NCBI RefSeq assembly: GCF_022267515.1
Contig: NZ_JAKFGB010000012.1
Location: 893,225 to 957,224, forward strand
Direction of reading: 5' to 3'
DNA length: 64,000 nt
Source of the DNA: Rubinisphaera margarita
GTDB lineage: Bacteria > Planctomycetota > Planctomycetia > Planctomycetales > Planctomycetaceae
Shown in pieces: positions 1-64,000 of this stretch (its first letter is position 1; every line of letters starts with the position of its first letter). Below the pieces are notes generated by a model. The model saw only the letters and a program-made list of their open reading frames with translations, was not told where the DNA came from and ran no database searches. The translations under genes and the position numbers were made by a program.

Positions 1-606
1 CCACACGGCACCGTGCTCGACGATACGCTTAACAATTTTCCGCCCAAGCGGCTCCCGTCCGGTCCATTTATGATGACTCGGCGCGACCACGTCCGGCAGG
101 TTTCGGTGATGATTGGCGGAGACGAGGCGTTCAATCAGTGGGAGATTTTCCCCCTGGCCAGCTACAACGCGAAAGGCCGGCCTGAAGAACCGTACTGGTA
201 CACGTTACCCGACGGCCAAACAATAGTCGGGCTGATTCGGGATAATGGTCGATCGGGACGGCTGTTGCGCACGGTCTCAGAAGACAATGGCAGAACGTGG
301 TCGCCGATTGTCAAAACAAACTTTCCCGACGCGACCAGCAAGTTCTTCGTACTCCGCACATCACGCGATTACTATGTGCTCGTCTCGAACTCCAATCCGA
401 AACGGCGTGATCCATTGACGCTCGCCGTCAGTCGGGACGGGGTTGTTTTCACGGACCTGTTCTACCTGGTTGGAGAGCGGCACATTGACTATCCGCACGT
501 GATCGAACACGATGGCCAACTCCTGATCGCCTTCTCCGGAGCCAAGCAGACAATGGAAGTGCTTCAGGTTGATCTGGACGACCTCGATATGATGATCGCC
601 GATTAA
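1..606 (+). CDS. BNR/Asp-box glycoside hydrolase (sialidase-like), C-terminal part; 5' end outside window
   Basis: ORF open at the window edge. Asp-box motifs SEDNGRTW and SRDGVVF. Paralogous to the 7160-8431 protein. Confidence 0.55.
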   Translation, partial: PHGTVLDDTLNNFPPKRLPSGPFMMTRRDHVRQVSVMIGGDEAFNQWEIFPLASYNAKGRPEEPYWYTLPDGQTIVGLIRDNGRSGRLLRTVSEDNGRTWSPIVKTNFPDATSKFFVLRTSRDYYVLVSNSNPKRRDPLTLAVSRDGVVFTDLFYLVGERHIDYPHVIEHDGQLLIAFSGAKQTMEVLQVDLDDLDMMIAD

Positions 607-619
607 GAAAGGCCTCAAC

Positions 620-2686
620 GTGCTCACCCGAATTGTTACTCTTCTGTTGATTTCCTTGTTGTCCGTACCGGCCGTGCAGGCAGCCGGTCAGGCGGCTCAA
701 TCTGCCGATGTGATCGTCTATGGCTCGACGCCTGGTGGTTTCTGTGCAGCTATCGCCGCAGCCCGTGAGGGAGCTTCGGTCATCCTGCTCGAACCGACGG
801 ACCATGTCGGCGGCGTGAATACCGGCGGACTGAGCTTCAGCGATTCCAACCAGACCGTTCGCAGCACGGTCATGGGACTCTTTGACGAGTGGCATCGCCG
901 CATCGAAGCCGATTACAGGCAGCGCGGGGTCAAGCTGCCCTACGATGTCAGCGTGAAAGATGCTTCGAAATGGACCTACGAGCCTCATGTGGCGGCGAAG
1001 ATCACGAAGGAGATGCTCGACGAAGCCGGCGTGAAGGTTCTGACCGGGAGCGTTTTGAATTCCGTTGAGAAGGACGGGGCCACGATTACGGCCCTGAAAA
1101 CCAAACGGGGGCATTTCGGCGGAAAAACCTTTATCGATGCGACTTACGAAGGCGACCTGATGGCCGCGGCTGGAGTCAGCTGGACAATCGGACGTGAAGG
1201 CCGCGAGAAATACGGCGAATCGCTGGCCGGGCGTCAGTTCCCCAAAGGCCGCATGCAGATCGATGGGTTCGATGACGAGGGGAATCCACTCCCGTTGATT
1301 ACCGCCACGGAAGCCGGCCCGGTTGAGGCGGGTGATGATCGTGTGATGGTCTACAGCTTTCGGCTCTGTCTGACGAAGGATCCCGCGAATCGCGTCCCCT
1401 TCCCTGCTCCGGAGAATTATGACCCGGCTCGCTTCGAAGTCGTCCGCCGCTACTTCGCCTGGGAAGAACGACCGCATCTGTTGTGGGATCTTTATCCGCT
1501 CCCCGGCAACAAGTTCGATGCCAACAACGGCATCGGAAAGCAGTTTTCAATGGGGCTCGTGGGAGGCTGTAACGGCTGGAGCGAAGCGAGTGCGGAAGAA
1601 CGCCAGCAGATGTGGGGAGAACACAAACAGTACACACTGGAGATGTATCACTTCCTGACTACGGACCCGGCTGTTCCCGAGCATTTGCGAAACGCGATGG
1701 CGGAGCTCGGCCTCTGCAAAGATGAGTTTCCTGAGTACGACCACTGGTCTCCGCAGTTGTATGTCCGTGAAGGACGACGGATGCAGGGCATGTACGTGCT
1801 CACTGAGAACGACATCCTCCGGAATCCCGAGAAGGATGATCCGATTGTCGTCTCTTCGTTCCCGATCGATTCCCACGATGTCCAGCGCGTTGCTACGAAG
1901 GACGGCTACGTCGTCAATGAGGGTACGATCTTTCCGGTGCGGATGCCCCGCCGACGGAACGGGTATCCGTATCACATCCCGTATCGTTCGATTCTCCCCC
2001 GGCAGAACGAATGCGACAACCTGCTCGTGCCGGTCGCGTTGTCCTGCACGCACGTCGCGATTTCTTCTGTGCGTGTTGAACCAACCTGGATGATTCTCGG
2101 CCAGAGCGCGGGAATCGCCGCAGCCATGGCAGCCAAACTCGATTCAGCCGTGCAGTCGCTGGAGTATCCCAAACTGCGAAGCCGACTGGTTGCTCAGGGA
2201 CAGGTGCTTGAACTCCCCGAACTCCCAGAGCTTCCGCCCGAGCCTGAAGTGGTTGTTTCGATCGATCCGAAATCCCTTCCGGGCATCATTCTCGATGATG
2301 CGGACGCCACGCTGAAGGGGAGTTGGGCGCGGTCGACCAACTTCAAGCCGCACATCGGCAGCGGGTATGTGCACGACGACCAGCGTGCTGATGGACAGTC
2401 GGTTGCCTTGTTCAAGTTCACCGCTGAAGAAGCGGGCGAATACGAACTGAGAATGGCTTACTCCGCTCATCCGACCCGGGCGACTGCCGTGCCGGTTTCG
2501 GTGACGAGTGGTTCGAACACCACTGAGTTCAATGTTGATCAGACGCAGGCTCTGCCGGACGGTAAGCACTTTCGCCCCATCGGGACGGTGACTCTGGAGG
2601 CGGGGTCGGAAACGACGCTCACGCTTTCAAACACGCAGACCGATGGCTTCGTGATCCTGGACGCGTTTCAACTGATCAGGAAGTAA
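620..2686 (+). CDS. Secreted FAD-dependent oxidoreductase with a C-terminal beta-sandwich-like module
   Basis: Signal peptide. N-terminal dinucleotide-binding motif VIVYGSTPGGFCAAIAAAREG. The C-terminal ~130 aa are homologous to a segment of the PSD1 protein at 34605-37472. Confidence 0.8.
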   Translation: MLTRIVTLLLISLLSVPAVQAAGQAAQSADVIVYGSTPGGFCAAIAAAREGASVILLEPTDHVGGVNTGGLSFSDSNQTVRSTVMGLFDEWHRRIEADYRQRGVKLPYDVSVKDASKWTYEPHVAAKITKEMLDEAGVKVLTGSVLNSVEKDGATITALKTKRGHFGGKTFIDATYEGDLMAAAGVSWTIGREGREKYGESLAGRQFPKGRMQIDGFDDEGNPLPLITATEAGPVEAGDDRVMVYSFRLCLTKDPANRVPFPAPENYDPARFEVVRRYFAWEERPHLLWDLYPLPGNKFDANNGIGKQFSMGLVGGCNGWSEASAEERQQMWGEHKQYTLEMYHFLTTDPAVPEHLRNAMAELGLCKDEFPEYDHWSPQLYVREGRRMQGMYVLTENDILRNPEKDDPIVVSSFPIDSHDVQRVATKDGYVVNEGTIFPVRMPRRRNGYPYHIPYRSILPRQNECDNLLVPVALSCTHVAISSVRVEPTWMILGQSAGIAAAMAAKLDSAVQSLEYPKLRSRLVAQGQVLELPELPELPPEPEVVVSIDPKSLPGIILDDADATLKGSWARSTNFKPHIGSGYVHDDQRADGQSVALFKFTAEEAGEYELRMAYSAHPTRATAVPVSVTSGSNTTEFNVDQTQALPDGKHFRPIGTVTLEAGSETTLTLSNTQTDGFVILDAFQLIRK

Positions 2687-2814
2687 TCGCTTGTGTTGCC
2701 CGCCGGGTATGCGTTCAGATTATGCCGCATCGATCCACGACAACGCGAGTCAGTCAGGTATACTGATTCCTCGAGCATTTTGCCCTCCCTGAAGCTTCAC
2801 AGGCTCAATCTTTC

Positions 2815-3528
2815 ATGACAGACATCACCCGACCGATCGTTCAGATTTCACTCGACCTGACGAATATCAAGGAAGCGATCGAGACTGCTCATCTCGCCAT
2901 GCGAGCCGGGGTCGACTGGCTCGAAGCGGGTACGCCTCTCATTCTCGCGGAAGGCCTGCACGGAGTTCGCGCTCTACGGCAGGAGTTTCCCGATGTTCCC
3001 ATCGTCGCCGACCTGAAAACAATGGACGGTGGTTATCTCGAAGCCGAAATGATGGCCAAAGCCGGCGCAACGCATGTCGTCGTGATGGCCCGGGCTCACC
3101 CCGAAACGATCAAGTGTGTCGTTCAGGCGGGCCGAGATTTTGGAGCAAAGGTCATGGGCGACAACCTCGGCTGTCCCGACATGGTTGCCGGGGCGAAGGA
3201 ACTCGAAGATCTCGGCTGCGATTACGTGATTCATCACATCGGCTACGATGAGAGACGCGGCATCGCCGCAGCGGGACATCGCATGCCCAGTCCGCTCGAT
3301 CAACTGAAAAAGGTTGTTGAAGCGGTGTCTGTTCCCGTGCAGGCAGTCGGTGGGCTTTCCCTTGAACAGGCGATTGCCTGCCCGGAGTACGGAGCTCCGC
3401 TTGTGGTTCTGGGAGCTCCGCTGACCATCGATGCCGATGCCTTCAAGACGGCAGACGGGAATCTCGAAGAGTCACTCAAGTTGATCTGTGATGCGGTTCA
3501 TCAACAGGAAGTCAGGACGCGTTCATGA
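2815..3528 (+). CDS. 3-hexulose-6-phosphate synthase / 3-keto-L-gulonate-6-P decarboxylase family (OMP-decarboxylase-like TIM barrel)
   Basis: Motifs QISLDL...IVADLKTMDGG...HHIGYD are typical of the HPS/KGPDC (UlaD-like) family. Stop overlaps the next gene. Confidence 0.7.
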   Translation: MTDITRPIVQISLDLTNIKEAIETAHLAMRAGVDWLEAGTPLILAEGLHGVRALRQEFPDVPIVADLKTMDGGYLEAEMMAKAGATHVVVMARAHPETIKCVVQAGRDFGAKVMGDNLGCPDMVAGAKELEDLGCDYVIHHIGYDERRGIAAAGHRMPSPLDQLKKVVEAVSVPVQAVGGLSLEQAIACPEYGAPLVVLGAPLTIDADAFKTADGNLEESLKLICDAVHQQEVRTRS

Positions 3529-4550
3529 AATCAGCAGCCGTTGTGAATTATGCCCCCAAAAAGGGCTCCGTCGAGATCCGTGAGATCGATGTCCCCGAGA
3601 TCGGTGCAGAAGACGTTCTTCTTGAGGTCGCCAATGTCGGTGTCTGCGGCAGCGATCTGCACCAATGGACCGCCGATCATTCCTGGCCAGTCAACTATCC
3701 CGTCGTGCTTGGTCACGAATTCGGCGGGCATATCGTCAGGACGGGAGCGAATGTCGCCGGCTGGAAAGAGGGCGACCGGGTTGTCTCCGAAACAGCCGCC
3801 ATTATCAGTGCCGACAATCCGATGACCCGCCGCGGACTGTATAACTTGGATCCGACACGAAAGGGCTTCGGGTACGGCGTGAACGGCGCCATGACGAAGT
3901 ACGTCCGCGTTCCCTCTCGAATTCTTCATCACGTGCCCGACGATCTGCAGTTCGAGCAGGCCTGTCTCACCGAGCCGTGTTGTGTGGCCTACAACGCCGT
4001 GGTGAAGAACGCCAGCATCGAGCCTGGCGATCGTGTTGTTGTGCTCGGACCAGGAACAATCGGGATTCTCTGTGCCGCGATGGCCCGGTTGTGCGGTGCT
4101 CAGGTGGCTGTCGTTGGACTGCCACAGGATGCCCAACGTCTAGAGATCGCCCGACAGTACGGTTGCGATGTCATCATTGGCGATGCAACCGAATGGGCCC
4201 GCGAACGGGATGGTCTGGGCTGTGATGGGGTGATCGATGCCGCCGGAGCCAGTGCCACCTTGAAGATCGCCATCGACATCGTGCGGCCGGCCGGGTGGAT
4301 CAGCAAAGTCGGATGGGGTCCACAGCCGTTGAACTTCAATCTCGATCCCATGGTGCAGAAAAATGTCACCCTGCAGGGGAGCTTCAGTCACAACTGGCCG
4401 ATCTGGGAACGGGTTATCGCCCTGCTCGCCAGCGGCCAGCTCGATGTCCGTCCGATTATCGGCGGCGTCTGGCCGATTACCGAATGGCACGAAGCCTTCG
4501 AGAAAATGCATCACGGCGAAGTCGTCAAAGCCGTCCTCAAACCTGTCTGA
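3525..4550 (+). CDS. Zn-dependent alcohol dehydrogenase (MDR family, sorbitol/threonine dehydrogenase-like)
   Basis: Zinc and catalytic motifs VCGSDLH, GHEFGG; Rossmann motif GPGTIGIL. Confidence 0.8.
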   Translation: MKSAAVVNYAPKKGSVEIREIDVPEIGAEDVLLEVANVGVCGSDLHQWTADHSWPVNYPVVLGHEFGGHIVRTGANVAGWKEGDRVVSETAAIISADNPMTRRGLYNLDPTRKGFGYGVNGAMTKYVRVPSRILHHVPDDLQFEQACLTEPCCVAYNAVVKNASIEPGDRVVVLGPGTIGILCAAMARLCGAQVAVVGLPQDAQRLEIARQYGCDVIIGDATEWARERDGLGCDGVIDAAGASATLKIAIDIVRPAGWISKVGWGPQPLNFNLDPMVQKNVTLQGSFSHNWPIWERVIALLASGQLDVRPIIGGVWPITEWHEAFEKMHHGEVVKAVLKPV

Positions 4551-4561
4551 TTGCCTGCCTT

Positions 4562-5446
4562 ATGCCCAAGCTTGCCGCCTTCCCCAAAGCCTACATGCAG
4601 GCCCTCTGTAAAGAGGGCACGATGACCGTCTCGGAGTGGATTGACCTTGCCGCCGATCTTGATGTCGATGGCCTCGAATGGTACGCCGGCTTCCTCGAAA
4701 TGGAGGACGAGTCGAACTGGCCGAAGTTTCGCGAACAGGTTGAAGCGATCGGCAAGACCATTCCCATGATGTGCTGCTCGCCTGACTTCACTCATCCCGA
4801 CGCTTCATTTCGTGAGCGGGAGATCGAGAAGCAGAAGCGATGGATCGATATGACGCACGTCCTCGGCGGCAGCTACTGCCGCGTCCTCAGCGGACAACGA
4901 CGCCCGGAACTTTCGATCAACGAAGGCGTCGCACTAGCCGCGGCATCGATCGAGGCCTGCCTCCCCTACGCCGAAGAGAGAAACGTGACGTTGATTCTCG
5001 AGAATCATTACAAGGACGATTTCTGGGAGTACCCCGAGTTCGCCCAGAAGATGGACGTCTTCTGCCTGCTCGTCGATGCGATTCAGCATCCGAACTTCGG
5101 CGTGAACTACGATCCCAGCAACACCTACCTGGCGGGCGAAGATCCACTCGAACTGCTGAAGCGGGTCTCACATCGGGTTCTGACGATGCACGCCAGCGAT
5201 CGATACCTGATTGAAGGCACGATCGAAGATTTGCGTCGCGAAGAAGGAGGCTCAGCCGGCTACGCCAAACGCCTCCGCCACGGCGAAATCGGCCAGGGCC
5301 TCAATGACTACGATGCCATCTTCGACGAACTCCGCGGAAAGGGCTTCAACGGCTGGATCAGCATCGAAGACGGCGTGGACGGCATCGACCAGCTGAAACG
5401 GAGCGTTTCGTTTCTACGGAAGAAGATAGTCGAGCACTGGGGATAA
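4562..5446 (+). CDS. Sugar phosphate isomerase/epimerase (xylose isomerase-like TIM barrel; UlaE/SgbU-like)
   Basis: The ORF track extends upstream in a frame that overlaps the ADH gene; the first ATG after the ADH stop is at 4562 (MPKLAAF...). Xylose-isomerase-like TIM barrel residues. Confidence 0.7.
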   Translation: MPKLAAFPKAYMQALCKEGTMTVSEWIDLAADLDVDGLEWYAGFLEMEDESNWPKFREQVEAIGKTIPMMCCSPDFTHPDASFREREIEKQKRWIDMTHVLGGSYCRVLSGQRRPELSINEGVALAAASIEACLPYAEERNVTLILENHYKDDFWEYPEFAQKMDVFCLLVDAIQHPNFGVNYDPSNTYLAGEDPLELLKRVSHRVLTMHASDRYLIEGTIEDLRREEGGSAGYAKRLRHGEIGQGLNDYDAIFDELRGKGFNGWISIEDGVDGIDQLKRSVSFLRKKIVEHWG

Positions 5447-5516
5447 CCGCACCGCGGGCAACAGTCGGCACGCAGCCGAACCGTCCGAACGGGGCGGCTG
5501 GAATCGGTGTCCTTGT

Positions 5517-6191
5517 GTGGACGTATGGCCCATCAAACCTCCTGCTCAATTGGATGACAACGTGTATATCCCCTCCTCGTTTGAGGTCGACGATTCTGAA
5601 ACGCTGCATGAGTTCATTGAGCGGTACAGTTTTGCGACGTTGATCACGACGGTCGACAGTGTGCCCTTTGCCACTCACCTTCCGCTGCTTCTTGACCGGA
5701 CCGCAGGCCCGTTCGGCACACTCCATGGGCATTTTGCGAAGGCGAATCCGCACTGGAGAAGCCTCGAGCAGTCCGGCGAATCGCTGGCGATTTTTCACGG
5801 GCCGCACACCTATGTTTCGCCGCGATGGTATTCAGGGGCGAAGCCAGCTGTGCCGACCTGGAACTACGCCGTCGTCCATGCCTACGGCACGGTCACATTG
5901 CAAACCGAGCCGGCGTGGCTCGATGACTTTCTGAGGCGAATGGCGATCAAATACGAAGCCGACGCCGACCAGCCGTGGCAGAACGATCTCCCCCCGGATC
6001 TCGACGACCAGCTGAAGCAGGCGATCGTCGGATTTGAAATGACCGTTACTCGACTTGAAGGGAAGTTCAAACTCGGCCAGAATCGCTCGGATGAGGATCA
6101 GCTCGGTGTGATTGCCGGACTGGATCAGGCCGGTCTTACTGAGATGGCCACGTTCGCGAGAGAACATCTCGACGCCAATCCGGACGATTGA
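5517..6191 (+). CDS. PaiB-family FMN-binding putative transcriptional regulator
   Basis: GTG start. Length and motifs (TWNYAVVHAYG, FMN-binding split-barrel) fit the PaiB family. Confidence 0.65.
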   Translation: MDVWPIKPPAQLDDNVYIPSSFEVDDSETLHEFIERYSFATLITTVDSVPFATHLPLLLDRTAGPFGTLHGHFAKANPHWRSLEQSGESLAIFHGPHTYVSPRWYSGAKPAVPTWNYAVVHAYGTVTLQTEPAWLDDFLRRMAIKYEADADQPWQNDLPPDLDDQLKQAIVGFEMTVTRLEGKFKLGQNRSDEDQLGVIAGLDQAGLTEMATFAREHLDANPDD

Positions 6192-6255
6192 CGCCCTGTG
6201 CGGTCTGTCTTCTCGGCTGAAAACTTCGCGCTCATTTTTCCCGCGGGACACCACA

Positions 6256-7125
6256 ATGCAGGGGCTTGAATCACTTCGCCAGCCGGACTTGCTGATCGCG
6301 TTCGCGGTCATGCTGGTAGCGTCGCTGGTCTGTTTCGGCCTTGGCTACTTCATCGCCGGGCGACTGACGCGTCGCGGACGCCCCCTCTTCCTGAGTCTGG
6401 TGCTGATCATGGGGGCAATCTGGTTTCTTTGGATCCAGGACGCCCCGTGGTTAATCGAGGTACTGCAAACCAGAAACGTGATTCTATACGGGAACTGGCT
6501 CAGCCTGTTTGCCGGACTGGGAGCGGGGACCGCGTTTCGCTCGATTCCTGGTTCCCTTGCTCGGCGGAGTGTGAACGCGGGTGTCTTCTTTCTGCTCGGG
6601 ATCGTCAGCCTGCTCCATCCGCTATGGGGTGATGTTCCTGTCTCGCGAAATGTCCCTGTGACCAACGGGATCTGTTTCCAGACCAGCGACGTCACCTGTT
6701 CCCCGGCCTGTGCCGCAACGGTTTTGTTGCAGCACGAGATCCCGGCAACCGAAGCCGAGATGATTCAGCTGTGTCTGACGAGAAAAGGAACGGCATGGCA
6801 GGGGCTTTATCGGGGGTTGGCACTCAAAACGGAAGGGACTCCCTGGCGGGTCGAAGTCTTCCACGGCGATTACGAAGATCTCAAGTCACTCACCCCCGGC
6901 TGGATCATTCTCAGCGTCGGTCTGCCGCAGTTCGGTGAGATCCCCAGTGTCTACGAAGACGACTATGGCTGGCGTCGGGGCGATCTGCACAGCGTCATCC
7001 TCCGAGAATTCAAAGAGGATGGCTATGTCTTGATGGTCGACCCCGACGTCGGCGAAGAGGCTTGGGCGCAGGATGATCTCAAGCTGCTGTACCGTGGCTT
7101 CGGCATGCGACTGGTGCCACGATAA
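6256..7125 (+). CDS. Membrane protein (4 predicted TM helices) with a C-terminal peptidase C39-like cysteine peptidase domain
   Basis: Start taken at MQGLESL, downstream of the ORF-track start. The motif QTSDVTCSPACAATVLL resembles the C39 catalytic Cys motif (Q..ECG.ACLAM). A His-containing segment lies downstream. Confidence 0.5.
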   Translation: MQGLESLRQPDLLIAFAVMLVASLVCFGLGYFIAGRLTRRGRPLFLSLVLIMGAIWFLWIQDAPWLIEVLQTRNVILYGNWLSLFAGLGAGTAFRSIPGSLARRSVNAGVFFLLGIVSLLHPLWGDVPVSRNVPVTNGICFQTSDVTCSPACAATVLLQHEIPATEAEMIQLCLTRKGTAWQGLYRGLALKTEGTPWRVEVFHGDYEDLKSLTPGWIILSVGLPQFGEIPSVYEDDYGWRRGDLHSVILREFKEDGYVLMVDPDVGEEAWAQDDLKLLYRGFGMRLVPR

Positions 7126-7159
7126 CCACCTGCGTTCAACGGTTTGAGACGGTGACGAC

Positions 7160-8431
7160 TTAGGCGTCGAGAGTCCAGCGGGCCTGACGCAAAACGGCGT
7201 GATGCCCGTTGCCGATGCCTTCGTACCAGACCGTCAACAGTGTGCCGTCATCGAGTTCGACCGTGCTGGGGTATCCCAGATCGCCGCCTGGTCCGTCATC
7301 GGAAATCGTGATCGGTTCGCACCAGCTATGACCGCAATCGGTGCTGACGCGAGCGAGATTTCCGTACGGCTTTCGACGATAGCCGTAGCTCATGAGCAGT
7401 CGTCCGTCTCGGAGTCGCGTGAGAAACGAGGGGAAGCCCCAGACGCCGATCGCTTTGGGTTCCGACCAGGTTTGACCACCATCGCTGGACTCGCTTTGAA
7501 GCGTCGCACTGGCGTCGACTTTGTTGTGGTTGCGGATATGGACAATGATTCGACCATCAGTCGCTTCGACGGCATGCAATTCGTGATAGGCTCCGGGATC
7601 ATCGCCGCTGCGCGTCGGAATCTCCGCCAGCCAGGACCAGGAGAGGCCATCGTCCTCAGAGACGCAGACGCCGATTCTTTTCGATCCGTTCCACAGTTCT
7701 TTCCCTGCATAAAGCAATCGGCCGTCCGAGAGTTCGATGGGCCCGTGCGGGCTGTTGACGATGGTCGGATATCGCTCTGACCAGGTTAGCCCACCATCGG
7801 TCGACCGGATCATCCATTCTCCCAGTTCCTGCTGTCGCTGTTCATCCGAGAGGCGGTTGTGGGCGGCCATCCACTGCTTCAGGCGTTTTTTCGGCCAGGG
7901 TTTGACCTTTTTCTTCTCCTTCTCGTCGTCATCCTGTTCCAGTTCCTGCTCTTCAGCGTTTGTCTTGTTCTTCTTTTTGTTTTTCTTCTCGGAGATTCGT
8001 TCCAGCTCCGCGTTGAGCAGCGGTTCGTAAGCCAGTGAAGTGAACGTCGTCACAAGCAATGTTCCGCGCGACGTTTCGAGAATGCCCGCATCCCGGTCGT
8101 CGATGGCTCCGTCGAGAATTGTTCGGGGCCAGGTCCAGGTTTCGCCATTGTCGTTTGATCGCATCATCTGCACAGCCCCGAACGGACAGACGTGCCCGCC
8201 CCGGTCTCCCGACCAGACAACGATCAGCTCCCCATTGGTTCGGCGTGTAACAGTCGGCCAGCCACAATAGCCCTTCGGGCCAGTGGTAATCGTTTTGATG
8301 TCCCGGGGGCTGCATGGTTCGCCTGCCCGGCTGGGGAGCGGATTGATGAGCGAAACCGTGCCGGCGACCGATGTGCCGAGGAATGTGCGGCGAGTGACGC
8401 GACCAAAAGAAGTTTCAGAGCGATTCTGCAT
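7160..8431 (-). CDS. Tat-secreted BNR/Asp-box sialidase-like glycoside hydrolase with a Lys/Glu-rich insertion
   Basis: Twin-arginine signal (RRTFLGTSVAG). Five Asp-boxes (SNDNGETW, STDGGLTW, SEDDGLSW, SSDGGQTW, STDCGHSW). A ~60-aa charged low-complexity insert (EKKNKKKNK...EKEKKKVKP) is present. Confidence 0.7.
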   Translation of the reverse strand: MQNRSETSFGRVTRRTFLGTSVAGTVSLINPLPSRAGEPCSPRDIKTITTGPKGYCGWPTVTRRTNGELIVVWSGDRGGHVCPFGAVQMMRSNDNGETWTWPRTILDGAIDDRDAGILETSRGTLLVTTFTSLAYEPLLNAELERISEKKNKKKNKTNAEEQELEQDDDEKEKKKVKPWPKKRLKQWMAAHNRLSDEQRQQELGEWMIRSTDGGLTWSERYPTIVNSPHGPIELSDGRLLYAGKELWNGSKRIGVCVSEDDGLSWSWLAEIPTRSGDDPGAYHELHAVEATDGRIIVHIRNHNKVDASATLQSESSDGGQTWSEPKAIGVWGFPSFLTRLRDGRLLMSYGYRRKPYGNLARVSTDCGHSWCEPITISDDGPGGDLGYPSTVELDDGTLLTVWYEGIGNGHHAVLRQARWTLDA

Positions 8432-8478
8432 CGGCGTCTTCTCCTCGTATTCATGAAAGGGAATGAAGTGTATCGACT

Positions 8479-9111
8479 TTAAAACAGCGTCCGTCGCTTC
8501 TGGTTGAATTCCACAAGCACGTCCGGTCCGGCCGGATGGAGCAGGCCTGCCAGCGGTTCCCTGTCGATGACATCGGGACTCAACCAGCGGGTCTGGTCTT
8601 CAAAGCTGGTTAGAACGATCGGCATGCGGTGGTGCCCGACACTGGCGATCAGCGGGTTTGGTTCGGTGGTGAGGAACGTGTACGACTCCACCGTTTCTTC
8701 GTCGTTACGCCAGCGTTCCCACAGTCCGGCGAACGCGAATGGCTCTCCACTCGGCTGGGCGAACCAGTGCTCTTTCTCATCGAAGCGAAGAACGGGGATT
8801 AGACAACGGCGGGACTTGAAAGCGGCTCGATACGTCGGCTTTTCGTGCACCGTTTCGGAGCGGGCGTTGAAGCACTGCCGCTGGAACGATTTGCGGGACT
8901 TTGACTTCGCGGAAGGCTTCCACCATGGAGGAAGCAGGCCCCATTGCATCGGCACAAGTTCGCGTTCGCCATCGGCATCGAGACGAACGACCGGTCCCAT
9001 CGAGAGCGGGTAGAGATCCTGATCGAAGTCGTCGTGGCATTCATTGCGGACGACATCGAAGATCTCGGCGAGCATGGCCGGGCTGACATTGACGTTGTAT
9101 CGATGGCACAT
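8479..9111 (-). CDS. SOS response-associated peptidase (SRAP; YedK/HMCES family abasic-site DNA-protein crosslink enzyme)
   Basis: N-terminal MC (Cys2), and ARSETV / RRCLIP motifs. Starts 36 nt downstream of dnaE2 on the same strand. Confidence 0.85.
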   Translation of the reverse strand: MCHRYNVNVSPAMLAEIFDVVRNECHDDFDQDLYPLSMGPVVRLDADGERELVPMQWGLLPPWWKPSAKSKSRKSFQRQCFNARSETVHEKPTYRAAFKSRRCLIPVLRFDEKEHWFAQPSGEPFAFAGLWERWRNDEETVESYTFLTTEPNPLIASVGHHRMPIVLTSFEDQTRWLSPDVIDREPLAGLLHPAGPDVLVEFNQKRRTLF

Positions 9112-9147
9112 CCCACTATTGAACTCGATTGACGCGGTCTTCGCAAT

Positions 9148-12100
9148 TCAGCTGAAGTCTCGCGACTTGCCGATGCGGGAGAATTCTTCCGACAAATCCC
9201 ACATGCGATCGACGACCACGTGCACGACCGACGACTCCCGCTGGAGAATTCCACGGACCATCATCGCGGTCGCCGTGCGAGCCGTGACGCGGAAGCGTTC
9301 CCAGGTGTTGGGATGCACGACGAGATTGGTGATGCCGGTTTCGTCTTCCAGCGTCATGAAGGTAATCCCTTTGGCGGTTCCCGGTCGCTGTCGCAACAGG
9401 ATCAACCCGGCGACTTTCACTTTGCGATCAGCGGGGTACGTTTCCAGAGCGGCGGCCGGAAGAGCTTTCATCTGTTTCAAACGCGAACGAATGAATGAAA
9501 CCGGATGGCGTTTGAGCGTCAGTCCGGTGTGACGATAGTCGTGCACCACTTCCGCCAGCGGAGCCATTCCCGGCAATGCTTTCGGAAGAGCGTCATTCGA
9601 TTGCGATTCGAGCAGGGTTTGCGTGAAACGTTCCGGCAACGATTCCCACAGCGCTTCGCGGCGGCTCAACTTGAGCGATCCAAACGCGTCGGCTCGGGCC
9701 AGTCGGGAGAGCACGCTGTTAGAAACGCCGGCCCGGTTGGCGACATCATCGATACTGAGGTAAGGCCGATCTCCCCGAGCCGCGACAATCTTCTCGGCTT
9801 CGCTCTGTTTCAGACCACTCACCATGCGGAAACCGAGCCGGACCGATCGATGTCTGGCGCTGGGTTTCTGCTCCAGTGTGCAGTCCCAGTCGCTGGAGTT
9901 GACATCAACTCGCCGAATTTCAACGCCATGCTCGCGAGCATCCCGGACAAGCGTGGCCGGCTGATAGAACCCGAGCGGCTGGCTGTTGAGCATCGCTGCC
10001 AGAAAGACATCGGGATAGTGACACTTCAGCCAGGAAGAAACATAAACCAGCAGCGCGAAGCTGGCCGCATGCGATTCTGGGAAACCGTATTCGCCAAAGC
10101 CGCGAATCTGGTTGAAGAGCCGCTCGGCAAACTCTTCGCTGTAACCGCGAGCCTGCATTCCCTGACTCAGCTTCTGATGAAAAGCATCCATCACTCCCGA
10201 CTTTCGCCAGGCCCCCATGGCCCGTCGCAATTGGTCGGCTTCGCCCGGCGTGAAGCCGGCCGCCACCACGGCGAGTTTCATCGCCTGTTCCTGAAAGATC
10301 GGTACGCCGAGTGTGCGATGCAGCACCTGCCGCACTTCTTCACTGGGATACTCGACCGCTTCCAGTCCATCCCGTCGTCGTAAATAGGGATGGACCATGT
10401 CTCCCTGAATCGGCCCGGGGCGGACCAGCGAAACTTCGATGACGAGATCGTAGAACTCTTTCGGCTTGAGCCGGGGAAGCATGCTCATCTGAGCCCGGCT
10501 TTCAATCTGAAAGACGCCGATCGTGTCGGCTCTTTGCATCATTTCATAAGTCGCCGGATCTTCCGCCGGCACTGTCGCCAGAGTCAACGGACGTTGATAA
10601 TGCCGTTCCAGAAGATCGAAGCACTTTCGCACGGCGGTGAGCATGCCGAGTGCCAGACAGTCGACTTTGAGGATGCCGAGAGCGTCGAGATCATCCTTGT
10701 CCCATTCCACGACCGTCCGTCCAGGCATCGAAGCATTCTCGATTGGCACGATCTCGCAGAGGGGACTGTTGGTCATCACCATGCCGCCCGTGTGCTGCGA
10801 CAGATGCCGGGGGAAGCCGAGGATGTCGATGACAAGCCGGTGTATCAGCTGGCCGAGACCGGAGTCCGGAGACAGCCCCGCTTCCTCCATTCGCCGGCCG
10901 ACCTTATTCACTTCGTTGTACCGTTCGAAGTTCTTCGCGAGCCGATCGATGCTGTCGAGTGAGAGTCCGAGCGCTTTGCCGACATCCCGCATCGCCGATT
11001 TGAGACGGTAGGTAATGAGCGTGGCTGTCATCCCGGCTCGTTCGCGGCCGTATTTCTCGTAGATGTACTGCAGCACTTCTTCGCGGCGTTCGTGCTCGAA
11101 GTCGATGTCGATATCGGGAGCTTCATCGCGTTCTTTGGATATGAAGCGTTCGAACAGCACATCGATGCGAGCCGGGTCGACCGAAGTGACGCCGAGGCAA
11201 TAACAGACGGCGGAGTTGGCGGCTGACCCGCGCCCCTGACAGAGAATGTCTCGGCTGCGGGCGAAGCGGACGAGATCGTACACCGTCAGGAAGTAGGCTT
11301 CGTAATGGAGCTCGGAGATCAATTCGAGTTCATGCTCGACGAGTTGTCGGACGTTGTCCGGGATGCCGTCCGGGTAACGTTCCGCAGCTCCCTGCCAGGT
11401 GAGTTCGTTCAGATACTGCGAGACCGTGAGGCCGGGCGGGCAGAGTTCTTCGGGATATTCGTAACGGAGTTCATCGAGCGAGAACTGGCAGCAATCGGCA
11501 ATGGCAGCCGTGCGACGAATCAACTCGGGATGACTTCCGAAGTGAGACTGCATCTGCTGTGGCGATTTGAGGTATCGTTCCGCGTTGGGAAACATCCGCA
11601 GTCCGAGGTCGGCGACGGCACAACGATGGCGGGTGGCGGTCAGCACATCCTGCAGGACGCGACGGCCGGGCACGTGATAGTAAACATCGTTGGAAGCGGC
11701 GGGGAGAACGCCGGCGGCTTTCGCGGTCTGCAGCTGCTCGGCCAGCAGATAGTCATCCCGATCGGTCAGATGGCGATGGGCCAGTCCGTAACAGCGATCC
11801 CCATAGAGTTCCCGGTAACGGATCAGATCGTCGACACTGCAGTTGACGGTCGACTCCGTCGGCCGGGCCAGCAGCGGGACACAGGCAATCAGATCGGCGG
11901 AGAACTCGGTCAGGTCCCGGAATCGAAGTTCACAACTCCCCTTCTCTGCCCGGGTGCGGCCGCGGGTGATGAGCCGACATAACTGACTGTAACCATTCCG
12001 GTTCATGCAGAGCAGAACAACAGGCGGAGCATCGACCGGAGTAATCTCGGCTCCAATCAGCAGCTTGAGGCTGGCCTGTTTCGCGGCCACATGAGCCCGA

Positions 12101-12336
12101 ACAACCCCGGCGAGCGTGTTGCGATCGGTGATTGCCATCGCCCGGTAGCCAAGTTCGGCCGCTCGTTCGACCAGCTCATCCGGATGCGAGGCTCCCTCCA
12201 GAAACGAGAAGTTCGACTTGCACTGCAGTTCGGCAAACGGCAGCGCGCGGTCTTCCCGCGATCCGGCCCGCTGAGCATGAATCTCGGGGTGAACCTGTCG
12301 AGCTTTCTCAAAGGCGAGTTCGGGCATTCGGGGCAA
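9148..12336 (-). CDS. dnaE2: Error-prone DNA polymerase III alpha subunit DnaE2
   Basis: 1062 aa with PHP domain and polymerase core motifs. Operon context imuA-imuB-dnaE2. Confidence 0.9.
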   Translation of the reverse strand: MPRMPELAFEKARQVHPEIHAQRAGSREDRALPFAELQCKSNFSFLEGASHPDELVERAAELGYRAMAITDRNTLAGVVRAHVAAKQASLKLLIGAEITPVDAPPVVLLCMNRNGYSQLCRLITRGRTRAEKGSCELRFRDLTEFSADLIACVPLLARPTESTVNCSVDDLIRYRELYGDRCYGLAHRHLTDRDDYLLAEQLQTAKAAGVLPAASNDVYYHVPGRRVLQDVLTATRHRCAVADLGLRMFPNAERYLKSPQQMQSHFGSHPELIRRTAAIADCCQFSLDELRYEYPEELCPPGLTVSQYLNELTWQGAAERYPDGIPDNVRQLVEHELELISELHYEAYFLTVYDLVRFARSRDILCQGRGSAANSAVCYCLGVTSVDPARIDVLFERFISKERDEAPDIDIDFEHERREEVLQYIYEKYGRERAGMTATLITYRLKSAMRDVGKALGLSLDSIDRLAKNFERYNEVNKVGRRMEEAGLSPDSGLGQLIHRLVIDILGFPRHLSQHTGGMVMTNSPLCEIVPIENASMPGRTVVEWDKDDLDALGILKVDCLALGMLTAVRKCFDLLERHYQRPLTLATVPAEDPATYEMMQRADTIGVFQIESRAQMSMLPRLKPKEFYDLVIEVSLVRPGPIQGDMVHPYLRRRDGLEAVEYPSEEVRQVLHRTLGVPIFQEQAMKLAVVAAGFTPGEADQLRRAMGAWRKSGVMDAFHQKLSQGMQARGYSEEFAERLFNQIRGFGEYGFPESHAASFALLVYVSSWLKCHYPDVFLAAMLNSQPLGFYQPATLVRDAREHGVEIRRVDVNSSDWDCTLEQKPSARHRSVRLGFRMVSGLKQSEAEKIVAARGDRPYLSIDDVANRAGVSNSVLSRLARADAFGSLKLSRREALWESLPERFTQTLLESQSNDALPKALPGMAPLAEVVHDYRHTGLTLKRHPVSFIRSRLKQMKALPAAALETYPADRKVKVAGLILLRQRPGTAKGITFMTLEDETGITNLVVHPNTWERFRVTARTATAMMVRGILQRESSVVHVVVDRMWDLSEEFSRIGKSRDFS

Positions 12337-12496
12337 TCAGTGGTGCAGGTCAGGTATTTATAAGGATGGCCCAGAGATTCATCTCTGAGTGACGAAGTCA
12401 CAAGCGGTTTGTCTTCGATCTGTTTTCAGTCAGTCCAGGTACGTGATTGCCGGCCTTTGTTGCGGGCGCGGGACTTACAGCAACGAGAGTTTTGCC

Positions 12497-12628
12497 GGGT
12501 AGCCCCGGTTGCTCCGCTACCGGGGCCGACGCAGTCGGCAAGAGGTTCCAACGATCAATTCAAATTGAAGGCGTGTTGATGGACCTCTTGTGGCTTCGCC
12601 ACCCCGGTTGAATCAACCGGGGCTACCC
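12497..12628. repeat. Nested inverted-repeat (long imperfect hairpin) element in the imuB-dnaE2 spacer
   Basis: Outer IR GGGTAGCCCCGGTTG (12497-12511) pairs with CAACCGGGGCTACCC (12614-12628). Inner IR CAAGAGGTTCCA / TGGACCTCTTG. Central palindrome TCAATTCAAATTGA. Two local hairpins share CCCCGGTTG. Confidence 0.6.
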
Positions 12629-12738
12629 CTTTGGCATGATTCATAATGTGAATTCACGAAGAGCGGTGAAGACAAGCCTCCTGTTGCTGCGCAACACAGA
12701 GATGAATCTCTGTGCCATCCCTTCGTGTCCTGCGGGGA

Positions 12739-14256
12739 TTAATCAAAGCAGCCGTGTAAGTACCAGTCGCGTTGTTCCCTTCTTCGAAAGAGCCAGAATC
12801 GCTGGTGGGTCGTGGTTTCGACGCGGTAGTAATCGCGGCGGATGGCATCGTCCCGCCACCAGCCGGTTTCAAGTCGTTCGGGGCCCCAGGTGATCTCGGC
12901 GATGTGTTCCTGTTGATCCCACCAGAACCGCAACGGCGGACCGTTCGGGATCACGGAATTCACCCGGATGGCGATCGGCTCGGAGAACAGTGACAGCGGC
13001 CGTAGCGGGCGGGAGAAGAGGGATTCGTTCTTTCGCACCGCCATCGGAGGTTCCAGAGCCGGGGTGAAACTCACGCTCCGTTCGGGCTGGACGTCTTCGA
13101 CCAGTTCCGCTTTCAAGACCGCCTGATCGCCGAGACGCGTGGTGAGTCGGTTGATGAGTGTTTCGTACTCGCGGGTTTCGATCGTCGAATCGTCTTCGAA
13201 CAACGTGCGGCGACGAAAGCGGAGCGATGCAGTTTCCGCGGCTCGCAGCACAACGCGGTCAATCTCGACACGCAGCTGCATGGTCTCCAGCTTGAGAGCG
13301 ATCAGGTTCCACAGCTCCTGCTCGGCCAGTGTGGGGCGGATTGTGCCGAGAGTCAACTCGAGTACAGGTTCCTTCCCGTTAAACAGCTGAACCTGCAGTC
13401 GTAACAGGCCGTGCTGCTGCTTCTCCAGTTGAGCCAGCAAATCCTGAAGCACCCGTTTCAGCACAATCTCGATGAGATACTTCTCGGTGATCGGATACTC
13501 GAGAACTTCATCGGTCCAGACCGGTTCGGGCAACACTTCCGGAACGAGGACTTCGGTTCGGTGACCCTGGAACTGTTCGAGTCGCGCAGGAAGTTCCTCG
13601 CCAAACCGGGGCTTCAACGATTCTCGCGGCAGCCGGAGAATCTGGTCGATCTCTTTCAGATCAAACTCCCGCAGTCGAGCGGACAGAGCGTCCGAAAGGC
13701 GCAGCGCTTCCACCGGCAGTCGTGGTGAGGACTTCTGGGAATCGACGATCTGAAAACTGTTCGAGCGATGGACGCCGTAATGAGCCACGCCCCACGCCAT
13801 GCCAACCGTATCAGCAATGGCGATGCGGCCTGCGAGTCCACGATCGTTGAGGAACGTGATTAGCTGGCGACAGAACTCTCGCTCGCTGCCATACAGATGA
13901 ATGCAGCCGGTCAGATCGAACAGCAGGCTGTCGAGCGGAGGTGTTTCTTCAATGCCGACAATGGGGCTGAAGCACTGGCAGGCGATCGCCAGTCGGCGGA
14001 GCGCGTGGTAATCGCGAGCCGGACTGGCTTCGAGAATCTGCACCGGCTGCGACCAGCGAAGTTTGGCATCGGTGAGCGGCATGCCCGTGCGGATGCCTTC
14101 CCGGGCAAGATCGGCGGAAGTCTGAACGACCACCTCGCCAACGCGGGCCAGCTTCTCGAAGAACAGCAGCGGAGTTCGTTTATGCTCGGGCTTGTCCTGG
14201 CGGTAACATTGAATGGACCAGCGGGGGAGCCACAGGCAGGCGATGCGTCTTGTCAT
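12739..14256 (-). CDS. imuB: ImuB, Y-family polymerase-like component of the mutasome
   Basis: N-terminus MTRRIACLWLPRW matches the ImuB pattern. ~505 aa. Overlaps imuA by 77 nt. Confidence 0.85.
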   Translation of the reverse strand: MTRRIACLWLPRWSIQCYRQDKPEHKRTPLLFFEKLARVGEVVVQTSADLAREGIRTGMPLTDAKLRWSQPVQILEASPARDYHALRRLAIACQCFSPIVGIEETPPLDSLLFDLTGCIHLYGSEREFCRQLITFLNDRGLAGRIAIADTVGMAWGVAHYGVHRSNSFQIVDSQKSSPRLPVEALRLSDALSARLREFDLKEIDQILRLPRESLKPRFGEELPARLEQFQGHRTEVLVPEVLPEPVWTDEVLEYPITEKYLIEIVLKRVLQDLLAQLEKQQHGLLRLQVQLFNGKEPVLELTLGTIRPTLAEQELWNLIALKLETMQLRVEIDRVVLRAAETASLRFRRRTLFEDDSTIETREYETLINRLTTRLGDQAVLKAELVEDVQPERSVSFTPALEPPMAVRKNESLFSRPLRPLSLFSEPIAIRVNSVIPNGPPLRFWWDQQEHIAEITWGPERLETGWWRDDAIRRDYYRVETTTHQRFWLFRRREQRDWYLHGCFD

Positions 14257-14944
14257 CGGTCAGGCGTCCTGTCAGTTCGTCAAAGTGCACTCGTATTTCC
14301 CGGTTTCCTTCCAGGCTCTGCACGCGTCCCTGTGCTCGTCCTCCTTCAAGTTGAATTCGTAACGGTCGTCTCTCCATCAGTCCCGATGTCGGCAACGGCT
14401 CGATCCGCAATCGGAGGTCGGCCCAGCGTGATCCGGCTGCATGAGCCGTGTTCTGCACCAGGAAGCCGAGTGTCTTCCCGGTTTCGGCGGCCAGTAGAAA
14501 CCGGCGATAAACCGTGTTCGCCTGATAGCGGGAGACATCGAGCCCCAAACAGAAGACCGCCCCGATTCCCGGACAACGCAACGCCTGCTCGGCGGCCCAA
14601 AGAGCTTCCTGCGTCGATCGCGGCCGGATAATCAGGAGCCGATCGAGCGTCCAGCCAAGGCGGAGAATGGCCGGCGGATGGAACCGGTTTCCGGGATCGA
14701 TCACCACAATCGGGCAGCCGCTCCGCAGAGTTTCAGAACTCGCCGCAAAGGCCAGTGATCCGGCCAGAGAACCCGGTTCAGCCAGCCATTCGACCAGCCC
14801 GCAAACGGGGAAACGTCCCCCCGGCAGCAGCCGGGAAAGGGCTCCCTCTTCTTCCGATCGCCCGCCGAAATCTCGCCCGGCTGTTTTGTGCAGCTGCGCT
14901 CGCAACTGTTCGAGAACCAAGGATCGGGACGTGGAGGCAGACAT
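14180..14944 (-). CDS. imuA: ImuA (RecA/SulA-like fold) mutasome component
   Basis: First gene of the cassette. Start taken at the ATG at 14944; the ORF-track start at 14968 is a TTG. Confidence 0.65.
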   Translation of the reverse strand: MSASTSRSLVLEQLRAQLHKTAGRDFGGRSEEEGALSRLLPGGRFPVCGLVEWLAEPGSLAGSLAFAASSETLRSGCPIVVIDPGNRFHPPAILRLGWTLDRLLIIRPRSTQEALWAAEQALRCPGIGAVFCLGLDVSRYQANTVYRRFLLAAETGKTLGFLVQNTAHAAGSRWADLRLRIEPLPTSGLMERRPLRIQLEGGRAQGRVQSLEGNREIRVHFDELTGRLTDDKTHRLPVAPPLVHSMLPPGQARA

Positions 14945-14960
14945 CGTGAAATATACCAAT

Positions 14961-14993
14961 ATGGACAAACGGATATAATTTGAGTTTGTCCAT
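14961..14993. promoter_or_regulatory. Perfect 10-bp inverted repeat ATGGACAAAC-N13-GTTTGTCCAT overlapping the imuA start/promoter (candidate SOS-type operator)
   Basis: Read directly from the sequence. The spacer contains a TATAAT-like segment. Confidence 0.4.
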
Positions 14994-15414
14994 CAATCCA
15001 TCGGTTGTCAACGGCACTTTCTGGAGGAAATGTGACCCGGATCACAGCCTTCCGGCACGTTTCGCGAGATACTGAAACAGTTCCGTCATCCCGAAAATGC
15101 CCTGAAAAACAGTGAGATCTCATGCGAATTGGCATTCTGCTTCCCCTGTTCATGTTGCTGCCGATCAGCAGTGTTTTCTCTTCTGAAAAGAGTGAGAAGC
15201 CGCTGCCGCCGGGCAAGCTGGGCCGAGTGGTTGAACTCGGGCGGGAGATCGTCAACCGCACCAGCGAGCATCCTCTCTCCCGGGAGTATGTCGGCAACTC
15301 GCTCAGATCGGCCTGTAAACCGGTGAGGTCCGCCGGAGTTCCGGTTGAAAAAGCACTTGCCGGAGACGGGAAAAATGGGCGTGTATAACGGAAAGGCCGA
15401 GTGATGATCTTCGT

Positions 15415-15795
15415 CTATTGAACGACGTCCCTGTTCTTTCGATTCACCACTGCGAAAGCGAGAAGGGAAACAAACGCGATGACCAACCACACGAAGTGGA
15501 AATCGCCGTCGAGACCACGCGGAAAGGCGATGTTGAGGACGGCTTCGACCAAACAGGCAATCATGCCAATGGCGAGCAACCAGATATGACGAGCCGTCGG
15601 ATGGTTCCGCCAGAGTTGTGGGATCATTCGGATTCCAAGAACCAGCCCCAGAGCGGATGGAATCAGAATTCGAGCCCACGGATGAAACTGCGTGAACGAC
15701 GCGATGACCGAACCAAGAAGCAGCGCGACAACCAGAACGGGCCATCCTTTGACGACCTCGTCCAAGGAATCGGGATCAAGCTGGAATGATTTCAC
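15415..15795 (-). CDS. Small integral membrane protein (4 TM), hypothetical
   Basis: Hydrophobic-helix periodicity; no recognisable family. Confidence 0.4.
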   Translation of the reverse strand: MKSFQLDPDSLDEVVKGWPVLVVALLLGSVIASFTQFHPWARILIPSALGLVLGIRMIPQLWRNHPTARHIWLLAIGMIACLVEAVLNIAFPRGLDGDFHFVWLVIAFVSLLAFAVVNRKNRDVVQ

Positions 15796-15978
15796 CTGAC
15801 GGACTCCTCTGCTCCACTGTGACTGTTCGGATAATCGGCCACAACGCCGGGAATCTTACACGGGCCCCGATCGGCTGAGCCCGGGACGTTGGTTCCTCCC
15901 TGCGAACGGGACCCGTCGTGGAGCTACGTGCTGAAGCGATCGACCGGGACGAGCCGATGCATCACGATTCCTTCATAA

Positions 15979-16857
15979 TCAGCGGACCACAAGTACTGAG
16001 CAGGGGGCGTGCCCGGCGACTCGATAGGCGACACTACCGAGCAGGAACTGTTTGATCGCCCCGTGTCCCTGATGGCCGACGACGATCAGTTCCGGTTTCC
16101 AGCGATCGGCGACCTGCAGGATCTCTTCGGAGATGTTTCCACTCTGGTGGAGTTGTGTCTCAATCGAATCGGAAACGTCGGAGAGCACTTCCTTCGTTCC
16201 ATCGAGAAACTGCTGGCAAAGCTCCACTTCCCGTTTCCACTCGGCGCTGGAGTGCTGCAAAGCATCGACATTGAACGCTTCCACCAGATGGATGACACGC
16301 ACGATGAGCAGTTCAATCCTGCAACGCCAGGGAATCTCTTTCAAAAACTGAATCGCTCGATCCGAGGGTTCGGAGCCATCGCAGGCCAGCATCACCCGCA
16401 GTGTTTCCGGACTGCGGGTTGTGTATTCAGCGGGGCGATGGAGCAACACGGGACAGGAAGAATGACGAACAACGGTCGAGGAAACACTTCCCAGAAGAAA
16501 CTTCTTGAATCCCGAGAAGCCGCGGGCTCCCAGCGCGATCAGATCCGCGTTGTCCTTACTGGCTCGAGCGACGATCTCGTGCGCCGGATTCCCCTCTAAC
16601 AGAACTTCCCAGGGCTGCCAGCCGGAACCTTTGAACCGCCCGACCGCCTGCTCCAGGTCGACACGAGCCTGATACCGAGCCGATTCCGTCAGCTTCTGCT
16701 GCAGATCCATGTTTTCGTAGCCATAAGCGGCCACGGAGGGGACGGGAACAACCGAGACAAGTTCGGTCGTCATCTCCTCGCCACGGAGTGTTTCCAACAG
16801 AAAGTCTTCGTTCGCCCGGGAATGCTCGGAACCGTCGATGCCAATCAGAAGTTTCAT
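15979..16857 (-). CDS. Universal stress protein (tandem UspA domains)
   Basis: Two USP-like halves (MKLLIGIDGSEHS...; ...LVVGHQGHGAIKQFLLGSVA). Confidence 0.8.
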   Translation of the reverse strand: MKLLIGIDGSEHSRANEDFLLETLRGEEMTTELVSVVPVPSVAAYGYENMDLQQKLTESARYQARVDLEQAVGRFKGSGWQPWEVLLEGNPAHEIVARASKDNADLIALGARGFSGFKKFLLGSVSSTVVRHSSCPVLLHRPAEYTTRSPETLRVMLACDGSEPSDRAIQFLKEIPWRCRIELLIVRVIHLVEAFNVDALQHSSAEWKREVELCQQFLDGTKEVLSDVSDSIETQLHQSGNISEEILQVADRWKPELIVVGHQGHGAIKQFLLGSVAYRVAGHAPCSVLVVR

Positions 16858-16994
16858 ACGTGTCCTGCTTTCATGGTGCCGGCGACTTGGAAGTTGATGG
16901 AATCAGTGTACCTGAAGGACCAACGGTTCCGTTCGCATAAAATGCAATCAGGCGAAAACTCGCTCATGCACGGAGACAGGTAGATCGATCCGCT

Positions 16995-17471
16995 CTAATC
17001 TTCGACAATGAGCGTGTCTCGAACGTACCGGTGGCATTCGATGCACTTCATCGTCACGTCGATCCATTTTAAAGCAGACCGGTCCAGAGAGCGATCATCG
17101 GAGGCCTTAATCAGGTCGTGGGTCACGCGTTGAAATTCGCTACTGAATTGACGGTACATCGCATCGTTGGAATAGTTCCATTTCTCGACTGTGCTCATTT
17201 TATAAAGCCGACTGGCTCCATTCCCGATGAGACGGAAGTCTTCGGTTGTCAGTCCCTCCAGAATATCTGTAGAGGCCTTGAGTTTCTCCCGCATGAAGTG
17301 CTGGAGAAGTTGATCCCCGGGAGCATCTGCAACGGGTCGTTTCGTCTCAGCCTTATTCGACTTGGGTTTAGACTCGTCAGATTCTCCCCGCAAACTGGGA
17401 CTGATAAACGCAGAAAAGAACAGGGCCGCGGCCGTGCACCCGACCAGTGTCACGAATCGTGTCTGTTTCAT
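16995..17471 (-). CDS. Secreted class II c-type cytochrome (cytochrome c'-like)
   Basis: Signal peptide. Single CIECH (CXXCH) motif 14 residues from the C-terminus of a ~130-aa helical mature protein. Confidence 0.5.
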   Translation of the reverse strand: MKQTRFVTLVGCTAAALFFSAFISPSLRGESDESKPKSNKAETKRPVADAPGDQLLQHFMREKLKASTDILEGLTTEDFRLIGNGASRLYKMSTVEKWNYSNDAMYRQFSSEFQRVTHDLIKASDDRSLDRSALKWIDVTMKCIECHRYVRDTLIVED

Positions 17472-17529
17472 CGAGGGGTTCGCTTTCTTGAAAAGGACGC
17501 AATGTGTTCAGGAAGAGTAGAACGATGAC

Positions 17530-17952
17530 TTATCGATCAACCACGGTCTCGTCGTTGCGTTCAATCTGATCGAGCCGTTCCACGAGGAGGTCGAACTCCC
17601 GCCCGACATCCACCCAGTTCATGAAAGGCGTTTCCTGGGCTCTGAGTCGCTCGACATCAACCGCGAGACGGTCAAGGAACTCCGCGTGCTGCCGTAGAAT
17701 TTGATCAAATTCGGAGGTGGCGATCGGCTCGCCGAGTTCTCTCAGGGACTCCAGTCGCTGTTCGGTGTAGACGAAGTGTTCTACCAGCCTCTGCCTCAAC
17801 TCGTCGATGCGTCGACCGAACTCCTCAAACATCGGTCCTCGGCCGAGCTCGTGAACTTCATTCCAGAACGTCGAAAGATCCTTAATCGCCGACTCGATTC
17901 TGGTTGTATCGAAGACGTCATTCGGTACGGATTGAAGGGACTTTGGTTTCAT
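17530..17952 (-). CDS. Hypothetical all-helical protein
   Basis: Coding-like composition. Lies between the response regulator and the cytochrome c' gene on the same strand. Confidence 0.4.
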   Translation of the reverse strand: MKPKSLQSVPNDVFDTTRIESAIKDLSTFWNEVHELGRGPMFEEFGRRIDELRQRLVEHFVYTEQRLESLRELGEPIATSEFDQILRQHAEFLDRLAVDVERLRAQETPFMNWVDVGREFDLLVERLDQIERNDETVVDR

Positions 17953-18183
17953 CGGTATCTCCTTTCAGGTGGTACGGCCGTGCCTCACTAGCAGGATGAG
18001 ATAGCGAGAACTGTGCGGGCAGGCTCGCGAGGGCACAGAGGATGGAAACCCGTTTCCTGACTGGAGCGATCGTAAATATAAATCTCCGAGGAGTCTGTCT
18101 GGAAACTTGCTGATGGCGTGTCGAGAAATTCGCCACACGTGGAAGGGAAGCCTGGTCCGGCTTGTCAGCAGGTGTCGGCAGGT

Positions 18184-18840
18184 TCAGCCGCGTTCGAGCA
18201 CCCACTGGGAAGCGCGGCGGGCCAGGTCGGCCATCGAATGGCAATCGAGCTTCTGCTTAATACGGGCTCGATAGGTCTCAATTGTGCTTGAGCTGAGAGT
18301 CAGCGCCTCGGCGATTTCTACAGTCGTCCGTCCCAGGCCGATCTGTTCATAGACCTGAAGCTCGCGATCGGACAGAGCGTCCTCCGGCTGGTTCTGAAGA
18401 CCGGACTGTCCCATGACCAGCCGGTGAAGCAGGGTCGACGACATCTCAGAAGAAAGATAGATCTTGTTGTCAAGTACACTCCGGATCGCGGTCACGATAC
18501 TGTCCGTAGCGGCCTGCTTGTTGATGTACCCCATAGCCCCCGCCCGAAGAGCGCGGTCGGCATAAAGATCCTCGTCGTACATCGACCACACCAGAAAGCG
18601 GACGAACTCGTTCTCTGCGCGGGCCTGGCGAATCAGGTCGAGACCGTTCCCCGATTTGAGAGAGATGTCCACCACCGCCACCTGCGGTCCCGTACGACGG
18701 ATCAACTCGAGTCCATCGGCGACATCTTCAGCTTCACCGCAAACAGTCAGATCGTCTTCCAGCGAGATCCTCGTCGCCAACCCGTCCCGCACGGCAGGAT
18801 GGTCATCAATGATCGCGATCTTTTGGGGATGTCCCGACAT
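18184..18840 (-). CDS. Response regulator, NarL/FixJ family (REC + LuxR HTH)
   Basis: REC motifs IAIIDDHP...VAVVDISL and a C-terminal LuxR-type HTH. Confidence 0.9.
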   Translation of the reverse strand: MSGHPQKIAIIDDHPAVRDGLATRISLEDDLTVCGEAEDVADGLELIRRTGPQVAVVDISLKSGNGLDLIRQARAENEFVRFLVWSMYDEDLYADRALRAGAMGYINKQAATDSIVTAIRSVLDNKIYLSSEMSSTLLHRLVMGQSGLQNQPEDALSDRELQVYEQIGLGRTTVEIAEALTLSSSTIETYRARIKQKLDCHSMADLARRASQWVLERG

Positions 18841-18858
18841 TAAGTGCCCGCCCGTCTT

Positions 18859-20751
18859 CTAAAGATTTCCTGAAGCGATCCGACATGTGACTGATGTTCC
18901 CTGCTCCGGAGCCGACTCCACTGTCAGAATCCCACCGATGCGATTGGCACGATAGTTCATGATTCGCAACCCAAGCCCACCGTCCCTTGGGTTCTGGATC
19001 CCAACTCCATTGTCGATGACCGCCAGTTCGATCGCATCGTCCGATTGCTCGAGTCGAATGATGATTCGGGACGCCGCGGAATGTTTAATGGCATTGGTCG
19101 TGGCCTCTTCGACGATCCGGTACAGCTGATTCGCAACGATGTTGTCCGGAATCGGAACTGTCTCCGGACATTGAAATTCGCAGTCAATCCCGTGAAACTC
19201 CCGGATCCGGCGAGCGGTCGCCCCCAGCGCCGCCATGAGCCCCTGGGTATCGATATCAACCGGGTTTAGGCCGCGGCTCAGAAGCCGGATTTTGGTCAAG
19301 GCTTCGCTCACGCCTCGTGATATCTTCTCGGCAATTCTGATATGGCGATTTTCATCTTTGCGCAGAGCAAGCGTCAACGTTTCGGCCAGCATCGCCATTC
19401 CGGTCAGTTCCTGTCCGACGACATCGTGCAGGTCTTGTCCAATCCGTCGTTGTTCCTCGGCTGCAATTTCGAGAACTTCTCGCTCAAGACGTTGCCGCTC
19501 GGTCGTATCCTGGCCAGTGCAAAGCAGGGCAACGATCTGGCCCGTCCGAGATGTCATGGGGACGGCTTCCCACTCAACCAGCCGTCGCTCTCCGGAACGG
19601 GTAAGAAGCACAGGACTGAATGACTGAACCGTTTGGCCGTTGATGGCTGCGTAAAACCGCCGCCGGAAAGGCTCGCGATCCGCCTCCGGCAGGAAAATAT
19701 CGGCCCACTCTTCTCCTCGCGTCTCTTCCAGCGGCCATCCGGAGAGCTCTTCCAGAAATGAGTTGTACTGCACGATCGTCCCGTCCGGAGACAGAATGAG
19801 GATCACGCCCCGGCTCGTTGCGATGATGTTCTCATTCAACTGATGCTCGCGACGCAGGGCCTCTTCATTCTGCTTTCGCTCCGTCAGGTTTCGAACGATG
19901 CCTGTAAAGAGTTTCTTGCCGGGGACCTGGCCGATGGCAATCTCAGCCGGGAATGTTCTTCCGGTCTTATGACGCGCCGTTACTTCACGACCGATTCCGA
20001 TCACCCGGGCTTCCCCCGTTTCCAGGTAACGTCTGAGATATGAGTCGTGTTGCTCCCGGTCGGGCGAGGGCATAAGGATGCTTACGTTCTGGCCAAGTAA
20101 CTCCTGCAGGGAGTAGCCGAAAATGTCCTCCGTCGCGGCGTTGGCGTCCTGAATGATGCCTCGTTGATCAATTGTAATGATGGCGTCGGCCGACGAACTG
20201 AGAATCGATCGCAGCGTGTTCTCCACGGTCTGCTTTTCGGTCTCAACTTTCTCGTAGTTCGAAACATCTTTGAGCAGTTGGACAAAGTACTTCAGTGATC
20301 CATCCGTCGCTCGAATCGGGATCAGAGTGATCTCGTTCCAGAACAGACTACCATCTTTTCGATAGTTCCGCACAACAACGCGACAGTCAATTCCTCTTGC
20401 GACTGCGGCTCGCAGCGTCGTCAGAGATCCCTGATTGCCGTCGTCCGTTTGCAGAAATCGTGGATCACGGTCCAGCAGCTCTTCGACCGAATATCCTGTT
20501 AGTTCAGCAGCCGCCTGATTGGCAAAGATGACCGGACATTCCTCCCCACGCGGCGTCGTCACAAGTAGAGCAAATTCGATTGCATCCAGAGTCCTCAGGA
20601 GATCTTCGGGAGTCGAGATCGTTTCGTCGATCAGTCTGCAAAGCAGCTGAAGAAGAGTCTCAGCATTCGCCGCGGGGTCGGTCATCGCGATCCAGTCGAA
20701 ATTAGCAGGGCGCAGAATAAGTCCGCTCAGATTATAGGCGTCAGGCATCAT
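18859..20751 (-). CDS. Multi-PAS sensor histidine kinase (HisKA_3 + HATPase_c)
   Basis: Several PAS repeats, an H-box (LHDVVGQEL) and an ATPase G-boxes region near the C-terminus. Confidence 0.9.
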   Translation of the reverse strand: MMPDAYNLSGLILRPANFDWIAMTDPAANAETLLQLLCRLIDETISTPEDLLRTLDAIEFALLVTTPRGEECPVIFANQAAAELTGYSVEELLDRDPRFLQTDDGNQGSLTTLRAAVARGIDCRVVVRNYRKDGSLFWNEITLIPIRATDGSLKYFVQLLKDVSNYEKVETEKQTVENTLRSILSSSADAIITIDQRGIIQDANAATEDIFGYSLQELLGQNVSILMPSPDREQHDSYLRRYLETGEARVIGIGREVTARHKTGRTFPAEIAIGQVPGKKLFTGIVRNLTERKQNEEALRREHQLNENIIATSRGVILILSPDGTIVQYNSFLEELSGWPLEETRGEEWADIFLPEADREPFRRRFYAAINGQTVQSFSPVLLTRSGERRLVEWEAVPMTSRTGQIVALLCTGQDTTERQRLEREVLEIAAEEQRRIGQDLHDVVGQELTGMAMLAETLTLALRKDENRHIRIAEKISRGVSEALTKIRLLSRGLNPVDIDTQGLMAALGATARRIREFHGIDCEFQCPETVPIPDNIVANQLYRIVEEATTNAIKHSAASRIIIRLEQSDDAIELAVIDNGVGIQNPRDGGLGLRIMNYRANRIGGILTVESAPEQGTSVTCRIASGNL

Positions 20752-20869
20752 ACTGCCTTACCAAAACCGGCTGTAGTAAAACTCGCTACAGGAAGGATCT
20801 GGGATCCTGGATGTTGTCAGGCGATCGAGTTATGGAGACTGATGGCGTTGATTTGTGCAGTGCCCCCAA

Positions 20870-21192
20870 AGCTTCCAGGTCGTGCCGGGGCGATCTTCGC
20901 CGGTGTCCGTTTTCATCGAACTTAAGGAGCGTGATCCTGTCCAACGCTGCTCTCACAAGAGACTCTGGGGGAAGCCGGAGGGTTTCTGAAACCACCGTTC
21001 CGATCACTGAACGAGGATATGGAAGAGCTGTATCACCGGCTCGAACGCTGCAGGCGAAGCTCCTTCCGATATTCCCTGGGATGTCGAACAGGATGCCATC
21101 GCCGCAGAGCTTAAGAACGGGGTGCTGCATGTCATTCTTCCGAAATGCGAAGAGGCGAAGGCCTACAAGTTCTCCATAAGAGAGTCGGTGTA
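20870..21192 (+). pseudogene. Frameshifted Hsp20/alpha-crystallin family remnant
   Basis: Two adjacent frames carry sHSP motifs: ...YHRLERCRRSSFRYSL (resembling the ER.YG.F.R.F.LP motif) and DIPWDVEQDAIAAELKNGVLHVILPK...KFSI*. Confidence 0.4.
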
Positions 21193-21349
21193 ACATCGGA
21201 AACAAAGGGCCCGGCTCCGTGCGGGGAATCCGTTCCGAGTCTGTCCTGCGGGTTCAGATCCTCGAGTTCGGTCTGGCCGGGCCCTTTGCTTTTCTTCCTG
21301 GTCGTTTACCTGAGTCGTTCAGCGGGACATATCAGAAGAGGCCACTCTC

Positions 21350-22102
21350 ATGTCTACTGAAATCAGTTTGTCCGACATCCGCCGCCTGGCCGCCGTCTGC
21401 GAACTCCCGGCGATCACTGTGTATCTGCCCGGTCCCGGGCGTTTGGGGAACCGCTCGCAGACACGTTCGCGGTTCCGGGAACTGCTCGACCAGTCAGAGC
21501 GTACCGTAAGAATGTGGTGGACCGATGCCGTCCGTGCGAAGCAGTTGCTTGCCCCCGCGCGGGAATTGCTGAACGGGACGACTCTCGACGACCTCGGAAG
21601 CTCGACGCTGGCTTGCTTTTTGACCTCGCGTGGAATGAGCCAGGTCCGAATACCGACTCTCGGGCATGAACTGATCTATATTGGTCCGCATCTTCATTTG
21701 ACCCCGCTGATGCCGTTCATCGAAATGCCCAATGACGCCGATCTTGAGTCCAGGATGGACCGAATGCACAACTTCCTCCCATGCACAGAGATGGATCGTA
21801 TCTTCAGCGCGATTCATAACGATCGCGTCGAGCTTCTCGGCTTTGTGCCTGATCGCGAGATGTGGGGGACGTACGGGGAGAACCATGATGCCTCGAAGGT
21901 TCACCCGAGCCGGCAGGATGATGATGAATGCCTGATCAATCTCCTTTTCATACTCGCGATTCTGCGTGGAACGCCCTGGGGCATTCTTTCTGACCAGAAC
22001 GCTTTAAACCCTCTTCCGGTCAGGGTGTGGCTGACTCCCGACGCGAACAAACGCATCCTCCATCCGCACGCGCGGGAAACGTCTACTACGGCGAGCTTCT
22101 AG
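21350..22102 (+). CDS. Hypothetical protein
   Basis: 250-aa ORF with coding-like composition; no family recognised. Confidence 0.4.
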   Translation: MSTEISLSDIRRLAAVCELPAITVYLPGPGRLGNRSQTRSRFRELLDQSERTVRMWWTDAVRAKQLLAPARELLNGTTLDDLGSSTLACFLTSRGMSQVRIPTLGHELIYIGPHLHLTPLMPFIEMPNDADLESRMDRMHNFLPCTEMDRIFSAIHNDRVELLGFVPDREMWGTYGENHDASKVHPSRQDDDECLINLLFILAILRGTPWGILSDQNALNPLPVRVWLTPDANKRILHPHARETSTTASF

Positions 22103-22201
22103 CGGTGCGGGATCCCTGATGAGCCGGCGCTTCTCTCGTCGAAGCAATCTGCTATCGTTGCTCGCGTACGGAACAGACTCCAGCAGAGCATTCTTTCAAC
22201 A

Positions 22202-23590
22202 ATGAACCACGAGAGATCGCCCGTCGGACGTGTGAGATTGGTGGGGCGAATCTGCGCCGCCGCCGTGTTCGGCTGGGGGGCGGCCGGGGGATTTGGCCCG
22301 CTGGGGCTTCCCGTGGAACAGCAGATCGGTTTTACGATCACGCTAATGGCGGCTCTGATGTGGATGACCGAAGCCGTCCCGCTCTTCGTGACGAGTCTGC
22401 TGGTCCTCTTTCTGAGCCTCGCGTGGCTGCAGCCCGCTCTCGATGCAGTCGGAAGATCCGTTCCGCCGTCTGTCTTTACCGGACCATTCTTCTCGGATGT
22501 CATCCTGTTGTTCCTTGGCGGGTTTGTGCTCGCTGCTGGGCTCAAGCGGCAATCGCTCGATCTCTATGCCGCCGCGATCCTGATGAGAATGAGCGGTTCC
22601 TCGCTAAGGAAACTGCTGCTGGTCTCGATGGCCACGACCGCGTTTCTCTCGATGTGGTTGAGCAATACTGCGGCCACCGCGATGATGCTGACGTTGATGC
22701 TGCCGCTGGTCCATCAGTTGCCGACGGGCGCCTCGGCCCGCACCGCATTGCTTCTGGGCATTCCGTTTTCGGCCAACATCGGCGGACTCGGGACACCCAT
22801 TGGCAGCCCTCCGAATGCGATCGCACTGCAGTATCTTCGCGATATCAACGCCGCCCCCAGTTTCGGGGTCTGGGTGCTCATCGGTTTCCCGGGCGTCATC
22901 GGAATGATCGGATTCAGCTGGGGCGTGCTGACAACGATGTTCCAGGTCAAAGGACAGGTCGAACCAACGAATCACAACCCGATCGAGATAAAATGGAATC
23001 GACCGACACTTCTCGTACTCGCCGTGACCGCATCCACAATTCTCTTATGGCTCACAACCGACTGGCATGGGTATCGGTCCGGTGTTGTTGCTCTGATTCC
23101 TGTCCTGCTGTTCTTTGGATCAGGCCTGCTTGGCGTCGCTGAATTGAGGAATCTGTCGTGGGACGTCCTGCTCCTGATGGGAGGCGGTCTGTGTCTCGGT
23201 GAAGTGCTGGCGACAAGCGGCTTCGCGGGAACTCTCGTCAGCTGGTTGCCAACAGAGGAGTTGTCCGTTTATGGAACCATGGTGTTTTTCGGCTGCACCG
23301 CCTGTCTGCTCTCGTCGGTCATGAGCAATACCGCCACGGCGAATCTAATCCTTCCGGTCGCCGCGTCCCTCTCGCTGGAGCCGATGCGTCCGATCCTGAT
23401 CGGAATCGCGTTCGCCTGCACTCTGGCGATGCCGCTCCCCGTTTCGACGCCGCCGAATGCTTTGGTCTTCAGCAGCGGAGAACTCCGATTGAGCGATCTG
23501 CAGAAAGCCGGTTCCCTCATTACAATCGCAGGCTGTACTCTGGCCTTTACCACGGGCTGGTGGTGGTGGAAACTCTGGGGGTTGTTTTAA
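22202..23590 (+). CDS. SLC13/DASS (ArsB/NhaD superfamily) anion permease
   Basis: ~12 TM helices. Repeated SNTA(A/T) motifs are typical of the DASS family. Confidence 0.75.
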   Translation: MNHERSPVGRVRLVGRICAAAVFGWGAAGGFGPLGLPVEQQIGFTITLMAALMWMTEAVPLFVTSLLVLFLSLAWLQPALDAVGRSVPPSVFTGPFFSDVILLFLGGFVLAAGLKRQSLDLYAAAILMRMSGSSLRKLLLVSMATTAFLSMWLSNTAATAMMLTLMLPLVHQLPTGASARTALLLGIPFSANIGGLGTPIGSPPNAIALQYLRDINAAPSFGVWVLIGFPGVIGMIGFSWGVLTTMFQVKGQVEPTNHNPIEIKWNRPTLLVLAVTASTILLWLTTDWHGYRSGVVALIPVLLFFGSGLLGVAELRNLSWDVLLLMGGGLCLGEVLATSGFAGTLVSWLPTEELSVYGTMVFFGCTACLLSSVMSNTATANLILPVAASLSLEPMRPILIGIAFACTLAMPLPVSTPPNALVFSSGELRLSDLQKAGSLITIAGCTLAFTTGWWWWKLWGLF

Positions 23591-23675
23591 GTGCTTGCAC
23601 AAATATTGTCTTCGCCCCTACCCCGGCCAAGCCCGTTTCAAGACAGTGAACCGGACCGACACCCGAAACTTCCGC

Positions 23676-25571
23676 ATGATACGATTGACTCGCCGTAAGT
23701 TTTCCCCTGGACTTCTGCTTGTCCTGTCTGTGGCCACGCTGGTCCGCATGGTGATGCTCTGGCAATGGTTTGACTCCCCGTACTGGGAGTATTACCGGGC
23801 CGATCACGCGTTCTATAAAGACTGGGGACTCGCCATCGCAGGCGGGGCCTTCTCTCTCGGACGTGTCTTTGAACAGGGTCCGCTGTATGCATACTGGCTG
23901 GGAGCCATCTACGCGATATTTGGCGACCTGGACTGGCCAGTGCTGTTTGTCCAGCTGGCAGCCGGGGTCCACACGAGTTGTCTCGTGTACTGGATCGGCC
24001 GGCGACTCCGAAGCGAAGCCACGGGGATCGGGGCGGGATTGATCACGGGTCTGTATGGTCCGCTGATTTACTTTGAGTTGCTCGTTATGAAGTCCTGGAT
24101 CTCTCCGTGGCTGACAGTCTCGATCTGTCTGATCGTGTTGCGACAGCTTGATCAAGTCCGAGAACCTGCAAAGGGATGGAAACCGCTAATCTCCCCTGCC
24201 GTCGTCGGCTGTCTGATCGGCCTGCTCTGCTTGGTCCGGGAGAATCACGTGCTGCTGCTCCTCCCGGCAGGGATCGCGGGTGCGGTTGCCTGTTCGGCGT
24301 GTTCACGGTGGCAACGAATGATCCCGGCGACTGTGATGCTCGCGGCCTGCCTTGTCACCACGCTCCCCGCGACAGTGCATAATCTGGCCGTGAGCGGTCG
24401 ACTGGTCTGGATCACCTCCGGTGGTGGCGAGGTGTTCTATATGGGTTGGGGCCCTCACGCGACCGGATACTATCAGAACCCGCCTTTCGTGCGGCCGGAT
24501 CCCTTTCTGGAGCATGAAGATTTCCGGCTGGAAGCGTCGCGACGGTTCGGTGAATCGGTCGATCACCTGCAGTCCTCTGACTACTGGATGCGAACCGCGA
24601 TTAAAGAAGCCCTCACGAATCCGGGGCGCAGCGTGTCTCTGGTCAGTCGCAAGGTGCTGATCCTGTTCAACGACTTCGAAGTCCCCGACAGCGATTTCTT
24701 CACGGCGGCTCGCACCGTTGTCCCCCCTTTTCAGTTCCTGCCGACGCTCGGCTGGATTGCAGGACTCGCTTTTGTCGGACTGTTTCTCCTTCCCTGGCGA
24801 GACACCAGGTGGCTCATCATTCTGGGGATTCTCGCCGTCCATGTCTTGTCGGTCGTGCTCACGTATAACTTTGCCCGCTTCCGACTCGGAATGATTCCCA
24901 TTCTTTGCCTTCTCTCGGGTTCAGCTCTGACATGGATCTTGACCGGAAGAAAGGAGGAGTTCGAGGAGACCGCCGGCGTTCCCGTGAGGGCGTTCGGAGG
25001 ATTTGTGGCGGCTGCGATATCGCTAATCAGTTTTTTGCCTCCGCCCGGCTTTTCCGAAGCAGGCTTCATCCCGATCGAAGAGCAGTTTGTCGGCGAACTC
25101 AATCGTCGAGCCGAGTTGCAGCAGCAGGCACGACTCCTCGAAGCACGCTCGTTCGATGGAACCGACTCTGAAGAGGCTCTCGCCATCGGTCAGGCCTGGC
25201 TGGCTGCCAGCCAGCGGTTCCGCGCAGCCGAGTGGCTCGAGCGTGCTCTGGAACTCGATGCGGGGAATGTGATGGCCTGGCAGTATCTTGGCGTGATTCG
25301 CGGGAAGACCGGACGGTTCGAGGTCGCGGCGGATGCATTTCAGCAGGCTCTGAACCTGACTCCAGACGATCCTGATCTCTGGGCGAATCTAGGGAATGCC
25401 CGATTTCATCAGGCGCTCGCGGGAACTCTGGACCATACGCGGCGGACAGAATTGCTTGAAGCTGCCCGATCGGCCTATGTGACGGGGTTGGAACTCGACG
25501 CTCATCACCAGACGTGTCGTCAGGGGCTGGCTTTGTGCGCTGGCGCCCTCAGCGAGAATGGCATCCCGTGA
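23676..25571 (+). CDS. GT39/PMT-like (ArnT-like) membrane glycosyltransferase with C-terminal TPR repeats
   Basis: Multi-TM N-terminal domain with an Asp-containing first loop, and C-terminal TPR repeats. Start taken at 23676 after the upstream gene's stop. Confidence 0.65.
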   Translation: MIRLTRRKFSPGLLLVLSVATLVRMVMLWQWFDSPYWEYYRADHAFYKDWGLAIAGGAFSLGRVFEQGPLYAYWLGAIYAIFGDLDWPVLFVQLAAGVHTSCLVYWIGRRLRSEATGIGAGLITGLYGPLIYFELLVMKSWISPWLTVSICLIVLRQLDQVREPAKGWKPLISPAVVGCLIGLLCLVRENHVLLLLPAGIAGAVACSACSRWQRMIPATVMLAACLVTTLPATVHNLAVSGRLVWITSGGGEVFYMGWGPHATGYYQNPPFVRPDPFLEHEDFRLEASRRFGESVDHLQSSDYWMRTAIKEALTNPGRSVSLVSRKVLILFNDFEVPDSDFFTAARTVVPPFQFLPTLGWIAGLAFVGLFLLPWRDTRWLIILGILAVHVLSVVLTYNFARFRLGMIPILCLLSGSALTWILTGRKEEFEETAGVPVRAFGGFVAAAISLISFLPPPGFSEAGFIPIEEQFVGELNRRAELQQQARLLEARSFDGTDSEEALAIGQAWLAASQRFRAAEWLERALELDAGNVMAWQYLGVIRGKTGRFEVAADAFQQALNLTPDDPDLWANLGNARFHQALAGTLDHTRRTELLEAARSAYVTGLELDAHHQTCRQGLALCAGALSENGIP

Positions 25572-25579
25572 CACCAAAA

Positions 25580-25615
25580 AGAAAGAGCCGACGATTGCCG
25601 CCGGCTCTTTCTTAG
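25580..25615. terminator. Bidirectional rho-independent terminator between convergent genes
   Basis: Stem AAAGAGCCG...CGGCTCTTT with T/A runs on both sides. Confidence 0.6.
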
Positions 25616-25637
25616 ACTTCGTATTCCGTAACCGAGT

Positions 25638-26606
25638 TTAGAACTCACCGACGACAAGACCGTCATCGCGGACGCCCAGACGCTGGAAAGTTCCCATCGG
25701 CGTTGTACCGACGGCGTTGACATTGTCGATGTTTTCGCTGATGAAGCGAACCGAGCCATCGGCCATTACGAACTGCGCTCCGCCATCGTGAAGGCTGCCG
25801 AAGCCGTCGTTGCTGTTATTGATGTTCGGGCTGCTGCCGTTGAACTTGAAGTTCGCGTTCACCGATTTGGCAACCAGATCATCCGTCTTATGCTCATGAA
25901 TGCCGGGCCACCAGGCTCCCTGCTTCACCTGGCTACCGGTGCCGTAGGAATAATACTGCTCCCAGCTGACTTCGCCGACCATCAACGTATTCGAGGTTCC
26001 GTCGGTGATGTCTCGCATCCGACAGTCCGAATTCGCCCAGAACATGCCGTTCATGCGAGCGAAGGTCGTGTCTTGCCCGTCGTTGCCGTCATTGCCGCGA
26101 ACGCCCACGTAGCTGGCCGTTCCCAGGCTGTTGGCTCCGGTCCGCGGCTTGATGTCACTGGGACAGGAGAAAGCCGGCAAAGTGGAGTTGTAACGATTCG
26201 TCGCGGTCGGCGTATCCAGCAGTCCGATCTGTCCGGGAGTTCCGGAGCATGCCCCGTTCATCTGGAAGTCTTCCAGGTCGTAGATGGCGGCCTGCTCCAG
26301 TTGGGGCAGCAGATAGAAGCCCCAGCTCGGGCTGTGCCGAATGAAGCGGTGATCACTGTCTGTAACACCCGGACACTTGGGAATGACCCAGCCCGGAGGA
26401 AACACGGTGTGGGTATCGTGGTAGTTGTGCATGGCCAGCCCAATCTGCTTCAGGTTGTTCTTACAGCTCGAACGGCGGGCAGCTTCTCGGGCCTGCTGCA
26501 CGGCGGGCAGCAGCAACGCCACAAGGATCGCAATGATCGCGATGACGACGAGCAATTCAATCAGCGTGAACGCTCGGCGAAAGTGGGACGGGTTCCTATG
26601 CGACAT
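25638..26606 (-). CDS. DUF1559 (H-X9-DG) protein with a prepilin-type N-terminal methylation motif
   Basis: N-terminus [52 protein letters not shown] Shine-Dalgarno-like sequence before the ATG at 26606. Confidence 0.85.
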
Positions 26607-26648
26607 TAAAGTCTCTCCGGGAAAGAAAACGATGAAATCGTCAGCGCA

Positions 26649-26666
26649 TACGTTCCCCTGAACGTA
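26649..26666. promoter_or_regulatory. Inverted repeat TACGTTC-N4-GAACGTA ~45 nt upstream of the DUF1559 start
   Basis: Read from the sequence. Lies within an AT-rich intergenic patch. Confidence 0.3.
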
Positions 26667-26850
26667 CTGCAATGACGAATAAACACCTCAGGAAGGAAAT
26701 CAGGGCGGGGGTGGTTGCAAATTTTATGAAATTCGCCGGCGATTTAAATAGAGCGTGTGGAAATATTTATACGTCTCGGCGAAATTCCAGCCGCATAGGC
26801 CCGTGATCCGTCGCGTAAGAAGAGGCAAGAGCGGACGCCGTGGCATCGCT

Positions 26851-28320
26851 TCAGCCCAGTCGCCCCCTCGATTGAAGCTCGGCAGCCACCTCAGGAATAC
26901 TGGCCGGACGTGCAGTTTGTGGTTTCAGGAGGCATCGGCCAATCAGGTCCTGAAGAGGTGAAGGGATCGCTGAAAGCTCGGGCGAAGCATCGGAAACGAC
27001 CTCCCGCAAAGTCTCAGGGATCGACCCACCCTGGCTGGGAGGCCCGCCGGTCAGAAGGTAGTAGAGTAGACTCCCGAAACCGTAAACGTCGGTTTTCGGG
27101 CTGATCGGACCAAAAGCCGAAGAGACCTGCTCTGGCGCCAGAAAGCCGGGTGTCCCTCCCAGCCGCAGGTCCGACACGTCGCTAATTGCCCTTGCGAATC
27201 CAAAATCGACAAGGACCGGCGAACCATCCTTCCGCATCAGCACGTTGCCGGGTGTGATATCGCCGTGAATGAGACCGGCTTCGTGGACTTCGCGGAGAGC
27301 TTCGGCGATTCTCAGGCCGCATCGCCCCACCTCCCCGAGTGACGGCTGCGAACTGGCTTTCCACTGAAAAAGATTCTCACCATCGATCCAATCGGTAACG
27401 ATCAGTGTGCCTCCATGGGGCGTAACTCCGAAACCGTGTACCCGGACGAATCCGGGATGCCGCAGCGAATGAACGCGGGTGACTTCGTTCTTCAGGCTTT
27501 CGACGCACTGCTGATTACGCCAGAACTTCTTCCGCAGGAACTTGACCGCGACAGGAGTGCCCTGCGTCAGCCAGGTTGCCATATACACCTTCCCAAAATT
27601 TCCCTGGCCCGTCAGCTGATGAAGCTTCAGATCGGTATAATCGACGGCCACGAGCTCAGATGGCCACGACTCACCGGGGCTACTGGCATTCGGCGGAACT
27701 GCCGGCTGTTGTCCCGGTACTCCGACAATAGCGTCGGCATCCTTTCCTGCGAGACTCTTCCGGAACCGCGTCAGCAATCGACGAATCGTTCGTTCCGAAT
27801 AACCGAACGTCCGAGCCAGTTCGGATTGCTTCTCTCCCTGGAAGAGCCCTTCGATAATGCGTTGTTCCTGGGAAGAAAATTCGCTCAGGGCCGACGCCAT
27901 CAGGTCGGTCGCCATTATCAACGCCGGCGGCTCGGGCTCTTTCGAGGCCACATCCTCCACGAACCTTCCCGGTTCAAAAGCGGACTCGTTACGCATATCT
28001 CTGCGGCCCGCCGAATGCCGACTGGCCTGTCGAGCAAGTTTCCGCATCGTGACCGTCGCCAGGAACGGCCATAAATCGTCATCCGGCGGAACTGCAATCA
28101 TTCCGCGATCAAATCCCAGGAACGCACTTCGCCAAGCCGAAAGGACGACATCTTCCGCGTCGAGACGACGTCCCAATCTCTTGCCCAGACGTGCCTGAAC
28201 CAGGGCGGTCAGCCGAATGTGATACCGGCGGACGAGTACCCCAGCCGCGGCCTCATTTCCGGACTTCCATGCGTCGAGCAGATCACGATTTGAAAGGGAT
28301 TCGAGGGCGAAATCGGGCAT
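26851..28320 (-). CDS. ECF sigma factor fused to a Ser/Thr protein kinase
   Basis: Sigma-70 region 2 (DAEDVVLSAWRSAF) and region 4 (ELARTFGYSERTIRRLL) are followed by kinase motifs GQGNFGKVY, VAVKFL, IHGDITPGNVL, DFGFA. Confidence 0.8.
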   Translation of the reverse strand: MPDFALESLSNRDLLDAWKSGNEAAAGVLVRRYHIRLTALVQARLGKRLGRRLDAEDVVLSAWRSAFLGFDRGMIAVPPDDDLWPFLATVTMRKLARQASRHSAGRRDMRNESAFEPGRFVEDVASKEPEPPALIMATDLMASALSEFSSQEQRIIEGLFQGEKQSELARTFGYSERTIRRLLTRFRKSLAGKDADAIVGVPGQQPAVPPNASSPGESWPSELVAVDYTDLKLHQLTGQGNFGKVYMATWLTQGTPVAVKFLRKKFWRNQQCVESLKNEVTRVHSLRHPGFVRVHGFGVTPHGGTLIVTDWIDGENLFQWKASSQPSLGEVGRCGLRIAEALREVHEAGLIHGDITPGNVLMRKDGSPVLVDFGFARAISDVSDLRLGGTPGFLAPEQVSSAFGPISPKTDVYGFGSLLYYLLTGGPPSQGGSIPETLREVVSDASPELSAIPSPLQDLIGRCLLKPQTARPASIPEVAAELQSRGRLG

Positions 28321-28423
28321 TCGTCGTATTTCGAGAATATCTCAGGTTTCGGTGTCCGGTCAGTAAACCAGTCCTGCATTCACCTGACAACCCGATTTCA
28401 TTTCCAGTTCAGGAGAACTCAGG

Positions 28424-28696
28424 ATGGTGATGGTTGTTACGAAACCGTGTTCTGGCTGCAAGTACACTGACTGCGTCGTCGCCTGCCCGGTCGACGCGTT
28501 TCATGAGGGGGAAACCATGCTCTATATCGGCGAGGAATGCGTCGAATGTGATGCCTGCATCCCGGAATGTCCCGTTGAAGCCATTTACCTCGACCAGAAT
28601 GTCCCGGCCGAATGGGAACACTACATCGAGTTGAATCGAACCATGTCTCAGCACCTTCCGCAGATCACGGAAAAGAAAGAGCCGCTCTGCGAGTGA
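28424..28696 (+). CDS. 7Fe ferredoxin (FdxA type)
   Basis: CSGCKYTDCVVACPV...CVECDACIPECPVEAI. Confidence 0.85.
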   Translation: MVMVVTKPCSGCKYTDCVVACPVDAFHEGETMLYIGEECVECDACIPECPVEAIYLDQNVPAEWEHYIELNRTMSQHLPQITEKKEPLCE

Positions 28697-28705
28697 AACG
28701 AAATC

Positions 28706-28743
28706 AGCCCGAAGAGCCTGGCTCCTCGGGCTGTCTTTCTTTC
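28706..28743. terminator. Bidirectional intrinsic terminator
   Basis: Stem AGCCCGAAGAG / CTCCTCGGGCT followed by a T-rich tract. Confidence 0.55.
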
Positions 28744-28757
28744 ACGAACATTCGCTG

Positions 28758-29711
28758 TTAGAACTCGCCGATCACCTGGTTGTCCTGGATGTCGATCAGT
28801 TGTTCGAAGGTGCTGTCAGTAGCCGAGGTCGTGGCGTTCAGATCGATGTTCTCGCTGATAAAGCGGACGGCCCCATCGGCCAGAAGGAACTGAGCACCGC
28901 CCTGGTGCTGGCTGCTGAAGCCACGATCGCTGCTCGTGGTCGTGGTGTTGATCCCATAGCGTCCGCATGCGGAAATGTAGACCAGACCATTGGCGCTGCT
29001 GGCTTCGGAATCGTCCATCGTGCCGAACACGACGGCTGCCTTCAGATCGGTCTGCTCCAGTCTCCAGGCCCGTTCGCCAATCGCGATCGTATTACTCGTG
29101 CCATCGAGCATGTCTCGGAAACTCTTGGCGGAAAGCTGTCCCGGAACAAACAATCCGTTCGGGTTGTCCCGTTCCAGATCGTAACTGTTATTGGATGCGA
29201 CGTAATTCGAAGTCGCGACCGGCTGGAAGCCGCCGCCGGCTCCACTGGAATCAGGAACTTCCCGCTCGCTGTTGACAGCCGGAGCGATATCGGAAGGACA
29301 ACGATACGCGGCGAAACCGTTCTGCATCGTCTGAAGACTGGTCGCATCGGCGACGGCGTCCTGAAGTTTGACATCTCCGACCTTCAACTGGTCGTAGACG
29401 GCCGGCTGTTCGAGCTGAGGCAGAATCATCGCCCCCCAGCCCCAGAGGCCGCACTGGTTCGGACAGCTGTTCGGTGCGGTCAGTCCTGATCGCCCAAACA
29501 GGATTGGGAAGACTCCGTGTGTGTCATGATAGTTGTGGAGCGCCAGTCCGATCTGCTTGAGATTGTTTTTGCAGCTCGATCGACGGGCGGCCTCGCGGGC
29601 CTGTTGGACCGCGGGAAGCAGCAAGGCAACCAGAATAGCGATGATCGCGATGACCACAAGAAGTTCAATCAGGGTGAAAGCGTTGCGTCTCTTCATCAGA
29701 TCCTCATTCAA
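28758..29711 (-). CDS. DUF1559 (H-X9-DG) prepilin-like protein, paralog of 25638-26606
   Basis: N-terminal ~45 aa are nearly identical to the paralog; the 5' ends are ~80% identical at nucleotide level. Confidence 0.85.
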
Positions 29712-30020
29712 GGGGGAGTCAATTTTTTACCCGGCGGGGTCCGGTGGCAAGGGGAGCCACCTTAGCCCGCCGGCTGAGTCGAGTCAACCACCCCTTATGT
29801 GTCTGCGAGCCAACTCATTGAACGGTGAGTAATCGTGTCGTTCGATAACGCGGACGATGCATCGGATCTACATCAGTCGATGAAATCTTTCGCCGAACCG
29901 GCGTCAGAGAGCCGTGTCTTCCTCTCTGATCCGTTGATATCGCTATCCAGCGGCATTCAGGCTGCCCGCGAAGGTTGAGTGCTGAATGTTCCGGACATGG
30001 TTTCTGAAAGGCGATATCAA

Positions 30021-30097
30021 TTTCGGTTAGCTCAATTGGTCAGAGCATCAGGCTGTTAACCTGACTGTCGTGGGTTCGATTCCCATACCGATCGCCA
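30021..30097 (+). tRNA. tRNA-Asn (GUU) with two mismatches at the acceptor-stem terminus; CCA encoded
   Basis: D-arm GCTC-AATTGGTCA-GAGC. Anticodon loop CTGTTAA. T-arm GTGGG-TTCGATT-CCCAT. Acceptor TTTCGGT / ACCGATC pairs at only 5 of 7 positions. Confidence 0.65.
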
Positions 30098-30508
30098 ACT
30101 GCTGGCTGAAAGCCGGCAACCGACCTTGAAAGTCGGCGACGCTGAAAGCGTCTCCTGTCAGCCGAAAGAGGACAGACGTTCGATCGATCTGCCTCGGGCG
30201 ACTTTGCCTCGGACTCGCCGAAGCTCCGCGAAAGCGGCGCGGAGGCCACAGGTTCGGGCGCAATGTCCCTGGGGCAGCGTGAGAAGTTGCCTTGTAGTGT
30301 GTGGATGCGGAAGGGAGAACGGGCTGAGAGGCTTCAGACTGGAGAGGCGAAACGTCGCTGGTTCGGCCAGCGGCGAAACAACTTCCCGGGCCTGCAGCGA
30401 TCAGTTCGCGACCTCTTCCTTAAGCACACTCCGCGATTCGCTTGCGTGATTGTGCGAGCGCTCTGTCCTTGGACGGCGTACTCAAGGCTGAGCAACTGCA
30501 CGCATGCG

Positions 30509-31141
30509 TTACGCGACTGGTTCGCGGTCCATATCCGAGTAGGGAAAGTGCCCCGCTGCTTTGAGCCGGTCAAGGAGTTCCTCGCCGCCGTGTTCGCGGG
30601 TGAACTCGAGTTCCGAGCGGAAGATCTCCATCAGCATGAGCAGACCGAATGTGTCTCCGTCATCGGATTCGTAGGCGCTGTAGGCGTCGAAGATCAGACT
30701 CCGTCCGCCGACGTCTTCCATGTCCTCCGGAAACTCACACGTTTCGCCCGGATTCAACTCGGCCTGAGCACTGTATCGCGCCATCAGATTGAGAAACTGA
30801 TTGCAGGACTGGAGAGTCTGACCGAATGGCGACTCCTCGTCCTTGAGTGGATCGTGCGGCAAGGCATGACGAGTGAACATCACCATCTCGTAGGCATCAA
30901 ACTCGTCGTTCCGCGAGCACTCGCCAAGATCCTCCGAGAGTTCTTTCGTCGCAAAGCCGGTCCCCGGTAATCCGTTCGGATAGAGGTACACATCGAGCGC
31001 ACCACCAACGGCATACGGGATCATCGCGTGCAGAACGGAGTCGTGTTCCTCACCAAGCGACTCCGCCATCATCCGCGACTTTTCGTCATACCACTGATCG
31101 CCTTCATCTTCGTCATTCGGCGACTCGACCTGTTCGTTCAT
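30509..31141 (-). CDS. Hypothetical acidic protein, possibly SUFU-like
   Basis: Coding-like 210-aa ORF (start taken at MNEQVESP). The segment HAMIPYAVGG...GFATKELSEDLG loosely resembles bacterial SUFU-like domains. Confidence 0.35.
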   Translation of the reverse strand: MNEQVESPNDEDEGDQWYDEKSRMMAESLGEEHDSVLHAMIPYAVGGALDVYLYPNGLPGTGFATKELSEDLGECSRNDEFDAYEMVMFTRHALPHDPLKDEESPFGQTLQSCNQFLNLMARYSAQAELNPGETCEFPEDMEDVGGRSLIFDAYSAYESDDGDTFGLLMLMEIFRSELEFTREHGGEELLDRLKAAGHFPYSDMDREPVA

Positions 31142-31447
31142 TCCGGGCTTTCCAACTCGGCAAAAGGGTGGGAATTCAAACCACATTCTGACGGTAGTAG
31201 AGTTCAATAACAACCAGCAGCGTTCCGCGTGCAATCATGACTCAGCGGAAGACTCAAAGCACCTGGAACGTTACCGCCTACGACTCGTCATCATGATCGC
31301 TACTACGGCCATCTCCAGGGGCCGCTGCATTCGGTCCCATTCCCCCTCGACTGTATCTTCAGCTTCTTCCATCACATTCTCGAATAACAGCTGAACCATT
31401 CTTATCGAATACCGTCATTGTAGAAAGAAATGGAAGGGAGGTGTGAG

Positions 31448-32554
31448 ATGATCTTTTTGAAGCGTTACAAGATTCGTAGCTACGAAGTCGGTCTGTACTT
31501 CCGGGATGGAGAATTCCGAGGTCTGATCGAGCAGGGAACCCGCTGGTTGATCGATCCGCTGGGCAAGGTCCGTGTTGACGTCGTCTCGAAGCGGGATCCG
31601 TGGCTGGTTCACGACAAGCTCGACCTGATTGTCAACTCGGGTGTACTGAAGGACCGAGCCGTCGTGCTCGACCTGCAGGACCACGAACGGGCGCTGGTGT
31701 GGATTGAAAACCGATTCAGCCACATCCTGCCGGCCGGCCTCTACTCTTACTGGAATGGACAGAAGAAGGTCCGTGTTGAAGTCGTTGACGCCCGGCAGGT
31801 GCGGTTCGAGCATCCGGAACTGAAGGTGATCGCCAAGTCGCCACTGGCGCAGCGGACGCTCGACGTCTGCTCGGTCAATCGGGACCACGTTGGCGTGCTG
31901 TTCATCGATGGCCGGTATGTCGAAACACTGGCTCCGGGGCTGTACGCGTTCTGGAAGGGACAGTCGGATGCGAAGGTGGTTGAAGTCGACCTGCGGGAAA
32001 CCATGGTCGATGTCAGCGGCCAGGACATCATGACGGCTGACAAGGTCACGCTGCGGCTCAACGCCGTGGTGACTTACAAGGTCGCCGACGCCCGCAAGGC
32101 TGTCAGCCAGACCGACGACGTGCGGCAGGCTCTGTATCGTGAAACGCAGCTCGTGCTGCGAAGCGTGATTGGAGCCCGCGAACTCGATGCCTTCCTGACG
32201 GAAAAGGACGCCGTGGGAAGCGAAGTCGAGGACAACGTGCGGCGTCGAGCCGGCGAACTGGGGCTGGAAATCGCTTCGGTCGGAATCCGGGACGTGATCC
32301 TGCCGGGCGACATGAAGGACCTGATGAACAAGGTGACGGAGGCCCGTAAGGCCGCCGAAGCTAACCTGATCTCGCGTCGCGAAGAAACCGCCGCCATGCG
32401 GTCGCAGGCCAACACGGCCAAACTGCTGGCGGACAACCCGGTTCTGATGCGACTGCGGGAACTGGAAATCCTGGAAAAGCTCGCCGGCAACGGCAAGCTG
32501 AACATCGTCGTAGGCGAAAAGGGCCTGAGCGACCGGGTGGTCAACCTGCTCTGA
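31448..32554 (+). CDS. SPFH/band-7 domain protein with a three-fold internal repeat in the N-terminal half
   Basis: GGGAGG Shine-Dalgarno sequence before the ATG at 31448. C-terminal SPFH region plus a coiled-coil. N-terminal repeats carry the pattern ...PGLY..W.GQ...V.VVD. Confidence 0.7.
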   Translation: MIFLKRYKIRSYEVGLYFRDGEFRGLIEQGTRWLIDPLGKVRVDVVSKRDPWLVHDKLDLIVNSGVLKDRAVVLDLQDHERALVWIENRFSHILPAGLYSYWNGQKKVRVEVVDARQVRFEHPELKVIAKSPLAQRTLDVCSVNRDHVGVLFIDGRYVETLAPGLYAFWKGQSDAKVVEVDLRETMVDVSGQDIMTADKVTLRLNAVVTYKVADARKAVSQTDDVRQALYRETQLVLRSVIGARELDAFLTEKDAVGSEVEDNVRRRAGELGLEIASVGIRDVILPGDMKDLMNKVTEARKAAEANLISRREETAAMRSQANTAKLLADNPVLMRLRELEILEKLAGNGKLNIVVGEKGLSDRVVNLL

Positions 32555-33147
32555 TCGTCGATGACACAGGACGAATTACCCTCTGATTTCAGCGATGGAA
32601 TCAGGGGGTATATTCTTGCACTCATGTCAGACCTGTTCTCTTTGTGTTATTCGTTCTGTTCCCGGAAAGGAGTTCATCATGGCGAAGAAGAAGCTGAGTC
32701 GAGATCAAAAGCGAAGCTGGCCGAACGACGCGAGAAGTTTGCCGCAAGCGGTCAAGAACAAAGAACTCTCGATGAGATCAGGAAGCGATTGATCCGGTCT
32801 CAGGAACTCGCGTGAACGCCCCCAAAGACCGACAACATGACGACTGACGAGATCATTCAGAAGTTGGATGAGCCTGGTATTCGTTTCAATGAAAGCGTCT
32901 TCATTACTGCCGCGGAGCAACACCTGACTACGGACGATCTCGCCGAATCTCTGTGTGGTTCCAATAGGTGATGAACTACTCCACTCCCCTGCTCGGCCTG
33001 AGCAAACCTGAGGCCGCCGAAGCCGAGTACGATCGACCTGGGGGACAGGTTCGAAGATAAAGGAGTCAGCGCAAGGGAAGTAGACGCTTCACCGGCGCGG
33101 CCGAGGTTTGTCAGCGTTGGAGCCAGGACCTTAAACCTGCACTCGCT

Positions 33148-34560
33148 TCAGGCGAAGATCTCTTTCACGACTCGTCCGTGCACGTCGGTGAGGCGGAAGT
33201 CTCGCCCCGCGTGACGGAAAGTCAGTCGCTCGTGATCGAGCCCCAGCAGATGCAGGATGGTCGCATGCAGGTCATGCATGTGGACCTTATTGACGATCGC
33301 GTTCTGGCCAAACTCGTCGGTCTCGCCATAAGCGAACCCGCGTTTGACTCCGCCCCCGGCCAGCCAGACGGTGAAGCCATCGGGATTGTGATCGCGTCCA
33401 AGGTTCCCCTGCGTGAAGGGGGTGCGACCGAACTCTCCGCCCCACCAGACGAGGGTGTCTTCAAGCAGGCCACGTTGTTTGAGATCCTGCAGCAGTCCCG
33501 CGACCGGCTTGTCGGTCGCTTTGGCATGCATTTCGTGTTCGGGCATGTTTCCGTGCTGGTCCCAGCGGGGCGTCGATCGATTATCGGCGTAGCTGATCTG
33601 CACGAAGCGGACGCCGGCTTCGCTGAGTCGGCGAGCCCGCAGACATTGATAGCCGAAATCTTCCGTTTCCGGCTGATCGATGCCGTACATCGACAGGGTT
33701 TCCCGAGTCTCTCCCGAAATGTCGGTGACCTCGGGAGCGGCGGACTGCATTCGATAAGCCAGTTCGTAGGAATCGAGGACCGACTCATAGGCTGACTCCG
33801 CGGCGGTCCGCTGCAATTGAACCGCGCTCATCTCCCGCAATAAATCAAACTGACGCTGTTGCACGACCGAATCGTAACGCGGGTTCTGGACGTTCTCGAA
33901 CCGGGCCGTCGCCGCCGGAATACCGACCCGTCCCAATGCTGTTCCCTGATGAACCGGCGGCAGAAATGCATTGGAGTAGAGCCGTGGCCCCCCTTTTGCG
34001 GAGGTCGGACAAACGGTGACAAACGACGGCAGGCTCTGGTTCTCGGTCCCGAGTCCGTAACTGATCCATGCCCCCATCGAAGGTCGGATCAGGTTCGTGG
34101 CTCCCGTGTGCAGAAAGAGCGTGCTCGGGCCGTGGGCGACTCCCTCGGTGTGCATACTGCGGATGAAGCAGAGATCATCTACATGTTTCGCCATTTCCGG
34201 AAACAGGCTGGAAACCGGTTGTCCCGACTCGCCGTGCTTCTTGAATGTCCAATGCGATTTCATCACCTCTTCGCTCTGAACCTTCATTCTCCGGGCATTG
34301 CGGAAGTCATGCTTTGTGCCGTGGTACTTTTCCAGGGCCGGTTTGTAGTCGAAGGTATCGACCTGGCTGGGACCGCCCTGCATGAAGATGAAGATCACTC
34401 GCTTGGCTCGAGCCGGGAAATGCGTCTCCTGACCGGTCAGCGGATTCGCTGATTCAGAGGCACGCGATTGCGAGAAGAGCCCCGCCAGCGCGAGCGAGCC
34501 GAAACCGCAGGCTGCAGACTGAAGCAATTGTCGTCGACCGGTCATTTGAAGCGTGTTCAT
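33148..34560 (-). CDS. DUF1501 protein (sulfatase-like fold), Tat-secreted
   Basis: Start at MNTLQMTGRRQLL (twin-arginine motif). DUF1501 conserved motifs. Pairs with the upstream PSD1 gene. Confidence 0.85.
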   Translation of the reverse strand: MNTLQMTGRRQLLQSAACGFGSLALAGLFSQSRASESANPLTGQETHFPARAKRVIFIFMQGGPSQVDTFDYKPALEKYHGTKHDFRNARRMKVQSEEVMKSHWTFKKHGESGQPVSSLFPEMAKHVDDLCFIRSMHTEGVAHGPSTLFLHTGATNLIRPSMGAWISYGLGTENQSLPSFVTVCPTSAKGGPRLYSNAFLPPVHQGTALGRVGIPAATARFENVQNPRYDSVVQQRQFDLLREMSAVQLQRTAAESAYESVLDSYELAYRMQSAAPEVTDISGETRETLSMYGIDQPETEDFGYQCLRARRLSEAGVRFVQISYADNRSTPRWDQHGNMPEHEMHAKATDKPVAGLLQDLKQRGLLEDTLVWWGGEFGRTPFTQGNLGRDHNPDGFTVWLAGGGVKRGFAYGETDEFGQNAIVNKVHMHDLHATILHLLGLDHERLTFRHAGRDFRLTDVHGRVVKEIFA

Positions 34561-34604
34561 CGTGAACCACCAGATCTTGAATGTGTGTGGGGAGCTCGGA
34601 TTGG

Positions 34605-37472
34605 CTAATCGATGAAACGAAACTCGGGACTGCAGAAGAGGCTCTGAGTCAGCATGGTCCAGACCTCTGGTGAGTCGTTCGGTTTCGAAGTATTCAGGAA
34701 TCGGTCCGCCAACTCCTGCTCGTCGGCCGAGGGGGCGCGTCCGAGCGCGGATCGATACAGCCACTCAACTCGTTCCTGCCGGTCGCGGCCTGTATCAGTC
34801 AGCAGTTGTTGAGCAGTCTCCTCGGCGAGTTCGAGTATCAGACTGCTGTTCATCATGTAAAGTGCCTGCGTTGCAAGTGTGGTATTGGTTCGCTTCCCCT
34901 GAACCAGGTTCGGATCCGGGAAATCGAACACGGCCAGCATGGGATGCAGTCGATTGCGGAAGACCGGCAGATAGACGCTGCGATGTCGATCGCTGTAAGT
35001 GAAATCGAATTCTGAATTCGTCCCGTTGGGAACCGTGTTGCCGCCATGCGATTCTTCGAGACGACCGCTGATCTGCAGCAGAGCATCACGCAGAAACTCG
35101 GCATCGGCTCGCCGCCTGGGGAAATACGCGAGCAGGCGATTCTCAGGATCGATGGTTGACTTGAGTTGCGATTCGGTCTGTCCGGAGATTCGATAGGTTC
35201 GGGAAAGTACGATCTGACGGATCAGAGATTTCACGGACCAGTTATTCCGTATGAAATCGACCGCGAGGTAGTCGAGCAACTGCGGATGCGAGGGCAACTC
35301 GCCGGTGCTGCCGAAGTTGTCGACCGTTCGAACGATGCCGGCTCCGAACAGATGATGCCAGATGCGGTTGACCATAACCCGAGCCGTAAGCGGGTTCTCT
35401 GGACTGGCGATCCATTCGGCCAGTTCGAGGCGACCGCTTTGCGAAGAGCGGATCGTCGCATCGCCGGTCGTGGCCACCTGCAGAACACCCCGCGGGATGA
35501 CCGGGCCGAGATTCCGAATATTGCCGCGAATACATAGCTCCGTATCGCCAATCTCGTCCGGGACCTCTTCGCGAACCGCCATCACCTCCTCCGGTGCGGG
35601 CGGCGCGTCTTTCTTCAGTGTGCTGATCTGTTCGGTGAGTTCTTGTTTCTTCTGTTTAAGACGTCTGGCCTCAGCCACGGCTTCCAGGTCGACTGTCGCA
35701 TTCAACAGGCTTGACCGTTGCAGTTCGTCGCGTTCAGACAACAACTGCGATGAAAGCAGCTGGACCGCGTCGACGATCACGACGCCACTGGTGCCGGCCG
35801 TGCCGACGGTAATCCGAACAGGTTCCGCTTTAGAAGACTGCAGCTCAAACGAGCCCAGGGAAACAAACAGTCCATCGATCGGAGGTGCGGGCTTCTGATT
35901 GATGGTCAGGGTGGCCAACTCGCCCGTCTGGTCGCTAATTGTCACTGGAGCGGCGGAGGTCCGGTTTGATCCACTCGAGTAGGCGACGCGAATTTCGTAC
36001 TGTCCTGGTTCGGCCAGCTGAACTTCGAACACAGCTGAGTTTGCGCCTTTCGCCGTATTCTGATCGTGTACGTATTCCTGACCGACATACTTGGGATTGC
36101 TGGTCGAGCCCTTCCAGTCTCCGATGAGTTTCGGTTCGTCGTTCACGATTCCGGCGAGAAGTCGCGGAGAAATGCTGCGGGCGTCAGCCCGGGGATTCAG
36201 CTCTTTTAGGCGATTCGTGACATCCGCCAGTTGTGCTTCCAGACTGTTGAGTTCCCGACGGTACTCATCGTACCGGGCCTGTTGCTCAGGCGGCATCGGA
36301 ATTTCCTGCGTGATCCATTCCGCCACATTGCCGGGGCCGACTGACTTCGTGCTCCGGAAGATCCCCGCGAGAGCGTAGTAGTCCGCGGCTGGGATGGGAT
36401 CGAACTTGTGATCGTGACACCGGGCACAGCCGATCGTCATGCCAAGAAAGGCTTTGCCGAGGGTATCGATCTGCTCATCGACAACCTCCATTCGCAGGAG
36501 GGCTTTGTCCTGCAGCTCGTAATTGTGAGGGCCGAGCATGAGGAAGCCGCAGCCAGTAAGTTGTTCGGCGGCCTGCTCCACAGATTCATACGGGAGAAGA
36601 TCCCCAGCGAGCTGTTCTCGAATGAATTGATCATACGGTTTGTCGGCCTGGAACGAATCGATCACGTAATCCCGATACCGCCACGAGTTCCGATAGATGC
36701 GAGAGCGTCCGCCGCCGGTCGAATCTGCATAGCGGGCGACATCGAGCCAGTGACGGCCCCAGCGTTCGCCGAACTCGCGAGATGCCAGCAGTCGGTCGAC
36801 GATGCGGGCATAAGCTTTCGGAGAAGAATCTGCAGCAAAGGTTCTCACCTGCTCTGGTGAGGGCGGAAGTCCCGTCAGGTCATAATACACTCGCCGGAGC
36901 AGAACCTCCGCATCCGCTGGCCCATTCTGACTCAGCCCGGCTTCGTTCAATTTCGCGAGGATGAAACGGTCGACCGGCTCTTCGACGCCAGAGACTTCAG
37001 GAAGCTCCGGTGTGGTCAGCGGCTGAAATGCCCAGAACTCGCGACCGGCGTCCAGGTCAATCCCCGTGTGCCGCTGCGGAGCTTCTCCGTCGCGCGGATC
37101 AGGAGCGCCTCGCTTAATCCATGTTTCAAAGTCGTTCAGAATCTGCTCGGGCAGCTTTCCCTGCGGGGGCATCTCGAACGACTCGAATTTCATCGCACTC
37201 AGCAGCAGACTCTCGTCCACATCTCCGGGAATCACCGCGGGGCCGGAATCGCCGCCGGTTGCAAGGGCCTCGCGGGAGTGGACCAGCAGGCCGCCTTTAA
37301 TGGCTTTTGATTCCGGTGAATGACATTCGTAGCAGTGCTCGATCAGCACGGGCCGGATTTTCTCCTCGAAGAACGCAAGATCCTCGGGAGAGAGCGCGGG
37401 CGATTCCGCCCGCAGGACGGATGGAAAATTGCTCACGAAGAGGAGCACCAGAGTAACGGCGAGTACGCGCAT
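34605..37472 (-). CDS. PSD1 family protein (PSCyt1 heme-binding motif + DUF1549 + DUF1553) with an inserted beta-sandwich-like module
   Basis: Signal peptide and the N-terminal motif CYECHS. The central segment is homologous to the C-terminus of the FAD oxidoreductase at 620-2686. Confidence 0.85.
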   Translation of the reverse strand: MRVLAVTLVLLFVSNFPSVLRAESPALSPEDLAFFEEKIRPVLIEHCYECHSPESKAIKGGLLVHSREALATGGDSGPAVIPGDVDESLLLSAMKFESFEMPPQGKLPEQILNDFETWIKRGAPDPRDGEAPQRHTGIDLDAGREFWAFQPLTTPELPEVSGVEEPVDRFILAKLNEAGLSQNGPADAEVLLRRVYYDLTGLPPSPEQVRTFAADSSPKAYARIVDRLLASREFGERWGRHWLDVARYADSTGGGRSRIYRNSWRYRDYVIDSFQADKPYDQFIREQLAGDLLPYESVEQAAEQLTGCGFLMLGPHNYELQDKALLRMEVVDEQIDTLGKAFLGMTIGCARCHDHKFDPIPAADYYALAGIFRSTKSVGPGNVAEWITQEIPMPPEQQARYDEYRRELNSLEAQLADVTNRLKELNPRADARSISPRLLAGIVNDEPKLIGDWKGSTSNPKYVGQEYVHDQNTAKGANSAVFEVQLAEPGQYEIRVAYSSGSNRTSAAPVTISDQTGELATLTINQKPAPPIDGLFVSLGSFELQSSKAEPVRITVGTAGTSGVVIVDAVQLLSSQLLSERDELQRSSLLNATVDLEAVAEARRLKQKKQELTEQISTLKKDAPPAPEEVMAVREEVPDEIGDTELCIRGNIRNLGPVIPRGVLQVATTGDATIRSSQSGRLELAEWIASPENPLTARVMVNRIWHHLFGAGIVRTVDNFGSTGELPSHPQLLDYLAVDFIRNNWSVKSLIRQIVLSRTYRISGQTESQLKSTIDPENRLLAYFPRRRADAEFLRDALLQISGRLEESHGGNTVPNGTNSEFDFTYSDRHRSVYLPVFRNRLHPMLAVFDFPDPNLVQGKRTNTTLATQALYMMNSSLILELAEETAQQLLTDTGRDRQERVEWLYRSALGRAPSADEQELADRFLNTSKPNDSPEVWTMLTQSLFCSPEFRFID

Positions 37473-38100
37473 GAGACCTGTGTGGGGAAGGATGCTATGC
37501 GGGAAGTCCGGCGTGCGGCAGGCTCTATATTAAGAGATTGTCGACCGATAAGCACGTCTCGATCTATCTTGAGTCTCGTTTTGTCGAGGATTCCTGTCAA
37601 GCAGGATTTCCCGCCCGGCTCGATCGAAGAGCCGAAATGGCTGATTGACGAGCGTCCGCTTTTCTGAATGCTCAACGATCAGGGTGGAACCTCCTCGAAC
37701 GACGAGGTCCCGGAGTCCCCATCGGCGATTAACGCGATTCCTCCAGAAACCTGATGTCACCCTCACCGATGTTAACGTGTGTACCAGGGTCCCCAGCGAT
37801 CCTGAGACGTTTCGCATCGGAGTCTTCCCCATCCACCGGCGAGCTTGTGGGGAGATCTGCCCGATTCCGCAGAGGTCTCCCGATCCGATCTTCATAACAT
37901 TTCCAACTGGCATGCACACTGCGGGGACTCGCCGTCACGGGCCTTAGCTAACAAGGTTCGCACACGCCAGGAAGCCGGCGGAGGTTCCGTTGCCCTGGTG
38001 TTGAGCGGACGAACGGAAGGCTTTCCGTTCTCAGCGATCTTAGTGAGACCGCGATGCCGCTCGGACAAGATTCAGAATTGCTTGAAGAAAGGAGTTGGTA

Positions 38101-38460
38101 ATGAACGCACTCTCATTCCGATTACTTAGCAGCCTGCTGGCGATCCCGCTGGCTTTCGCGTTTGTGTCGCCGGTCGAAGCTCAGGAGACGTACACCGAAG
38201 AGTACTACGACTCGTACTACGACGACGCTGACAATTACGACTACGACTACAACGACTACACCTGGAACGACTGGTGGGAAGACGATTACGAGTACGGCTA
38301 CTACGGCGATGATGACTACGCCTATGACGACGACTACTACGAAGACTACCGCGACGATGAGTACGGTTGGAACGACGACTGGTGGGAAGATGATTACGCC
38401 TACGCCGACGGGTACTACGACAACTACTACGACGGCGACACCTGGTGGGACTGGGAATAG
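38101..38460 (+). CDS. Secreted, extremely acidic Asp/Tyr/Trp-rich low-complexity protein
   Basis: AAGGAG Shine-Dalgarno sequence 7 nt before the ATG. Cleavable signal peptide (…PVEA/QE). The mature ~93 aa are almost entirely D, Y, W, E, N, G and show a two-fold ~33-aa repeat. Confidence 0.5.
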   Translation: MNALSFRLLSSLLAIPLAFAFVSPVEAQETYTEEYYDSYYDDADNYDYDYNDYTWNDWWEDDYEYGYYGDDDYAYDDDYYEDYRDDEYGWNDDWWEDDYAYADGYYDNYYDGDTWWDWE

Positions 38461-38518
38461 TCTCTGCCCCGTGTGCCAGAACGCTCCAATGACATCAAAA
38501 GCAAAAGGAATATCAACG

Positions 38519-39649
38519 ATGCTTCTACGTAATCCAAACCTTGTGGCCGCATTCGGCCTCTCCGCCCTGCTCGCCATGCCGGTTCATGCTCAGCAGGCTC
38601 CGCGCGAGCAGAATCGTGATCGCCAGAACGAGTCGAGCCAGCAGGAATCTCGGCCCGGCGATCAGCAGAACAGCGAGCGTCAGTCCGATCGCTTCGAGAA
38701 CCAGAACCGGGAGGACCGCGACAGCGAATCCCGAACCGACGAGAACCAGAATCAGCGACAGCTGCGCAATCAGCATCGTCAAAGCGAGAACGACAATCGC
38801 CGGCAAGGCTACACCGGTCAGCGACGATCGAACTTCCGTGGCGGTGAGATTGAAGGCTGGGTCACTGTCGGCACCGACTACGACAACGACGGCGTCTACG
38901 ACTCGCTCGAAACGATCTTCCTGATCGATTTGGAGAATGCACGTCGTCAGAGTCAGGCTCGCGCTCAGGAACATCAGCGCAGCCGTAATCAGAACGGTCA
39001 GCATCAGAGTTCGAAACGCCTTCAGGTGAAAGGGACGATTCAAAGTCTCTCCCAGAAGGAGATGATGAACTCAGAGAAGCCGAAAGTTGTCGCGAAGCTG
39101 AAAACCCAGGAAGGTCGAACCGCGACCGTCTGCCTCGGTTCGCAGGACAAAGTGAACCAGCTGAATCTGCAGCAGGGTGATCAGGTCCAGGCCCACGGCG
39201 TTCGCGCCACCTTCAACGGTAAATCGATGCTGATGGCGGAACGCGTTTCGGCCGGCGAGCAGACAATCACGAACCAGCTGCCGCGAAAGCAGGGGCTCAA
39301 CCGCTTTCAGGGCGAAGTCGTGAGCACACGACAGGCGAACTTCCGGAATCGCGAAGGCGAATTCGTGATCGCCACCGTTCGCACTGAGAAGCATGGCACC
39401 AAGGAAGTGAACCTCGGACATGCCAGCGAATTTGAGAATGTCGACATCAGCGAAGGAAAGCAGATCAAATTCCTCGCCGGTGAAGCACGGATGAACGGTC
39501 GCTCGGCTCTGATTGCTCAGGCAATTCGCATCGACGGTCAGACCATCGACGTCCGCGAGTCGACCAACCAGCAGATCACTAAGTCTGATCGCGGTTCCGA
39601 CTCGAAGAACCGTCAGTCCGAGGATCGGCAGACGACAAGTCGCCGATAA
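38519..39649 (+). CDS. Secreted protein with a Q/N/R/E/S/D-rich low-complexity N-terminal region and two tandem ~90-aa OB-fold-like repeats
   Basis: AAAGGA Shine-Dalgarno sequence before the ATG at 38519. Signal peptide MLLRNPNLVAAFGLSALLAMPVHA. The two repeats share a pattern of the form V...G..V...L...G.... Confidence 0.5.
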   Translation: MLLRNPNLVAAFGLSALLAMPVHAQQAPREQNRDRQNESSQQESRPGDQQNSERQSDRFENQNREDRDSESRTDENQNQRQLRNQHRQSENDNRRQGYTGQRRSNFRGGEIEGWVTVGTDYDNDGVYDSLETIFLIDLENARRQSQARAQEHQRSRNQNGQHQSSKRLQVKGTIQSLSQKEMMNSEKPKVVAKLKTQEGRTATVCLGSQDKVNQLNLQQGDQVQAHGVRATFNGKSMLMAERVSAGEQTITNQLPRKQGLNRFQGEVVSTRQANFRNREGEFVIATVRTEKHGTKEVNLGHASEFENVDISEGKQIKFLAGEARMNGRSALIAQAIRIDGQTIDVRESTNQQITKSDRGSDSKNRQSEDRQTTSRR

Positions 39650-39678
39650 GTGATTGACCTGACGCATTAATACGATGT

Positions 39679-39713
39679 GGCGTCCGTCCTGTCCGGGGGC
39701 GGACGCCTTTTTG
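39679..39713 (+). terminator. Intrinsic terminator after the secreted-protein gene pair
   Basis: Stem GGCGTCCG / CGGACGCC followed by TTTTT. Confidence 0.65.
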
Positions 39714-39784
39714 ATGCGCAGGTCTGAGAGTTCTTTCTCACTGGGAATGTCCTGCAACCGCCGTCGTCACGATGAAACCTGGTA

Positions 39785-39826
39785 CTAATACGAAACGCCC
39801 TCGAATCGCAGAGACTCGAGGGCGTT
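39785..39826 (-). terminator. Intrinsic terminator after rsr
   Basis: Stem CGCCCTCGA / TCGAGGGCG, with a T-rich tail on the minus strand. Confidence 0.5.
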
Positions 39827-39834
39827 CGGGTTCA

Positions 39835-41472
39835 TTACAGTTCGACGGCTTCGACTTCCTTCACGAAGCGGCTTTCGTCACCGGACAGGAATCCACTCAC
39901 GACGTTGAACACGGCGTCACTGAAGCCGCCGATGTTCAGGATGTCGCTGCGTTCTGGAGCCTGTGAGGTTCCGTACGGCTGGATGTCGATGCAGACCAGC
40001 TTTGGTCCCGTGATGTCGCCACCCTGGAGTCGCAGCTGATTCTTCACGAAGTCCTGCCATTCGGTCATCACTCCGGTTGACCCGTAAGCTCCGTATCCGA
40101 AGGCCTGTCCGTTGCGGATCCAGCTTTCGTTATCGCTGATCAGCACGCATCCTGCGAAACGTCGATTACGATAACGGCTGTTGGCTTCTCGCAGCGGGAT
40201 CGAACAATCGGTCCCTCCTCCGCCCATTTGGCCGAGCCGCTTCGACAGACTCAGGATCGAATCGGACGGATCGAGCCGTGCGTCGTACGCGATGGTATCG
40301 AACGGCACGAGCACACTGTCCGGGTTTCGACGCAGGATCGCCGCAGCGAACAGAGCCGCCACATCGACACATCGCACGGCCGAAGTTCCCCCTCCACCGC
40401 GGTATCCGGTGACCGGACAGTTCATCGATCCCGAGGTATCGAGTCCGATTACGACCGGTCCCGGCAGTTCCGGGATGTTTCCGCAGGCAATCTCGGCTGC
40501 TCGGTGCAGCGCATCCCGGATCTTATGCGGCAACTCCGTCGACGCGTTCAGGTAGGCGGCCAGGTACTGGTACGGGAACTGTCGCGAACGTCGGATCTCC
40601 GTCGCATCGGCCACGCGGCCGGCCACGTAATCGACCATCTCACGATCTTCCAGAACCTGATGACGCAGGAGCGTATTCAGGTTCATTCGCAATGCCTGCG
40701 GCCCCATCTGTCGGGCGATGGCCTTCCAGACCTTCGGCCCCCGAGCGGCATCGGCCAGGAGATCCCAACGCACGTTCAGATCAGCCGCGACTGCAGCCTG
40801 ATCCTTCTCGCCGGTGATGCGTCGATACTTGATCAACTGCTTCAGGTCCTGCGGGAGATCGGCTTCGGTCGCCGGAGCCCACTTCTCGACGTCCTTATCG
40901 GTCAACCATCCGAACAGAGCCCGCCGCGCGTTGTCTCGCGGAGTTGGCCGAGCCAGCCGCAACACGTCGCGCAGACTTGGATCGTTCCCGATCGAAGCCG
41001 ACAGCAACTTGCTCACGGAAGCCTCGTTCAGCCAGCGCTGGAAAGCCCGCTGCAAACTCGACGACAGGCTGTTCCGACCAAACTGACCGGAACGGACCAT
41101 CTGGAACAGCGTCCGCAGGACGCGGCCGTTATCGATCACCCGATCAAAGACCTGGTGCATCAATGCGGTATCCCGAGTCGACAGCGAAGCCACCAGGGCA
41201 GCCGGCATGTCCTTCATGAAAGCCCGTTCCCGCGAATACACGGCGAGCTTTGCCAGGAAGACATTGTCATCGACCTCGTCGATCAGAGACCGCAAGGTAT
41301 CGAGCTGCGTCTGGGCGTTGGCGTAGAAGACTCCGTTAAAGCACCCGGTTGCAGCGAGCTGAGCGAGAGCCTGCTTGGCCGAGAACTTGTAAGCGGCGCC
41401 GCCCGCTTCGTTGATCGAGTTCGTACGCGGCAACAGATTCTTGAAGTTGGAGAAGAGGGACTTGTTGGCCAT
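39835..41472 (-). CDS. rsr: Ro60 ortholog Rsr (TROVE domain + vWA/MIDAS)
   Basis: N-terminal TROVE-region sequence typical of bacterial Rsr. C-terminal vWA with the motif IGLDTSGSM. Confidence 0.85.
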
Positions 41473-41604
41473 AACCGGCCTCCTTTCGACCTGAGTGGAC
41501 GAAGTGCGCAGACTCCCGTGTCATCAGATCACGGAATCAAACGTCAGCCTGCGCGAGCAGTCGACTCAGCAGCATCGGCTCGGTTCTTCGAGCCTTGTGA
41601 AAAT

Positions 41605-41708
41605 TCACTCGACGAAGGCATGAAGCAGAGTTACCGACCAGAGTCGATCCCGGCCGGGCAGGAGTTGAACCTGCGGAGTCCATGTATTCCGCTTCCGCAG
41701 TCGAGTGA
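41605..41708 (-). ncRNA. Y-RNA-like / tRNA-like structured element immediately upstream of rsr
   Basis: A 9-bp terminal helix (TCACTCGAC / GTCGAGTGA) encloses a canonical T-arm (GCAGG-TTCAACT-CCTGC) and further hairpins. No anticodon arm or acceptor stem. Confidence 0.35.
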
Positions 41709-41739
41709 GGTCCCCGACGAGGGGTTTGCCAGAGCATTT

Positions 41740-41936
41740 GTTCTTTGCGCGTCTACTGTTTCCGCCACGGCGTCCGAAGACGCCGGCAGGATTCGCACCT
41801 GCACGATCTTGCGATCACAAAGTCCTGATGGAGTCCAACATTCAGTCGGGGAATGTCAAAGCATGATCGACGAAGTGGTGGTTCAGAGTCGTTACGGTGC
41901 TCTACCTTTGAGCTACGGTGCGTCGTAAGAAAAAAT
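41740..41936 (-). ncRNA. Structured RNA region carrying isolated tRNA-like modules
   Basis: On the minus strand: a D-arm-like TAGCTCAAAGGTAGAGCA; a cUUCGg tetraloop hairpin (GGCGTC-TTCG-GACGCC); and a degenerate T-arm GCAGG-TGCGAAT-CCTGC. Confidence 0.3.
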
Positions 41937-42010
41937 GGCACCGACGGGAATCGAACCCGCAACCTCCGGATCCCAAATCATGTACTCCGAGCCGGCAGTC
42001 GATCATGTCT
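41936..42010 (-). ncRNA. Degenerate tRNA-like element (T-arm plus 3' acceptor strand only, followed by a T-tract)
   Basis: GCGGG-TTCGATT-CCCGT-CGGTGCC-A-TTTTTT. No matching 5' acceptor strand upstream; CGGTGC can pair with a downstream GCACCG. Confidence 0.3.
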
Positions 42011-42211
42011 GCTATGTCTTCAAAAGTGGCTCGACGAAGAGGTGCCGAGAAGATGCGTTCTTCACGCAATCCTTAACAGGGATGTAATCCCGGCTGGCAG
42101 TCGAACCACTGGAGCAGTTCACTCTCGTAACCGTTCCGTCCGCGAAAGGAGCAGCGTTTCAGGCGAAACAAAGCTCATTCGCGGACATCCGGTAAAGCGA
42201 TCCGCTTTAAT

Positions 42212-42282
42212 ACCCCGCCAAGGAATCGAACCTCGTCCGACTGATTCGAAGTCAGTCATGCATCCATCACACCCGCAGGGCT
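42212..42282 (-). tRNA. tRNA-Arg (UCG), 71 nt, no encoded CCA
   Basis: Acceptor GCCCTGC / GCGGGGT (two G-U pairs). D-arm GTGT-GATGGAT-GCAT. Anticodon arm ACTGA-CTTCGAA-TCAGT. T-arm CGAGG-TTCGATT-CCTTG. Confidence 0.6.
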
Positions 42283-42291
42283 TGCAGAGTT

Positions 42292-42624
42292 TCAGTTTTT
42301 CGTTGTTCTCCAATACTCGTCGGCGTTCTCCAGAGCCGCCCGCATCAGACGGGATCCTTCGATGTTGGCCGAGTGAATTGTCCAGGTTAGTTGCGATAAC
42401 TCGCCGTAGTAGGCTCGTTCTTCAATCCATTTCGCGACGTCGTAACCGGTTTGCGTTGTTCCCAGATCGTGATCCAGTGACACCCAGGCGACGTTGTTCG
42501 ACTTGAGCCGACTGATCGCCGCATCTGCAGTCCTCACCCAGATCATGCCCGGTTCCGCACCGAACAGTTCCTGGATCTTCCGATTGTTCGGATCCCGCTC
42601 GTCATCGAGCCAGAGATTGATCAT
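42292..42624 (-). CDS. Small receiver (REC)-fold-like protein embedded in the tRNA array; possibly a cyclic-phosphate-processing receiver-like domain as seen in RNA-repair neighbourhoods
   Basis: AAAGGA Shine-Dalgarno sequence 5 nt before the ATG. Alternating beta/alpha pattern with acidic residues at predicted strand ends: MINLWLDDER (strand 1) and VAWVSLDHDLG (strand 3). Confidence 0.5.
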   Translation of the reverse strand: MINLWLDDERDPNNRKIQELFGAEPGMIWVRTADAAISRLKSNNVAWVSLDHDLGTTQTGYDVAKWIEERAYYGELSQLTWTIHSANIEGSRLMRAALENADEYWRTTKN

Positions 42625-42651
42625 GCAGTCCTTTCTTCAGGTCGCGAGAAA

Positions 42652-42721
42652 CACGAGCGTGAGGAGTCGAACCCCATGCGTTCGCTTTGGAGGCGAACTG
42701 CTCTCCCAGGAGCACACTCGT
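42652..42721 (-). tRNA. tRNA-Trp (CCA), 70 nt, slightly irregular (short D-loop, missing nt 9)
   Basis: Acceptor ACGAGTG / CGCTCGT. D-arm GCTC-CTGGGA-GAGC. Anticodon loop CTCCAAA is identical to bacterial tRNA-Trp. T-arm TGGGG-TTCGACT-CCTCA. Confidence 0.55.
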
Positions 42722-42725
42722 CCAA

Positions 42726-42799
42726 TGGCTTTGGTGGGATTCGAACCCACAGCATCGCTGTGTCTGAGACAACGTGGTCTACCGATTGCCTACAAAGCC
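42726..42799 (-). tRNA. tRNA-like element with a CAG anticodon loop (Leu-like) but an unpaired D-stem and no long variable arm; probable pseudo-tRNA
   Basis: Perfect acceptor GGCTTTG / CAAAGCC and T-arm GTGGG-TTCGAAT-CCCAC. Anticodon arm GTTGT-CTCAGAC-ACAGC. No D-stem pairing can be found. Confidence 0.4.
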
Positions 42800-42831
42800 G
42801 TTTCGTGCCCACTGTTGTTGAGGGACATCAG

Positions 42832-42906
42832 TTGCGGCGGCAGGAATCGAACCTGCGTCAGAACGGTTCAGAGCCGCCCGCCCGTACCAGCACGAGCACC
42901 ACCGCA
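42832..42906 (-). tRNA. tRNA-Gln (CUG), 75 nt
   Basis: Acceptor TGCGGTG / CGCCGCA. D-arm GCTC-(10 nt)-GGGC. Anticodon arm GGCGG-CTCTGAA-CCGTT. T-arm GCAGG-TTCGATT-CCTGC. Confidence 0.55.
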
Positions 42907-42918
42907 TCATCTCTTCAA

Positions 42919-42989
42919 AGCGCCCAGCGGGAGTCGAACCCGCACTCCCGCCATGGCAAGGCAGCAGGCTACCGCTACATCATGGGCGC
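42919..42989 (-). tRNA. tRNA-Gly (GCC), 71 nt
   Basis: Acceptor GCGCCCA / TGGGCGC. D-arm ATGT-AGCGGTA-GCCT (one mismatch). Anticodon arm CTGCC-TTGCCAT-GGCGG. T-arm GCGGG-TTCGACT-CCCGC. Confidence 0.55.
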
Positions 42990-43013
42990 GATTCAGAGGC
43001 TTCGCCTCCTGAA

Positions 43014-43086
43014 TGGGATCGGACGGATTCGAACCGTCACCGTTCCGGTTAAGAGCCGGACATGCCGCCGCTAACACCTCAATCCC
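43014..43086 (-). tRNA. tRNA-Lys (CUU), 73 nt
   Basis: Acceptor GGGATTG / CGATCCC. D-arm GTGT-TAGCGGCG-GCAT. Anticodon arm TCCGG-CTCTTAA-CCGGA. T-arm GACGG-TTCGAAT-CCGTC. Confidence 0.65.
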
Positions 43087-43110
43087 AGGTTGACCTTCTT
43101 CGTAATAAAG

Positions 43111-43183
43111 TCGGGATGGCCGGACTCGAACCGACGATCGCGTGCTCCCAGGGCACGTGGGGTAGCCGCTCCCCGACATCCCG
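43111..43183 (-). tRNA. tRNA-Pro (UGG), 73 nt (C at position 33)
   Basis: Acceptor CGGGATG / CATCCCG. D-arm GGGG-AGCGGCTA-CCCC. Anticodon arm CGTGC-CCTGGGA-GCACG. T-arm GTCGG-TTCGAGT-CCGGC. Confidence 0.6.
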
Positions 43184-43397
43184 TTAACTGCTTTCACTTA
43201 ATGGAGCTGTAAACTCCGAGTAACTCTCGATCGAAAGCGGTTGAGTTCTTTGCTGAGTGCCTGCCGGCATTAGCCTGTCCGCGTTCGATCGGAGCCGGGC
43301 GGAATGCATGTCCGAAGAAGGCGAAGAAACGTCGATACGAATTGCGGATGAAGGTTGTCACGGTCGTCGATTCCGAAATGGGCTGACTGTTTACTGA

Positions 43398-43470
43398 TGA
43401 CCCGTGTGGGATTCGAACCCAACCTGACCAGCTTGAAAGGCTGGTGACCTCACCAGAAGTCGAACGGGCC
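43398..43470 (-). tRNA. tRNA-Glu (UUC), 73 nt
   Basis: Acceptor GGCCCGT / ACGGGTC. D-arm GACT-TCTGGTGA-GGTC. Anticodon arm CCAGC-CTTTCAA-GCTGG. T-arm TTGGG-TTCGAAT-CCCAC. Confidence 0.65.
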
Positions 43471-43500
43471 GTAGTGTCCTGAAACGCCGAAGTCCGGGCG

Positions 43501-43531
43501 TAAAAAAAGCCCGGTGCGTGTGACACCGGGC
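43501..43531 (-). terminator. Minus-strand intrinsic terminator hairpin 27 nt upstream of the tRNA array
   Basis: Stem GCCCGGTG-(7 nt)-CACCGGGC followed by TTTTTTT on the minus strand. Confidence 0.55.
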
Positions 43532-43985
43532 TGACAGGAAGTCTCCAGTCAGAGCATCGGTCACAAACGCAAATCCTCACTCGGGCCGCCGGGCTCGCGG
43601 CGAAGGCGTTCCATCTGCATGGTGGGGTTCTCAAGAATCATCGAACTGAGTTCTGCCTGTCAAAAAGTGTTAGCCGTTGTCATGGTGACTGGTCTTCACC
43701 AGCTTCTGCACTACAGACGCCAGTCAGCGGGAAAAGGTTCGTCAGGAAGTGTGAGATTTTCGGAAAAGTTGGGATGCGCGAAACCAGCCACGGTCGATCA
43801 CCGACGTCATCGGTCTCAAGGGAATCCCTTCCCCGGCGAGCCGCTTCCTGTCGGTGACGCGACTGAGACGTGCATGTCTGAGTCATTCTGTGTGGCTCCA
43901 CACCGCGCAGCTTCCCCAGCTGAAACTCCTCTCGGATAGCGAAGCCGATTTGACGAGGTGGCTTAGCCACTGTACCATCTCCGCT

Positions 43986-44756
43986 ATGGACACGAGCATT
44001 CAGCGGAACCCGGTTTATCAGCAGCTGAACGATCGATTGCGCTCGGCCCTGGCCGCCGAGTATCAGTCCGGGGATCGCTTTCTGACCGAACGTGAAATCA
44101 GCGAGAAGTTCCAGGTCAGCCGGGCGACCGCCAACAAGGCGCTCGCCAGTCTCGTTTCAGAAGGCCTGCTCGAGTTTCGTCGCGGCATCGGCACCTTCGT
44201 CCGCCGCGATCTCATCGACTACGATCTCCGTTCGCTGGTCAGCTTCACAGAGAAAGCCAGGGCGGCTGGCAAGAAGCCGAAGACAACCGTGCTGACGTTC
44301 CGGCGACTTGAAGCCGGGACGATCGACTGCGAGATTCGCGAGGCTCTCGAGCTCGACTCCGATGAGCGCGTCTGGGAGCTCGAACGATTGCGGCTGGCCG
44401 ACGGTGTGCCCGTCATTCTGGAGCATCGTTACGTGGTTACCAGTTTCTGCCCGAAACTGACTCGAACACAGGCGGCCGGCTCTCTCTATCAGGCATTGAC
44501 TGGCCCCCACGGAATTGAGATTGCGGGAGCCGATGAAGTGATTCGAGCCGTGCTCCTCCCCCGAAAAGAGGCGGCGTTGCTTGAAGTCACTGCGCGTGCA
44601 CCGGCTTTCGAAGTGACGGCCGTTGGTTACACGAAGGACGCCCGTCCGCTCTGGTGGGAGCGGACCTTGTATCGGGGCGATCAGTATGAGTTTCACAGCC
44701 GGCTCGGTCCGGTTCGTTCCGCGACTCCCGCTCGCGGACAACTCCGTTCGCATTGA
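43986..44756 (+). CDS. GntR/HutC family transcriptional regulator (wHTH + UTRA domain)
   Basis: Start at MDTSIQ. HTH segment EREISEKFQVSRATANKALASL. Confidence 0.8.
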   Translation: MDTSIQRNPVYQQLNDRLRSALAAEYQSGDRFLTEREISEKFQVSRATANKALASLVSEGLLEFRRGIGTFVRRDLIDYDLRSLVSFTEKARAAGKKPKTTVLTFRRLEAGTIDCEIREALELDSDERVWELERLRLADGVPVILEHRYVVTSFCPKLTRTQAAGSLYQALTGPHGIEIAGADEVIRAVLLPRKEAALLEVTARAPAFEVTAVGYTKDARPLWWERTLYRGDQYEFHSRLGPVRSATPARGQLRSH

Positions 44757-44765
44757 AAGGACATC

Positions 44766-45923
44766 ATGACGCGTAAGTTACGGGCTGCTGTTGCCGGGAC
44801 CGGGTTCATTGGGCCGGTTCATATCGAAGCTCTCCGCCGGGCGGGAGTGGAAGTGACCGGGATTCTCGGATCGAGTCCGGAGAAGTCGAACCGTGCGGGC
44901 GAGCAACTCGGTCTGCCTCGCGGCTACGCATCGCTTGAAGAGATTCTGCAGGATGACAGCGTTGACTCCGTCCATCTGGCGACGCCGAATCGACTGCATT
45001 ACGAACAGACGGTCGCCGTGCTCAAGGCGGGCAAGCATGTCCTCTGCGAGAAGCCCCTGGCAATGAACTCGCAGCAGTCGGCCGAGCTGGTTGAACTGGC
45101 CGCAAAGTCGGACTGCGTCGCCGGCGTCGCCTACAACATTCGCTTCTATCCGCTCTGCCATGAAGCGGCTGCGCGAGTTGCGGACGGATCTGTCGGCGAT
45201 GTTCTCCATGTGACCGGGTCTTACGTGCAGGACTGGCTCCTCTACGAAACCGATTTCAACTGGCGCGTCGTCGCTGAAGATGGCGGCGAACTTCGAGCGG
45301 TTGCCGATATCGGAACGCACTGGCTCGATCTGTTGCAGTTCATCACCGGACGAAAAGTCACAGAAGTGTTCGCGGATCTGCGCACGGTTCATCCGATTCG
45401 AAAGCAGCCCGTGGGGGGATCGCAGACGTTCTCCGGCGGCAAGGCTCCGGCGGAAACGAAGCCGGTGGAGATCACGACCGAGGACTGCGGCAGCATCCTG
45501 CTGCGTTTCGACAACGGAGCCAACGGCTGCCTGTGGGTTTCGCAGACGACCGCCGGACGAAAGAACTGCCTGCAGTTCGAGCTGGCCGGTTCAAAGGCAA
45601 GTCTCGCCTGGAACAGTGAAACGCCGAATGAGATCACGATCGGGCATCGGAACGAGCCGAATGAACGGTTGATACGCGATCCGGCTTTGCTGCACACTTC
45701 CGCTGGTGGCGTGAGCAACTATCCCGGCGGTCACAACGAAGGATTTCCTGATACGTTCAAGCAGTTATGCAGAGCATTCTACGGTTACATCGCGACCGGC
45801 GACTATACCGCCCCGGCTCCGTTTCCGACCTTCGCCGACGGGCACCGCGAGATTCTGTTATGTGAAGCGATTCTAACGAGTCACCGTGAGCAACGCTGGA
45901 TTTCAACAGGAGTGGATCACTAA
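44766..45923 (+). CDS. Gfo/Idh/MocA family NAD(P)-dependent oxidoreductase
   Basis: N-terminal Rossmann motif [13 protein letters not shown] and the motif LCEKPLA. Confidence 0.85.
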
Positions 45924-46855
45924 TGCAACTCGGATTTGTCACTGCTATTCTTCCCGACCTGTCGTTCGAAGACGTCCTCTCGACGGCGAGCCGTATCGGG
46001 TACGACTGTGTCGAAGTGATGTGCTGGCCTCAGGGCGGGGCCACGCGTCGGTATGCCGGGGTGACACATATTGATGTCACTTCGTTTGAAGAGAAGGACG
46101 CGAAACAGATTCGGGAACTGCTGGACCGGTATGGTGTGTCCATCAGCGGCCTCGGCTATTACCCAAACCCGCTCGCCCCCGATGCCGAAGAAGCCAGGAC
46201 GGCGGTTGAGCATTTGCGGAAGTTGATTGAAGCGGCTGCCATTCTCGGGATTCCTCAGGTCAACTCGTTCGTCGGCCGGGACTGGACAAAGTCGGTCGAC
46301 GACAACTGGCCGCGGTTTCTGGAGACCTGGGGTCCGCTCGTCGAACATGCGGAGTCGCATCAGGTGCGCATCGGCATTGAGAATTGCCCGATGCTCTTCT
46401 CGAATGACGAATGGCCCGGCGGAAAGAATCTGGCGATCAGTCCGGCGATCTGGCGACGGATGTTTGCCGATCTTCCGAGCCCCTCGTTCGGATTGAACTT
46501 CGACCCCTCGCATCTGGTCTGGATGCAGATGGATTACCTCGCCCCACTCCGAGACTTTGCCGATCGCATCTTCCATGTTCATGCCAAAGATGTGCGAGTC
46601 GATCAGCATCTGTTGAACGACGTCGGCATTCTGGCGACGCCGCTGCAGTACCACACGCCGAAACTGCCGGGACTTGGTGAGGTCAACTGGGGGAAGTTCT
46701 TTTCTGTGCTGGGCGATACCGGGTATCGCGGCCCGGTTTGCGTGGAAGTTGAGGATCGCTCGTTTGAACATTCTCTGGCGGCTCGGAAAGCGTCGCTGGT
46801 TCAGTCGCATACGTTTCTTCGAAACTTTGTCACCGCTCAGGGAACGCAGGAATGA
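45923..46855 (+). CDS. Sugar phosphate isomerase/epimerase (xylose isomerase-like TIM barrel)
   Basis: TIM-barrel metal-binding pattern (IGIENCP...HVHAKD). Stop/start overlap with the upstream gene. Confidence 0.75.
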
Positions 46856-47847
46856 GCCAGCTCCTCGCGGGTGTCGATCTCGGAGGGACGACGGCCAAGC
46901 TGGCTGTCGCGGATTTGGAAGGCGAGATCGTCAGCGAATGCGCGATTGCAACGGAGGCTCATCATGGGCCTGAGAACGTCCTGGCGAGGATCGGAGATCA
47001 GCTCGAAGAACTGGCGTCGAAGAGTTCTGCGTCCATCAGCACCATTGGGTTCGGGGCTCCCGGACTGGTTGATATTGAAACGGGCCGCACCAGATTCCTT
47101 CCCAATCTGACGGGCAACTGGCGAGATGTCGACGTTGCTGGAACCTTGGGAAAGCGTTTCTCCTGCCCCGTTCGTGTTCTCAACGACGCACGGGCGGCGA
47201 CACTGGCTGAGCTTCGATTTGGACATGGAGCGAGTACACCCGGGTTGAAAATGGCGTTCTTTTCAATTGGAACAGGGATTGGCGGTGGCGTCGCGGTCAA
47301 TGGAGAGCTGCTGCTCGGTCCACTCGGATCGGCTGGCGAACTGGGCCATCAGACGATTCTCCCGGACGGCCCGTTGTGTGGATGCGGAAACCACGGCTGC
47401 CTGGAAACGCTGGCCAGCGGGACGGCGATCGCAGCCGAGGGGATCCGCCTGATGCAGATGGGGCTGGCTCCGCATCTGTATGAAGCGGTCGATGGCGATG
47501 CGAATCGCGTCACCCCGCGCGAGATGAATCTGGCAGCCGTTCACGATTCGGCCCTCCGTGACGCTCTGGAACGAGCTGTCACTTGGATCGGAATCGCAGC
47601 CGCGAACGTCGTCACGATGCTTCATCCCGATCTGATCGTGTTCGGGGGTGGTGTGGCCGCTCTCGGAGATCTTCTGCTCGATACCGTTCGCGATCAGATC
47701 ACGACGCGGGTCGGTATGTTTCCGACTGACAATGTCCGCGTTGAACTTTCGCAACTCGGCGACCGAGCCGGGGTGCTGGGGGCGATCGCACTCGCGGCCG
47801 ATGCTTATCAAACTCCTTCGTCTTCATCATCAGGAATGCACTCATGA
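46852..47847 (+). CDS. ROK family sugar kinase
   Basis: N-terminal motif [13 protein letters not shown]. Zinc motif [10 protein letters not shown]. Confidence 0.85.
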
Positions 47848-48626
47848 AATACTCGTACAACGAACTGGCCAAGATAATCGATCACTCGTTGCTCCACCCG
47901 ACGATGACCGATCAGGAACTCGAAGATGGTTGCAGGCTGGCAGCGAAGTACAACGTCGCTTCGGTCTGCATTAAGCCTTATGCCGTGAAGCGAGCCGTCG
48001 AACTGCTGAAGGAAACCGACGTGCTTGTCGGAGCCGTGATCGGTTTTCCCCATGGGAACTCCACCACGGAGTCGAAACGGTATGAAACCGAACTCGCGTG
48101 CAAAGACGGCGCAGTCGAGATCGACATGGTCATCAATACCGGGAAGGCACTCAGCGGAGAGTGGGACTACGTTGAACAGGACGTGCGGGCCGTATGCGAC
48201 GAAGCGCACGGTCATGGAGCGAAGGTCAAAGTGATCTTCGAGAACGACTATCTCACCGCGGGCGGAGCGGGACTGAGCAGCGACGACTTCAAACGGAAGC
48301 TTTGCCAGATCTGCGAGTCAGCTGGAGCGGACTGGGTGAAGACGTCGACCGGTTATGGCTTCGTCAAGCAGAGCGATGGCAAGTACAGCTATCAGGGGGC
48401 AACCGAGCATGACCTGAAACTGATGCGGGAAGCCTGCTCGTCGAACGTCGAAGTCAAAGCGGCTGGCGGCGTTCGCGACCTGGATGGACTGATCCGTGTT
48501 CGCGAACTTGGAGCGAGCCGATGCGGTGCCAGCGCGACGGCCGCGATTCTGGATGAATACCATCGGCGCGAAGCGGGTGAGTCTGCACCCTCCTCGTCCG
48601 GAATGTTAGGACAAGGCGGGTACTGA
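47844..48626 (+). CDS. Deoxyribose-phosphate aldolase family (DeoC-like class I aldolase)
   Basis: Motifs SVCIKPY, VIGFPHG and the Schiff-base region KTSTGY. Confidence 0.75.
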   Translation: MKYSYNELAKIIDHSLLHPTMTDQELEDGCRLAAKYNVASVCIKPYAVKRAVELLKETDVLVGAVIGFPHGNSTTESKRYETELACKDGAVEIDMVINTGKALSGEWDYVEQDVRAVCDEAHGHGAKVKVIFENDYLTAGGAGLSSDDFKRKLCQICESAGADWVKTSTGYGFVKQSDGKYSYQGATEHDLKLMREACSSNVEVKAAGGVRDLDGLIRVRELGASRCGASATAAILDEYHRREAGESAPSSSGMLGQGGY

Positions 48627-48662
48627 TTGAGATCGCCAGCGAGACATCGGGACGCTGTTTAA

Positions 48663-48696
48663 GGCGGGGGTCATTCACGGCCCCCGCCATTTTCAT
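48663..48696 (+). terminator. Intrinsic terminator after the sugar operon
   Basis: Stem GGCGGGGG-(10 nt)-CCCCCGCC followed by ATTTTCAT. Confidence 0.6.
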
Positions 48697-48846
48697 GGGC
48701 CGACAGCGGGAAGCGTTATCTCAAAATGGCTGAGCAAATTTCCAGAGCCAATCGACGTTCAAAAGAATCTGCGATTTTTAAGGAAAAGACTTATTGACAG
48801 GTCGCAACATTACGATATATTGAAGTGGCAACAATGAGACCTATTC

Positions 48847-49164
48847 ATGACTCAGGACGATCCCAAATTCACCGATCTGGAAGCGCTTGGAGAAGCCGCG
48901 GAATGCCTTCGCGTGCTTGCCCACCCTCATCGTCTGCGCATGATTCAGATGCTTCTCTCCGGTCAGTTCACCGTGAGTGAGCTGGCGGAAAGTTGCGAGT
49001 TACCCACCGCGATGGCTTCTGAACACCTTCGGCTCATGCAGCGGTGCGGTTTTCTCACCAGTGAGAAGGAAGGACGGAAGGTCTTCTATAAAGTTGCAGA
49101 GCCTCACCTGGAGAAAATCATGCGATGCATCGAAGAGCGGTTCGATCCGCCAGATCCCCAGTAG
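48847..49164 (+). CDS. ArsR/SmtB family metalloregulator
   Basis: HTH_5 motifs LAHPHRLRMIQML...VSELAE. Confidence 0.8.
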   Translation: MTQDDPKFTDLEALGEAAECLRVLAHPHRLRMIQMLLSGQFTVSELAESCELPTAMASEHLRLMQRCGFLTSEKEGRKVFYKVAEPHLEKIMRCIEERFDPPDPQ

Positions 49165-49191
49165 CGGCTTTTTTTTGGGTTAAACTATCGT

Positions 49192-49818
49192 ATGTTTCCG
49201 ACGTCTCGAACAAAGGAGTCGATGATGAGTGCCAGGACAGTTTCACCCAGGGAATTGCATCAGAAGGTTCAGTCAGGAGAAGAGATTCAGCTGATCGATG
49301 TACGGACTCCGGTCGAGTTTCAGGAAATGCATGCTCAGATTGCTCGGAACGTGCCGCTCGATCAACTCGATGCTTCCGCGTTCGTGAACAGCGAGAAAAC
49401 TGGTCCCGTTTACGTGATTTGTCGTTCAGGCGGCCGGGGCAACCAGGCGGCAGAGAAGCTGACGACAGCGGGACTGACCGAAGTTTACAACGTCGAAGGC
49501 GGAACCCTCGCCTGGGACCAGTCCGGACTTCCGGTTAATCGCGGGAAGAAAATGATTTCACTGGAACGGCAGGTTCGGATTGCAGCGGGCCTTCTTGTGG
49601 TCATTGGCTCCGTGCTCGGTGCGTTCGTTCATCCGTACTGGATTGGGCTGGCTGGATTCGTGGGAGCGGGGCTTGTCTTTGCCGGCGTCACCGACACGTG
49701 TGGCATGGGCCTGATGCTGGCGAAGATGCCGTGGAACAAAGTGAAGAGTTCGTCGGATGGCGTCACCGCAGCCGGACAGTCGAGTTCTTCCGGGACGCGT
49801 CCCACCTGCTGCAGTTGA
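49192..49818 (+). CDS. Rhodanese-domain protein with a C-terminal DUF2892-like membrane segment (YgaP-like)
   Basis: Rhodanese active-site loop CRSGGRG, then two hydrophobic helices. Confidence 0.75.
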   Translation: MFPTSRTKESMMSARTVSPRELHQKVQSGEEIQLIDVRTPVEFQEMHAQIARNVPLDQLDASAFVNSEKTGPVYVICRSGGRGNQAAEKLTTAGLTEVYNVEGGTLAWDQSGLPVNRGKKMISLERQVRIAAGLLVVIGSVLGAFVHPYWIGLAGFVGAGLVFAGVTDTCGMGLMLAKMPWNKVKSSSDGVTAAGQSSSSGTRPTCCS

Positions 49819-49968
49819 GCCGACCTCTCCCCTGCCCTTCAAACGACCGCAATGCCAGGGTCGCGGCTCGGATTCGGACTGTTGCCAAATCTGCGTCGGA
49901 ATGACATGCTCAGGGACGGGCCAGAACGCTTCTGGCTCTCATTCTTACCAGCGACATGGAGAGGACAC

Positions 49969-50683
49969 CGTGAGATCAGTTCTTACACAGTTACTGCTTT
50001 CGCTCTCATTCATTGCCACGATCTCTGGCGCAGCAACGGGCCAGGAGAAGAGCGTTAAGCCGGGGATCAACGATTCCTTTCAGAACCCTGATGTCGCAGA
50101 CTTCGTCGAGCGATTCGAGGTCGAGAGCCGCGAAGTTTATCTGCATCGGGACAAGATCGTCGCAGCATGCGGCATCAAGCCGGGCCAGTCTGTCGCCGAC
50201 ATTGGCGCCGGCACCGGGCTGTTCACGCGACTGTTCGCCGAGCAGGTTGGTCCGGAAGGACGCGTCATCGCGGTCGATATCGCGAAGAACTTTCTCGATC
50301 ATATTCAACTGACCACACGGGAGGCGGGCTACAGGAACGTCGAAACCGTTCATTGCACGGCCGATTCCACTGAGTTGCCGCCCAATTCTGTCGATGTGGC
50401 CTTCATCTGCGATACGTACCATCACTTCGAGTATCCCCAGAAGACGATGGCGTCACTTCGTCGGGCGCTGAAGCCGGATGGCAAGGTGATCGTTATCGAT
50501 TTTCGGCGGATCGAAGGGGTAAGTTCCGAATGGACTCTCAATCACGTTCGTGCCGGCCAGGAAGTCTTCGAGTCTGAGATCGTCGCCGCTGGCTTCGAGA
50601 AGGTTCATGAAGGAGCGGAGTTTCTGGAAGAGAACTATTTCCTGATCTTTCGAAAGCAGGCGAACGACGGGGCGTCTGAATAA
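49969..50683 (+). CDS. Secreted class I SAM-dependent methyltransferase
   Basis: GTG start followed by a signal peptide. SAM motif VADIGAGTG. Confidence 0.7.
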
Positions 50684-50828
50684 TCAGGCCCCCCTCCTTT
50701 TCGCCTGACTGCTGTTGCTTGATTCCGATCCCGTCGACCATGAGGTAGACTGAGAGCGCCTGAAACTGTGGCCTCACCGCAGTTGACCGTTCCCAGCTCA
50801 CTGGCTCTCGTGATCGGAATTCTCTCGT

Positions 50829-52307
50829 ATGCCTGTTGTCCGACCGCTGCTGACTCTTCTCGTCCTGCTCGTCTTCACGACCCCGGGAGCAACTGCAGAG
50901 CGACAACCGAACATTCTCTGGATCGTCGGCGAGAACTTTTCCAACGATCTTGGCTGCTACGGGCAGGCGAATGTGGCAACGCCGAACCTCGATGGGCTGG
51001 CCGCCCGGGGAGTTCGCTTTACCAACGCTTTTGCCACCTCGCCGGTCTGTGCTCCCAGCCGCTCCTGTTTCATGCTCGGCATGTATCAGACGACCACCGA
51101 CACGCACAACATGCGGTCTCATCGGGAGGACGACTTCAAACTGCCACCGGGGATTCGTCCGCTGACGCATCGGCTCAAAGAGGCCGGCTACTACACCGCC
51201 AATATCACTCATCTGGGAGAAACCGAAGTCGGGACGGGCAAGCTCGACCTCAACTTTACCAACGAAGGCGAGATCTACGACGGCTCTCAATGGAACGATC
51301 TCAAAGAGCAACAGCCCTTCTTCGCCCAGATCAATCTGCCGGAAGCCGAGTACGATATCTATGACCGCAAGTCGGCAGAGAAGAAGCGCGTTCCCTGGGT
51401 CGGCGAGGAATGGCATCCGCAGGTCGCCACGGAAGAGAACGTCACTCCCCCGCCCTTCTATCCCGATCATCCGATCGTTCGGCAGGAGTGGGCCCGCTAT
51501 CTGAATTCCATCAGTGGAGCGGACGTCCGCGTCGGCCAGATTCTCGATCGGTTACGGCAGGACGGAATGGATGAGGACACGGTTGTGATCTTCTTCTCAG
51601 ACAACGGCCGCCTGACCGCGAGAGGAATTCATTGGCCGTTCGATCAGGGACTTCGTGTTCCTGTCATTGTCCGCGATGCGAAGAACTTCAACCTGCTCGG
51701 ATCCGACGAGCAGCCCGGAACCGTCAGCGATCGGGTGATCAGTCTGCTTGATCTCACGGCGACGACGCTGTCGCTGGCCGGTGTTGCTCGGCCGCTCGGA
51801 ATGCAAAGCCGCGTTTTTCTCGGCTCGGAAGCTGATCCGCGGCGAACCTATGCGTTCGCCGCCCGCGACCGGATCGATGAGACCGTTATTCGAATGCGAT
51901 CTGTGCACGATGAGCGATATCATTACATTCGCAACTTTACCCCCGGGGCCAGCCTGGGGACGTTGAATCGCTACAAAGAGAAGTGCTTCCTGGTTCAGCC
52001 GCTGATGCGGGAACTCTTGCGGAAGGGGGAACTCTCCGGCCCGGCTTTTGCGGCGATGCAACCCTTCCCTGATGAGATGCTCTTCGATAATCTCACCGAT
52101 CCTCACGAGATCCACAATCTGGCCAACTCAAATGATCCGGCCCATCAGGCGGTTCTGCAGCGGATGAGAGCCGCGCTGAACACCTGGATGATCGAGACTG
52201 GAGACCGGGGACATATTGCCGAGCCATCCGAAGTGGTGGCTCCTTTCGAAAAAGAAATGCACGACTGGTTCGGAACGCCCGACTGGGCCACGAAGAACGT
52301 TCGTTGA
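50829..52307 (+). CDS. Sulfatase (formylglycine-dependent arylsulfatase family)
   Basis: Signal peptide. Active-site motif CAPSRSCFMLG. Confidence 0.85.
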   Translation: MPVVRPLLTLLVLLVFTTPGATAERQPNILWIVGENFSNDLGCYGQANVATPNLDGLAARGVRFTNAFATSPVCAPSRSCFMLGMYQTTTDTHNMRSHREDDFKLPPGIRPLTHRLKEAGYYTANITHLGETEVGTGKLDLNFTNEGEIYDGSQWNDLKEQQPFFAQINLPEAEYDIYDRKSAEKKRVPWVGEEWHPQVATEENVTPPPFYPDHPIVRQEWARYLNSISGADVRVGQILDRLRQDGMDEDTVVIFFSDNGRLTARGIHWPFDQGLRVPVIVRDAKNFNLLGSDEQPGTVSDRVISLLDLTATTLSLAGVARPLGMQSRVFLGSEADPRRTYAFAARDRIDETVIRMRSVHDERYHYIRNFTPGASLGTLNRYKEKCFLVQPLMRELLRKGELSGPAFAAMQPFPDEMLFDNLTDPHEIHNLANSNDPAHQAVLQRMRAALNTWMIETGDRGHIAEPSEVVAPFEKEMHDWFGTPDWATKNVR

Positions 52308-52376
52308 TCACACACCTCCTGCCGGCGCGAAGCCCGATCCCTACCGCCGCCGGCTGACAATTGAGAAACACCCGCG

Positions 52377-54164
52377 ATGAGCATGGAAGCCTGGATGACC
52401 CTGGGGGTGGTCTTCGCCCTCTTTGTGGCTCTCGTTAAGAACATCGGGCCGCCCGATCTGCTTTTCATGGGAGCGACTTCCCTGTTCGCTCTCCTCGGCG
52501 TCATCACCCCCAAAGAGGCCTTCGCCGGGTTCTCGAATGCCGGGATGCTGACCGTCGCCGTGCTTTTCGTTGTTGTCGCGGCTCTTCGTGAAACGGGAGT
52601 CCTCGATTTCATCGGGCATCACGTGCTGGGGCGGGCCCGCTCCGAGAAATCTGTTCTGGTGCGCCTGTCGAGCGTGATCATTCCGCTGTCCGCGTTTCTG
52701 AACAACACTCCGATTGTGGCAATGTTCGTTCCCGTGGTGATCGAATGGGCTCGTCGGAACAAGGTCTCCCCCTCCCGATTGTTGATCCCTCTGTCCTATC
52801 TCGCGATCCTCGGGGGGACCTGTACTCTGATCGGAACCTCCACGAACCTCGTGGTCAATGGGCTGATGATCGACAACGGAATCGAGGGGATGAGCCTGTT
52901 CGAGATCGGAAAGGTCGGCCTGCCCTATGCGATCATCGGCGTGACGTATCTGCTGCTGTTCGGCAGGAAGCTGCTTCCGGAACGCAAGGAACTGCTGGAG
53001 CAGCTGGGGGAGTCCCGCAAGGAGTACATGACGGAAATGCTCGTCCAACCGACGTGTCGCCTTGTCGGCCAGAGTGTTGAGCTCGCGGGCCTTCGCCAGC
53101 TCCCGGGGCTGTTTCTGATTGAAATCGAACGGAACGGCTCGGTGATCGCGCCCGTGGGGCCGGACGATGTCATCCTCGCCAGCGATCGCCTTGTCTTCAC
53201 AGGGATCGTTAGCAGCATCATCGAGCTCGAGAAGATTCCCGGCCTCGTCCCGGCGGCGGACGTTGAGGCTGCTGCCCCGAGCGAGCCGGAAAAACACCGG
53301 CGGATGTGCGAAGCCGTGATCTCCGAAAGTTCGCCGCTGGTTGGGAAAACGATTCGGGAGGCGGATTTCCGTGCGACCTACGGAGCGGCAGTTGTGGCCG
53401 TCCATCGTGGTGGACGGCGTGTCGAGAAGAAGATCGGCGATATTGAACTGCGTCCGGGAGACACGCTGCTCATGCAGGTACGTCCTCACTTCTCACGGGC
53501 CTACCGTCACGACCCGGCTTTCTATCTGGTGTCGGATGTTGAGGACTGGCGACCGGTGCGTCGTGAACGGGCCTGGATTGCCGTTTTGCTCTTTGCGGTT
53601 CTGATCACCCTGATGACGACCGGCATTGTCGACACGGTGGTCGCAGCAACCGCAATCGCATTTCTGATGGTCGCGTGTGGCTGTATCTCATCGGGCGATG
53701 CCCGCCGGAGTATTGAATGGCAGGTGCTCGTCACGATTGCCGCGGCTTTTGGAGTCGGAGCCGCCCTGGAGAATTCCGGAGCGGCAACGGCAGTTGCTGA
53801 GTTGCTGGTTGAATCGACGCACGCTTGGGGACCGGTCGCGGCTCTGGCCGTGATCTACCTGATTGGTTCACTGATGACCGAAGTCATTACCAACAACGCC
53901 GCAGCCGTGCTGATCTTCCCCTTCTGTCTGGAGACCGCCCGGCTGTACGACGTCGATCCGCGACCATTCCTGATGGCGCTGGTGCTGTCGGCTTCGGCCA
54001 GTTTCATGACGCCGATCGGCTATCAGACGAACATGATGGTCTACGGGCCGGGCGGCTATCGATTCGGCGATTTCGTGCGAATCGGCACGCCGCTCAACCT
54101 GCTGCTCTGGATCACCGCGATCTTCCTGATCCCCTTATTCTGGCCGTTCGTTCCGCCAGTCTGA
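52377..54164 (+). CDS. DASS/SLC13-type anion permease with two central TrkA-C domains
   Basis: Permease halves flank a tandem TrkA_C region (…ELAGLRQLPGLFLIEIERNG…). Confidence 0.8.
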   Translation: MSMEAWMTLGVVFALFVALVKNIGPPDLLFMGATSLFALLGVITPKEAFAGFSNAGMLTVAVLFVVVAALRETGVLDFIGHHVLGRARSEKSVLVRLSSVIIPLSAFLNNTPIVAMFVPVVIEWARRNKVSPSRLLIPLSYLAILGGTCTLIGTSTNLVVNGLMIDNGIEGMSLFEIGKVGLPYAIIGVTYLLLFGRKLLPERKELLEQLGESRKEYMTEMLVQPTCRLVGQSVELAGLRQLPGLFLIEIERNGSVIAPVGPDDVILASDRLVFTGIVSSIIELEKIPGLVPAADVEAAAPSEPEKHRRMCEAVISESSPLVGKTIREADFRATYGAAVVAVHRGGRRVEKKIGDIELRPGDTLLMQVRPHFSRAYRHDPAFYLVSDVEDWRPVRRERAWIAVLLFAVLITLMTTGIVDTVVAATAIAFLMVACGCISSGDARRSIEWQVLVTIAAAFGVGAALENSGAATAVAELLVESTHAWGPVAALAVIYLIGSLMTEVITNNAAAVLIFPFCLETARLYDVDPRPFLMALVLSASASFMTPIGYQTNMMVYGPGGYRFGDFVRIGTPLNLLLWITAIFLIPLFWPFVPPV

Positions 54165-54172
54165 ATGACTGC

Positions 54173-57076
54173 CTACTCGTAGCGGAACATCACCGTGGCC
54201 GTGGTGTCGGCGTCGGCGATCGCTCGGACCCAGTAGGCACTGAATCCTTCCTCGAACTCGTGCTGAAGCTCGTCGCCCGCTTTGAGTTCGAAGGAGCGAT
54301 ACGGAATCCAGAGCCCGGTTCCATCGACATCGACTTCCAGACGGATCTGGCAGGCGGCGGCAGACTGAATCTGAACCGACTTTCGATCGTATCCGGTCAT
54401 CAGGTAAGGATCAGACGGCTGGTCTGCTTTCACGGACGTTCGGTTCCAGGGGCCGCCGACGCCGCGAGGCTTGCCGAGTTTCCAGAGGTCGTCAATCACA
54501 CCGGCCCACACCGCCGCTTGGCCATCGGCACTGCGAAAGATGTGTTCTGATTCCGTCGACCGATCGAGACCGGTGAAGAACAGCAGTCCGTTGTGCGAAC
54601 AGAAATCGTGAATCGTGAGGTTATGAGTCGCGACCGGTCGCACTTTCGCGAGCCCCTGAGCATTCCGTGCGGGAAGTTCGTAGAACGTTCCGTGCACGTT
54701 CAGGAGATCCCGTTCGGTCGCGGCTTCCCGGCAGACGCGGGGAGGGCCGAAGTCGAGTGGGTTGGCCCGCTGAATCTCCGGAGAGTTCTTGAAGAGAGCA
54801 ATCTCATAGATCCGCAGGTGACCAGTCTCCGCGGCAACAATTCGCAACTCTTGAGCGGTGACAGGCTCGTCGAAGACGATCTCGTGTTCGATCTGATGAT
54901 TCCGACGAACGGTTCCCTGCTCCAGAGTTCGCCAGTCGCCCCCGTCTCGAATCTGAACATCGAAGTTCCGGGCGACATACTGCGGATCCTGCAACCAGCC
55001 GGAAACGACCCACAGACTCCGGAAGGTCTGCGGCTGGCCAAGGTCAATTTCGATCGCCCCTTTCTCACCACTCGTGGAGATCCAGCGGGCTTCATCGTTG
55101 CCGATCCTGCCATCAACGGCGAAGTGTGGCGCGTACTCGCCGTGGATCGAACTTGTCTTCACAGTAGCGTCGAGGGCGAGGCTCTGATCAAGAACGTCAG
55201 CCAGCGTGAGCCCTTGGGTTTGACGGGCGGCGGGTCGCTTCCACTGGGGATAGCGGTCGTTTTTAGGCAGCCGATACCTCTTGCCGTCCTCGATCAACAG
55301 AACGGAGGCGTCGTCGACGGTCACCGTCTGCTCGGGTTGCCGAACGGCTTCAATCAGCCGGGCAGCTGCTGCCGGATCATCGACCCGCTGCAACTGGAGC
55401 TGGGAATCGATTTCGTAGTAACCAATGGAACCGCTTTTGTCAGCCGGAACCGCGAGACCGAGTTTGTTGTAGGAAAGACTCTGCATCAGTCCGGTCGTTT
55501 CCGGCTTGTCGTCGAGTGTCGCCAGTCCGGCGAACATCGGATCGTTCGTTGGACGTCGCTCATCCCGATTGCGGTACTGGAAATGGGCCGTGAGTTGAGT
55601 GGCAGGCTGGTCCGCCCTCAGGCGAACCCACGTTGCTGACTCCTCCGGGGAAAAAACATGCGACACCGCTTCCCCTGCGGGGATCTCGACGGTTTGCAGC
55701 GTTTTCCAGTCGTTCGAGCCCTCACGGTCAACCTCGATCGTAATCTGAACCGGCTTGTTCGATTCGTGTGTCAGATGCAGCTGGCGGTAGTCGTATCCGG
55801 CGAACAGATAAGGATCACTGACGGTCCCGGCGTCCACGTCTTCGCGAAGCCAGACGGAGCCACGGCCGATCGCCGGCCCGAAGTCATCCAATTGTTCAGG
55901 AGCGACGAACCAGAGATTGGAATTCGACTGCAGGGGAGCTCCGTGCGGAGACTTGAACGGGCGGGTGTTGAGGAACTCTGCTTTGGCAGAATCGTCGCAA
56001 CCAAAGACGATCCGATCGTTCCAGCGGCAGAAGTCGCCAATCACTTTCAGATAATTCGAGCGGGGAGCGATGCCGGCTGAATTCTTGACGGAGAAGTCGG
56101 CTGGGAATTGCCAGAAGGTGCCATGCATGGTCGCCAGCAGATCGGCTTCGCCAATCTCACGAATGCGCGGCCATTCCGTATTCCAGCCGTGAGCTCCGTC
56201 GTAACTGTGGCTTCCTTTGGGAAGCCGGTAGAAGTGCCATGTGCCGTCTTCAAGCAAGGCGAGCAGGAGTGATTTCTGATCCCAGCCCATCGACCAGATC
56301 GGATCAGTCTTCGGATTCTCACTTCCATGAATCCCGCCGGGACCGGTCACTTCCGTGAACTGATTTCGGCGGACGAGCTGCCAGTCCCCCTGTCCGAACC
56401 ACTGAGCCAAGGCTCCGGACGGAACCGTGGGATCGACTTTCACGCGCGGATCGCGATCGCCATTGTTCGCATAGACGACGCGTCCCTGCCCAGAGTACAG
56501 CCCTTTCCCGTGATAGCCGGGAAGCCGGCTTGGGATGCCCTTCTCGGGTGCTCCTGAGTTGCCATCGCGAATCAGACAGCGGACATCGAGTGTTTCGACG
56601 TCGACTTCGTACAGCCCTTCCTCCATTGTGGCGTAATAGACCTTACCGGCGGGATCGGTGAGATGGCGGGCATTGCCGGTGAGCCGGCCGAACATCTTCC
56701 CGGGAGGAATGACGCGAATCGACTTCTCGGCATCAATCAGATACGGGCCGATGAGCAGCTGGTTTGACTCCGGGTGAATCATCCGATTGGCCGGCGTCCC
56801 GCCGACGCTGCCTTCGAAAATGATCTGCTCCAGATCCGGAGTGATCTGATAGAGCTTGTCGGACGAGCCGCCCGGCATGTGCGGAGCATAAGTGATTGCC
56901 CACAGGTCCCCCTGCCAGAGCACGACCGCCCCGGTGCCGCATTCCCCTTCGTTGTTCCACATCCGCAGATGAGGATACACGCCGGAAACGGAAACCGGTT
57001 CGGCGGCGGGAAGCGAGTTCGAATGAGCGAAGAGGGTCAGAAGTCCAAGAATCAGTACGGTCGCATTGAGGCGCAT
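54173..57076 (-). CDS. Large secreted multidomain protein with an F5/8 type C (discoidin/CBM32-like) domain and two homologous C-terminal repeats
   Basis: Signal peptide. Discoidin-like segment (…GNDEARWISTSGEKGAIEIDLGQPQTF…). Two repeats with the motif SDPYL..GYD. Confidence 0.55.
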   Translation of the reverse strand: MRLNATVLILGLLTLFAHSNSLPAAEPVSVSGVYPHLRMWNNEGECGTGAVVLWQGDLWAITYAPHMPGGSSDKLYQITPDLEQIIFEGSVGGTPANRMIHPESNQLLIGPYLIDAEKSIRVIPPGKMFGRLTGNARHLTDPAGKVYYATMEEGLYEVDVETLDVRCLIRDGNSGAPEKGIPSRLPGYHGKGLYSGQGRVVYANNGDRDPRVKVDPTVPSGALAQWFGQGDWQLVRRNQFTEVTGPGGIHGSENPKTDPIWSMGWDQKSLLLALLEDGTWHFYRLPKGSHSYDGAHGWNTEWPRIREIGEADLLATMHGTFWQFPADFSVKNSAGIAPRSNYLKVIGDFCRWNDRIVFGCDDSAKAEFLNTRPFKSPHGAPLQSNSNLWFVAPEQLDDFGPAIGRGSVWLREDVDAGTVSDPYLFAGYDYRQLHLTHESNKPVQITIEVDREGSNDWKTLQTVEIPAGEAVSHVFSPEESATWVRLRADQPATQLTAHFQYRNRDERRPTNDPMFAGLATLDDKPETTGLMQSLSYNKLGLAVPADKSGSIGYYEIDSQLQLQRVDDPAAAARLIEAVRQPEQTVTVDDASVLLIEDGKRYRLPKNDRYPQWKRPAARQTQGLTLADVLDQSLALDATVKTSSIHGEYAPHFAVDGRIGNDEARWISTSGEKGAIEIDLGQPQTFRSLWVVSGWLQDPQYVARNFDVQIRDGGDWRTLEQGTVRRNHQIEHEIVFDEPVTAQELRIVAAETGHLRIYEIALFKNSPEIQRANPLDFGPPRVCREAATERDLLNVHGTFYELPARNAQGLAKVRPVATHNLTIHDFCSHNGLLFFTGLDRSTESEHIFRSADGQAAVWAGVIDDLWKLGKPRGVGGPWNRTSVKADQPSDPYLMTGYDRKSVQIQSAAACQIRLEVDVDGTGLWIPYRSFELKAGDELQHEFEEGFSAYWVRAIADADTTATVMFRYE

Positions 57077-58551
57077 CAGGCGAGAATCTCCGGGATCAGT
57101 TTACCTTCGACGTTGGTCAGTCGGCGTTGAATCCCGTTATGTTCGAAACTCAGAGCCTCGTAGTCCAGTCCGAGAAGGTGGAGAATGGTAGCGTTGAAGT
57201 GATACAGCGGATGGACGTTCTCGATCGCCTTCTGACCGAATTCATCGGTGGTGCCGTGACTCACCCCAGGCTTCACGCCCGCTCCCGTCATCCAGCAGGT
57301 GAATCCGTCCGGGTTGTGATCGCGTCCTTTGGCTCCCTTCTGAAAGAACGGCATCCGTCCGAACTCGGTACACCAGACAACGAGCGTATCTTCCAGCAGG
57401 CCGCGCTGCTTCAGGTCGCGGATCAGAGCGGCAGCCGGTTGATCGAGAACTTCGGCATGAACGTCGTACTGTTCTTTCAGGGCATTATGGCCGTCCCAGT
57501 TCAGCTTGCCGCCACTGGCGTAAGCCCCATTGAAGAGCTGGACAAAGCGAACACCCCGTTCAATGAGCCGGCGGGCCAGAATGCAGTTTCGGGCAAACCC
57601 GGCTTTATTCTTGTTCTCGACGTCGTCGGCACCGTAGAGCTTGAGAATATGTTCCGGCTCAGTGCTCAGATCGCTGATTTCAGGCACGCTTAACTGCATG
57701 CGGGCGGCCAACTCGTAGCTTGCGATTCGTGCTGCAAGCTTGCCGTCGCTGGGATGCTGCTCGAGATGGCGTTCGTTCATCCGCTGAAGCAACGACCGGG
57801 CCGCCTTGTCGGCTTTGGACGACACTCCGGGAGCGGCCAGATGCCGCACTGGATCGCTGGCCGTCATTGTTGTGCCCTGGAACGCCGCGGGCAAGAAGCC
57901 AGCTCCCCAGTTGTTCGAACCGTTCTGGGGAACGCCGCGTGGATCGGGGATCGCGATGTAGGCCGGCAGTTCCTGACTTTCGCTTCCGAGCGCATACGTC
58001 ACCCAGGAGCCGAGGCTGGGAAAGCCGTCGAGCACGAAACCGGTGGAGAGAAAGTTCTCGGCCGGACCGTGTGTGTTCGAGGTGCTCGTGAGAGAGTGCA
58101 CGAACGCGAAGTCGTCCGTCAGTTCGGCCAGGTGAGGAATCATGTCGCTGACCCACTTCCCGGTTTCGCCCCGCTGGCGGAACTCGTACTGCGGACGGGC
58201 CAGATTCCCCGCCGGTCCCTGGAAGGTGACAGCCGGTCCTCCGGGAAGCGGTTTGTTATCCCATTTGATCAGCTCTGGCTTGTAGTCCCAGGTTTCGAGC
58301 TGACTGACGGCTCCCGCGCAAAAGATGACAACCACATTCTTCGCCCGAGCCGGGAAATGCGGCTGTCGCGGCGCATAGGGCCGGGCAGGATCAATATGCG
58401 GCGTCTTTACTGTGGAGCCGAGGAGTTGATCGGATCCGAGCAGCTGTGTCAGTGCGATTGATCCGAGTGCCGTCGCGCTATTGGAGAGAAAGCTCCGACG
58501 ATCGAGCAGGCTACGGCCAGCTGTCGAAAGATGTTCTGCGTCAGATGTCAT
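57076..58551 (-). CDS. DUF1501 protein, Tat-secreted
   Basis: RRSFLS Tat motif. Paralog of 33148-34560. Confidence 0.85.
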
Positions 58552-61289
58552 GGCATCACCAGGAATTCATTGCAATTGAAAAGGACGCGGCACAAAACCG
58601 GCAGGCCGTATTCACGAACGACTTCTTCGGCATCGTCGAGCTCAACAGCCTTCGGTGAGCGGGCAAACGCCAGTTCGTAACAGCGGACGATCTGATCCCG
58701 AACGTCTTCGCTAACTTCCTTCCGCACGCGGTCAGACATCGCATTGGCTCGGTCGAGCGTAAACTTGCTGTTGAACAGATTCAGCGCCTGAATGGGGGTC
58801 GTGCTTTCCCGTCGCCGGGCCGCACTTTGCCCGCCATCCGGACAGTCAAAGGCTCCGAAGACGGCTTCTCGTTCGCGGCGAACCTTGTGCGCATAGATCA
58901 TCCGCCGCAGTCCGTCCTTCGGGAACGTTTCCACCGGTTCAAACCCGGTCAGTCCGCCCCGCTTGTCGAAGAGATTGTATCCGCGGCCGTACATTTTGAG
59001 ATTCAACTCGCCACTCACGGCCAGCATCGAATCGCGAATCGCTTCGCCTTCCAGCCGCCGTGAAGGGAATCGCCAGAGGAGACGGACATCGGCGTCCTGA
59101 TCGACGGCTGCGGGATTGTCGACCGCCGAAGACTGCCGGTACGTCTGGCTGAGGACAATCATCCGATGCATCTGCTTGATGCTCCAGCCGTTCTCGACAA
59201 ACGTCGTCGCGAGCCAGTCGAGCAGTTCTGGATGCGTCGGCATCGCCCCATTGCGGCCAAAATCGCTCGATGTTTCGACCAGCCCAATGCCAAAGTGCCC
59301 CTGCCAGATCCGATTGACCATCACGCGGGCCGTCAGAGGATTCTCGGGTCGCGCGATCCAGTCTGCGAGCGCCATCCGCCGTTTCTGTTCGGCTGTATCG
59401 ACGGGAAGTTCAAGGGAGTCGAAGGAACTGAGAACTGCAGCCGGGACAACCTCGCCGGGCTGCTCGGGATCGCCGCGATTCAGCAGGTAAATTGTGTCGG
59501 GCTCGCGGAACTTGCCCGCGAAGACCATCTGTCCGCCCTCCGAAGTTGCAATCCTCTTTCTCAGTTGCTTTTTCTCGTCAAGCAAAGCCTTCGCGGCGAT
59601 CTGTTCTTCGACTGGCAGGCCGTCCGTAGAGAACGCCGGTTTCTTCGCTGATCCATCGAACTTCTGCCGATCACTGGCATCTGCGACGGGCAGCCAGGTC
59701 CCGTCACCGGGATCAATTTCGATGCGGTAGTCGATCGCCAGCCGATCGTCGTACTTTCCGAGTCGATCCCGTCCCCAGACAATGCGATCGATAATCACAT
59801 CGGTCGGAAACTCGAGAATGACCCAGCCGCCTCCCTTCTCGTTCGACATCCAGCTGCTCGAGTTTCCGTACTTCCCGTCGGTGAGATAGGTCAGGTCATG
59901 GCGATTGGCGACCTGAATTTCCCCGGATGCGGTCACTTTCGTTTCGGCGGAAGCAAGAGCGACGTTGGTTCCCTCAGGATCGAAGACTTCCAACTCGTCG
60001 ATACACGGTTCGAGACGGTTGGTTGCCAACACGGTGAAACGGAGTCGTCGAGCGGAAGTGCGGCGGATGCGTTCGACGTTTGTCCGGGCATTAACCATCT
60101 GGCGCGGAGTTCCGTTGCCGACAAACGGAGTCAACGTCGCCAGTTCCGCCTCCACCTGTTTCAATCGGGATTTCAGCTTCGCCAGTTCACGGCGTTCCTG
60201 TTCTGCTTCCGGAGTATTGAGCGGGCGATCGGCGTACTCCACTCCAGCGACAAAAGCCTGCATGGCATAGTAGTCACGGGCGCTGATCGGATCGAACTTA
60301 TGATCGTGGCAGCGGGCACAGCCGACGCTCAGGCCGAGGAATGTCTGCCCGATGTTGTTGACGATCTCGTCCAGTGAGTCCTGTCGAGCCAGCCGCTTCG
60401 ACGGTTCATCCTTGCCGATCTGTCCGGGCAACAGAACCGATGCCGTGACCAGAAAGCCGGTGGCGGCATCTTCCCCCAGAGCATCGCCGACAATCTGTTC
60501 GCGGATGAAGCGATCGTAAGGGACGTCCCTGTTGAAGGCTTCAATGACATAGTCACGATAGGGCCAGGCATTGGGACGTTCGGTGTTGACCTCAAAGCCG
60601 TGCGTGTCGGCGTAGCGAACGACATCCAGCCAGTGCTGTGCCCAGCGCTCTCCGTAACGAGGAGACGCCAGCAGACGTTCGACAACCGCTTCGTAGTCGG
60701 GTTGCTTCCTGAACTCGGCAACTTCTTCGGGGGTCGGCGGCAAGCCCGTCAGGTCGAACGTCACGCGGCGAAGCCAGTCGACCGGACTGGCCGGGGCGGC
60801 TCGCTTCAGCCCTGCCTCTTCCAGTCGACGATCGATAAAGTCGTCGATCGTCTGCTCGACCTCGTCGTCTGCCTGGACGGGCTTGAAGCTCCAATGGTCC
60901 ATGCGATCAGCCAGCTCGACCGTATCCACGCCGTCCGGCCAGACAGCTCCCTCGTCGATCCATCTCGTCAGTATCGCGATCTCTTCTTCCGGCAGTCGTT
61001 CGCCCGGCGGCATCAGCTCGTCTTCGTCGTCGGTTTGAACGAAGTGAATCAGCGGGCTCTCATCCGGCTTGCCGGCGACGATGTCAGGCCCGTGATTGTC
61101 GCCCCCTTTGAAGGCCGCCGATTTCACATCGAGCCTTAGCCCGGACTCGGCTTCTTCTCCACTGTGGCAGTCGTAACAGTGCGCCTCGAAGATTGGTCGC
61201 ACATCGCGAACAAAATCGATCGGGGCGGCGCGAAGATTCCCCGACGTAGCGAGGATCGACAGAAACAGCAGTCCAATGTAATTGCGCAT
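58548..61289 (-). CDS. PSD1 family protein (PSCyt1 + DUF1549 + DUF1553) with a discoidin-like insert
   Basis: Signal peptide. CYDCHS motif. Paralog of 34605-37472, but with a different inserted domain. Confidence 0.85.
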
Positions 61290-61499
61290 GCGGTTTCAGG
61301 GGGGAGTTGGGGCGTGGGGAGGCTGGAACACAACGCTATTGATTGATGCGTTTACTGTAGTCGTTCGTCCGGAGCGAAACCAGTGCAGTCCGATCGAACG
61401 TCAAAACTCAGGCCTGTTTCTTGGCAGATCGATCGGCTGTCTGGTAGATTGTCAGCGTTCTGTCACTCCCTTCACTGTCCCGTTCCAAGGACTCTTGCT

Positions 61500-62825
61500 G
61501 TGCTCAGGCCACTTCTCTTCTGCGCTCTACTGTGTACGCTGACTGCTCCCGTTCTGGCTCAAACCCGTGAAGAGATCGTCAGGGGTGATAAGGCCAAGGT
61601 CGAAGCGGAAGGCTTCTGGATTTACAACGACCTTCCCGCGGCATTCGCGGAAGCGAAACGGACCGGCAAGCCGATCGTCGTCGTGCTGCGCTGTCTGCCG
61701 TGTCACGAATGTGTAAAGCTGGACGATGAACTCGTCGATACCGATCCGGTCATCCGTCCGCTGCTGGAGCAGTTTGTCTGTGCCCGGCAGGTGTCGACCA
61801 ATGGCCTCGATCTGAATCTGTTTCAGTACGATACCGATCAGTCGTTCGCAGTTTTCTTCCTGAATGCTGACAAAACGATCTACGGACGTTTCGGCACTCG
61901 TTCCCATCGCACCGACTGGGTCGGCGATGTTTCGCTCGAAGGGCTTTCCGAGGCTTTGCAGGGGGCGCTCGATCTGCATGCTCGTTATGGGGACGTCAAA
62001 CAATCCCTGGCGGGGAAAACCGGGCAGCCGATGGAGGTCTCGTCCCCCGAGAAGTATCCGTCACTGAAAGACAAGTACACCGATCGGCTGAACTATTCGG
62101 GCGACGTCGTGAAGAGCTGCATCCACTGTCACCAGATCGGAGATGCTCAGCGTGAGCTCTACTGGGGAGCCGGTAAGCCGATCCCGGACAAAGTCCTCTG
62201 GCCCTATCCTCACCCCAAAGTTGTCGGACTGGTGATGAATCCCGATAAGAAATCGACCGTTCGTGACGTCGATCCCGACTCCGCCGCCGCCCGGGCCGGC
62301 ATTCAGGAGGGAGATGTGATTGAATCGTTCAACGGACAGCCGATCCTTTCGATCGCGGATATCCAGTGGGTGCTGCATAACATCGCCCCTCAGGGAGGAT
62401 CCGTGCCGGTCACCGTGAAGCGTAACGGCTCTGAAAAGTCGCTGACATTGTCGGTCACGAAAGACTGGCGACGCGCAGGTGATCTTTCGTGGCGTGTCAC
62501 GACCTGGGGGCTGCGTCGCATTGCCGCTGGAGGGATGGTGCTGGAAACAATTCCAGACGACGAACGACAGGGATCCCGAGTCAACTCCGGTGACATGGCC
62601 CTCCGGGTCCGTCGCGTCGGACAGCACGGCCCTCATGCCGCGGCCAAGCGAGCCGGCTTTCGTGAGGGAGATCTCATTGTAGCTTACGACGGCCGCAGAA
62701 ACCTGAGTACCGAACAGGATCTGCTGACTTATGTCGCCACATCGAAGAAAGCTGGCGACCGGGTTCGCGTGAATGTCATTCGCAACGGAAAACCACTCGA
62801 GTTGACCTTGCCGATCCAGAAGTAA
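61500..62825 (+). CDS. Secreted thioredoxin-fold protein with two PDZ domains
   Basis: GTG start with a signal peptide. Thioredoxin-like segment GKPIVVVLRCLPCHEC. Two PDZ-like segments (GIQEGDVIESFNGQPI and GFREGDLIVAYDGRR). Confidence 0.6.
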   Translation: MLRPLLFCALLCTLTAPVLAQTREEIVRGDKAKVEAEGFWIYNDLPAAFAEAKRTGKPIVVVLRCLPCHECVKLDDELVDTDPVIRPLLEQFVCARQVSTNGLDLNLFQYDTDQSFAVFFLNADKTIYGRFGTRSHRTDWVGDVSLEGLSEALQGALDLHARYGDVKQSLAGKTGQPMEVSSPEKYPSLKDKYTDRLNYSGDVVKSCIHCHQIGDAQRELYWGAGKPIPDKVLWPYPHPKVVGLVMNPDKKSTVRDVDPDSAAARAGIQEGDVIESFNGQPILSIADIQWVLHNIAPQGGSVPVTVKRNGSEKSLTLSVTKDWRRAGDLSWRVTTWGLRRIAAGGMVLETIPDDERQGSRVNSGDMALRVRRVGQHGPHAAAKRAGFREGDLIVAYDGRRNLSTEQDLLTYVATSKKAGDRVRVNVIRNGKPLELTLPIQK

Positions 62826-62955
62826 AACATGATTTCACCTGGCGACTTTCCCTCGCTGAGTTGATTTCTGTGCGGCACTCACTTACTCATATCAACACCG
62901 GCTGATGTGCTGTCTGCCGGCTGTCGGAGTCACAGTGTCACCGCGGGGAGGTCGC

Positions 62956-64000
62956 CATGCTGCGTTTGCTTTCGTTGTTCGTCTGCGGAGTCCTCTGTTA
63001 CCACGCGACTGAAACGCCCGGCGCCGAAGCCGGGGCAAGGGTGCTTAAGGCGGGGGCGGCTGCGGTCGATATCACGCCGAAGCAGTACCCGATTCGCATG
63101 CCGGGTGGTTTCAACGCCAAGTACGCTGAGAAGGCTCACGATCCGTTTTTTGCCCGGGCGCTGGTGTTCTCGGACGATACGACCACCGTGGCGATGGTCG
63201 TTCTCGACAGCCTCGGGGCGTCTCCGGAAGTACTCGACGAAGCCAAAGCGATCGCGGCTGAGAAGACCGGCGTTCCTCGACAAAACATGTTGATCTGCTC
63301 AACGCATACGCACACAGGCCCCCCTTCAAACGTGAAAGACGGCCCTGCTCCAGAAGTCGCGTTTCGCAAACAACTCGTCGAGGGCGTCGCTCAGTCGATC
63401 ATTAACGCCCATGAGGCTCTGCAGCCCTGCTCGGTTGGAGCCGCCGCCCATCCTCTTCCCGAGGAAGTGTTCAACCGACGCTGGTTTCTCAAGCCCGGCA
63501 AGATGCCTCCCAATCCGTTCGGCAAGATGGATATCGTCAAGATGAACCCCGGTCGCAGCCCGGATGTACTCGATCGTCCGGCCGGCCCGACTGATCCGGA
63601 TATCAGCATCATCGCGGTCCGCGACGCGAAACGAAAACCGCTGGCGCTGTTCGCGAATTATTCGCTCCACTATGTCGGCGGAAGTCCGAGCGGTCAGCTG
63701 TCGTCCGACTACTTCGGCGAATACTCCCGGCTCATGCCCTCGCGGCTCAACGCGAGTGACGACTTTATCGCCATGATGTCAAATGGCACATCGGGAGATA
63801 TCAACAACATCCCATTCACGGTCACCCGTCCGCCGCGCGAGCCGTTCGAGCAGATCCGTATCGTGGCCCGGAAAGCCGCCGATACGTCCTGGTTCGCGTA
63901 CCAGAAGATCGAGACCTTCCGGACCGACGCTCCACTCGCAATGCTGCAACGGGATGTGAGTCTGAAGTATCGTCGCCCGAACGAGGAAGATGTCTCTCGA
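62956..64000 (+). CDS. Neutral/alkaline ceramidase-like hydrolase, N-terminal part (3' end outside window)
   Basis: ORF open to the window end. Signal peptide. Motifs LICSTHTHTGP and a GDIN-containing region. Confidence 0.45.

Follow-up and report, generated by a model that had tools for sequence, protein, structure and literature searches.

Eight co-oriented tRNA genes were found by ARAGORN on the minus strand of Rubinisphaera margarita, at 42211-43470 of a 64 kb stretch of DNA (the window), upstream of rsr. They belong to an RNA-centred block of ~3.8 kb on the same strand, which runs from a small ORF through an intrinsic terminator, the tRNAs with one cREC gene inserted among them, and four tandem Y-RNA-like genes to rsr (Table 1). 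Only one other tRNA is present in the whole window; thus, eight in 1.26 kb on one strand are far beyond chance. The first-pass annotation had proposed a tRNA cluster oriented toward rsr and preceded by a terminator. The cluster is confirmed at its coordinates with eight genes (seven above the Rfam threshold), the hairpin at 43532-43508 is followed by a T-run, and the downstream gene encodes a full-length Ro60 (TROVE and vWA_Ro60). That annotation had overlooked the leader ORF, the cREC gene within the array and the set of four Y-RNA-like genes.

Table 1. Features of the block in the order of the minus strand. Identities are to the closest relative, L001, unless stated otherwise.
Feature	Position	Strand	Description
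Leader small ORF	43561..43641	-	26 codons from ATG 43641 or 19 from ATG 43620; ends ...LRL-stop in TTGTGAC
Intrinsic-terminator hairpin	43501..43532	-	AGCCCGGTG...CACCGGGCT + T7; 30 nt before tRNA-Glu; candidate attenuator
tRNA-Glu (UUC)	43398..43470	-	First array gene; ARAGORN; Rfam 46.4 bits; 100% identity
tRNA-Pro (UGG)	43110..43183	-	ARAGORN; Rfam 50.8 bits; 97.3% identity
tRNA-Lys (CUU)	43013..43087	-	ARAGORN; Rfam 49 bits; 97.3% identity
tRNA-Gly (GCC)	42919..42989	-	ARAGORN; Rfam 52.8 bits; 92-98% identity to array Gly-GCC genes of distant loci
tRNA-Gln (CUG), 76 nt	42831..42906	-	ARAGORN; tRNA-Sec-like, ~32 bits; 100% identity
tRNA-Leu (CAG), 74 nt, class-I	42726..42799	-	ARAGORN; Rfam 46.2 bits; 97.3% identity
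tRNA-Trp (CCA), atypical	42652..42721	-	ARAGORN; Rfam 31 bits (gathering score 29); 100% identity
cREC_REC, 110 aa	42292..42624	-	Pfam PF20274, E 3e-25, 89.2 bits (cut-off 27), full-length
tRNA-Arg (UCG)	42211..42281	-	Last array tRNA; ARAGORN; Rfam 41.8 bits
Ya (YrlB-like)	42020..42112	-	Closing stem 5' CGACUG / 3' UCGUCG, two internal hairpins, no tRNA-like domain
Yb (YrlA class)	41862..42005	-	Predicted Ro-binding-type closing stem and tRNA-like domain: T arm, acceptor-like stem-loop, D arm
Yd	41710..41852	-	Closing stem CCCCGAC/GUCGGGG, T-arm-like hairpin inside
Yc	41600..41712	-	Last Y-RNA-like gene before rsr; fold z-score -3.6; weak YrlA match (Rfam)
rsr 5' leader	41473..41599	-	Fifth CGACUG (41563), predicted to pair with CUUCGUCCAC just before the ribosome-binding site
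rsr	39835..41472	-	545-aa Ro60 orthologue (TROVE + vWA); Pfam PF05731, PF25045

Seven of the eight array tRNAs exceed the gathering score of Rfam RF00005 (29), with 31.0-52.8 bits. For tRNA-Gln(CUG), Rfam gives only a sub-threshold tRNA-Sec-like match (32.1 bits; gathering score 47) because of the 6-bp D stem. This gene is 87-90% identical to array Asn-GTT genes, and the alignment places it clearly nearer to these genes than to the array's main Gln-CTG family. Its body is that of the 76-nt Asn-GUU family, which has the 6-bp D stem; thus, the anticodon has been switched. The Leu-CAG-like element had been regarded as unable to form a D-stem. Its D arm does exist; it is Leu-type with a short stem and is kept in the short-Leu tRNA family. 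The gene is a member of the short Leu-UAG family of the array, with the Leu-type D arm, A73 and no long variable arm.

Two spacers are long, not one as claimed earlier: 214 nt between tRNA-Glu and tRNA-Pro, and 370 nt between tRNA-Trp and tRNA-Arg. No tRNA remnants were detected in the 214-nt Glu-Pro gap or in the 98-nt gap between tRNA-Arg and Ya. A strong hairpin at 42120-42205 (z-score -4.3) was rejected as a conserved element, as it is not conserved in L001. As the first-pass annotation had stated, CCA is not encoded in any array tRNA. The missing CCA is uninformative because eight of nine non-array tRNAs of related loci also lack it, and it was dropped as a sign of foreign origin.

Homologous arrays are widespread in Planctomycetota. 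For 56 planctomycete rsr loci, 3 kb or more of the upstream sequence was available; co-oriented tRNAs stand in front of rsr in 41 of them, up to 39 in number and in conserved order, and the other 15 have rsr and Y RNAs without the array. At 80 planctomycete rsr genes, there are 596 co-oriented tRNAs in 339 kb upstream versus 8 in 376 kb downstream. The gene order is collinear with the 39-gene array of L028, far above shuffled controls, and in the window it is so for all eight genes. The best sequence matches of the window tRNAs are array tRNAs of other loci. These comparisons demonstrate the homology and collinearity of the block with arrays of up to 39 tRNAs. Judged from gene order and sequence similarity, the block belongs to the long supernumerary ("degenerate" or L-type) planctomycete tRNA arrays but has been shortened by deletion; in Planctomycetota, the array is usually fused, co-oriented, to the Y RNA–rsr module. 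The earlier view of the array as a rare island does not hold, as the array is a reduced collinear copy of the one found upstream of rsr across Planctomycetota. The linkage to rsr is frequent but not obligatory: besides the 15 loci without the array, L092 has an array without rsr within 6 kb.

All 20 amino acids are covered when the loci are pooled. The largest array, L028, covers 18, and Phe and Met are found in other arrays. A canonical tRNA-Ile(UAU) is present only in these clusters. Rfam scores are ~43-62 bits for array tRNAs versus 60-70 bits for four non-array tRNAs. The arrays of relatives contain selfish inserts, namely HNH endonuclease, group II intron and IVS-protein genes. SPFH genes are also seen inside arrays; the SPFH gene of the window (31430-32554) shows only 24% identity to them, and there is no link.

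Degenerate or L-type planctomycete tRNA arrays and Ro60–Y RNA modules are each known already. Kim et al. 2016 (PMC4807772) called low-scoring planctomycete clusters degenerate and probably dispensable. The block resembles such clusters, L-arrays and array units in its dense, co-oriented, supernumerary tRNAs with lower covariance scores. Further common traits of these arrays are a canonical tRNA-Ile(UAU) limited to the clusters, an associated HNH endonuclease gene, variation in size, patchy presence and RNA-processing genes enriched nearby. An array unit is defined by at least 20 tRNA genes at no less than 2 per kb (Tran et al. 2016, PMC4758250). The window copy, with 8 genes in 1.26 kb, has this density but falls below the 20-gene number, while the homologous arrays L028, L010, L059, L078 and L004, with 29-39 genes, are array units by this definition. 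What sets the planctomycete block apart from known arrays is that its polarity and gene order with respect to rsr are fixed and that it carries a conserved leader ORF and terminator. The L-array of Anabaena is silent, is induced by translation inhibitors together with rtcB, and is controlled by promoter repeats (Santamaria-Gomez et al. 2021, PMC8421152), versus the candidate leader attenuator here. Ro60/TROVE or Y RNAs beside arrays are mentioned nowhere in PMC4807772, PMC8421152 or PMC4758250. Neither the array–Ro60/Y RNA fusion nor the common attenuator-like leader was found described in the literature that could be searched.

That the array is an ordinary housekeeping tRNA operon next to rsr by chance is scarcely credible. 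In its favour, the block is conserved, purifying selection acts on it, and tRNA genes without encoded CCA are normal in this phylum. However, presence and copy number vary among relatives. Two genomes have one rsr with an array and one rsr without (L015/L051 and L010/L067), and strain SH139 has two array copies (L066 and L069). The array tRNAs score below non-array tRNAs, and R. brasiliensis gets by on 44 tRNAs, with a single Trp gene. Planctomycetes keep a canonical Trp-EF-Tu-Thr-Gly-Tyr-Thr cluster at a separate site (PMC4807772). The presence and absence among relatives, the duplicated copies in one genome and this canonical cluster point against the window tRNAs being the sole genes for their isoacceptors; the evidence comes from relatives, R. 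margarita itself being seen over 64 kb only.

The comparison between the window and L001 shows 8 mismatches in 584 nt of tRNA (98.6% identity), and ~139 differences in 636 nt of spacers and leader (~78% identity overall). Each of the eight tRNA genes is 97-100% identical, and the adjacent spacers are 55-92% identical. An alignment of 33 orthologs of tRNA-Arg(UCG) shows the same anticodon throughout; pairing is retained in 99.6% of cells, and compensatory changes occur in 11 of the 21 pairs. Sequence conservation of this kind demonstrates purifying selection on all eight tRNAs, and likewise on the YrlA-class Y RNA described below. Between the window and L001, purifying selection acts on the element earlier labelled a pseudo-tRNA just as it does on the other array tRNAs. 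Array tRNAs dismissed earlier as degenerate are thus under strong purifying selection.

This bears on the view that the block is an eroding relic, in which a horizontally acquired, dispensable cluster is decaying in Rubinisphaera and its adjacency to rsr is a historical accident without functional coupling. Only 8 of at least 39 ancestral genes are left, Rfam scores are low, anticodons have been switched, and arrays range from 0 to 39 genes among relatives with the selfish inserts described above; the terms degenerate and probably dispensable fit this view as well. The probability of a relic is considered low, since all eight genes, the two odd ones included, are nearly identical in L001 while the spacers are not, since cloverleaf pairing is kept by compensatory changes across the phylum, and since the array keeps its orientation and order with respect to rsr and has a conserved, dedicated leader.

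The four Y-RNA-like genes lie between the array and rsr. Yb matches Rfam YrlA (RF02553) at E 1.3e-8; its 47.6 bits fall short of the gathering score (69). Chen et al. 2014 (PMC4201824) recognized YrlA by a distance to rsr of up to 4 kb on the same strand, and by a closing stem with a T arm, an acceptor-like stem and a D arm. Yb has all these predicted parts and lies, co-oriented, 390 nt upstream of rsr. Its homologues are found at ~58 loci (~62 matches), upstream of rsr on the same strand. In an alignment of 40 sequences, 14 of the 31 predicted pairs are compensatory, and all helices are supported by covariation. Ya has a fold z-score of -3.0, a weak YrlB match in Rfam and 97.8% identity to L001. 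Homologues of Yd are present in L025, L028, L010, L029, L022, L007 and L037 (E 1e-20 to 1e-13), and those of Yc at ~30 loci. No Y RNA reaches the Rfam gathering score in the window or in 11 related loci; planctomycete Y RNAs are below the Rfam threshold and thus unannotated.

The arrangement is similar to the YrlA/YrlB module (Chen et al. 2014, PMC4201824; RF02553 and RF02565), in which co-oriented Y RNAs in tandem precede rsr by no more than 4 kb, and the T arm, acceptor-like stem-loop and D arm of one window Y RNA, closed by a putative Ro-binding stem, are like those of YrlA. The 5'-strand CGACUG of the window Y RNAs resembles GNCGAAN0-1G, but C replaces the last A. In contrast to the known Ro60–Y RNA module, the score of 47.6 bits is below the Rfam gathering score of 69, there are four paralogues, and a tRNA array stands in front instead of the module standing alone. 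The same study, which deals with Ro60–Y RNA–PNPase and the tRNA mimicry by Y RNAs, discarded matches overlapping tandem tRNA genes.

The array directly adjoins these tandem tRNA-mimicking Y RNAs, which is consistent with array tRNAs being non-translational tRNA-like RNAs: Ro60 ligands, decoys for tRNA-targeting enzymes or raw material for Y RNA evolution. Atypical structures (the 6-bp D stem, and Leu tRNAs without a long variable arm) and low scores also fit, and the array tRNAs of Anabaena have been proposed to act as a sponge (PMC8421152). This is nevertheless very unlikely. The anticodons are conserved in a position-specific manner and cover all 20 amino acids across loci, the anticodon loops have 7 nt, identity features such as A73 with the Leu-type D arm are kept, and tRNA-Ile(UAU) is canonical and exclusive to these clusters.

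The rsr product matches an NCBI TROVE protein of Rubinisphaera margarita with 100% identity; across Planctomycetota, the identity is 71-79%. It matches the D. radiodurans Rsr structure (PDB 2nvo) over residues 20-532 with E 1.6e-19, as well as 9nen and 1yvp. Its score for the NCBIfam Rsr equivalog is 87.9 bits against a cut-off of 900; thus, it is a divergent orthologue. The 5' leader of rsr is 96.1% identical to that of L001, above the rsr coding sequence. Downstream of rsr, no conserved gene is common to more than 3 of 80 loci, and an extension of the operon or of synteny beyond rsr was dropped for this reason. The Pfam scan of neighbours found no match in the ORFs just downstream of rsr, and GntR/UTRA and planctomycete PSCyt/PSD1 in the other ORFs scanned.

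The cREC gene is located within the 370-nt spacer between tRNA-Trp and tRNA-Arg. cREC is a predicted cyclic-phosphate-processing receiver domain whose catalytic activity is also predicted (PMC7824862). The same array slot holds cREC in L001 and L092 only. As tblastn detected only L001 and one weak match elsewhere, besides the same slot in L092, cREC was dropped as a core part of the module; by this distribution, it is confined to the Rubinisphaera lineage. The Salmonella rsr-yrlBA-rtcBA operon (Hughes et al. 2020, PMC7790460) similarly combines rsr and Y RNAs with an enzyme for 2',3'-cyclic phosphate RNA ends, and the response to tRNA damage is the common theme. That operon type has an adjacent RtcB ligase, RtcA cyclase and RtcR regulator. 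No RtcB, RtcA, RtcR or other ligase or repair gene was found near the block, where some ORFs were scanned with Pfam and the other neighbours inspected by translation; here the end-processing candidate is cREC with its predicted activity. Unlike the sigma-54 activator of the Salmonella operon, control here would be exerted by a leader attenuator.

A conserved leader stands at the head of the array, as revealed by alignment of leader-bearing loci. In the closest relative, the length and the stop position of the leader ORF are identical. In most of the 12 leader-bearing loci, the first array tRNA is preceded by a small ORF that ends in (P)LRL* or in RLM*/LLM* within this TGTGAC motif; the ORF was recovered in the window, L001, L004, L010, L013, L018, L019, L020, L050 and L064, while in L054 and L055 only the motif is aligned. 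The motif is seen once per locus, always before the first tRNA. The terminator has 94.7% of cells paired across leader loci, and 3 pairs covary. An alternative pairing with the stop-codon region has 90.6% of cells paired, with modest covariation: 2 cells are compensatory, and the observed level was attained by 17 of 500 shuffles. This antiterminator is the minimum-energy structure in the truncated L010 and L004 leaders; in the window its pairing is limited to 5 bp and a different fold is predicted. Alternatively, TGTGAC could be invariant because the peptide or the stop codon is conserved.

In trp/his-type attenuators, the 3' end of a short ORF overlaps the antiterminator strand, which competes with an intrinsic terminator. 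The leader here is similar in that the 3' end of the ORF overlaps the candidate antiterminator strand and the terminator is directly upstream of the genes. It differs in that the candidate targets are tRNAs, ncRNAs and rsr, and in that the leader has no obvious run of a single codon; the predicted logic is general, with failure of translation leading to ON. In the terminator search of the window, no minus-strand terminator was found between 43508 and the rsr stop. No sigma-70-type promoter was found on the minus strand of the window, and planctomycete promoters may not match that consensus.

Two puzzles meet at this locus: the purpose of long "cryptic" tRNA arrays, and the targets of bacterial Ro60 with its tRNA-like Y RNAs. 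Their conserved physical, and probably transcriptional, fusion suggests one process, a usable tRNA pool under translational stress or nuclease attack. It is fairly probable that the array, the Y RNAs and rsr form one RNA-centred block, controlled by the leader, which acts as a kit against translation stress and tRNA damage. The leader common to the block offers a concrete regulatory hypothesis. The block would be transcribed as a single unit from a start upstream of the leader. Under efficient translation, a ribosome at the leader stop would mask UGUGAC(AC) and keep it from pairing with the 5' arm of the terminator; the terminator hairpin would then form and the block would be largely silent. 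Under impaired translation, the antiterminator would form and RNA polymerase would read through. Read-through would yield spare tRNAs, freed by RNase P and RNase Z and finished by CCA addition, together with Y RNAs and Ro60, which in other bacteria, with PNPase, clear misfolded or damaged structured RNA. In the Rubinisphaera lineage, the cREC enzyme, with its predicted role in opening the 2',3'-cyclic phosphate ends of cleaved RNA, would also be supplied. We infer that the block provides spare tRNAs that are switched on by stress and expressed together with Ro60 for RNA surveillance. A broader version is only tentatively proposed: throughout Planctomycetota, a full alternative tRNA set, several Y RNAs and Ro60 may constitute one operon under a translation-sensing leader-peptide attenuator, so that ribosome failure would provide spare decoders and the removal of damaged or misfolded RNA, and the tandem of tRNAs followed by Y RNAs may preserve the route by which the YrlA type arose from neighbouring tRNA genes.

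The last view to be weighed is that the block is mobile counter-defence cargo of phage or island origin, supplying mainly cleavage-resistant tRNAs and repair against anticodon nucleases of toxins or defence systems; a counter to anticodon nucleases had been suggested in the first-pass annotation. The first-pass annotation had pointed to Ro-like genes among tRNA clusters of large phages, and such genes do occur: in Myxococcus phage Mx1, a Ro60 homologue lies among tRNAs, and three IMG/VR viral contigs (74-275 kb) have 22-33 tRNAs beside Ro60. The IMG/VR contig L081 encodes a 67%-identical Ro60 with the same array, beside serine recombinase and ParB genes. Contigs that carry cREC homologues reach 614 kb and have phage-like gene content (RRF, Thg1 and anti-Pycsar Apyc1), the genes downstream of rsr differ in every genome, and an anti-defence role of tRNA arrays is discussed in PMC12803027. 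Counter-defence cargo is considered unlikely, although of some weight. GC content is flat and no skew anomaly was found in the 64 kb window, so an island marked by either was dropped, and no phage or integrase genes flank the block within the window. The 71-79% identity of Ro60 across planctomycete orders and the fixed array order fit long residence over recent transfer. This view also overlaps with the stress-switched tRNA and Ro60 block favoured here instead of excluding it.

Mx1, cluster C mycobacteriophages (such as Myrna) and the IMG/VR contigs are like the planctomycete block in having a Ro60 homologue on the same strand as many tRNAs, and large phages with Ro-like genes also have HNH endonuclease and tRNA-related enzyme genes nearby. 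In contrast to the block, their tRNAs are interspersed with protein genes or located downstream of Ro60, in an unrelated order and without the planctomycete-type leader. The phage Ro proteins are only 22-40% identical, and in Myrna the nearest tRNAs are ~9 kb away from the Ro-like gene.

ARAGORN detected nine tRNA genes in the 64-kb window, and eight of them form an array on the minus strand, upstream of the Ro60 gene rsr. The first-pass annotation, which had counted at least seven tRNAs and a Leu-like pseudo-tRNA, was right in placing an array here and in its orientation toward rsr; the gene encodes a full-length Ro60, which aligns end-to-end with the D. radiodurans Rsr structure 2nvo (E 1.6e-19) and matches a Rubinisphaera margarita protein at 100% identity. 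The intrinsic terminator reported ahead of the array is also present. The spacers between the tRNA genes are 214, 22, 23, 12, 31, 4, and 370 nt; two are long (214 and 370 nt), not one as described earlier. The 370-nt "spacer" contains a cREC_REC ORF, whose family is predicted to process 2',3'-cyclic phosphates and has associations with RNA ligases, both in phages and in cells (Iyer et al., PMC7824862). The Rfam tRNA model supports seven of the eight genes at 31-53 bits (gathering score 29). The sole Rfam match of the Gln-CUG element is tRNA-Sec-like and below the threshold, because its D stem is 6 bp. As had been noted, none of the eight encodes CCA. This absence is uninformative, since eight of nine non-array tRNAs in related loci also lack CCA.

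Features of the tRNA array-rsr block and other elements of the window
Feature	Positions	Strand	Basis or remark
Leader small ORF	43641 or 43620 to 43561	-	conserved stretch before tRNA-Glu
Terminator-like hairpin and T7 run	43532-43501	-	30 nt before tRNA-Glu
tRNA array: Glu-UUC, Pro-UGG, Lys-CUU, Gly-GCC, Gln-CUG, Leu-CAG, Trp-CCA, Arg-UCG	42211-43470	-	ARAGORN
"Gln-CUG" element	42831-42906	-	
"Leu-CAG" element	42726-42799	-	
cREC_REC ORF, 110 aa	42292-42624	-	PF20274, full-length domain, E 3e-25
Stable hairpin	42120-42205	-	between tRNA-Arg and Ya
Ya	42112-42020	-	CGACUG/UCGUCG closing stem
Yb	42005-41862	-	CGACUG/UCGUCG closing stem; Rfam YrlA match
Yd	41852-41710	-	CGACUG/UCGUCG closing stem
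Yc	41712-41600	-	CGACUG/UCGUCG closing stem
rsr 5' leader	41473-41599	-	
rsr, full-length Ro60	39835-41472	-	TROVE and vWA_Ro60 domains
Small ORF	38095-38460	+	
SPFH gene	31430-32554	+	
tRNA-Asn-GUU	30021-30097	+	outside the array

The only other tRNA gene of the window, Asn-GUU (Rfam 58 bits), has mismatches at the top two acceptor pairs (U1·C72 and U2·U71) and is followed by an encoded CCA, in contrast to all array tRNAs. It may be an atypical gene; a copy that was rearranged, or that belongs to an att site, is another possibility.

A search with a planctomycete Ro60 alignment found 371 relatives in a species-representative genome collection, and 80 of these loci, whose Ro60 proteins are 71-96% identical to that of the window, were compared. 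The distribution of tRNAs around planctomycete rsr is strongly one-sided. Upstream of rsr, 596 co-oriented tRNAs and one on the opposite strand were observed in 339 kb, versus six and two, respectively, in 376 kb downstream. Among the 56 loci having at least 3 kb upstream of rsr, at least one co-oriented tRNA is present in 41, at least three in 37, and at least 20 in at least 12, the last count being a lower bound because the flanks end at 6 kb. The array is missing beside rsr and Y RNAs in 15 of the 56; the linkage is frequent, not obligatory. The biggest arrays contain 39 (L028), 36 (L010), and 31 tRNAs (L059 and L078 each). All 20 amino acids are represented when arrays are pooled over loci; L028 has 18, without Phe and Met, both of which are found in other arrays. 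Gene order is kept far above shuffled controls. All eight window genes are collinear with L028 as a perfect subset, and their best sequence matches are array tRNAs from other loci. Judged from these comparisons, the block in the window is a reduced form of an array that occurs phylum-wide, fused to rsr. Downstream of rsr, gene content is different in nearly every genome, and thus the conserved unit runs from the array through the Y RNAs to rsr.

A related array, L092 (JGI contig, 157 kb), has 17 tRNAs and the same cREC insertion, in the same His-HNH-Trp-cREC-Arg-Arg-Cys arrangement. The downstream rsr and Y RNAs are absent, with no rsr within 6 kb of the array, and an orthologue 79% identical to the window SPFH gene lies ~2.7 kb beyond it. 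This suggests that rsr was rearranged or lost in a relative.

The 740 nt separating tRNA-Arg from rsr are occupied by four tandem elements, Ya, Yb, Yd, and Yc. Each starts with CGACUG and ends with UCGUCG, and the two motifs pair as a closing stem. The Rfam YrlA model scores Yb at 47.6 bits (E 1.3e-8), short of the gathering score of 69, and Yb has the YrlA layout of closing stem, T arm, acceptor-like stem-loop, and D arm. Its homologues are found on the same strand upstream of rsr in ~58 related loci. RNAalifold predicted 31 pairs from a 40-sequence alignment of the family, 14 of them with compensatory changes. On sequence grounds, the four elements are Y RNAs as meant by Chen et al. 2014 (PMC4201824). 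No YrlA match reached the gathering score in the window and 11 related loci scanned with Rfam, so these Y RNAs would be missed by Rfam-based annotation. The very stable hairpin ahead of Ya (-40 kcal/mol, z-score -4.3) is replaced by an unrelated 318-nt sequence in L001, the closest relative. Identity to L001 is 96% in the rsr 5' leader, exceeding the coding sequence. This leader contains a fifth CGACUG that could pair with CUUCGUCCAC beside the ribosome-binding site into a Y-RNA-like stem, which hints at autoregulation by Ro60.

The array tRNAs score ~43-62 bits, versus 60-70 bits for four non-array tRNAs from the same loci. Pure decay of the array would be one explanation, but it is contradicted by the divergence from L001 and by covariation in tRNA pairs. 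Between the window and L001, the eight tRNAs have 8 mismatches over 584 positions (98.6% identity; Ro60 is 96% identical), whereas the leader and spacers differ at ~139 of 636 (~78% identity). The two odd tRNAs, Gln-CUG and Leu-CAG, are conserved equally to the other six. Among 33 orthologues of tRNA-Arg(UCG), which all have the same anticodon, 99.6% of cloverleaf pairs are retained and compensatory changes are seen at 11 of 21 pairs. These patterns indicate that the "degenerate" array tRNAs are under strong purifying selection.

In its body, the "Gln-CUG" element (U1:A72, 6-bp D stem) is a member of the 76-nt Asn-GUU family of the arrays (87-90% identity), and the main array Gln-CUG family is clearly more distant. 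The element is therefore an apparent anticodon switch, common to the window, L001, and L080 (95-169). The "Leu-CAG" element had been taken to be unable to form a D-stem, which does not hold; it is one of a set of short class-I Leu-UAG tRNAs, conserved as a family, with a Leu-type D arm and A73. The long variable arm, normal for bacterial tRNA-Leu, is absent from this family. Short "Leu" tRNAs of 73-79 nt (Leu-TAG, Leu-TAA, Leu-CAA, and Leu-GAG) are observed in L008, L020, L027, L028, L038, L049, L066, and L078.

The 90 nt ahead of tRNA-Glu are far better conserved with L001 than the sequence more upstream. The same leader, a small ORF followed by a terminator, lies before tRNA-Phe or tRNA-Glu, whichever opens the array, in L001, L004, L010, L013, L018, L019, L020, L050, L054, L055, and L064, with L054 and L055 aligned by the TGTGAC motif alone. 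The ORF ends with (P)LRL-stop or RLM/LLM-stop inside a nearly invariant TGTGAC; in L010, L019, and L050 it has 33 codons and a common N-terminus, M-x-(S/F)-LWSS. About 45 nt past TGTGAC lies the hairpin CCCGGTGTC...GACACCGGG, then a T-run. This motif occurs once per locus and never within arrays; 94.7% of it is paired and three pairs covary. An alternative helix is possible between the stop-codon region (G)UGAC(AC) and the terminator 5' arm (GGUGUCAC). Over 12 loci, 90.6% of it is paired, versus 14-56% for slid controls, and it has two compensatory cells, a value reached by 17 of 500 shuffles. With the terminator 3' arm omitted, the L010 and L004 leaders have it as their minimum-energy fold; in the window it has only 5 bp and is absent from the predicted fold. 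With moderate confidence, the leader is a candidate translation-coupled attenuator.

From these parts, whose order, conservation, and selection are observed, we infer a mechanism. The leader through rsr would be one transcription unit. No minus-strand terminator was found from 43508 to the rsr stop, and related loci have few internal terminator-like sites (28 in 159 kb). A ribosome completing the leader ORF would cover the antiterminator strand, so that the terminator forms and the operon is held low; impaired translation would allow read-through. Spare tRNAs would then be freed by RNase P, RNase Z, and CCA addition, and the Y RNAs would join Ro60. Structured or damaged RNA is a joint target of Ro60 and PNPase in Deinococcus and Salmonella (PMC4201824). 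For the Rubinisphaera lineage, a further possible step is the opening of cyclic-phosphate ends by cREC. The Anabaena L-array is a precedent; it is silent, is induced together with rtcB by translation inhibitors, and aids survival (PMC8421152).

Indirect evidence favours a spare tRNA set in R. margarita, and an ordinary housekeeping operon is unlikely for the same reasons. Array size among relatives ranges from 0 to 39 genes. Of the two rsr loci in each of two genomes (MAGs), only one has an array (L015/L051 and L010/L067), and SH139 has two array-rsr copies of nearly identical order (L066 and L069; CP197414, ~200 kb apart). Planctomycetes retain a canonical Trp-EF-Tu-Thr-Gly-Tyr-Thr cluster in conserved synteny, in many cases with the sole canonical Trp tRNA, and have separate "degenerate" clusters of 2-28 low-scoring, probably dispensable tRNAs; Rubinisphaera brasiliensis has 44 tRNAs and one Trp gene (Kim et al. 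2016, PMC4807772). Planctomycetes are also among the phyla named for supernumerary L-arrays (Santamaria-Gomez et al. 2021, PMC8421152). The idea that array tRNAs are non-translational decoys fits poorly with their complete, position-specific anticodon sets. A mobile counter-defence origin overlaps with the spare-set reading and is plausible as history. Ro60 homologues lie amid tRNAs in phage Mx1 and in IMG/VR viral contigs of 74-275 kb, one IMG/VR contig has the same array adjoining a serine recombinase, and arrays contain HNH endonucleases, a group II intron, and IVS-protein genes; the window, however, has no island signature.

Planctomycete degenerate or L-type tRNA arrays, YrlA-type Y RNAs, Ro60, and cREC are each of known kinds. 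The polar, systematic fusion of the array to the Y RNA-rsr module across the phylum, its dedicated leader ORF and terminator, and a prior demonstration of purifying selection on "degenerate" tRNAs were not found in the literature searched. Their novelty is provisional.

The small ORF at 38095-38460 on the plus strand has a signal-peptide-like start and a low-complexity tail extremely rich in Tyr, Asp, Trp, and Glu (YYDSYYDDADNYDYDYNDY...), with no Pfam match. Array passengers recur in L009, L015, L018, L027, L030 (including 4771-4847), L038, L043, L050, L081, and L092. They include an HNH endonuclease between His and Trp/Thr, also tied to cyanobacterial L-arrays, an SPFH/Band-7 protein between Arg-CCG and Arg-UCG, antisense 23S_rRNA_IVP four-helix-bundle genes, a SEC-C motif peptide, and a group II intron. 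A 1.7-kb insertion between Leu and Trp in L001 (2781-4521) encodes a protein of ~270-280 aa without Pfam match, which recurs in the arrays of L009, L059, L066, and L069. Three IMG/VR viral contigs (512, 229, and 32 kb) carry a suppressor-type tRNA with anticodon CUA or UUA (L087 6758-6830, L088 6777-6865, and L089 6815-6887), ~1.2 kb upstream of a Ro60 homologue on the same strand.

Follow-up and report, generated by a model that had tools for sequence, protein, structure and literature searches.

At positions 39835 to 43470 of the window (the whole 64,000-nucleotide stretch of the Rubinisphaera margarita chromosome that we analyzed), a compact island of tRNA genes, other non-coding RNA, and two protein-coding genes runs along the minus strand. 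Read in the direction of that strand, the order is tRNA-Glu, -Pro, -Lys, -Gly, -Gln, -Leu, and -Trp, then a small gene that we refer to as cREC, then tRNA-Arg, about 740 nt of non-coding sequence, and rsr. The features are:

42726..43470, minus strand: six tRNA genes, Glu(UUC), Pro(UGG), Lys(CUU), Gly(GCC), Gln(CUG), and Leu(CAG), the last of them 74 nt long (ARAGORN)
42652..42721, minus strand: tRNA-Trp(CCA) (ARAGORN; Rfam tRNA model, 31 bits)
42629..42634, minus strand: AAAGGA, similar to a Shine-Dalgarno sequence, 4 nt (CTGC) 5' of the ATG at 42624-42622, as read from the sequence
42292..42624, minus strand: coding sequence of cREC, 110 amino acids with an ATG start (PF20274)
42211..42281, minus strand: tRNA-Arg(UCG) (ARAGORN; Rfam, 41.8 bits)
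41473..42119, minus strand: conserved non-coding stretch with four T-arm-like motifs, between tRNA-Arg and rsr
41867..41990, minus strand: YrlA-like Y RNA with a tRNA-like domain (full-length match to Rfam RF02553)
39835..41472, minus strand: rsr, the Ro60 ortholog (TROVE and vWA_Ro60 domains) and the last gene of the island (Pfam; phrog_850, "RNA-binding protein"; 100% identity to a TROVE protein of R. margarita)

The eight tRNA genes are co-oriented and fit within 1.26 kb, and there is no HNH endonuclease gene among them. By the ARAGORN coordinates, cREC lies 27 nt from tRNA-Trp and 10 nt from tRNA-Arg(UCG), all on the same strand. The initial annotation had described a well-formed small gene, with an AAAGGA Shine-Dalgarno sequence and an ATG, inside a tRNA array; the sequence and the tRNA predictions confirm this, as well as the 10-nt spacer, while the spacer that had been given as 28 nt is 27 nt long. 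Two ORFs on the plus strand (41853-42506 and 42494-43012) are unsupported and cross the tRNA and YrlA genes.

The translation of 42292..42624 (MINLWLDDERDPNN...VSLDHDLG...WTIHSANIEG...) also includes the motif LWLDDER. It matches the Pfam family cREC_REC (PF20274) over the full length of the profile (all 88 positions; E = 3e-25; 89.2 bits, where the cut-off is 27), and it matches phrog_1479 with E = 7e-25. A word-indexed search found 396 cREC homologs at E ≤ 1e-3, and an exhaustive search found 6162 clusters of homologs (at 50% identity). In contrast, the classical response regulator family (Response_reg, PF00072) did not match the protein even at E ≤ 1. The only NCBIfam match, to BcsC, is spurious; a sequence search of the PDB turned up no solved relative and only response regulators, at E of about 0.2 to 1. 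We take the protein to be a stand-alone member of the cREC (cyclic-phosphate-processing receiver) family. It had initially been described as receiver-fold-like, and both the PF20274 match and the AF2 model described below bear this out, with Pfam placing it in cREC_REC and not in PF00072. We did not find the name "CPR" used for this family; its published name is cRec or cREC. The gene thus adds one member to a known family that was defined computationally, and it is not a new kind of gene.

Comparison with a 94%-identical ortholog at another locus (L001) identified 20 synonymous and 7 non-synonymous differences (dN/dS = 0.08), and judged from these sequences the gene is under strong purifying selection. 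The AAAGGA is kept in L001 but not in L014, a more distant relative, so it is weak evidence. Because of the full-length Pfam match, the hundreds of homologs, and the low dN/dS, we conclude that 42292..42624 is a real gene and not a chance ORF.

The definition of the cREC domain goes back to a comparative-genomic study (Iyer et al. 2021, PMC7824862), and the domain was revisited a year later (Iyer et al. 2022, PMC9503650). These studies describe it as a divergent receiver that never occurs with histidine kinases, and they link it to NAD- or ADP-ribose-processing enzymes and to RNA ligases, Sir2, Nudix, and 2H proteins (PMC7824862, PMC9503650). Its predicted role, which is computational, is to resolve either 2',3'-cyclic phosphate ends of RNA or ADP-ribose cyclic phosphate (ADPr>p). 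It is found mostly in phages and prophages, including up to 18% of jumbo phages (PMC7824862, PMC9503650), and as of 2022 it was "experimentally uncharacterized" (PMC9503650). In the literature from 2016 onwards, we found no experimental follow-up and only these two papers that treat the domain. In the first of them (PMC7824862), neither arrays nor clusters of tRNAs come up in connection with cREC.

The AF2 model of the protein (pLDDT 96.3, pTM 0.89) has four β/α units, as compared to five in CheY: β1 (residues 2-6), α1 (15-21), β2 (28-30), α2 (33-40), β3 (45-50), α3 (60-72), β4 (80-83), and α4 (88-109). In an alignment of 47 homologs, W5, L6, D7, D8, R10, P12, W29, S49, D51, H52, D53, L54, G60, and H84 are invariant, and N87 is nearly so. 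D7 and D8 lie directly after strand 1, D51-H52-D53 follows strand 3, and H84-S85-x-N87 follows strand 4. The model therefore bears out the alternation of β and α elements, with acidic residues ending strands 1 and 3, that had been proposed from the translation alone. The classical receivers CheY, DivK, and the REC domain of RpfC (PF00072) share with cREC a flavodoxin-like parallel β/α fold, an acidic pair after β1, and an aspartate after β3. Unlike them, cREC has only four units, so that the lysine of β5 is absent, and it has an extra invariant histidine and arginine and no kinase partner. Structure prediction thus gives a receiver-type fold, while an alignment to CheY at the level of sequence (hhalign, which pairs D51 with D57 of CheY) is not significant, with a probability of 1.4%. 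The protein shows what characterizes cREC_REC, namely a receiver-like Rossmannoid fold with aspartates at the positions of the receiver active site; it does not show the classical set of a PF00072 match, a (β/α)5 fold, a Thr or Ser after β4, and a Lys after β5. Given the four-unit model, the residues at the strand ends, and the lack of a Response_reg match, cREC is, on the model, a shortened receiver fold with an acidic pocket (D7, D8, D51, and D53) and invariant R10, H52, and H84.

A conventional CheY-like response regulator, phosphorylated by a histidine kinase, is one alternative, as the fold and the acidic pocket do resemble those of CheY and a kinase with PAS and HisKA_3 domains is encoded 21 kb away. 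However, besides the lack of any PF00072 match at E ≤ 1 and the four units without the β5 lysine, members of the family are, according to the published work, never paired with histidine kinases, and we saw none in those of the relatives' cREC loci that we examined, nor any adjacent kinase. In the window, no kinase is encoded within 5 kb of cREC on either side; its neighbors there are rsr and the genes for a GntR regulator and a GFO oxidoreductase. The classical response regulator reading is essentially excluded.

Outside the island, the window contains ordinary planctomycete genes. The PAS-HisKA_3 kinase (18859-20751) is the histidine kinase nearest to cREC, and a 218-amino-acid ORF directly beside that kinase may be its response regulator. 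Using Pfam, we scanned 30 ORFs of the window (of the 18 non-overlapping ORFs that reach 300 amino acids, 17, and 13 others, which leaves out a 913-amino-acid ORF at 58548-61289 and most ORFs of 200-300 amino acids). Among these 30, there was no RtcB, RtcA, RNA ligase, or polynucleotide kinase, and no Sir2, Nudix, 2H, or Macro gene.

The YrlA-like RNA lies 395 nt upstream of rsr, and its match to RF02553 has E = 2e-9 and 47.6 bits, below the gathering score of 69. Chen and colleagues recognized bacterial Ro60/Y-RNA pairs by a YrlA match with E < 5e-5 within 4 kb of rsr (Chen et al. 2014, PMC4201824), and the pair in the window falls within these limits, even though its bit score is below Rfam's gathering score. 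There is also a weak YrlB-like match at 42023-42110 and a weak YrlA-like match at 41603-41707, and the region from 42119 to 41473 is over 93% identical to the orthologous region of L001. The minus strand has no terminator-like site between tRNA-Glu and rsr. Downstream of rsr is a convergent gene with a terminator, and upstream of the array is a divergent gene for the GntR regulator. A sigma-70 scan of the minus strand gave no promoter, and no att-like direct repeats flank the island.

In Salmonella, the operon rsr-yrlBA-rtcBA resembles the island in that the Ro60 ortholog has a tRNA-like, YrlA-type RNA directly upstream of it on the same strand. But the window has a tRNA array and cREC instead of RtcB, RtcA, and RtcR, and with no RtcB or RtcA among the scanned ORFs, the island does not belong to the Rtc operon type. 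The shared theme would be how the cell responds to tRNA damage (PMC7790460, PMC4201824).

Long tRNA arrays (L-arrays), which are horizontally transferred, consist of dozens of tRNA genes (about 20 at the least) that are densely packed and share one orientation, and with 8 tRNAs the window's array falls short of this size. L-arrays also have HNH homing endonucleases and small ORFs embedded among their dense, co-oriented tRNAs (PMC8421152). Two planctomycete loci described below (L014 and L174) resemble L-arrays and phage tRNA islands in having embedded HNH genes and small ORFs. The array in the window differs in its 8 tRNAs, in the absence of HNH genes, and in its ordinary chromosomal surroundings without flanking repeats.

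The arrangement around cREC recurs in relatives. The order tRNA-Trp, cREC, tRNA-Arg(UCG) is found in L001, L109, and L014. L001 and L109 are loci from the same species (92-94% identity) and have an extra 1.75-kb insert with a 266-amino-acid ORF. In L014 (78% identity), cREC lies within an array of 23 tRNAs that includes an HNH endonuclease; dS between the window and L014 is saturated, and yet the order is retained. L002 retains Trp and cREC, and in L012 the order is cREC, tRNA-Cys, tRNA-Thr. Although a tRNA-Trp is upstream of cREC in L001, L002, and L014, its anticodon-stem sequences differ. In L112, where cREC is 70% and Ro60 is 66% identical to the window's proteins, the order is cREC, tRNA-Arg(GCG), tRNA-Cys, a YrlA-like RNA (41 bits), and rsr.

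We also sampled other planctomycete rsr loci starting from Ro60 (67-77% identity). In L173, 39 co-oriented tRNAs precede two YrlA-like RNAs and rsr. L174 ends in the same way, after an array of at least 17 tRNAs that also contains an HNH gene and an RNA ligase gene (PF09414). Of the others, L172 has just the YrlA-like match, and L171 and L168 have no tRNAs. The YrlA-like matches are at the same position in L112, L172, L173, and L174, and overall, in 4 of the 7 lineages that we sampled, Y RNAs and rsr are preceded by a tRNA array. Furthermore, the eight tRNAs of the window are in the order of tRNAs number 1, 3, 7, 9, 15, 24, 34, and 37 of L173. By chance, eight items would take any one given order with a probability of 1/8!, or about 2.5e-5, and because of this collinearity the window's array looks like a reduced derivative of a long array of the L173 type.

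The genes embedded in these arrays vary by lineage: they include cREC, RNA ligase, HNH, DUF4291, a 266-286-amino-acid ORF (in L001 and L014), and a 128-amino-acid ORF (in L173); the last two have no Pfam or PHROG match. Thus, such tRNA islands carry several kinds of cargo gene that take each other's place, and cREC is one of these. Near cREC homologs, we found Ro60 only in L001, L109, and L112. Conversely, there is no cREC near the Ro60 genes of L168 or L171-L174 (by profile search in the planctomycete loci) or of two phages, Mx1 and Blueeyedbeauty.

Many other copies of cREC stand alone on chromosomes. One such context is a UvrA-like gene, cREC (often as a tandem pair), ornithine decarboxylase, and YchF; others are a holA-like gene, cREC, and carB, or ArsR-SdpI and cREC, as well as L110. 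Many of these copies in housekeeping neighborhoods belong to close planctomycete relatives (57-79% identity), and homologs without an RNA-repair context are what the initial annotation had named as refuting its interpretation. Across 120 non-redundant cREC loci, a tRNA gene on the same strand lies within 100 nt in 9, within 500 nt in 17 (about 14%), and anywhere in the retrieved flank in 24; these are raw counts without a matched baseline. In other words, a tRNA neighborhood is a recurrent minority context for cREC. The proposed survey of homologs for tRNA arrays and Ro60 therefore had a mixed outcome: tRNA arrays do recur, and Ro60 is present at three loci, but many copies stand alone.

Phages provide the closest parallels to the embedded gene. 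In T5-like phages (Demerecviridae), such as Pectobacterium phage DU_PP_V (p053) and Proteus phages VTCCBPA139 and M4H10_20, cREC lies within a dense tRNA array on the same strand, and the flanking tRNAs are a few tens of nt away. These phages differ from the window in that their genomes are lytic, there is no Ro60 or Y RNA nearby, the flanking tRNAs are Met and Gly instead of Trp and Arg, and the proteins are about 36-38% identical to the window's. The DU_PP_V cREC protein is matched by 352 phage records. Among the neighbors of array-embedded viral cREC genes, Pfam revealed no consistent partner (they include glycosyltransferase, DNA ligase, and calcineurin-like phosphoesterases). Ro60 genes also occur within phage tRNA islands, namely those of Myxococcus phage Mx1 and Streptomyces phage Blueeyedbeauty.

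A second type of phage context is an operon with an RNA ligase. In Escherichia phage FV3 (rV5-like), the order is Rnl1, cREC, Sir2, MazG, with overlapping stop and start codons, and in the jumbo phage Hallingskeid of Erwinia, it is RNA ligase, Sir2, Nudix, cREC. These proteins (FV3_00076 and the Hallingskeid ORF) belong to the same family as the window's (PF20274, phrog_1479), are also stand-alone proteins of about 110 amino acids, and share the motifs WLDDxR, (S/F)DHDLG, and H(S/T)xN with it, at about 30-38% identity. In contrast to these Rnl1-Sir2-MazG and ligase-Sir2-Nudix operons, the window's gene is in a chromosomal island with tRNAs, Y RNA, and Ro60.

Some of these contexts could be explained if cREC acts on soluble molecules derived from NAD+ or ADP-ribose, or on cyclic nucleotides (such as immune signals of the cADPR type or ADPr>p), in a virus-host conflict that centers on NAD. 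The position among tRNAs would then merely reflect the accessory-gene region of the phage that it came from. Indeed, Iyer and colleagues first proposed that cREC processes cADPr or 2'-3' cyclic nucleotides, given its linkage to Macro, NADAR, Nudix, and WYL (PMC7824862). Nudix-cREC fusions in GAP32 and CBB, the Nudix gene beside cREC in Hallingskeid, an Apyc1-like anti-Pycsar gene that is one gene away from cREC in the jumbo-phage-like locus L017, and the many stand-alone chromosomal copies without nearby RNA genes are consistent with such substrates. Phage tRNA regions are also known to collect small accessory ORFs, and for this reason the adjacency of cREC and tRNAs may be due to shared descent and not to shared function. 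On the other hand, Nudix, Sir2, Macro, and NAD-metabolism genes are all missing from the island in the window, and PADLOC had no match for cREC, Ro60, or the adjoining ORFs. Also, phage cREC genes adjoin RNA ligase genes of the tRNA type, so closely that stop and start codons overlap, and embedding among tRNAs recurs across unrelated lineages. Overall, we consider a soluble substrate rather unlikely, though it is the main rival to the reading that we favor.

The operons with tRNA-type RNA ligases and the tRNA arrays are two independent and recurrent contexts that both suggest a connection with tRNA, and an aspartate pocket with added histidine and arginine is compatible with phosphoryl chemistry. 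On the strength of these contexts and of this pocket, we favor a role in healing ends, although we give it only about an even chance: cREC would act on the 2',3'-cyclic phosphate ends of tRNAs or tRNA-like RNAs, or on ADPr>p, and would be expressed from a tRNA-punctuated transcript alongside the presumably spare tRNAs and Ro60/Y RNA. In this scenario, the co-oriented island would give one precursor transcript that is punctuated by tRNAs, and RNase P together with 3'-end processing of the flanking tRNAs would release a short cREC mRNA. The protein is predicted to be a small phosphoesterase, and we infer that it would open or remove the 2',3'-cyclic phosphate. The substrates would be tRNAs or tRNA-like RNAs that were cut by metal-independent (anticodon-type) nucleases or, equally, the by-product ADP-ribose 1''-2'' cyclic phosphate. 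Such end-healing would complement the spare tRNAs and the Ro60/Y-RNA quality-control particle, with a putative coupling to Ro60. The 2H phosphoesterases (of the LigT/ThpR type) have the same predicted reaction and are found in similar phage RNA-repair neighborhoods (PMC9503650), but their fold is unrelated, and their activity is established experimentally whereas that of cREC is predicted.

The residues of the pocket also bear on whether cREC is an enzyme at all. It could instead be a non-catalytic pseudo-receiver that binds RNA or another ligand, for example tRNA fragments with cyclic phosphate ends or a nucleotide, and thereby modulates a partner (Ro60/PNPase, for instance, or a ligase or processing enzyme). 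Receiver folds are usually switches, the protein is very small (110 amino acids, without a fifth β/α unit), many loci have no adjacent enzymatic partner, and the tandem pairs of paralogs would fit heterodimeric binders. But an invariant Asp, His, and Arg at the receiver active site are more typical of catalysis, and the fusions to Nudix-type enzymes suggest sequential chemistry. We view a purely binding role as improbable, more so than a soluble substrate.

The initial annotation had proposed a dedicated function in the processing or repair of RNA ends. A role of this kind is plausible, given the phage ligase operons, the T5-like arrays, and the tRNA-YrlA-rsr arrangement of L112. "Dedicated" overstates it, because homologs stand alone, there are no repair enzymes among the scanned ORFs of the window, and some Ro60-array loci lack cREC. 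The safest statement is that the gene encodes a genuine cREC protein, that it is carried as cargo in a tRNA island of phage type on the chromosome of Rubinisphaera margarita, and that in Planctomycetes such an island is physically linked to Y RNAs and Ro60.

We found no description of the linkage between tRNA arrays, Y RNAs, and rsr in the searchable literature, and this recurrent architecture with its variable cargo is more interesting than the gene itself. It suggests that Ro60 and arrays of spare tRNAs form one phage-like toolkit that maintains the tRNA pool under attack. A bolder proposal, which we put forward tentatively and think unlikely, is that the planctomycete island of tRNA array, Y RNA, and Ro60 derives from phages, has been shuffled horizontally, and is a single unit for responding to tRNA damage. 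End-repair genes would be its swappable cargo (cREC here; an RNA ligase, DUF4291, or unknown ORFs in relatives), and cREC would open the 2',3'-cyclic phosphate ends of tRNAs or Y RNAs that nucleases have cut. If so, it would tie bacterial Ro60 and Y RNA directly to the damage and replacement of tRNA, and it would be the first cellular and genetically tractable system for assigning a biochemical activity to cREC. For this large family (about 6,000 clusters), whose function is predicted, the locus sharpens the tRNA hypothesis and offers concrete substrates and mutants.

The association of tRNA genes with Y-like RNAs and rsr (the gene for Ro60) extends to other planctomycetes. In two loci that do not contain cREC, L173 (39 tRNAs) and L174 (at least 17 tRNAs), YrlA-like RNAs and rsr are directly preceded by a long co-oriented tRNA array, and the L173 array is collinear with the eight tRNAs of the window. 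The linkage regions, including one from a second planctomycete lineage with cREC and rsr (L112), are:

L173, 77-7650: tRNAs, YrlA-like RNA, rsr
L174, 147-7617: tRNAs, YrlA-like RNA, rsr
L112, 216-2056: tRNA(s), YrlA-like RNA, rsr

We found no description of a linkage of tRNA array, Y RNA and Ro60 in the searchable literature.

In the window, the non-coding interval between tRNA-Arg and rsr (41473-42119, minus strand) is over 93% identical to the orthologous region of the close relative L001 and contains four T-arm-like motifs, along with these matches:

41867-41990, minus strand: YrlA-like match
42023-42110, minus strand: weak YrlB-like match
41603-41707, minus strand: weak YrlA-like match

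Together, the motifs, the matches and the sequence conservation suggest that the interval encodes up to three or four putative Y-like RNAs.

Against the Rfam tRNA model, the array tRNAs of the window score 31-53 bits, as compared to 58 bits for an isolated tRNA-Asn (30021-30097). One of them is annotated as tRNA-Leu:

42726-42799, minus strand: "tRNA-Leu(CAG)", 74 nt

It lacks the long variable arm that is normal for bacterial tRNA-Leu, and its counterparts in L173 and L014 (a locus with a 23-tRNA array) are 85 nt long. Just upstream of the first array tRNA (tRNA-Glu, 43470) lies another feature:

43508-43532, minus strand (as the array): terminator-like GC-rich hairpin, then a T run

It may act as an attenuator, mark where an unannotated small RNA ends, or have arisen by chance.

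cREC is not the only protein-coding gene to be found in these arrays. L001, L014 and another close relative, L109, share a conserved ORF of 266-286 amino acids:

L001 4202-5002, array strand: conserved ORF
L014 6256-7116, array strand: conserved ORF

In L001 and L014 it is flanked by tRNA genes, with tRNA-Trp and cREC following downstream, and the two copies are 55% identical; it has no match in Pfam, PHROG or PADLOC. The window lacks this ORF, and its tRNA-Leu and tRNA-Trp are just 4 nt apart. Homologous arrays hold other cargo:

L173 4347-4733 and 1400-1999
L174 3052-3834

One of these genes, an uncharacterized ORF of 128 aa in L173, immediately precedes tRNA-Arg(UCG), which is the position of cREC in the window. 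The others encode a protein of the DUF4291 family and, in L174, an RNA ligase (PF09414).

Outside of arrays, Schlesneria-like planctomycetes (L003-L006 and L015) have tandem cREC paralogs in a conserved neighborhood with UvrA-like, ornithine decarboxylase and YchF genes:

L003 5679-5996 and 6001-6354: tandem pair
L004 3724-4353: pair fused into a single 209-aa ORF

Elsewhere in the window, a DnaE2-like DNA polymerase III alpha gene adjoins an ImuB-like (IMS family) gene (9148-14256, minus strand), and the pair resembles a "mutasome" cassette for SOS mutagenesis. Convergent with rsr is a 495-aa ORF (38162-39649) with degenerate direct repeats at its 5' end (38186-38439, plus strand). Its L001 counterpart, a candidate ORF of 500 amino acids, has a Thr-rich, low-complexity N-terminus and is overlapped in another frame by a second candidate ORF, of 121 aa, that reads as Asp/Tyr/Trp-rich.

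Ro60 homologs also occur in 98 phage records, the majority from actinophages. In Myxococcus phage Mx1 (L175) and Streptomyces phage Blueeyedbeauty (L176), they sit inside phage tRNA islands, accompanied by HNH endonucleases, peptidyl-tRNA hydrolase and a SLOG-domain protein.
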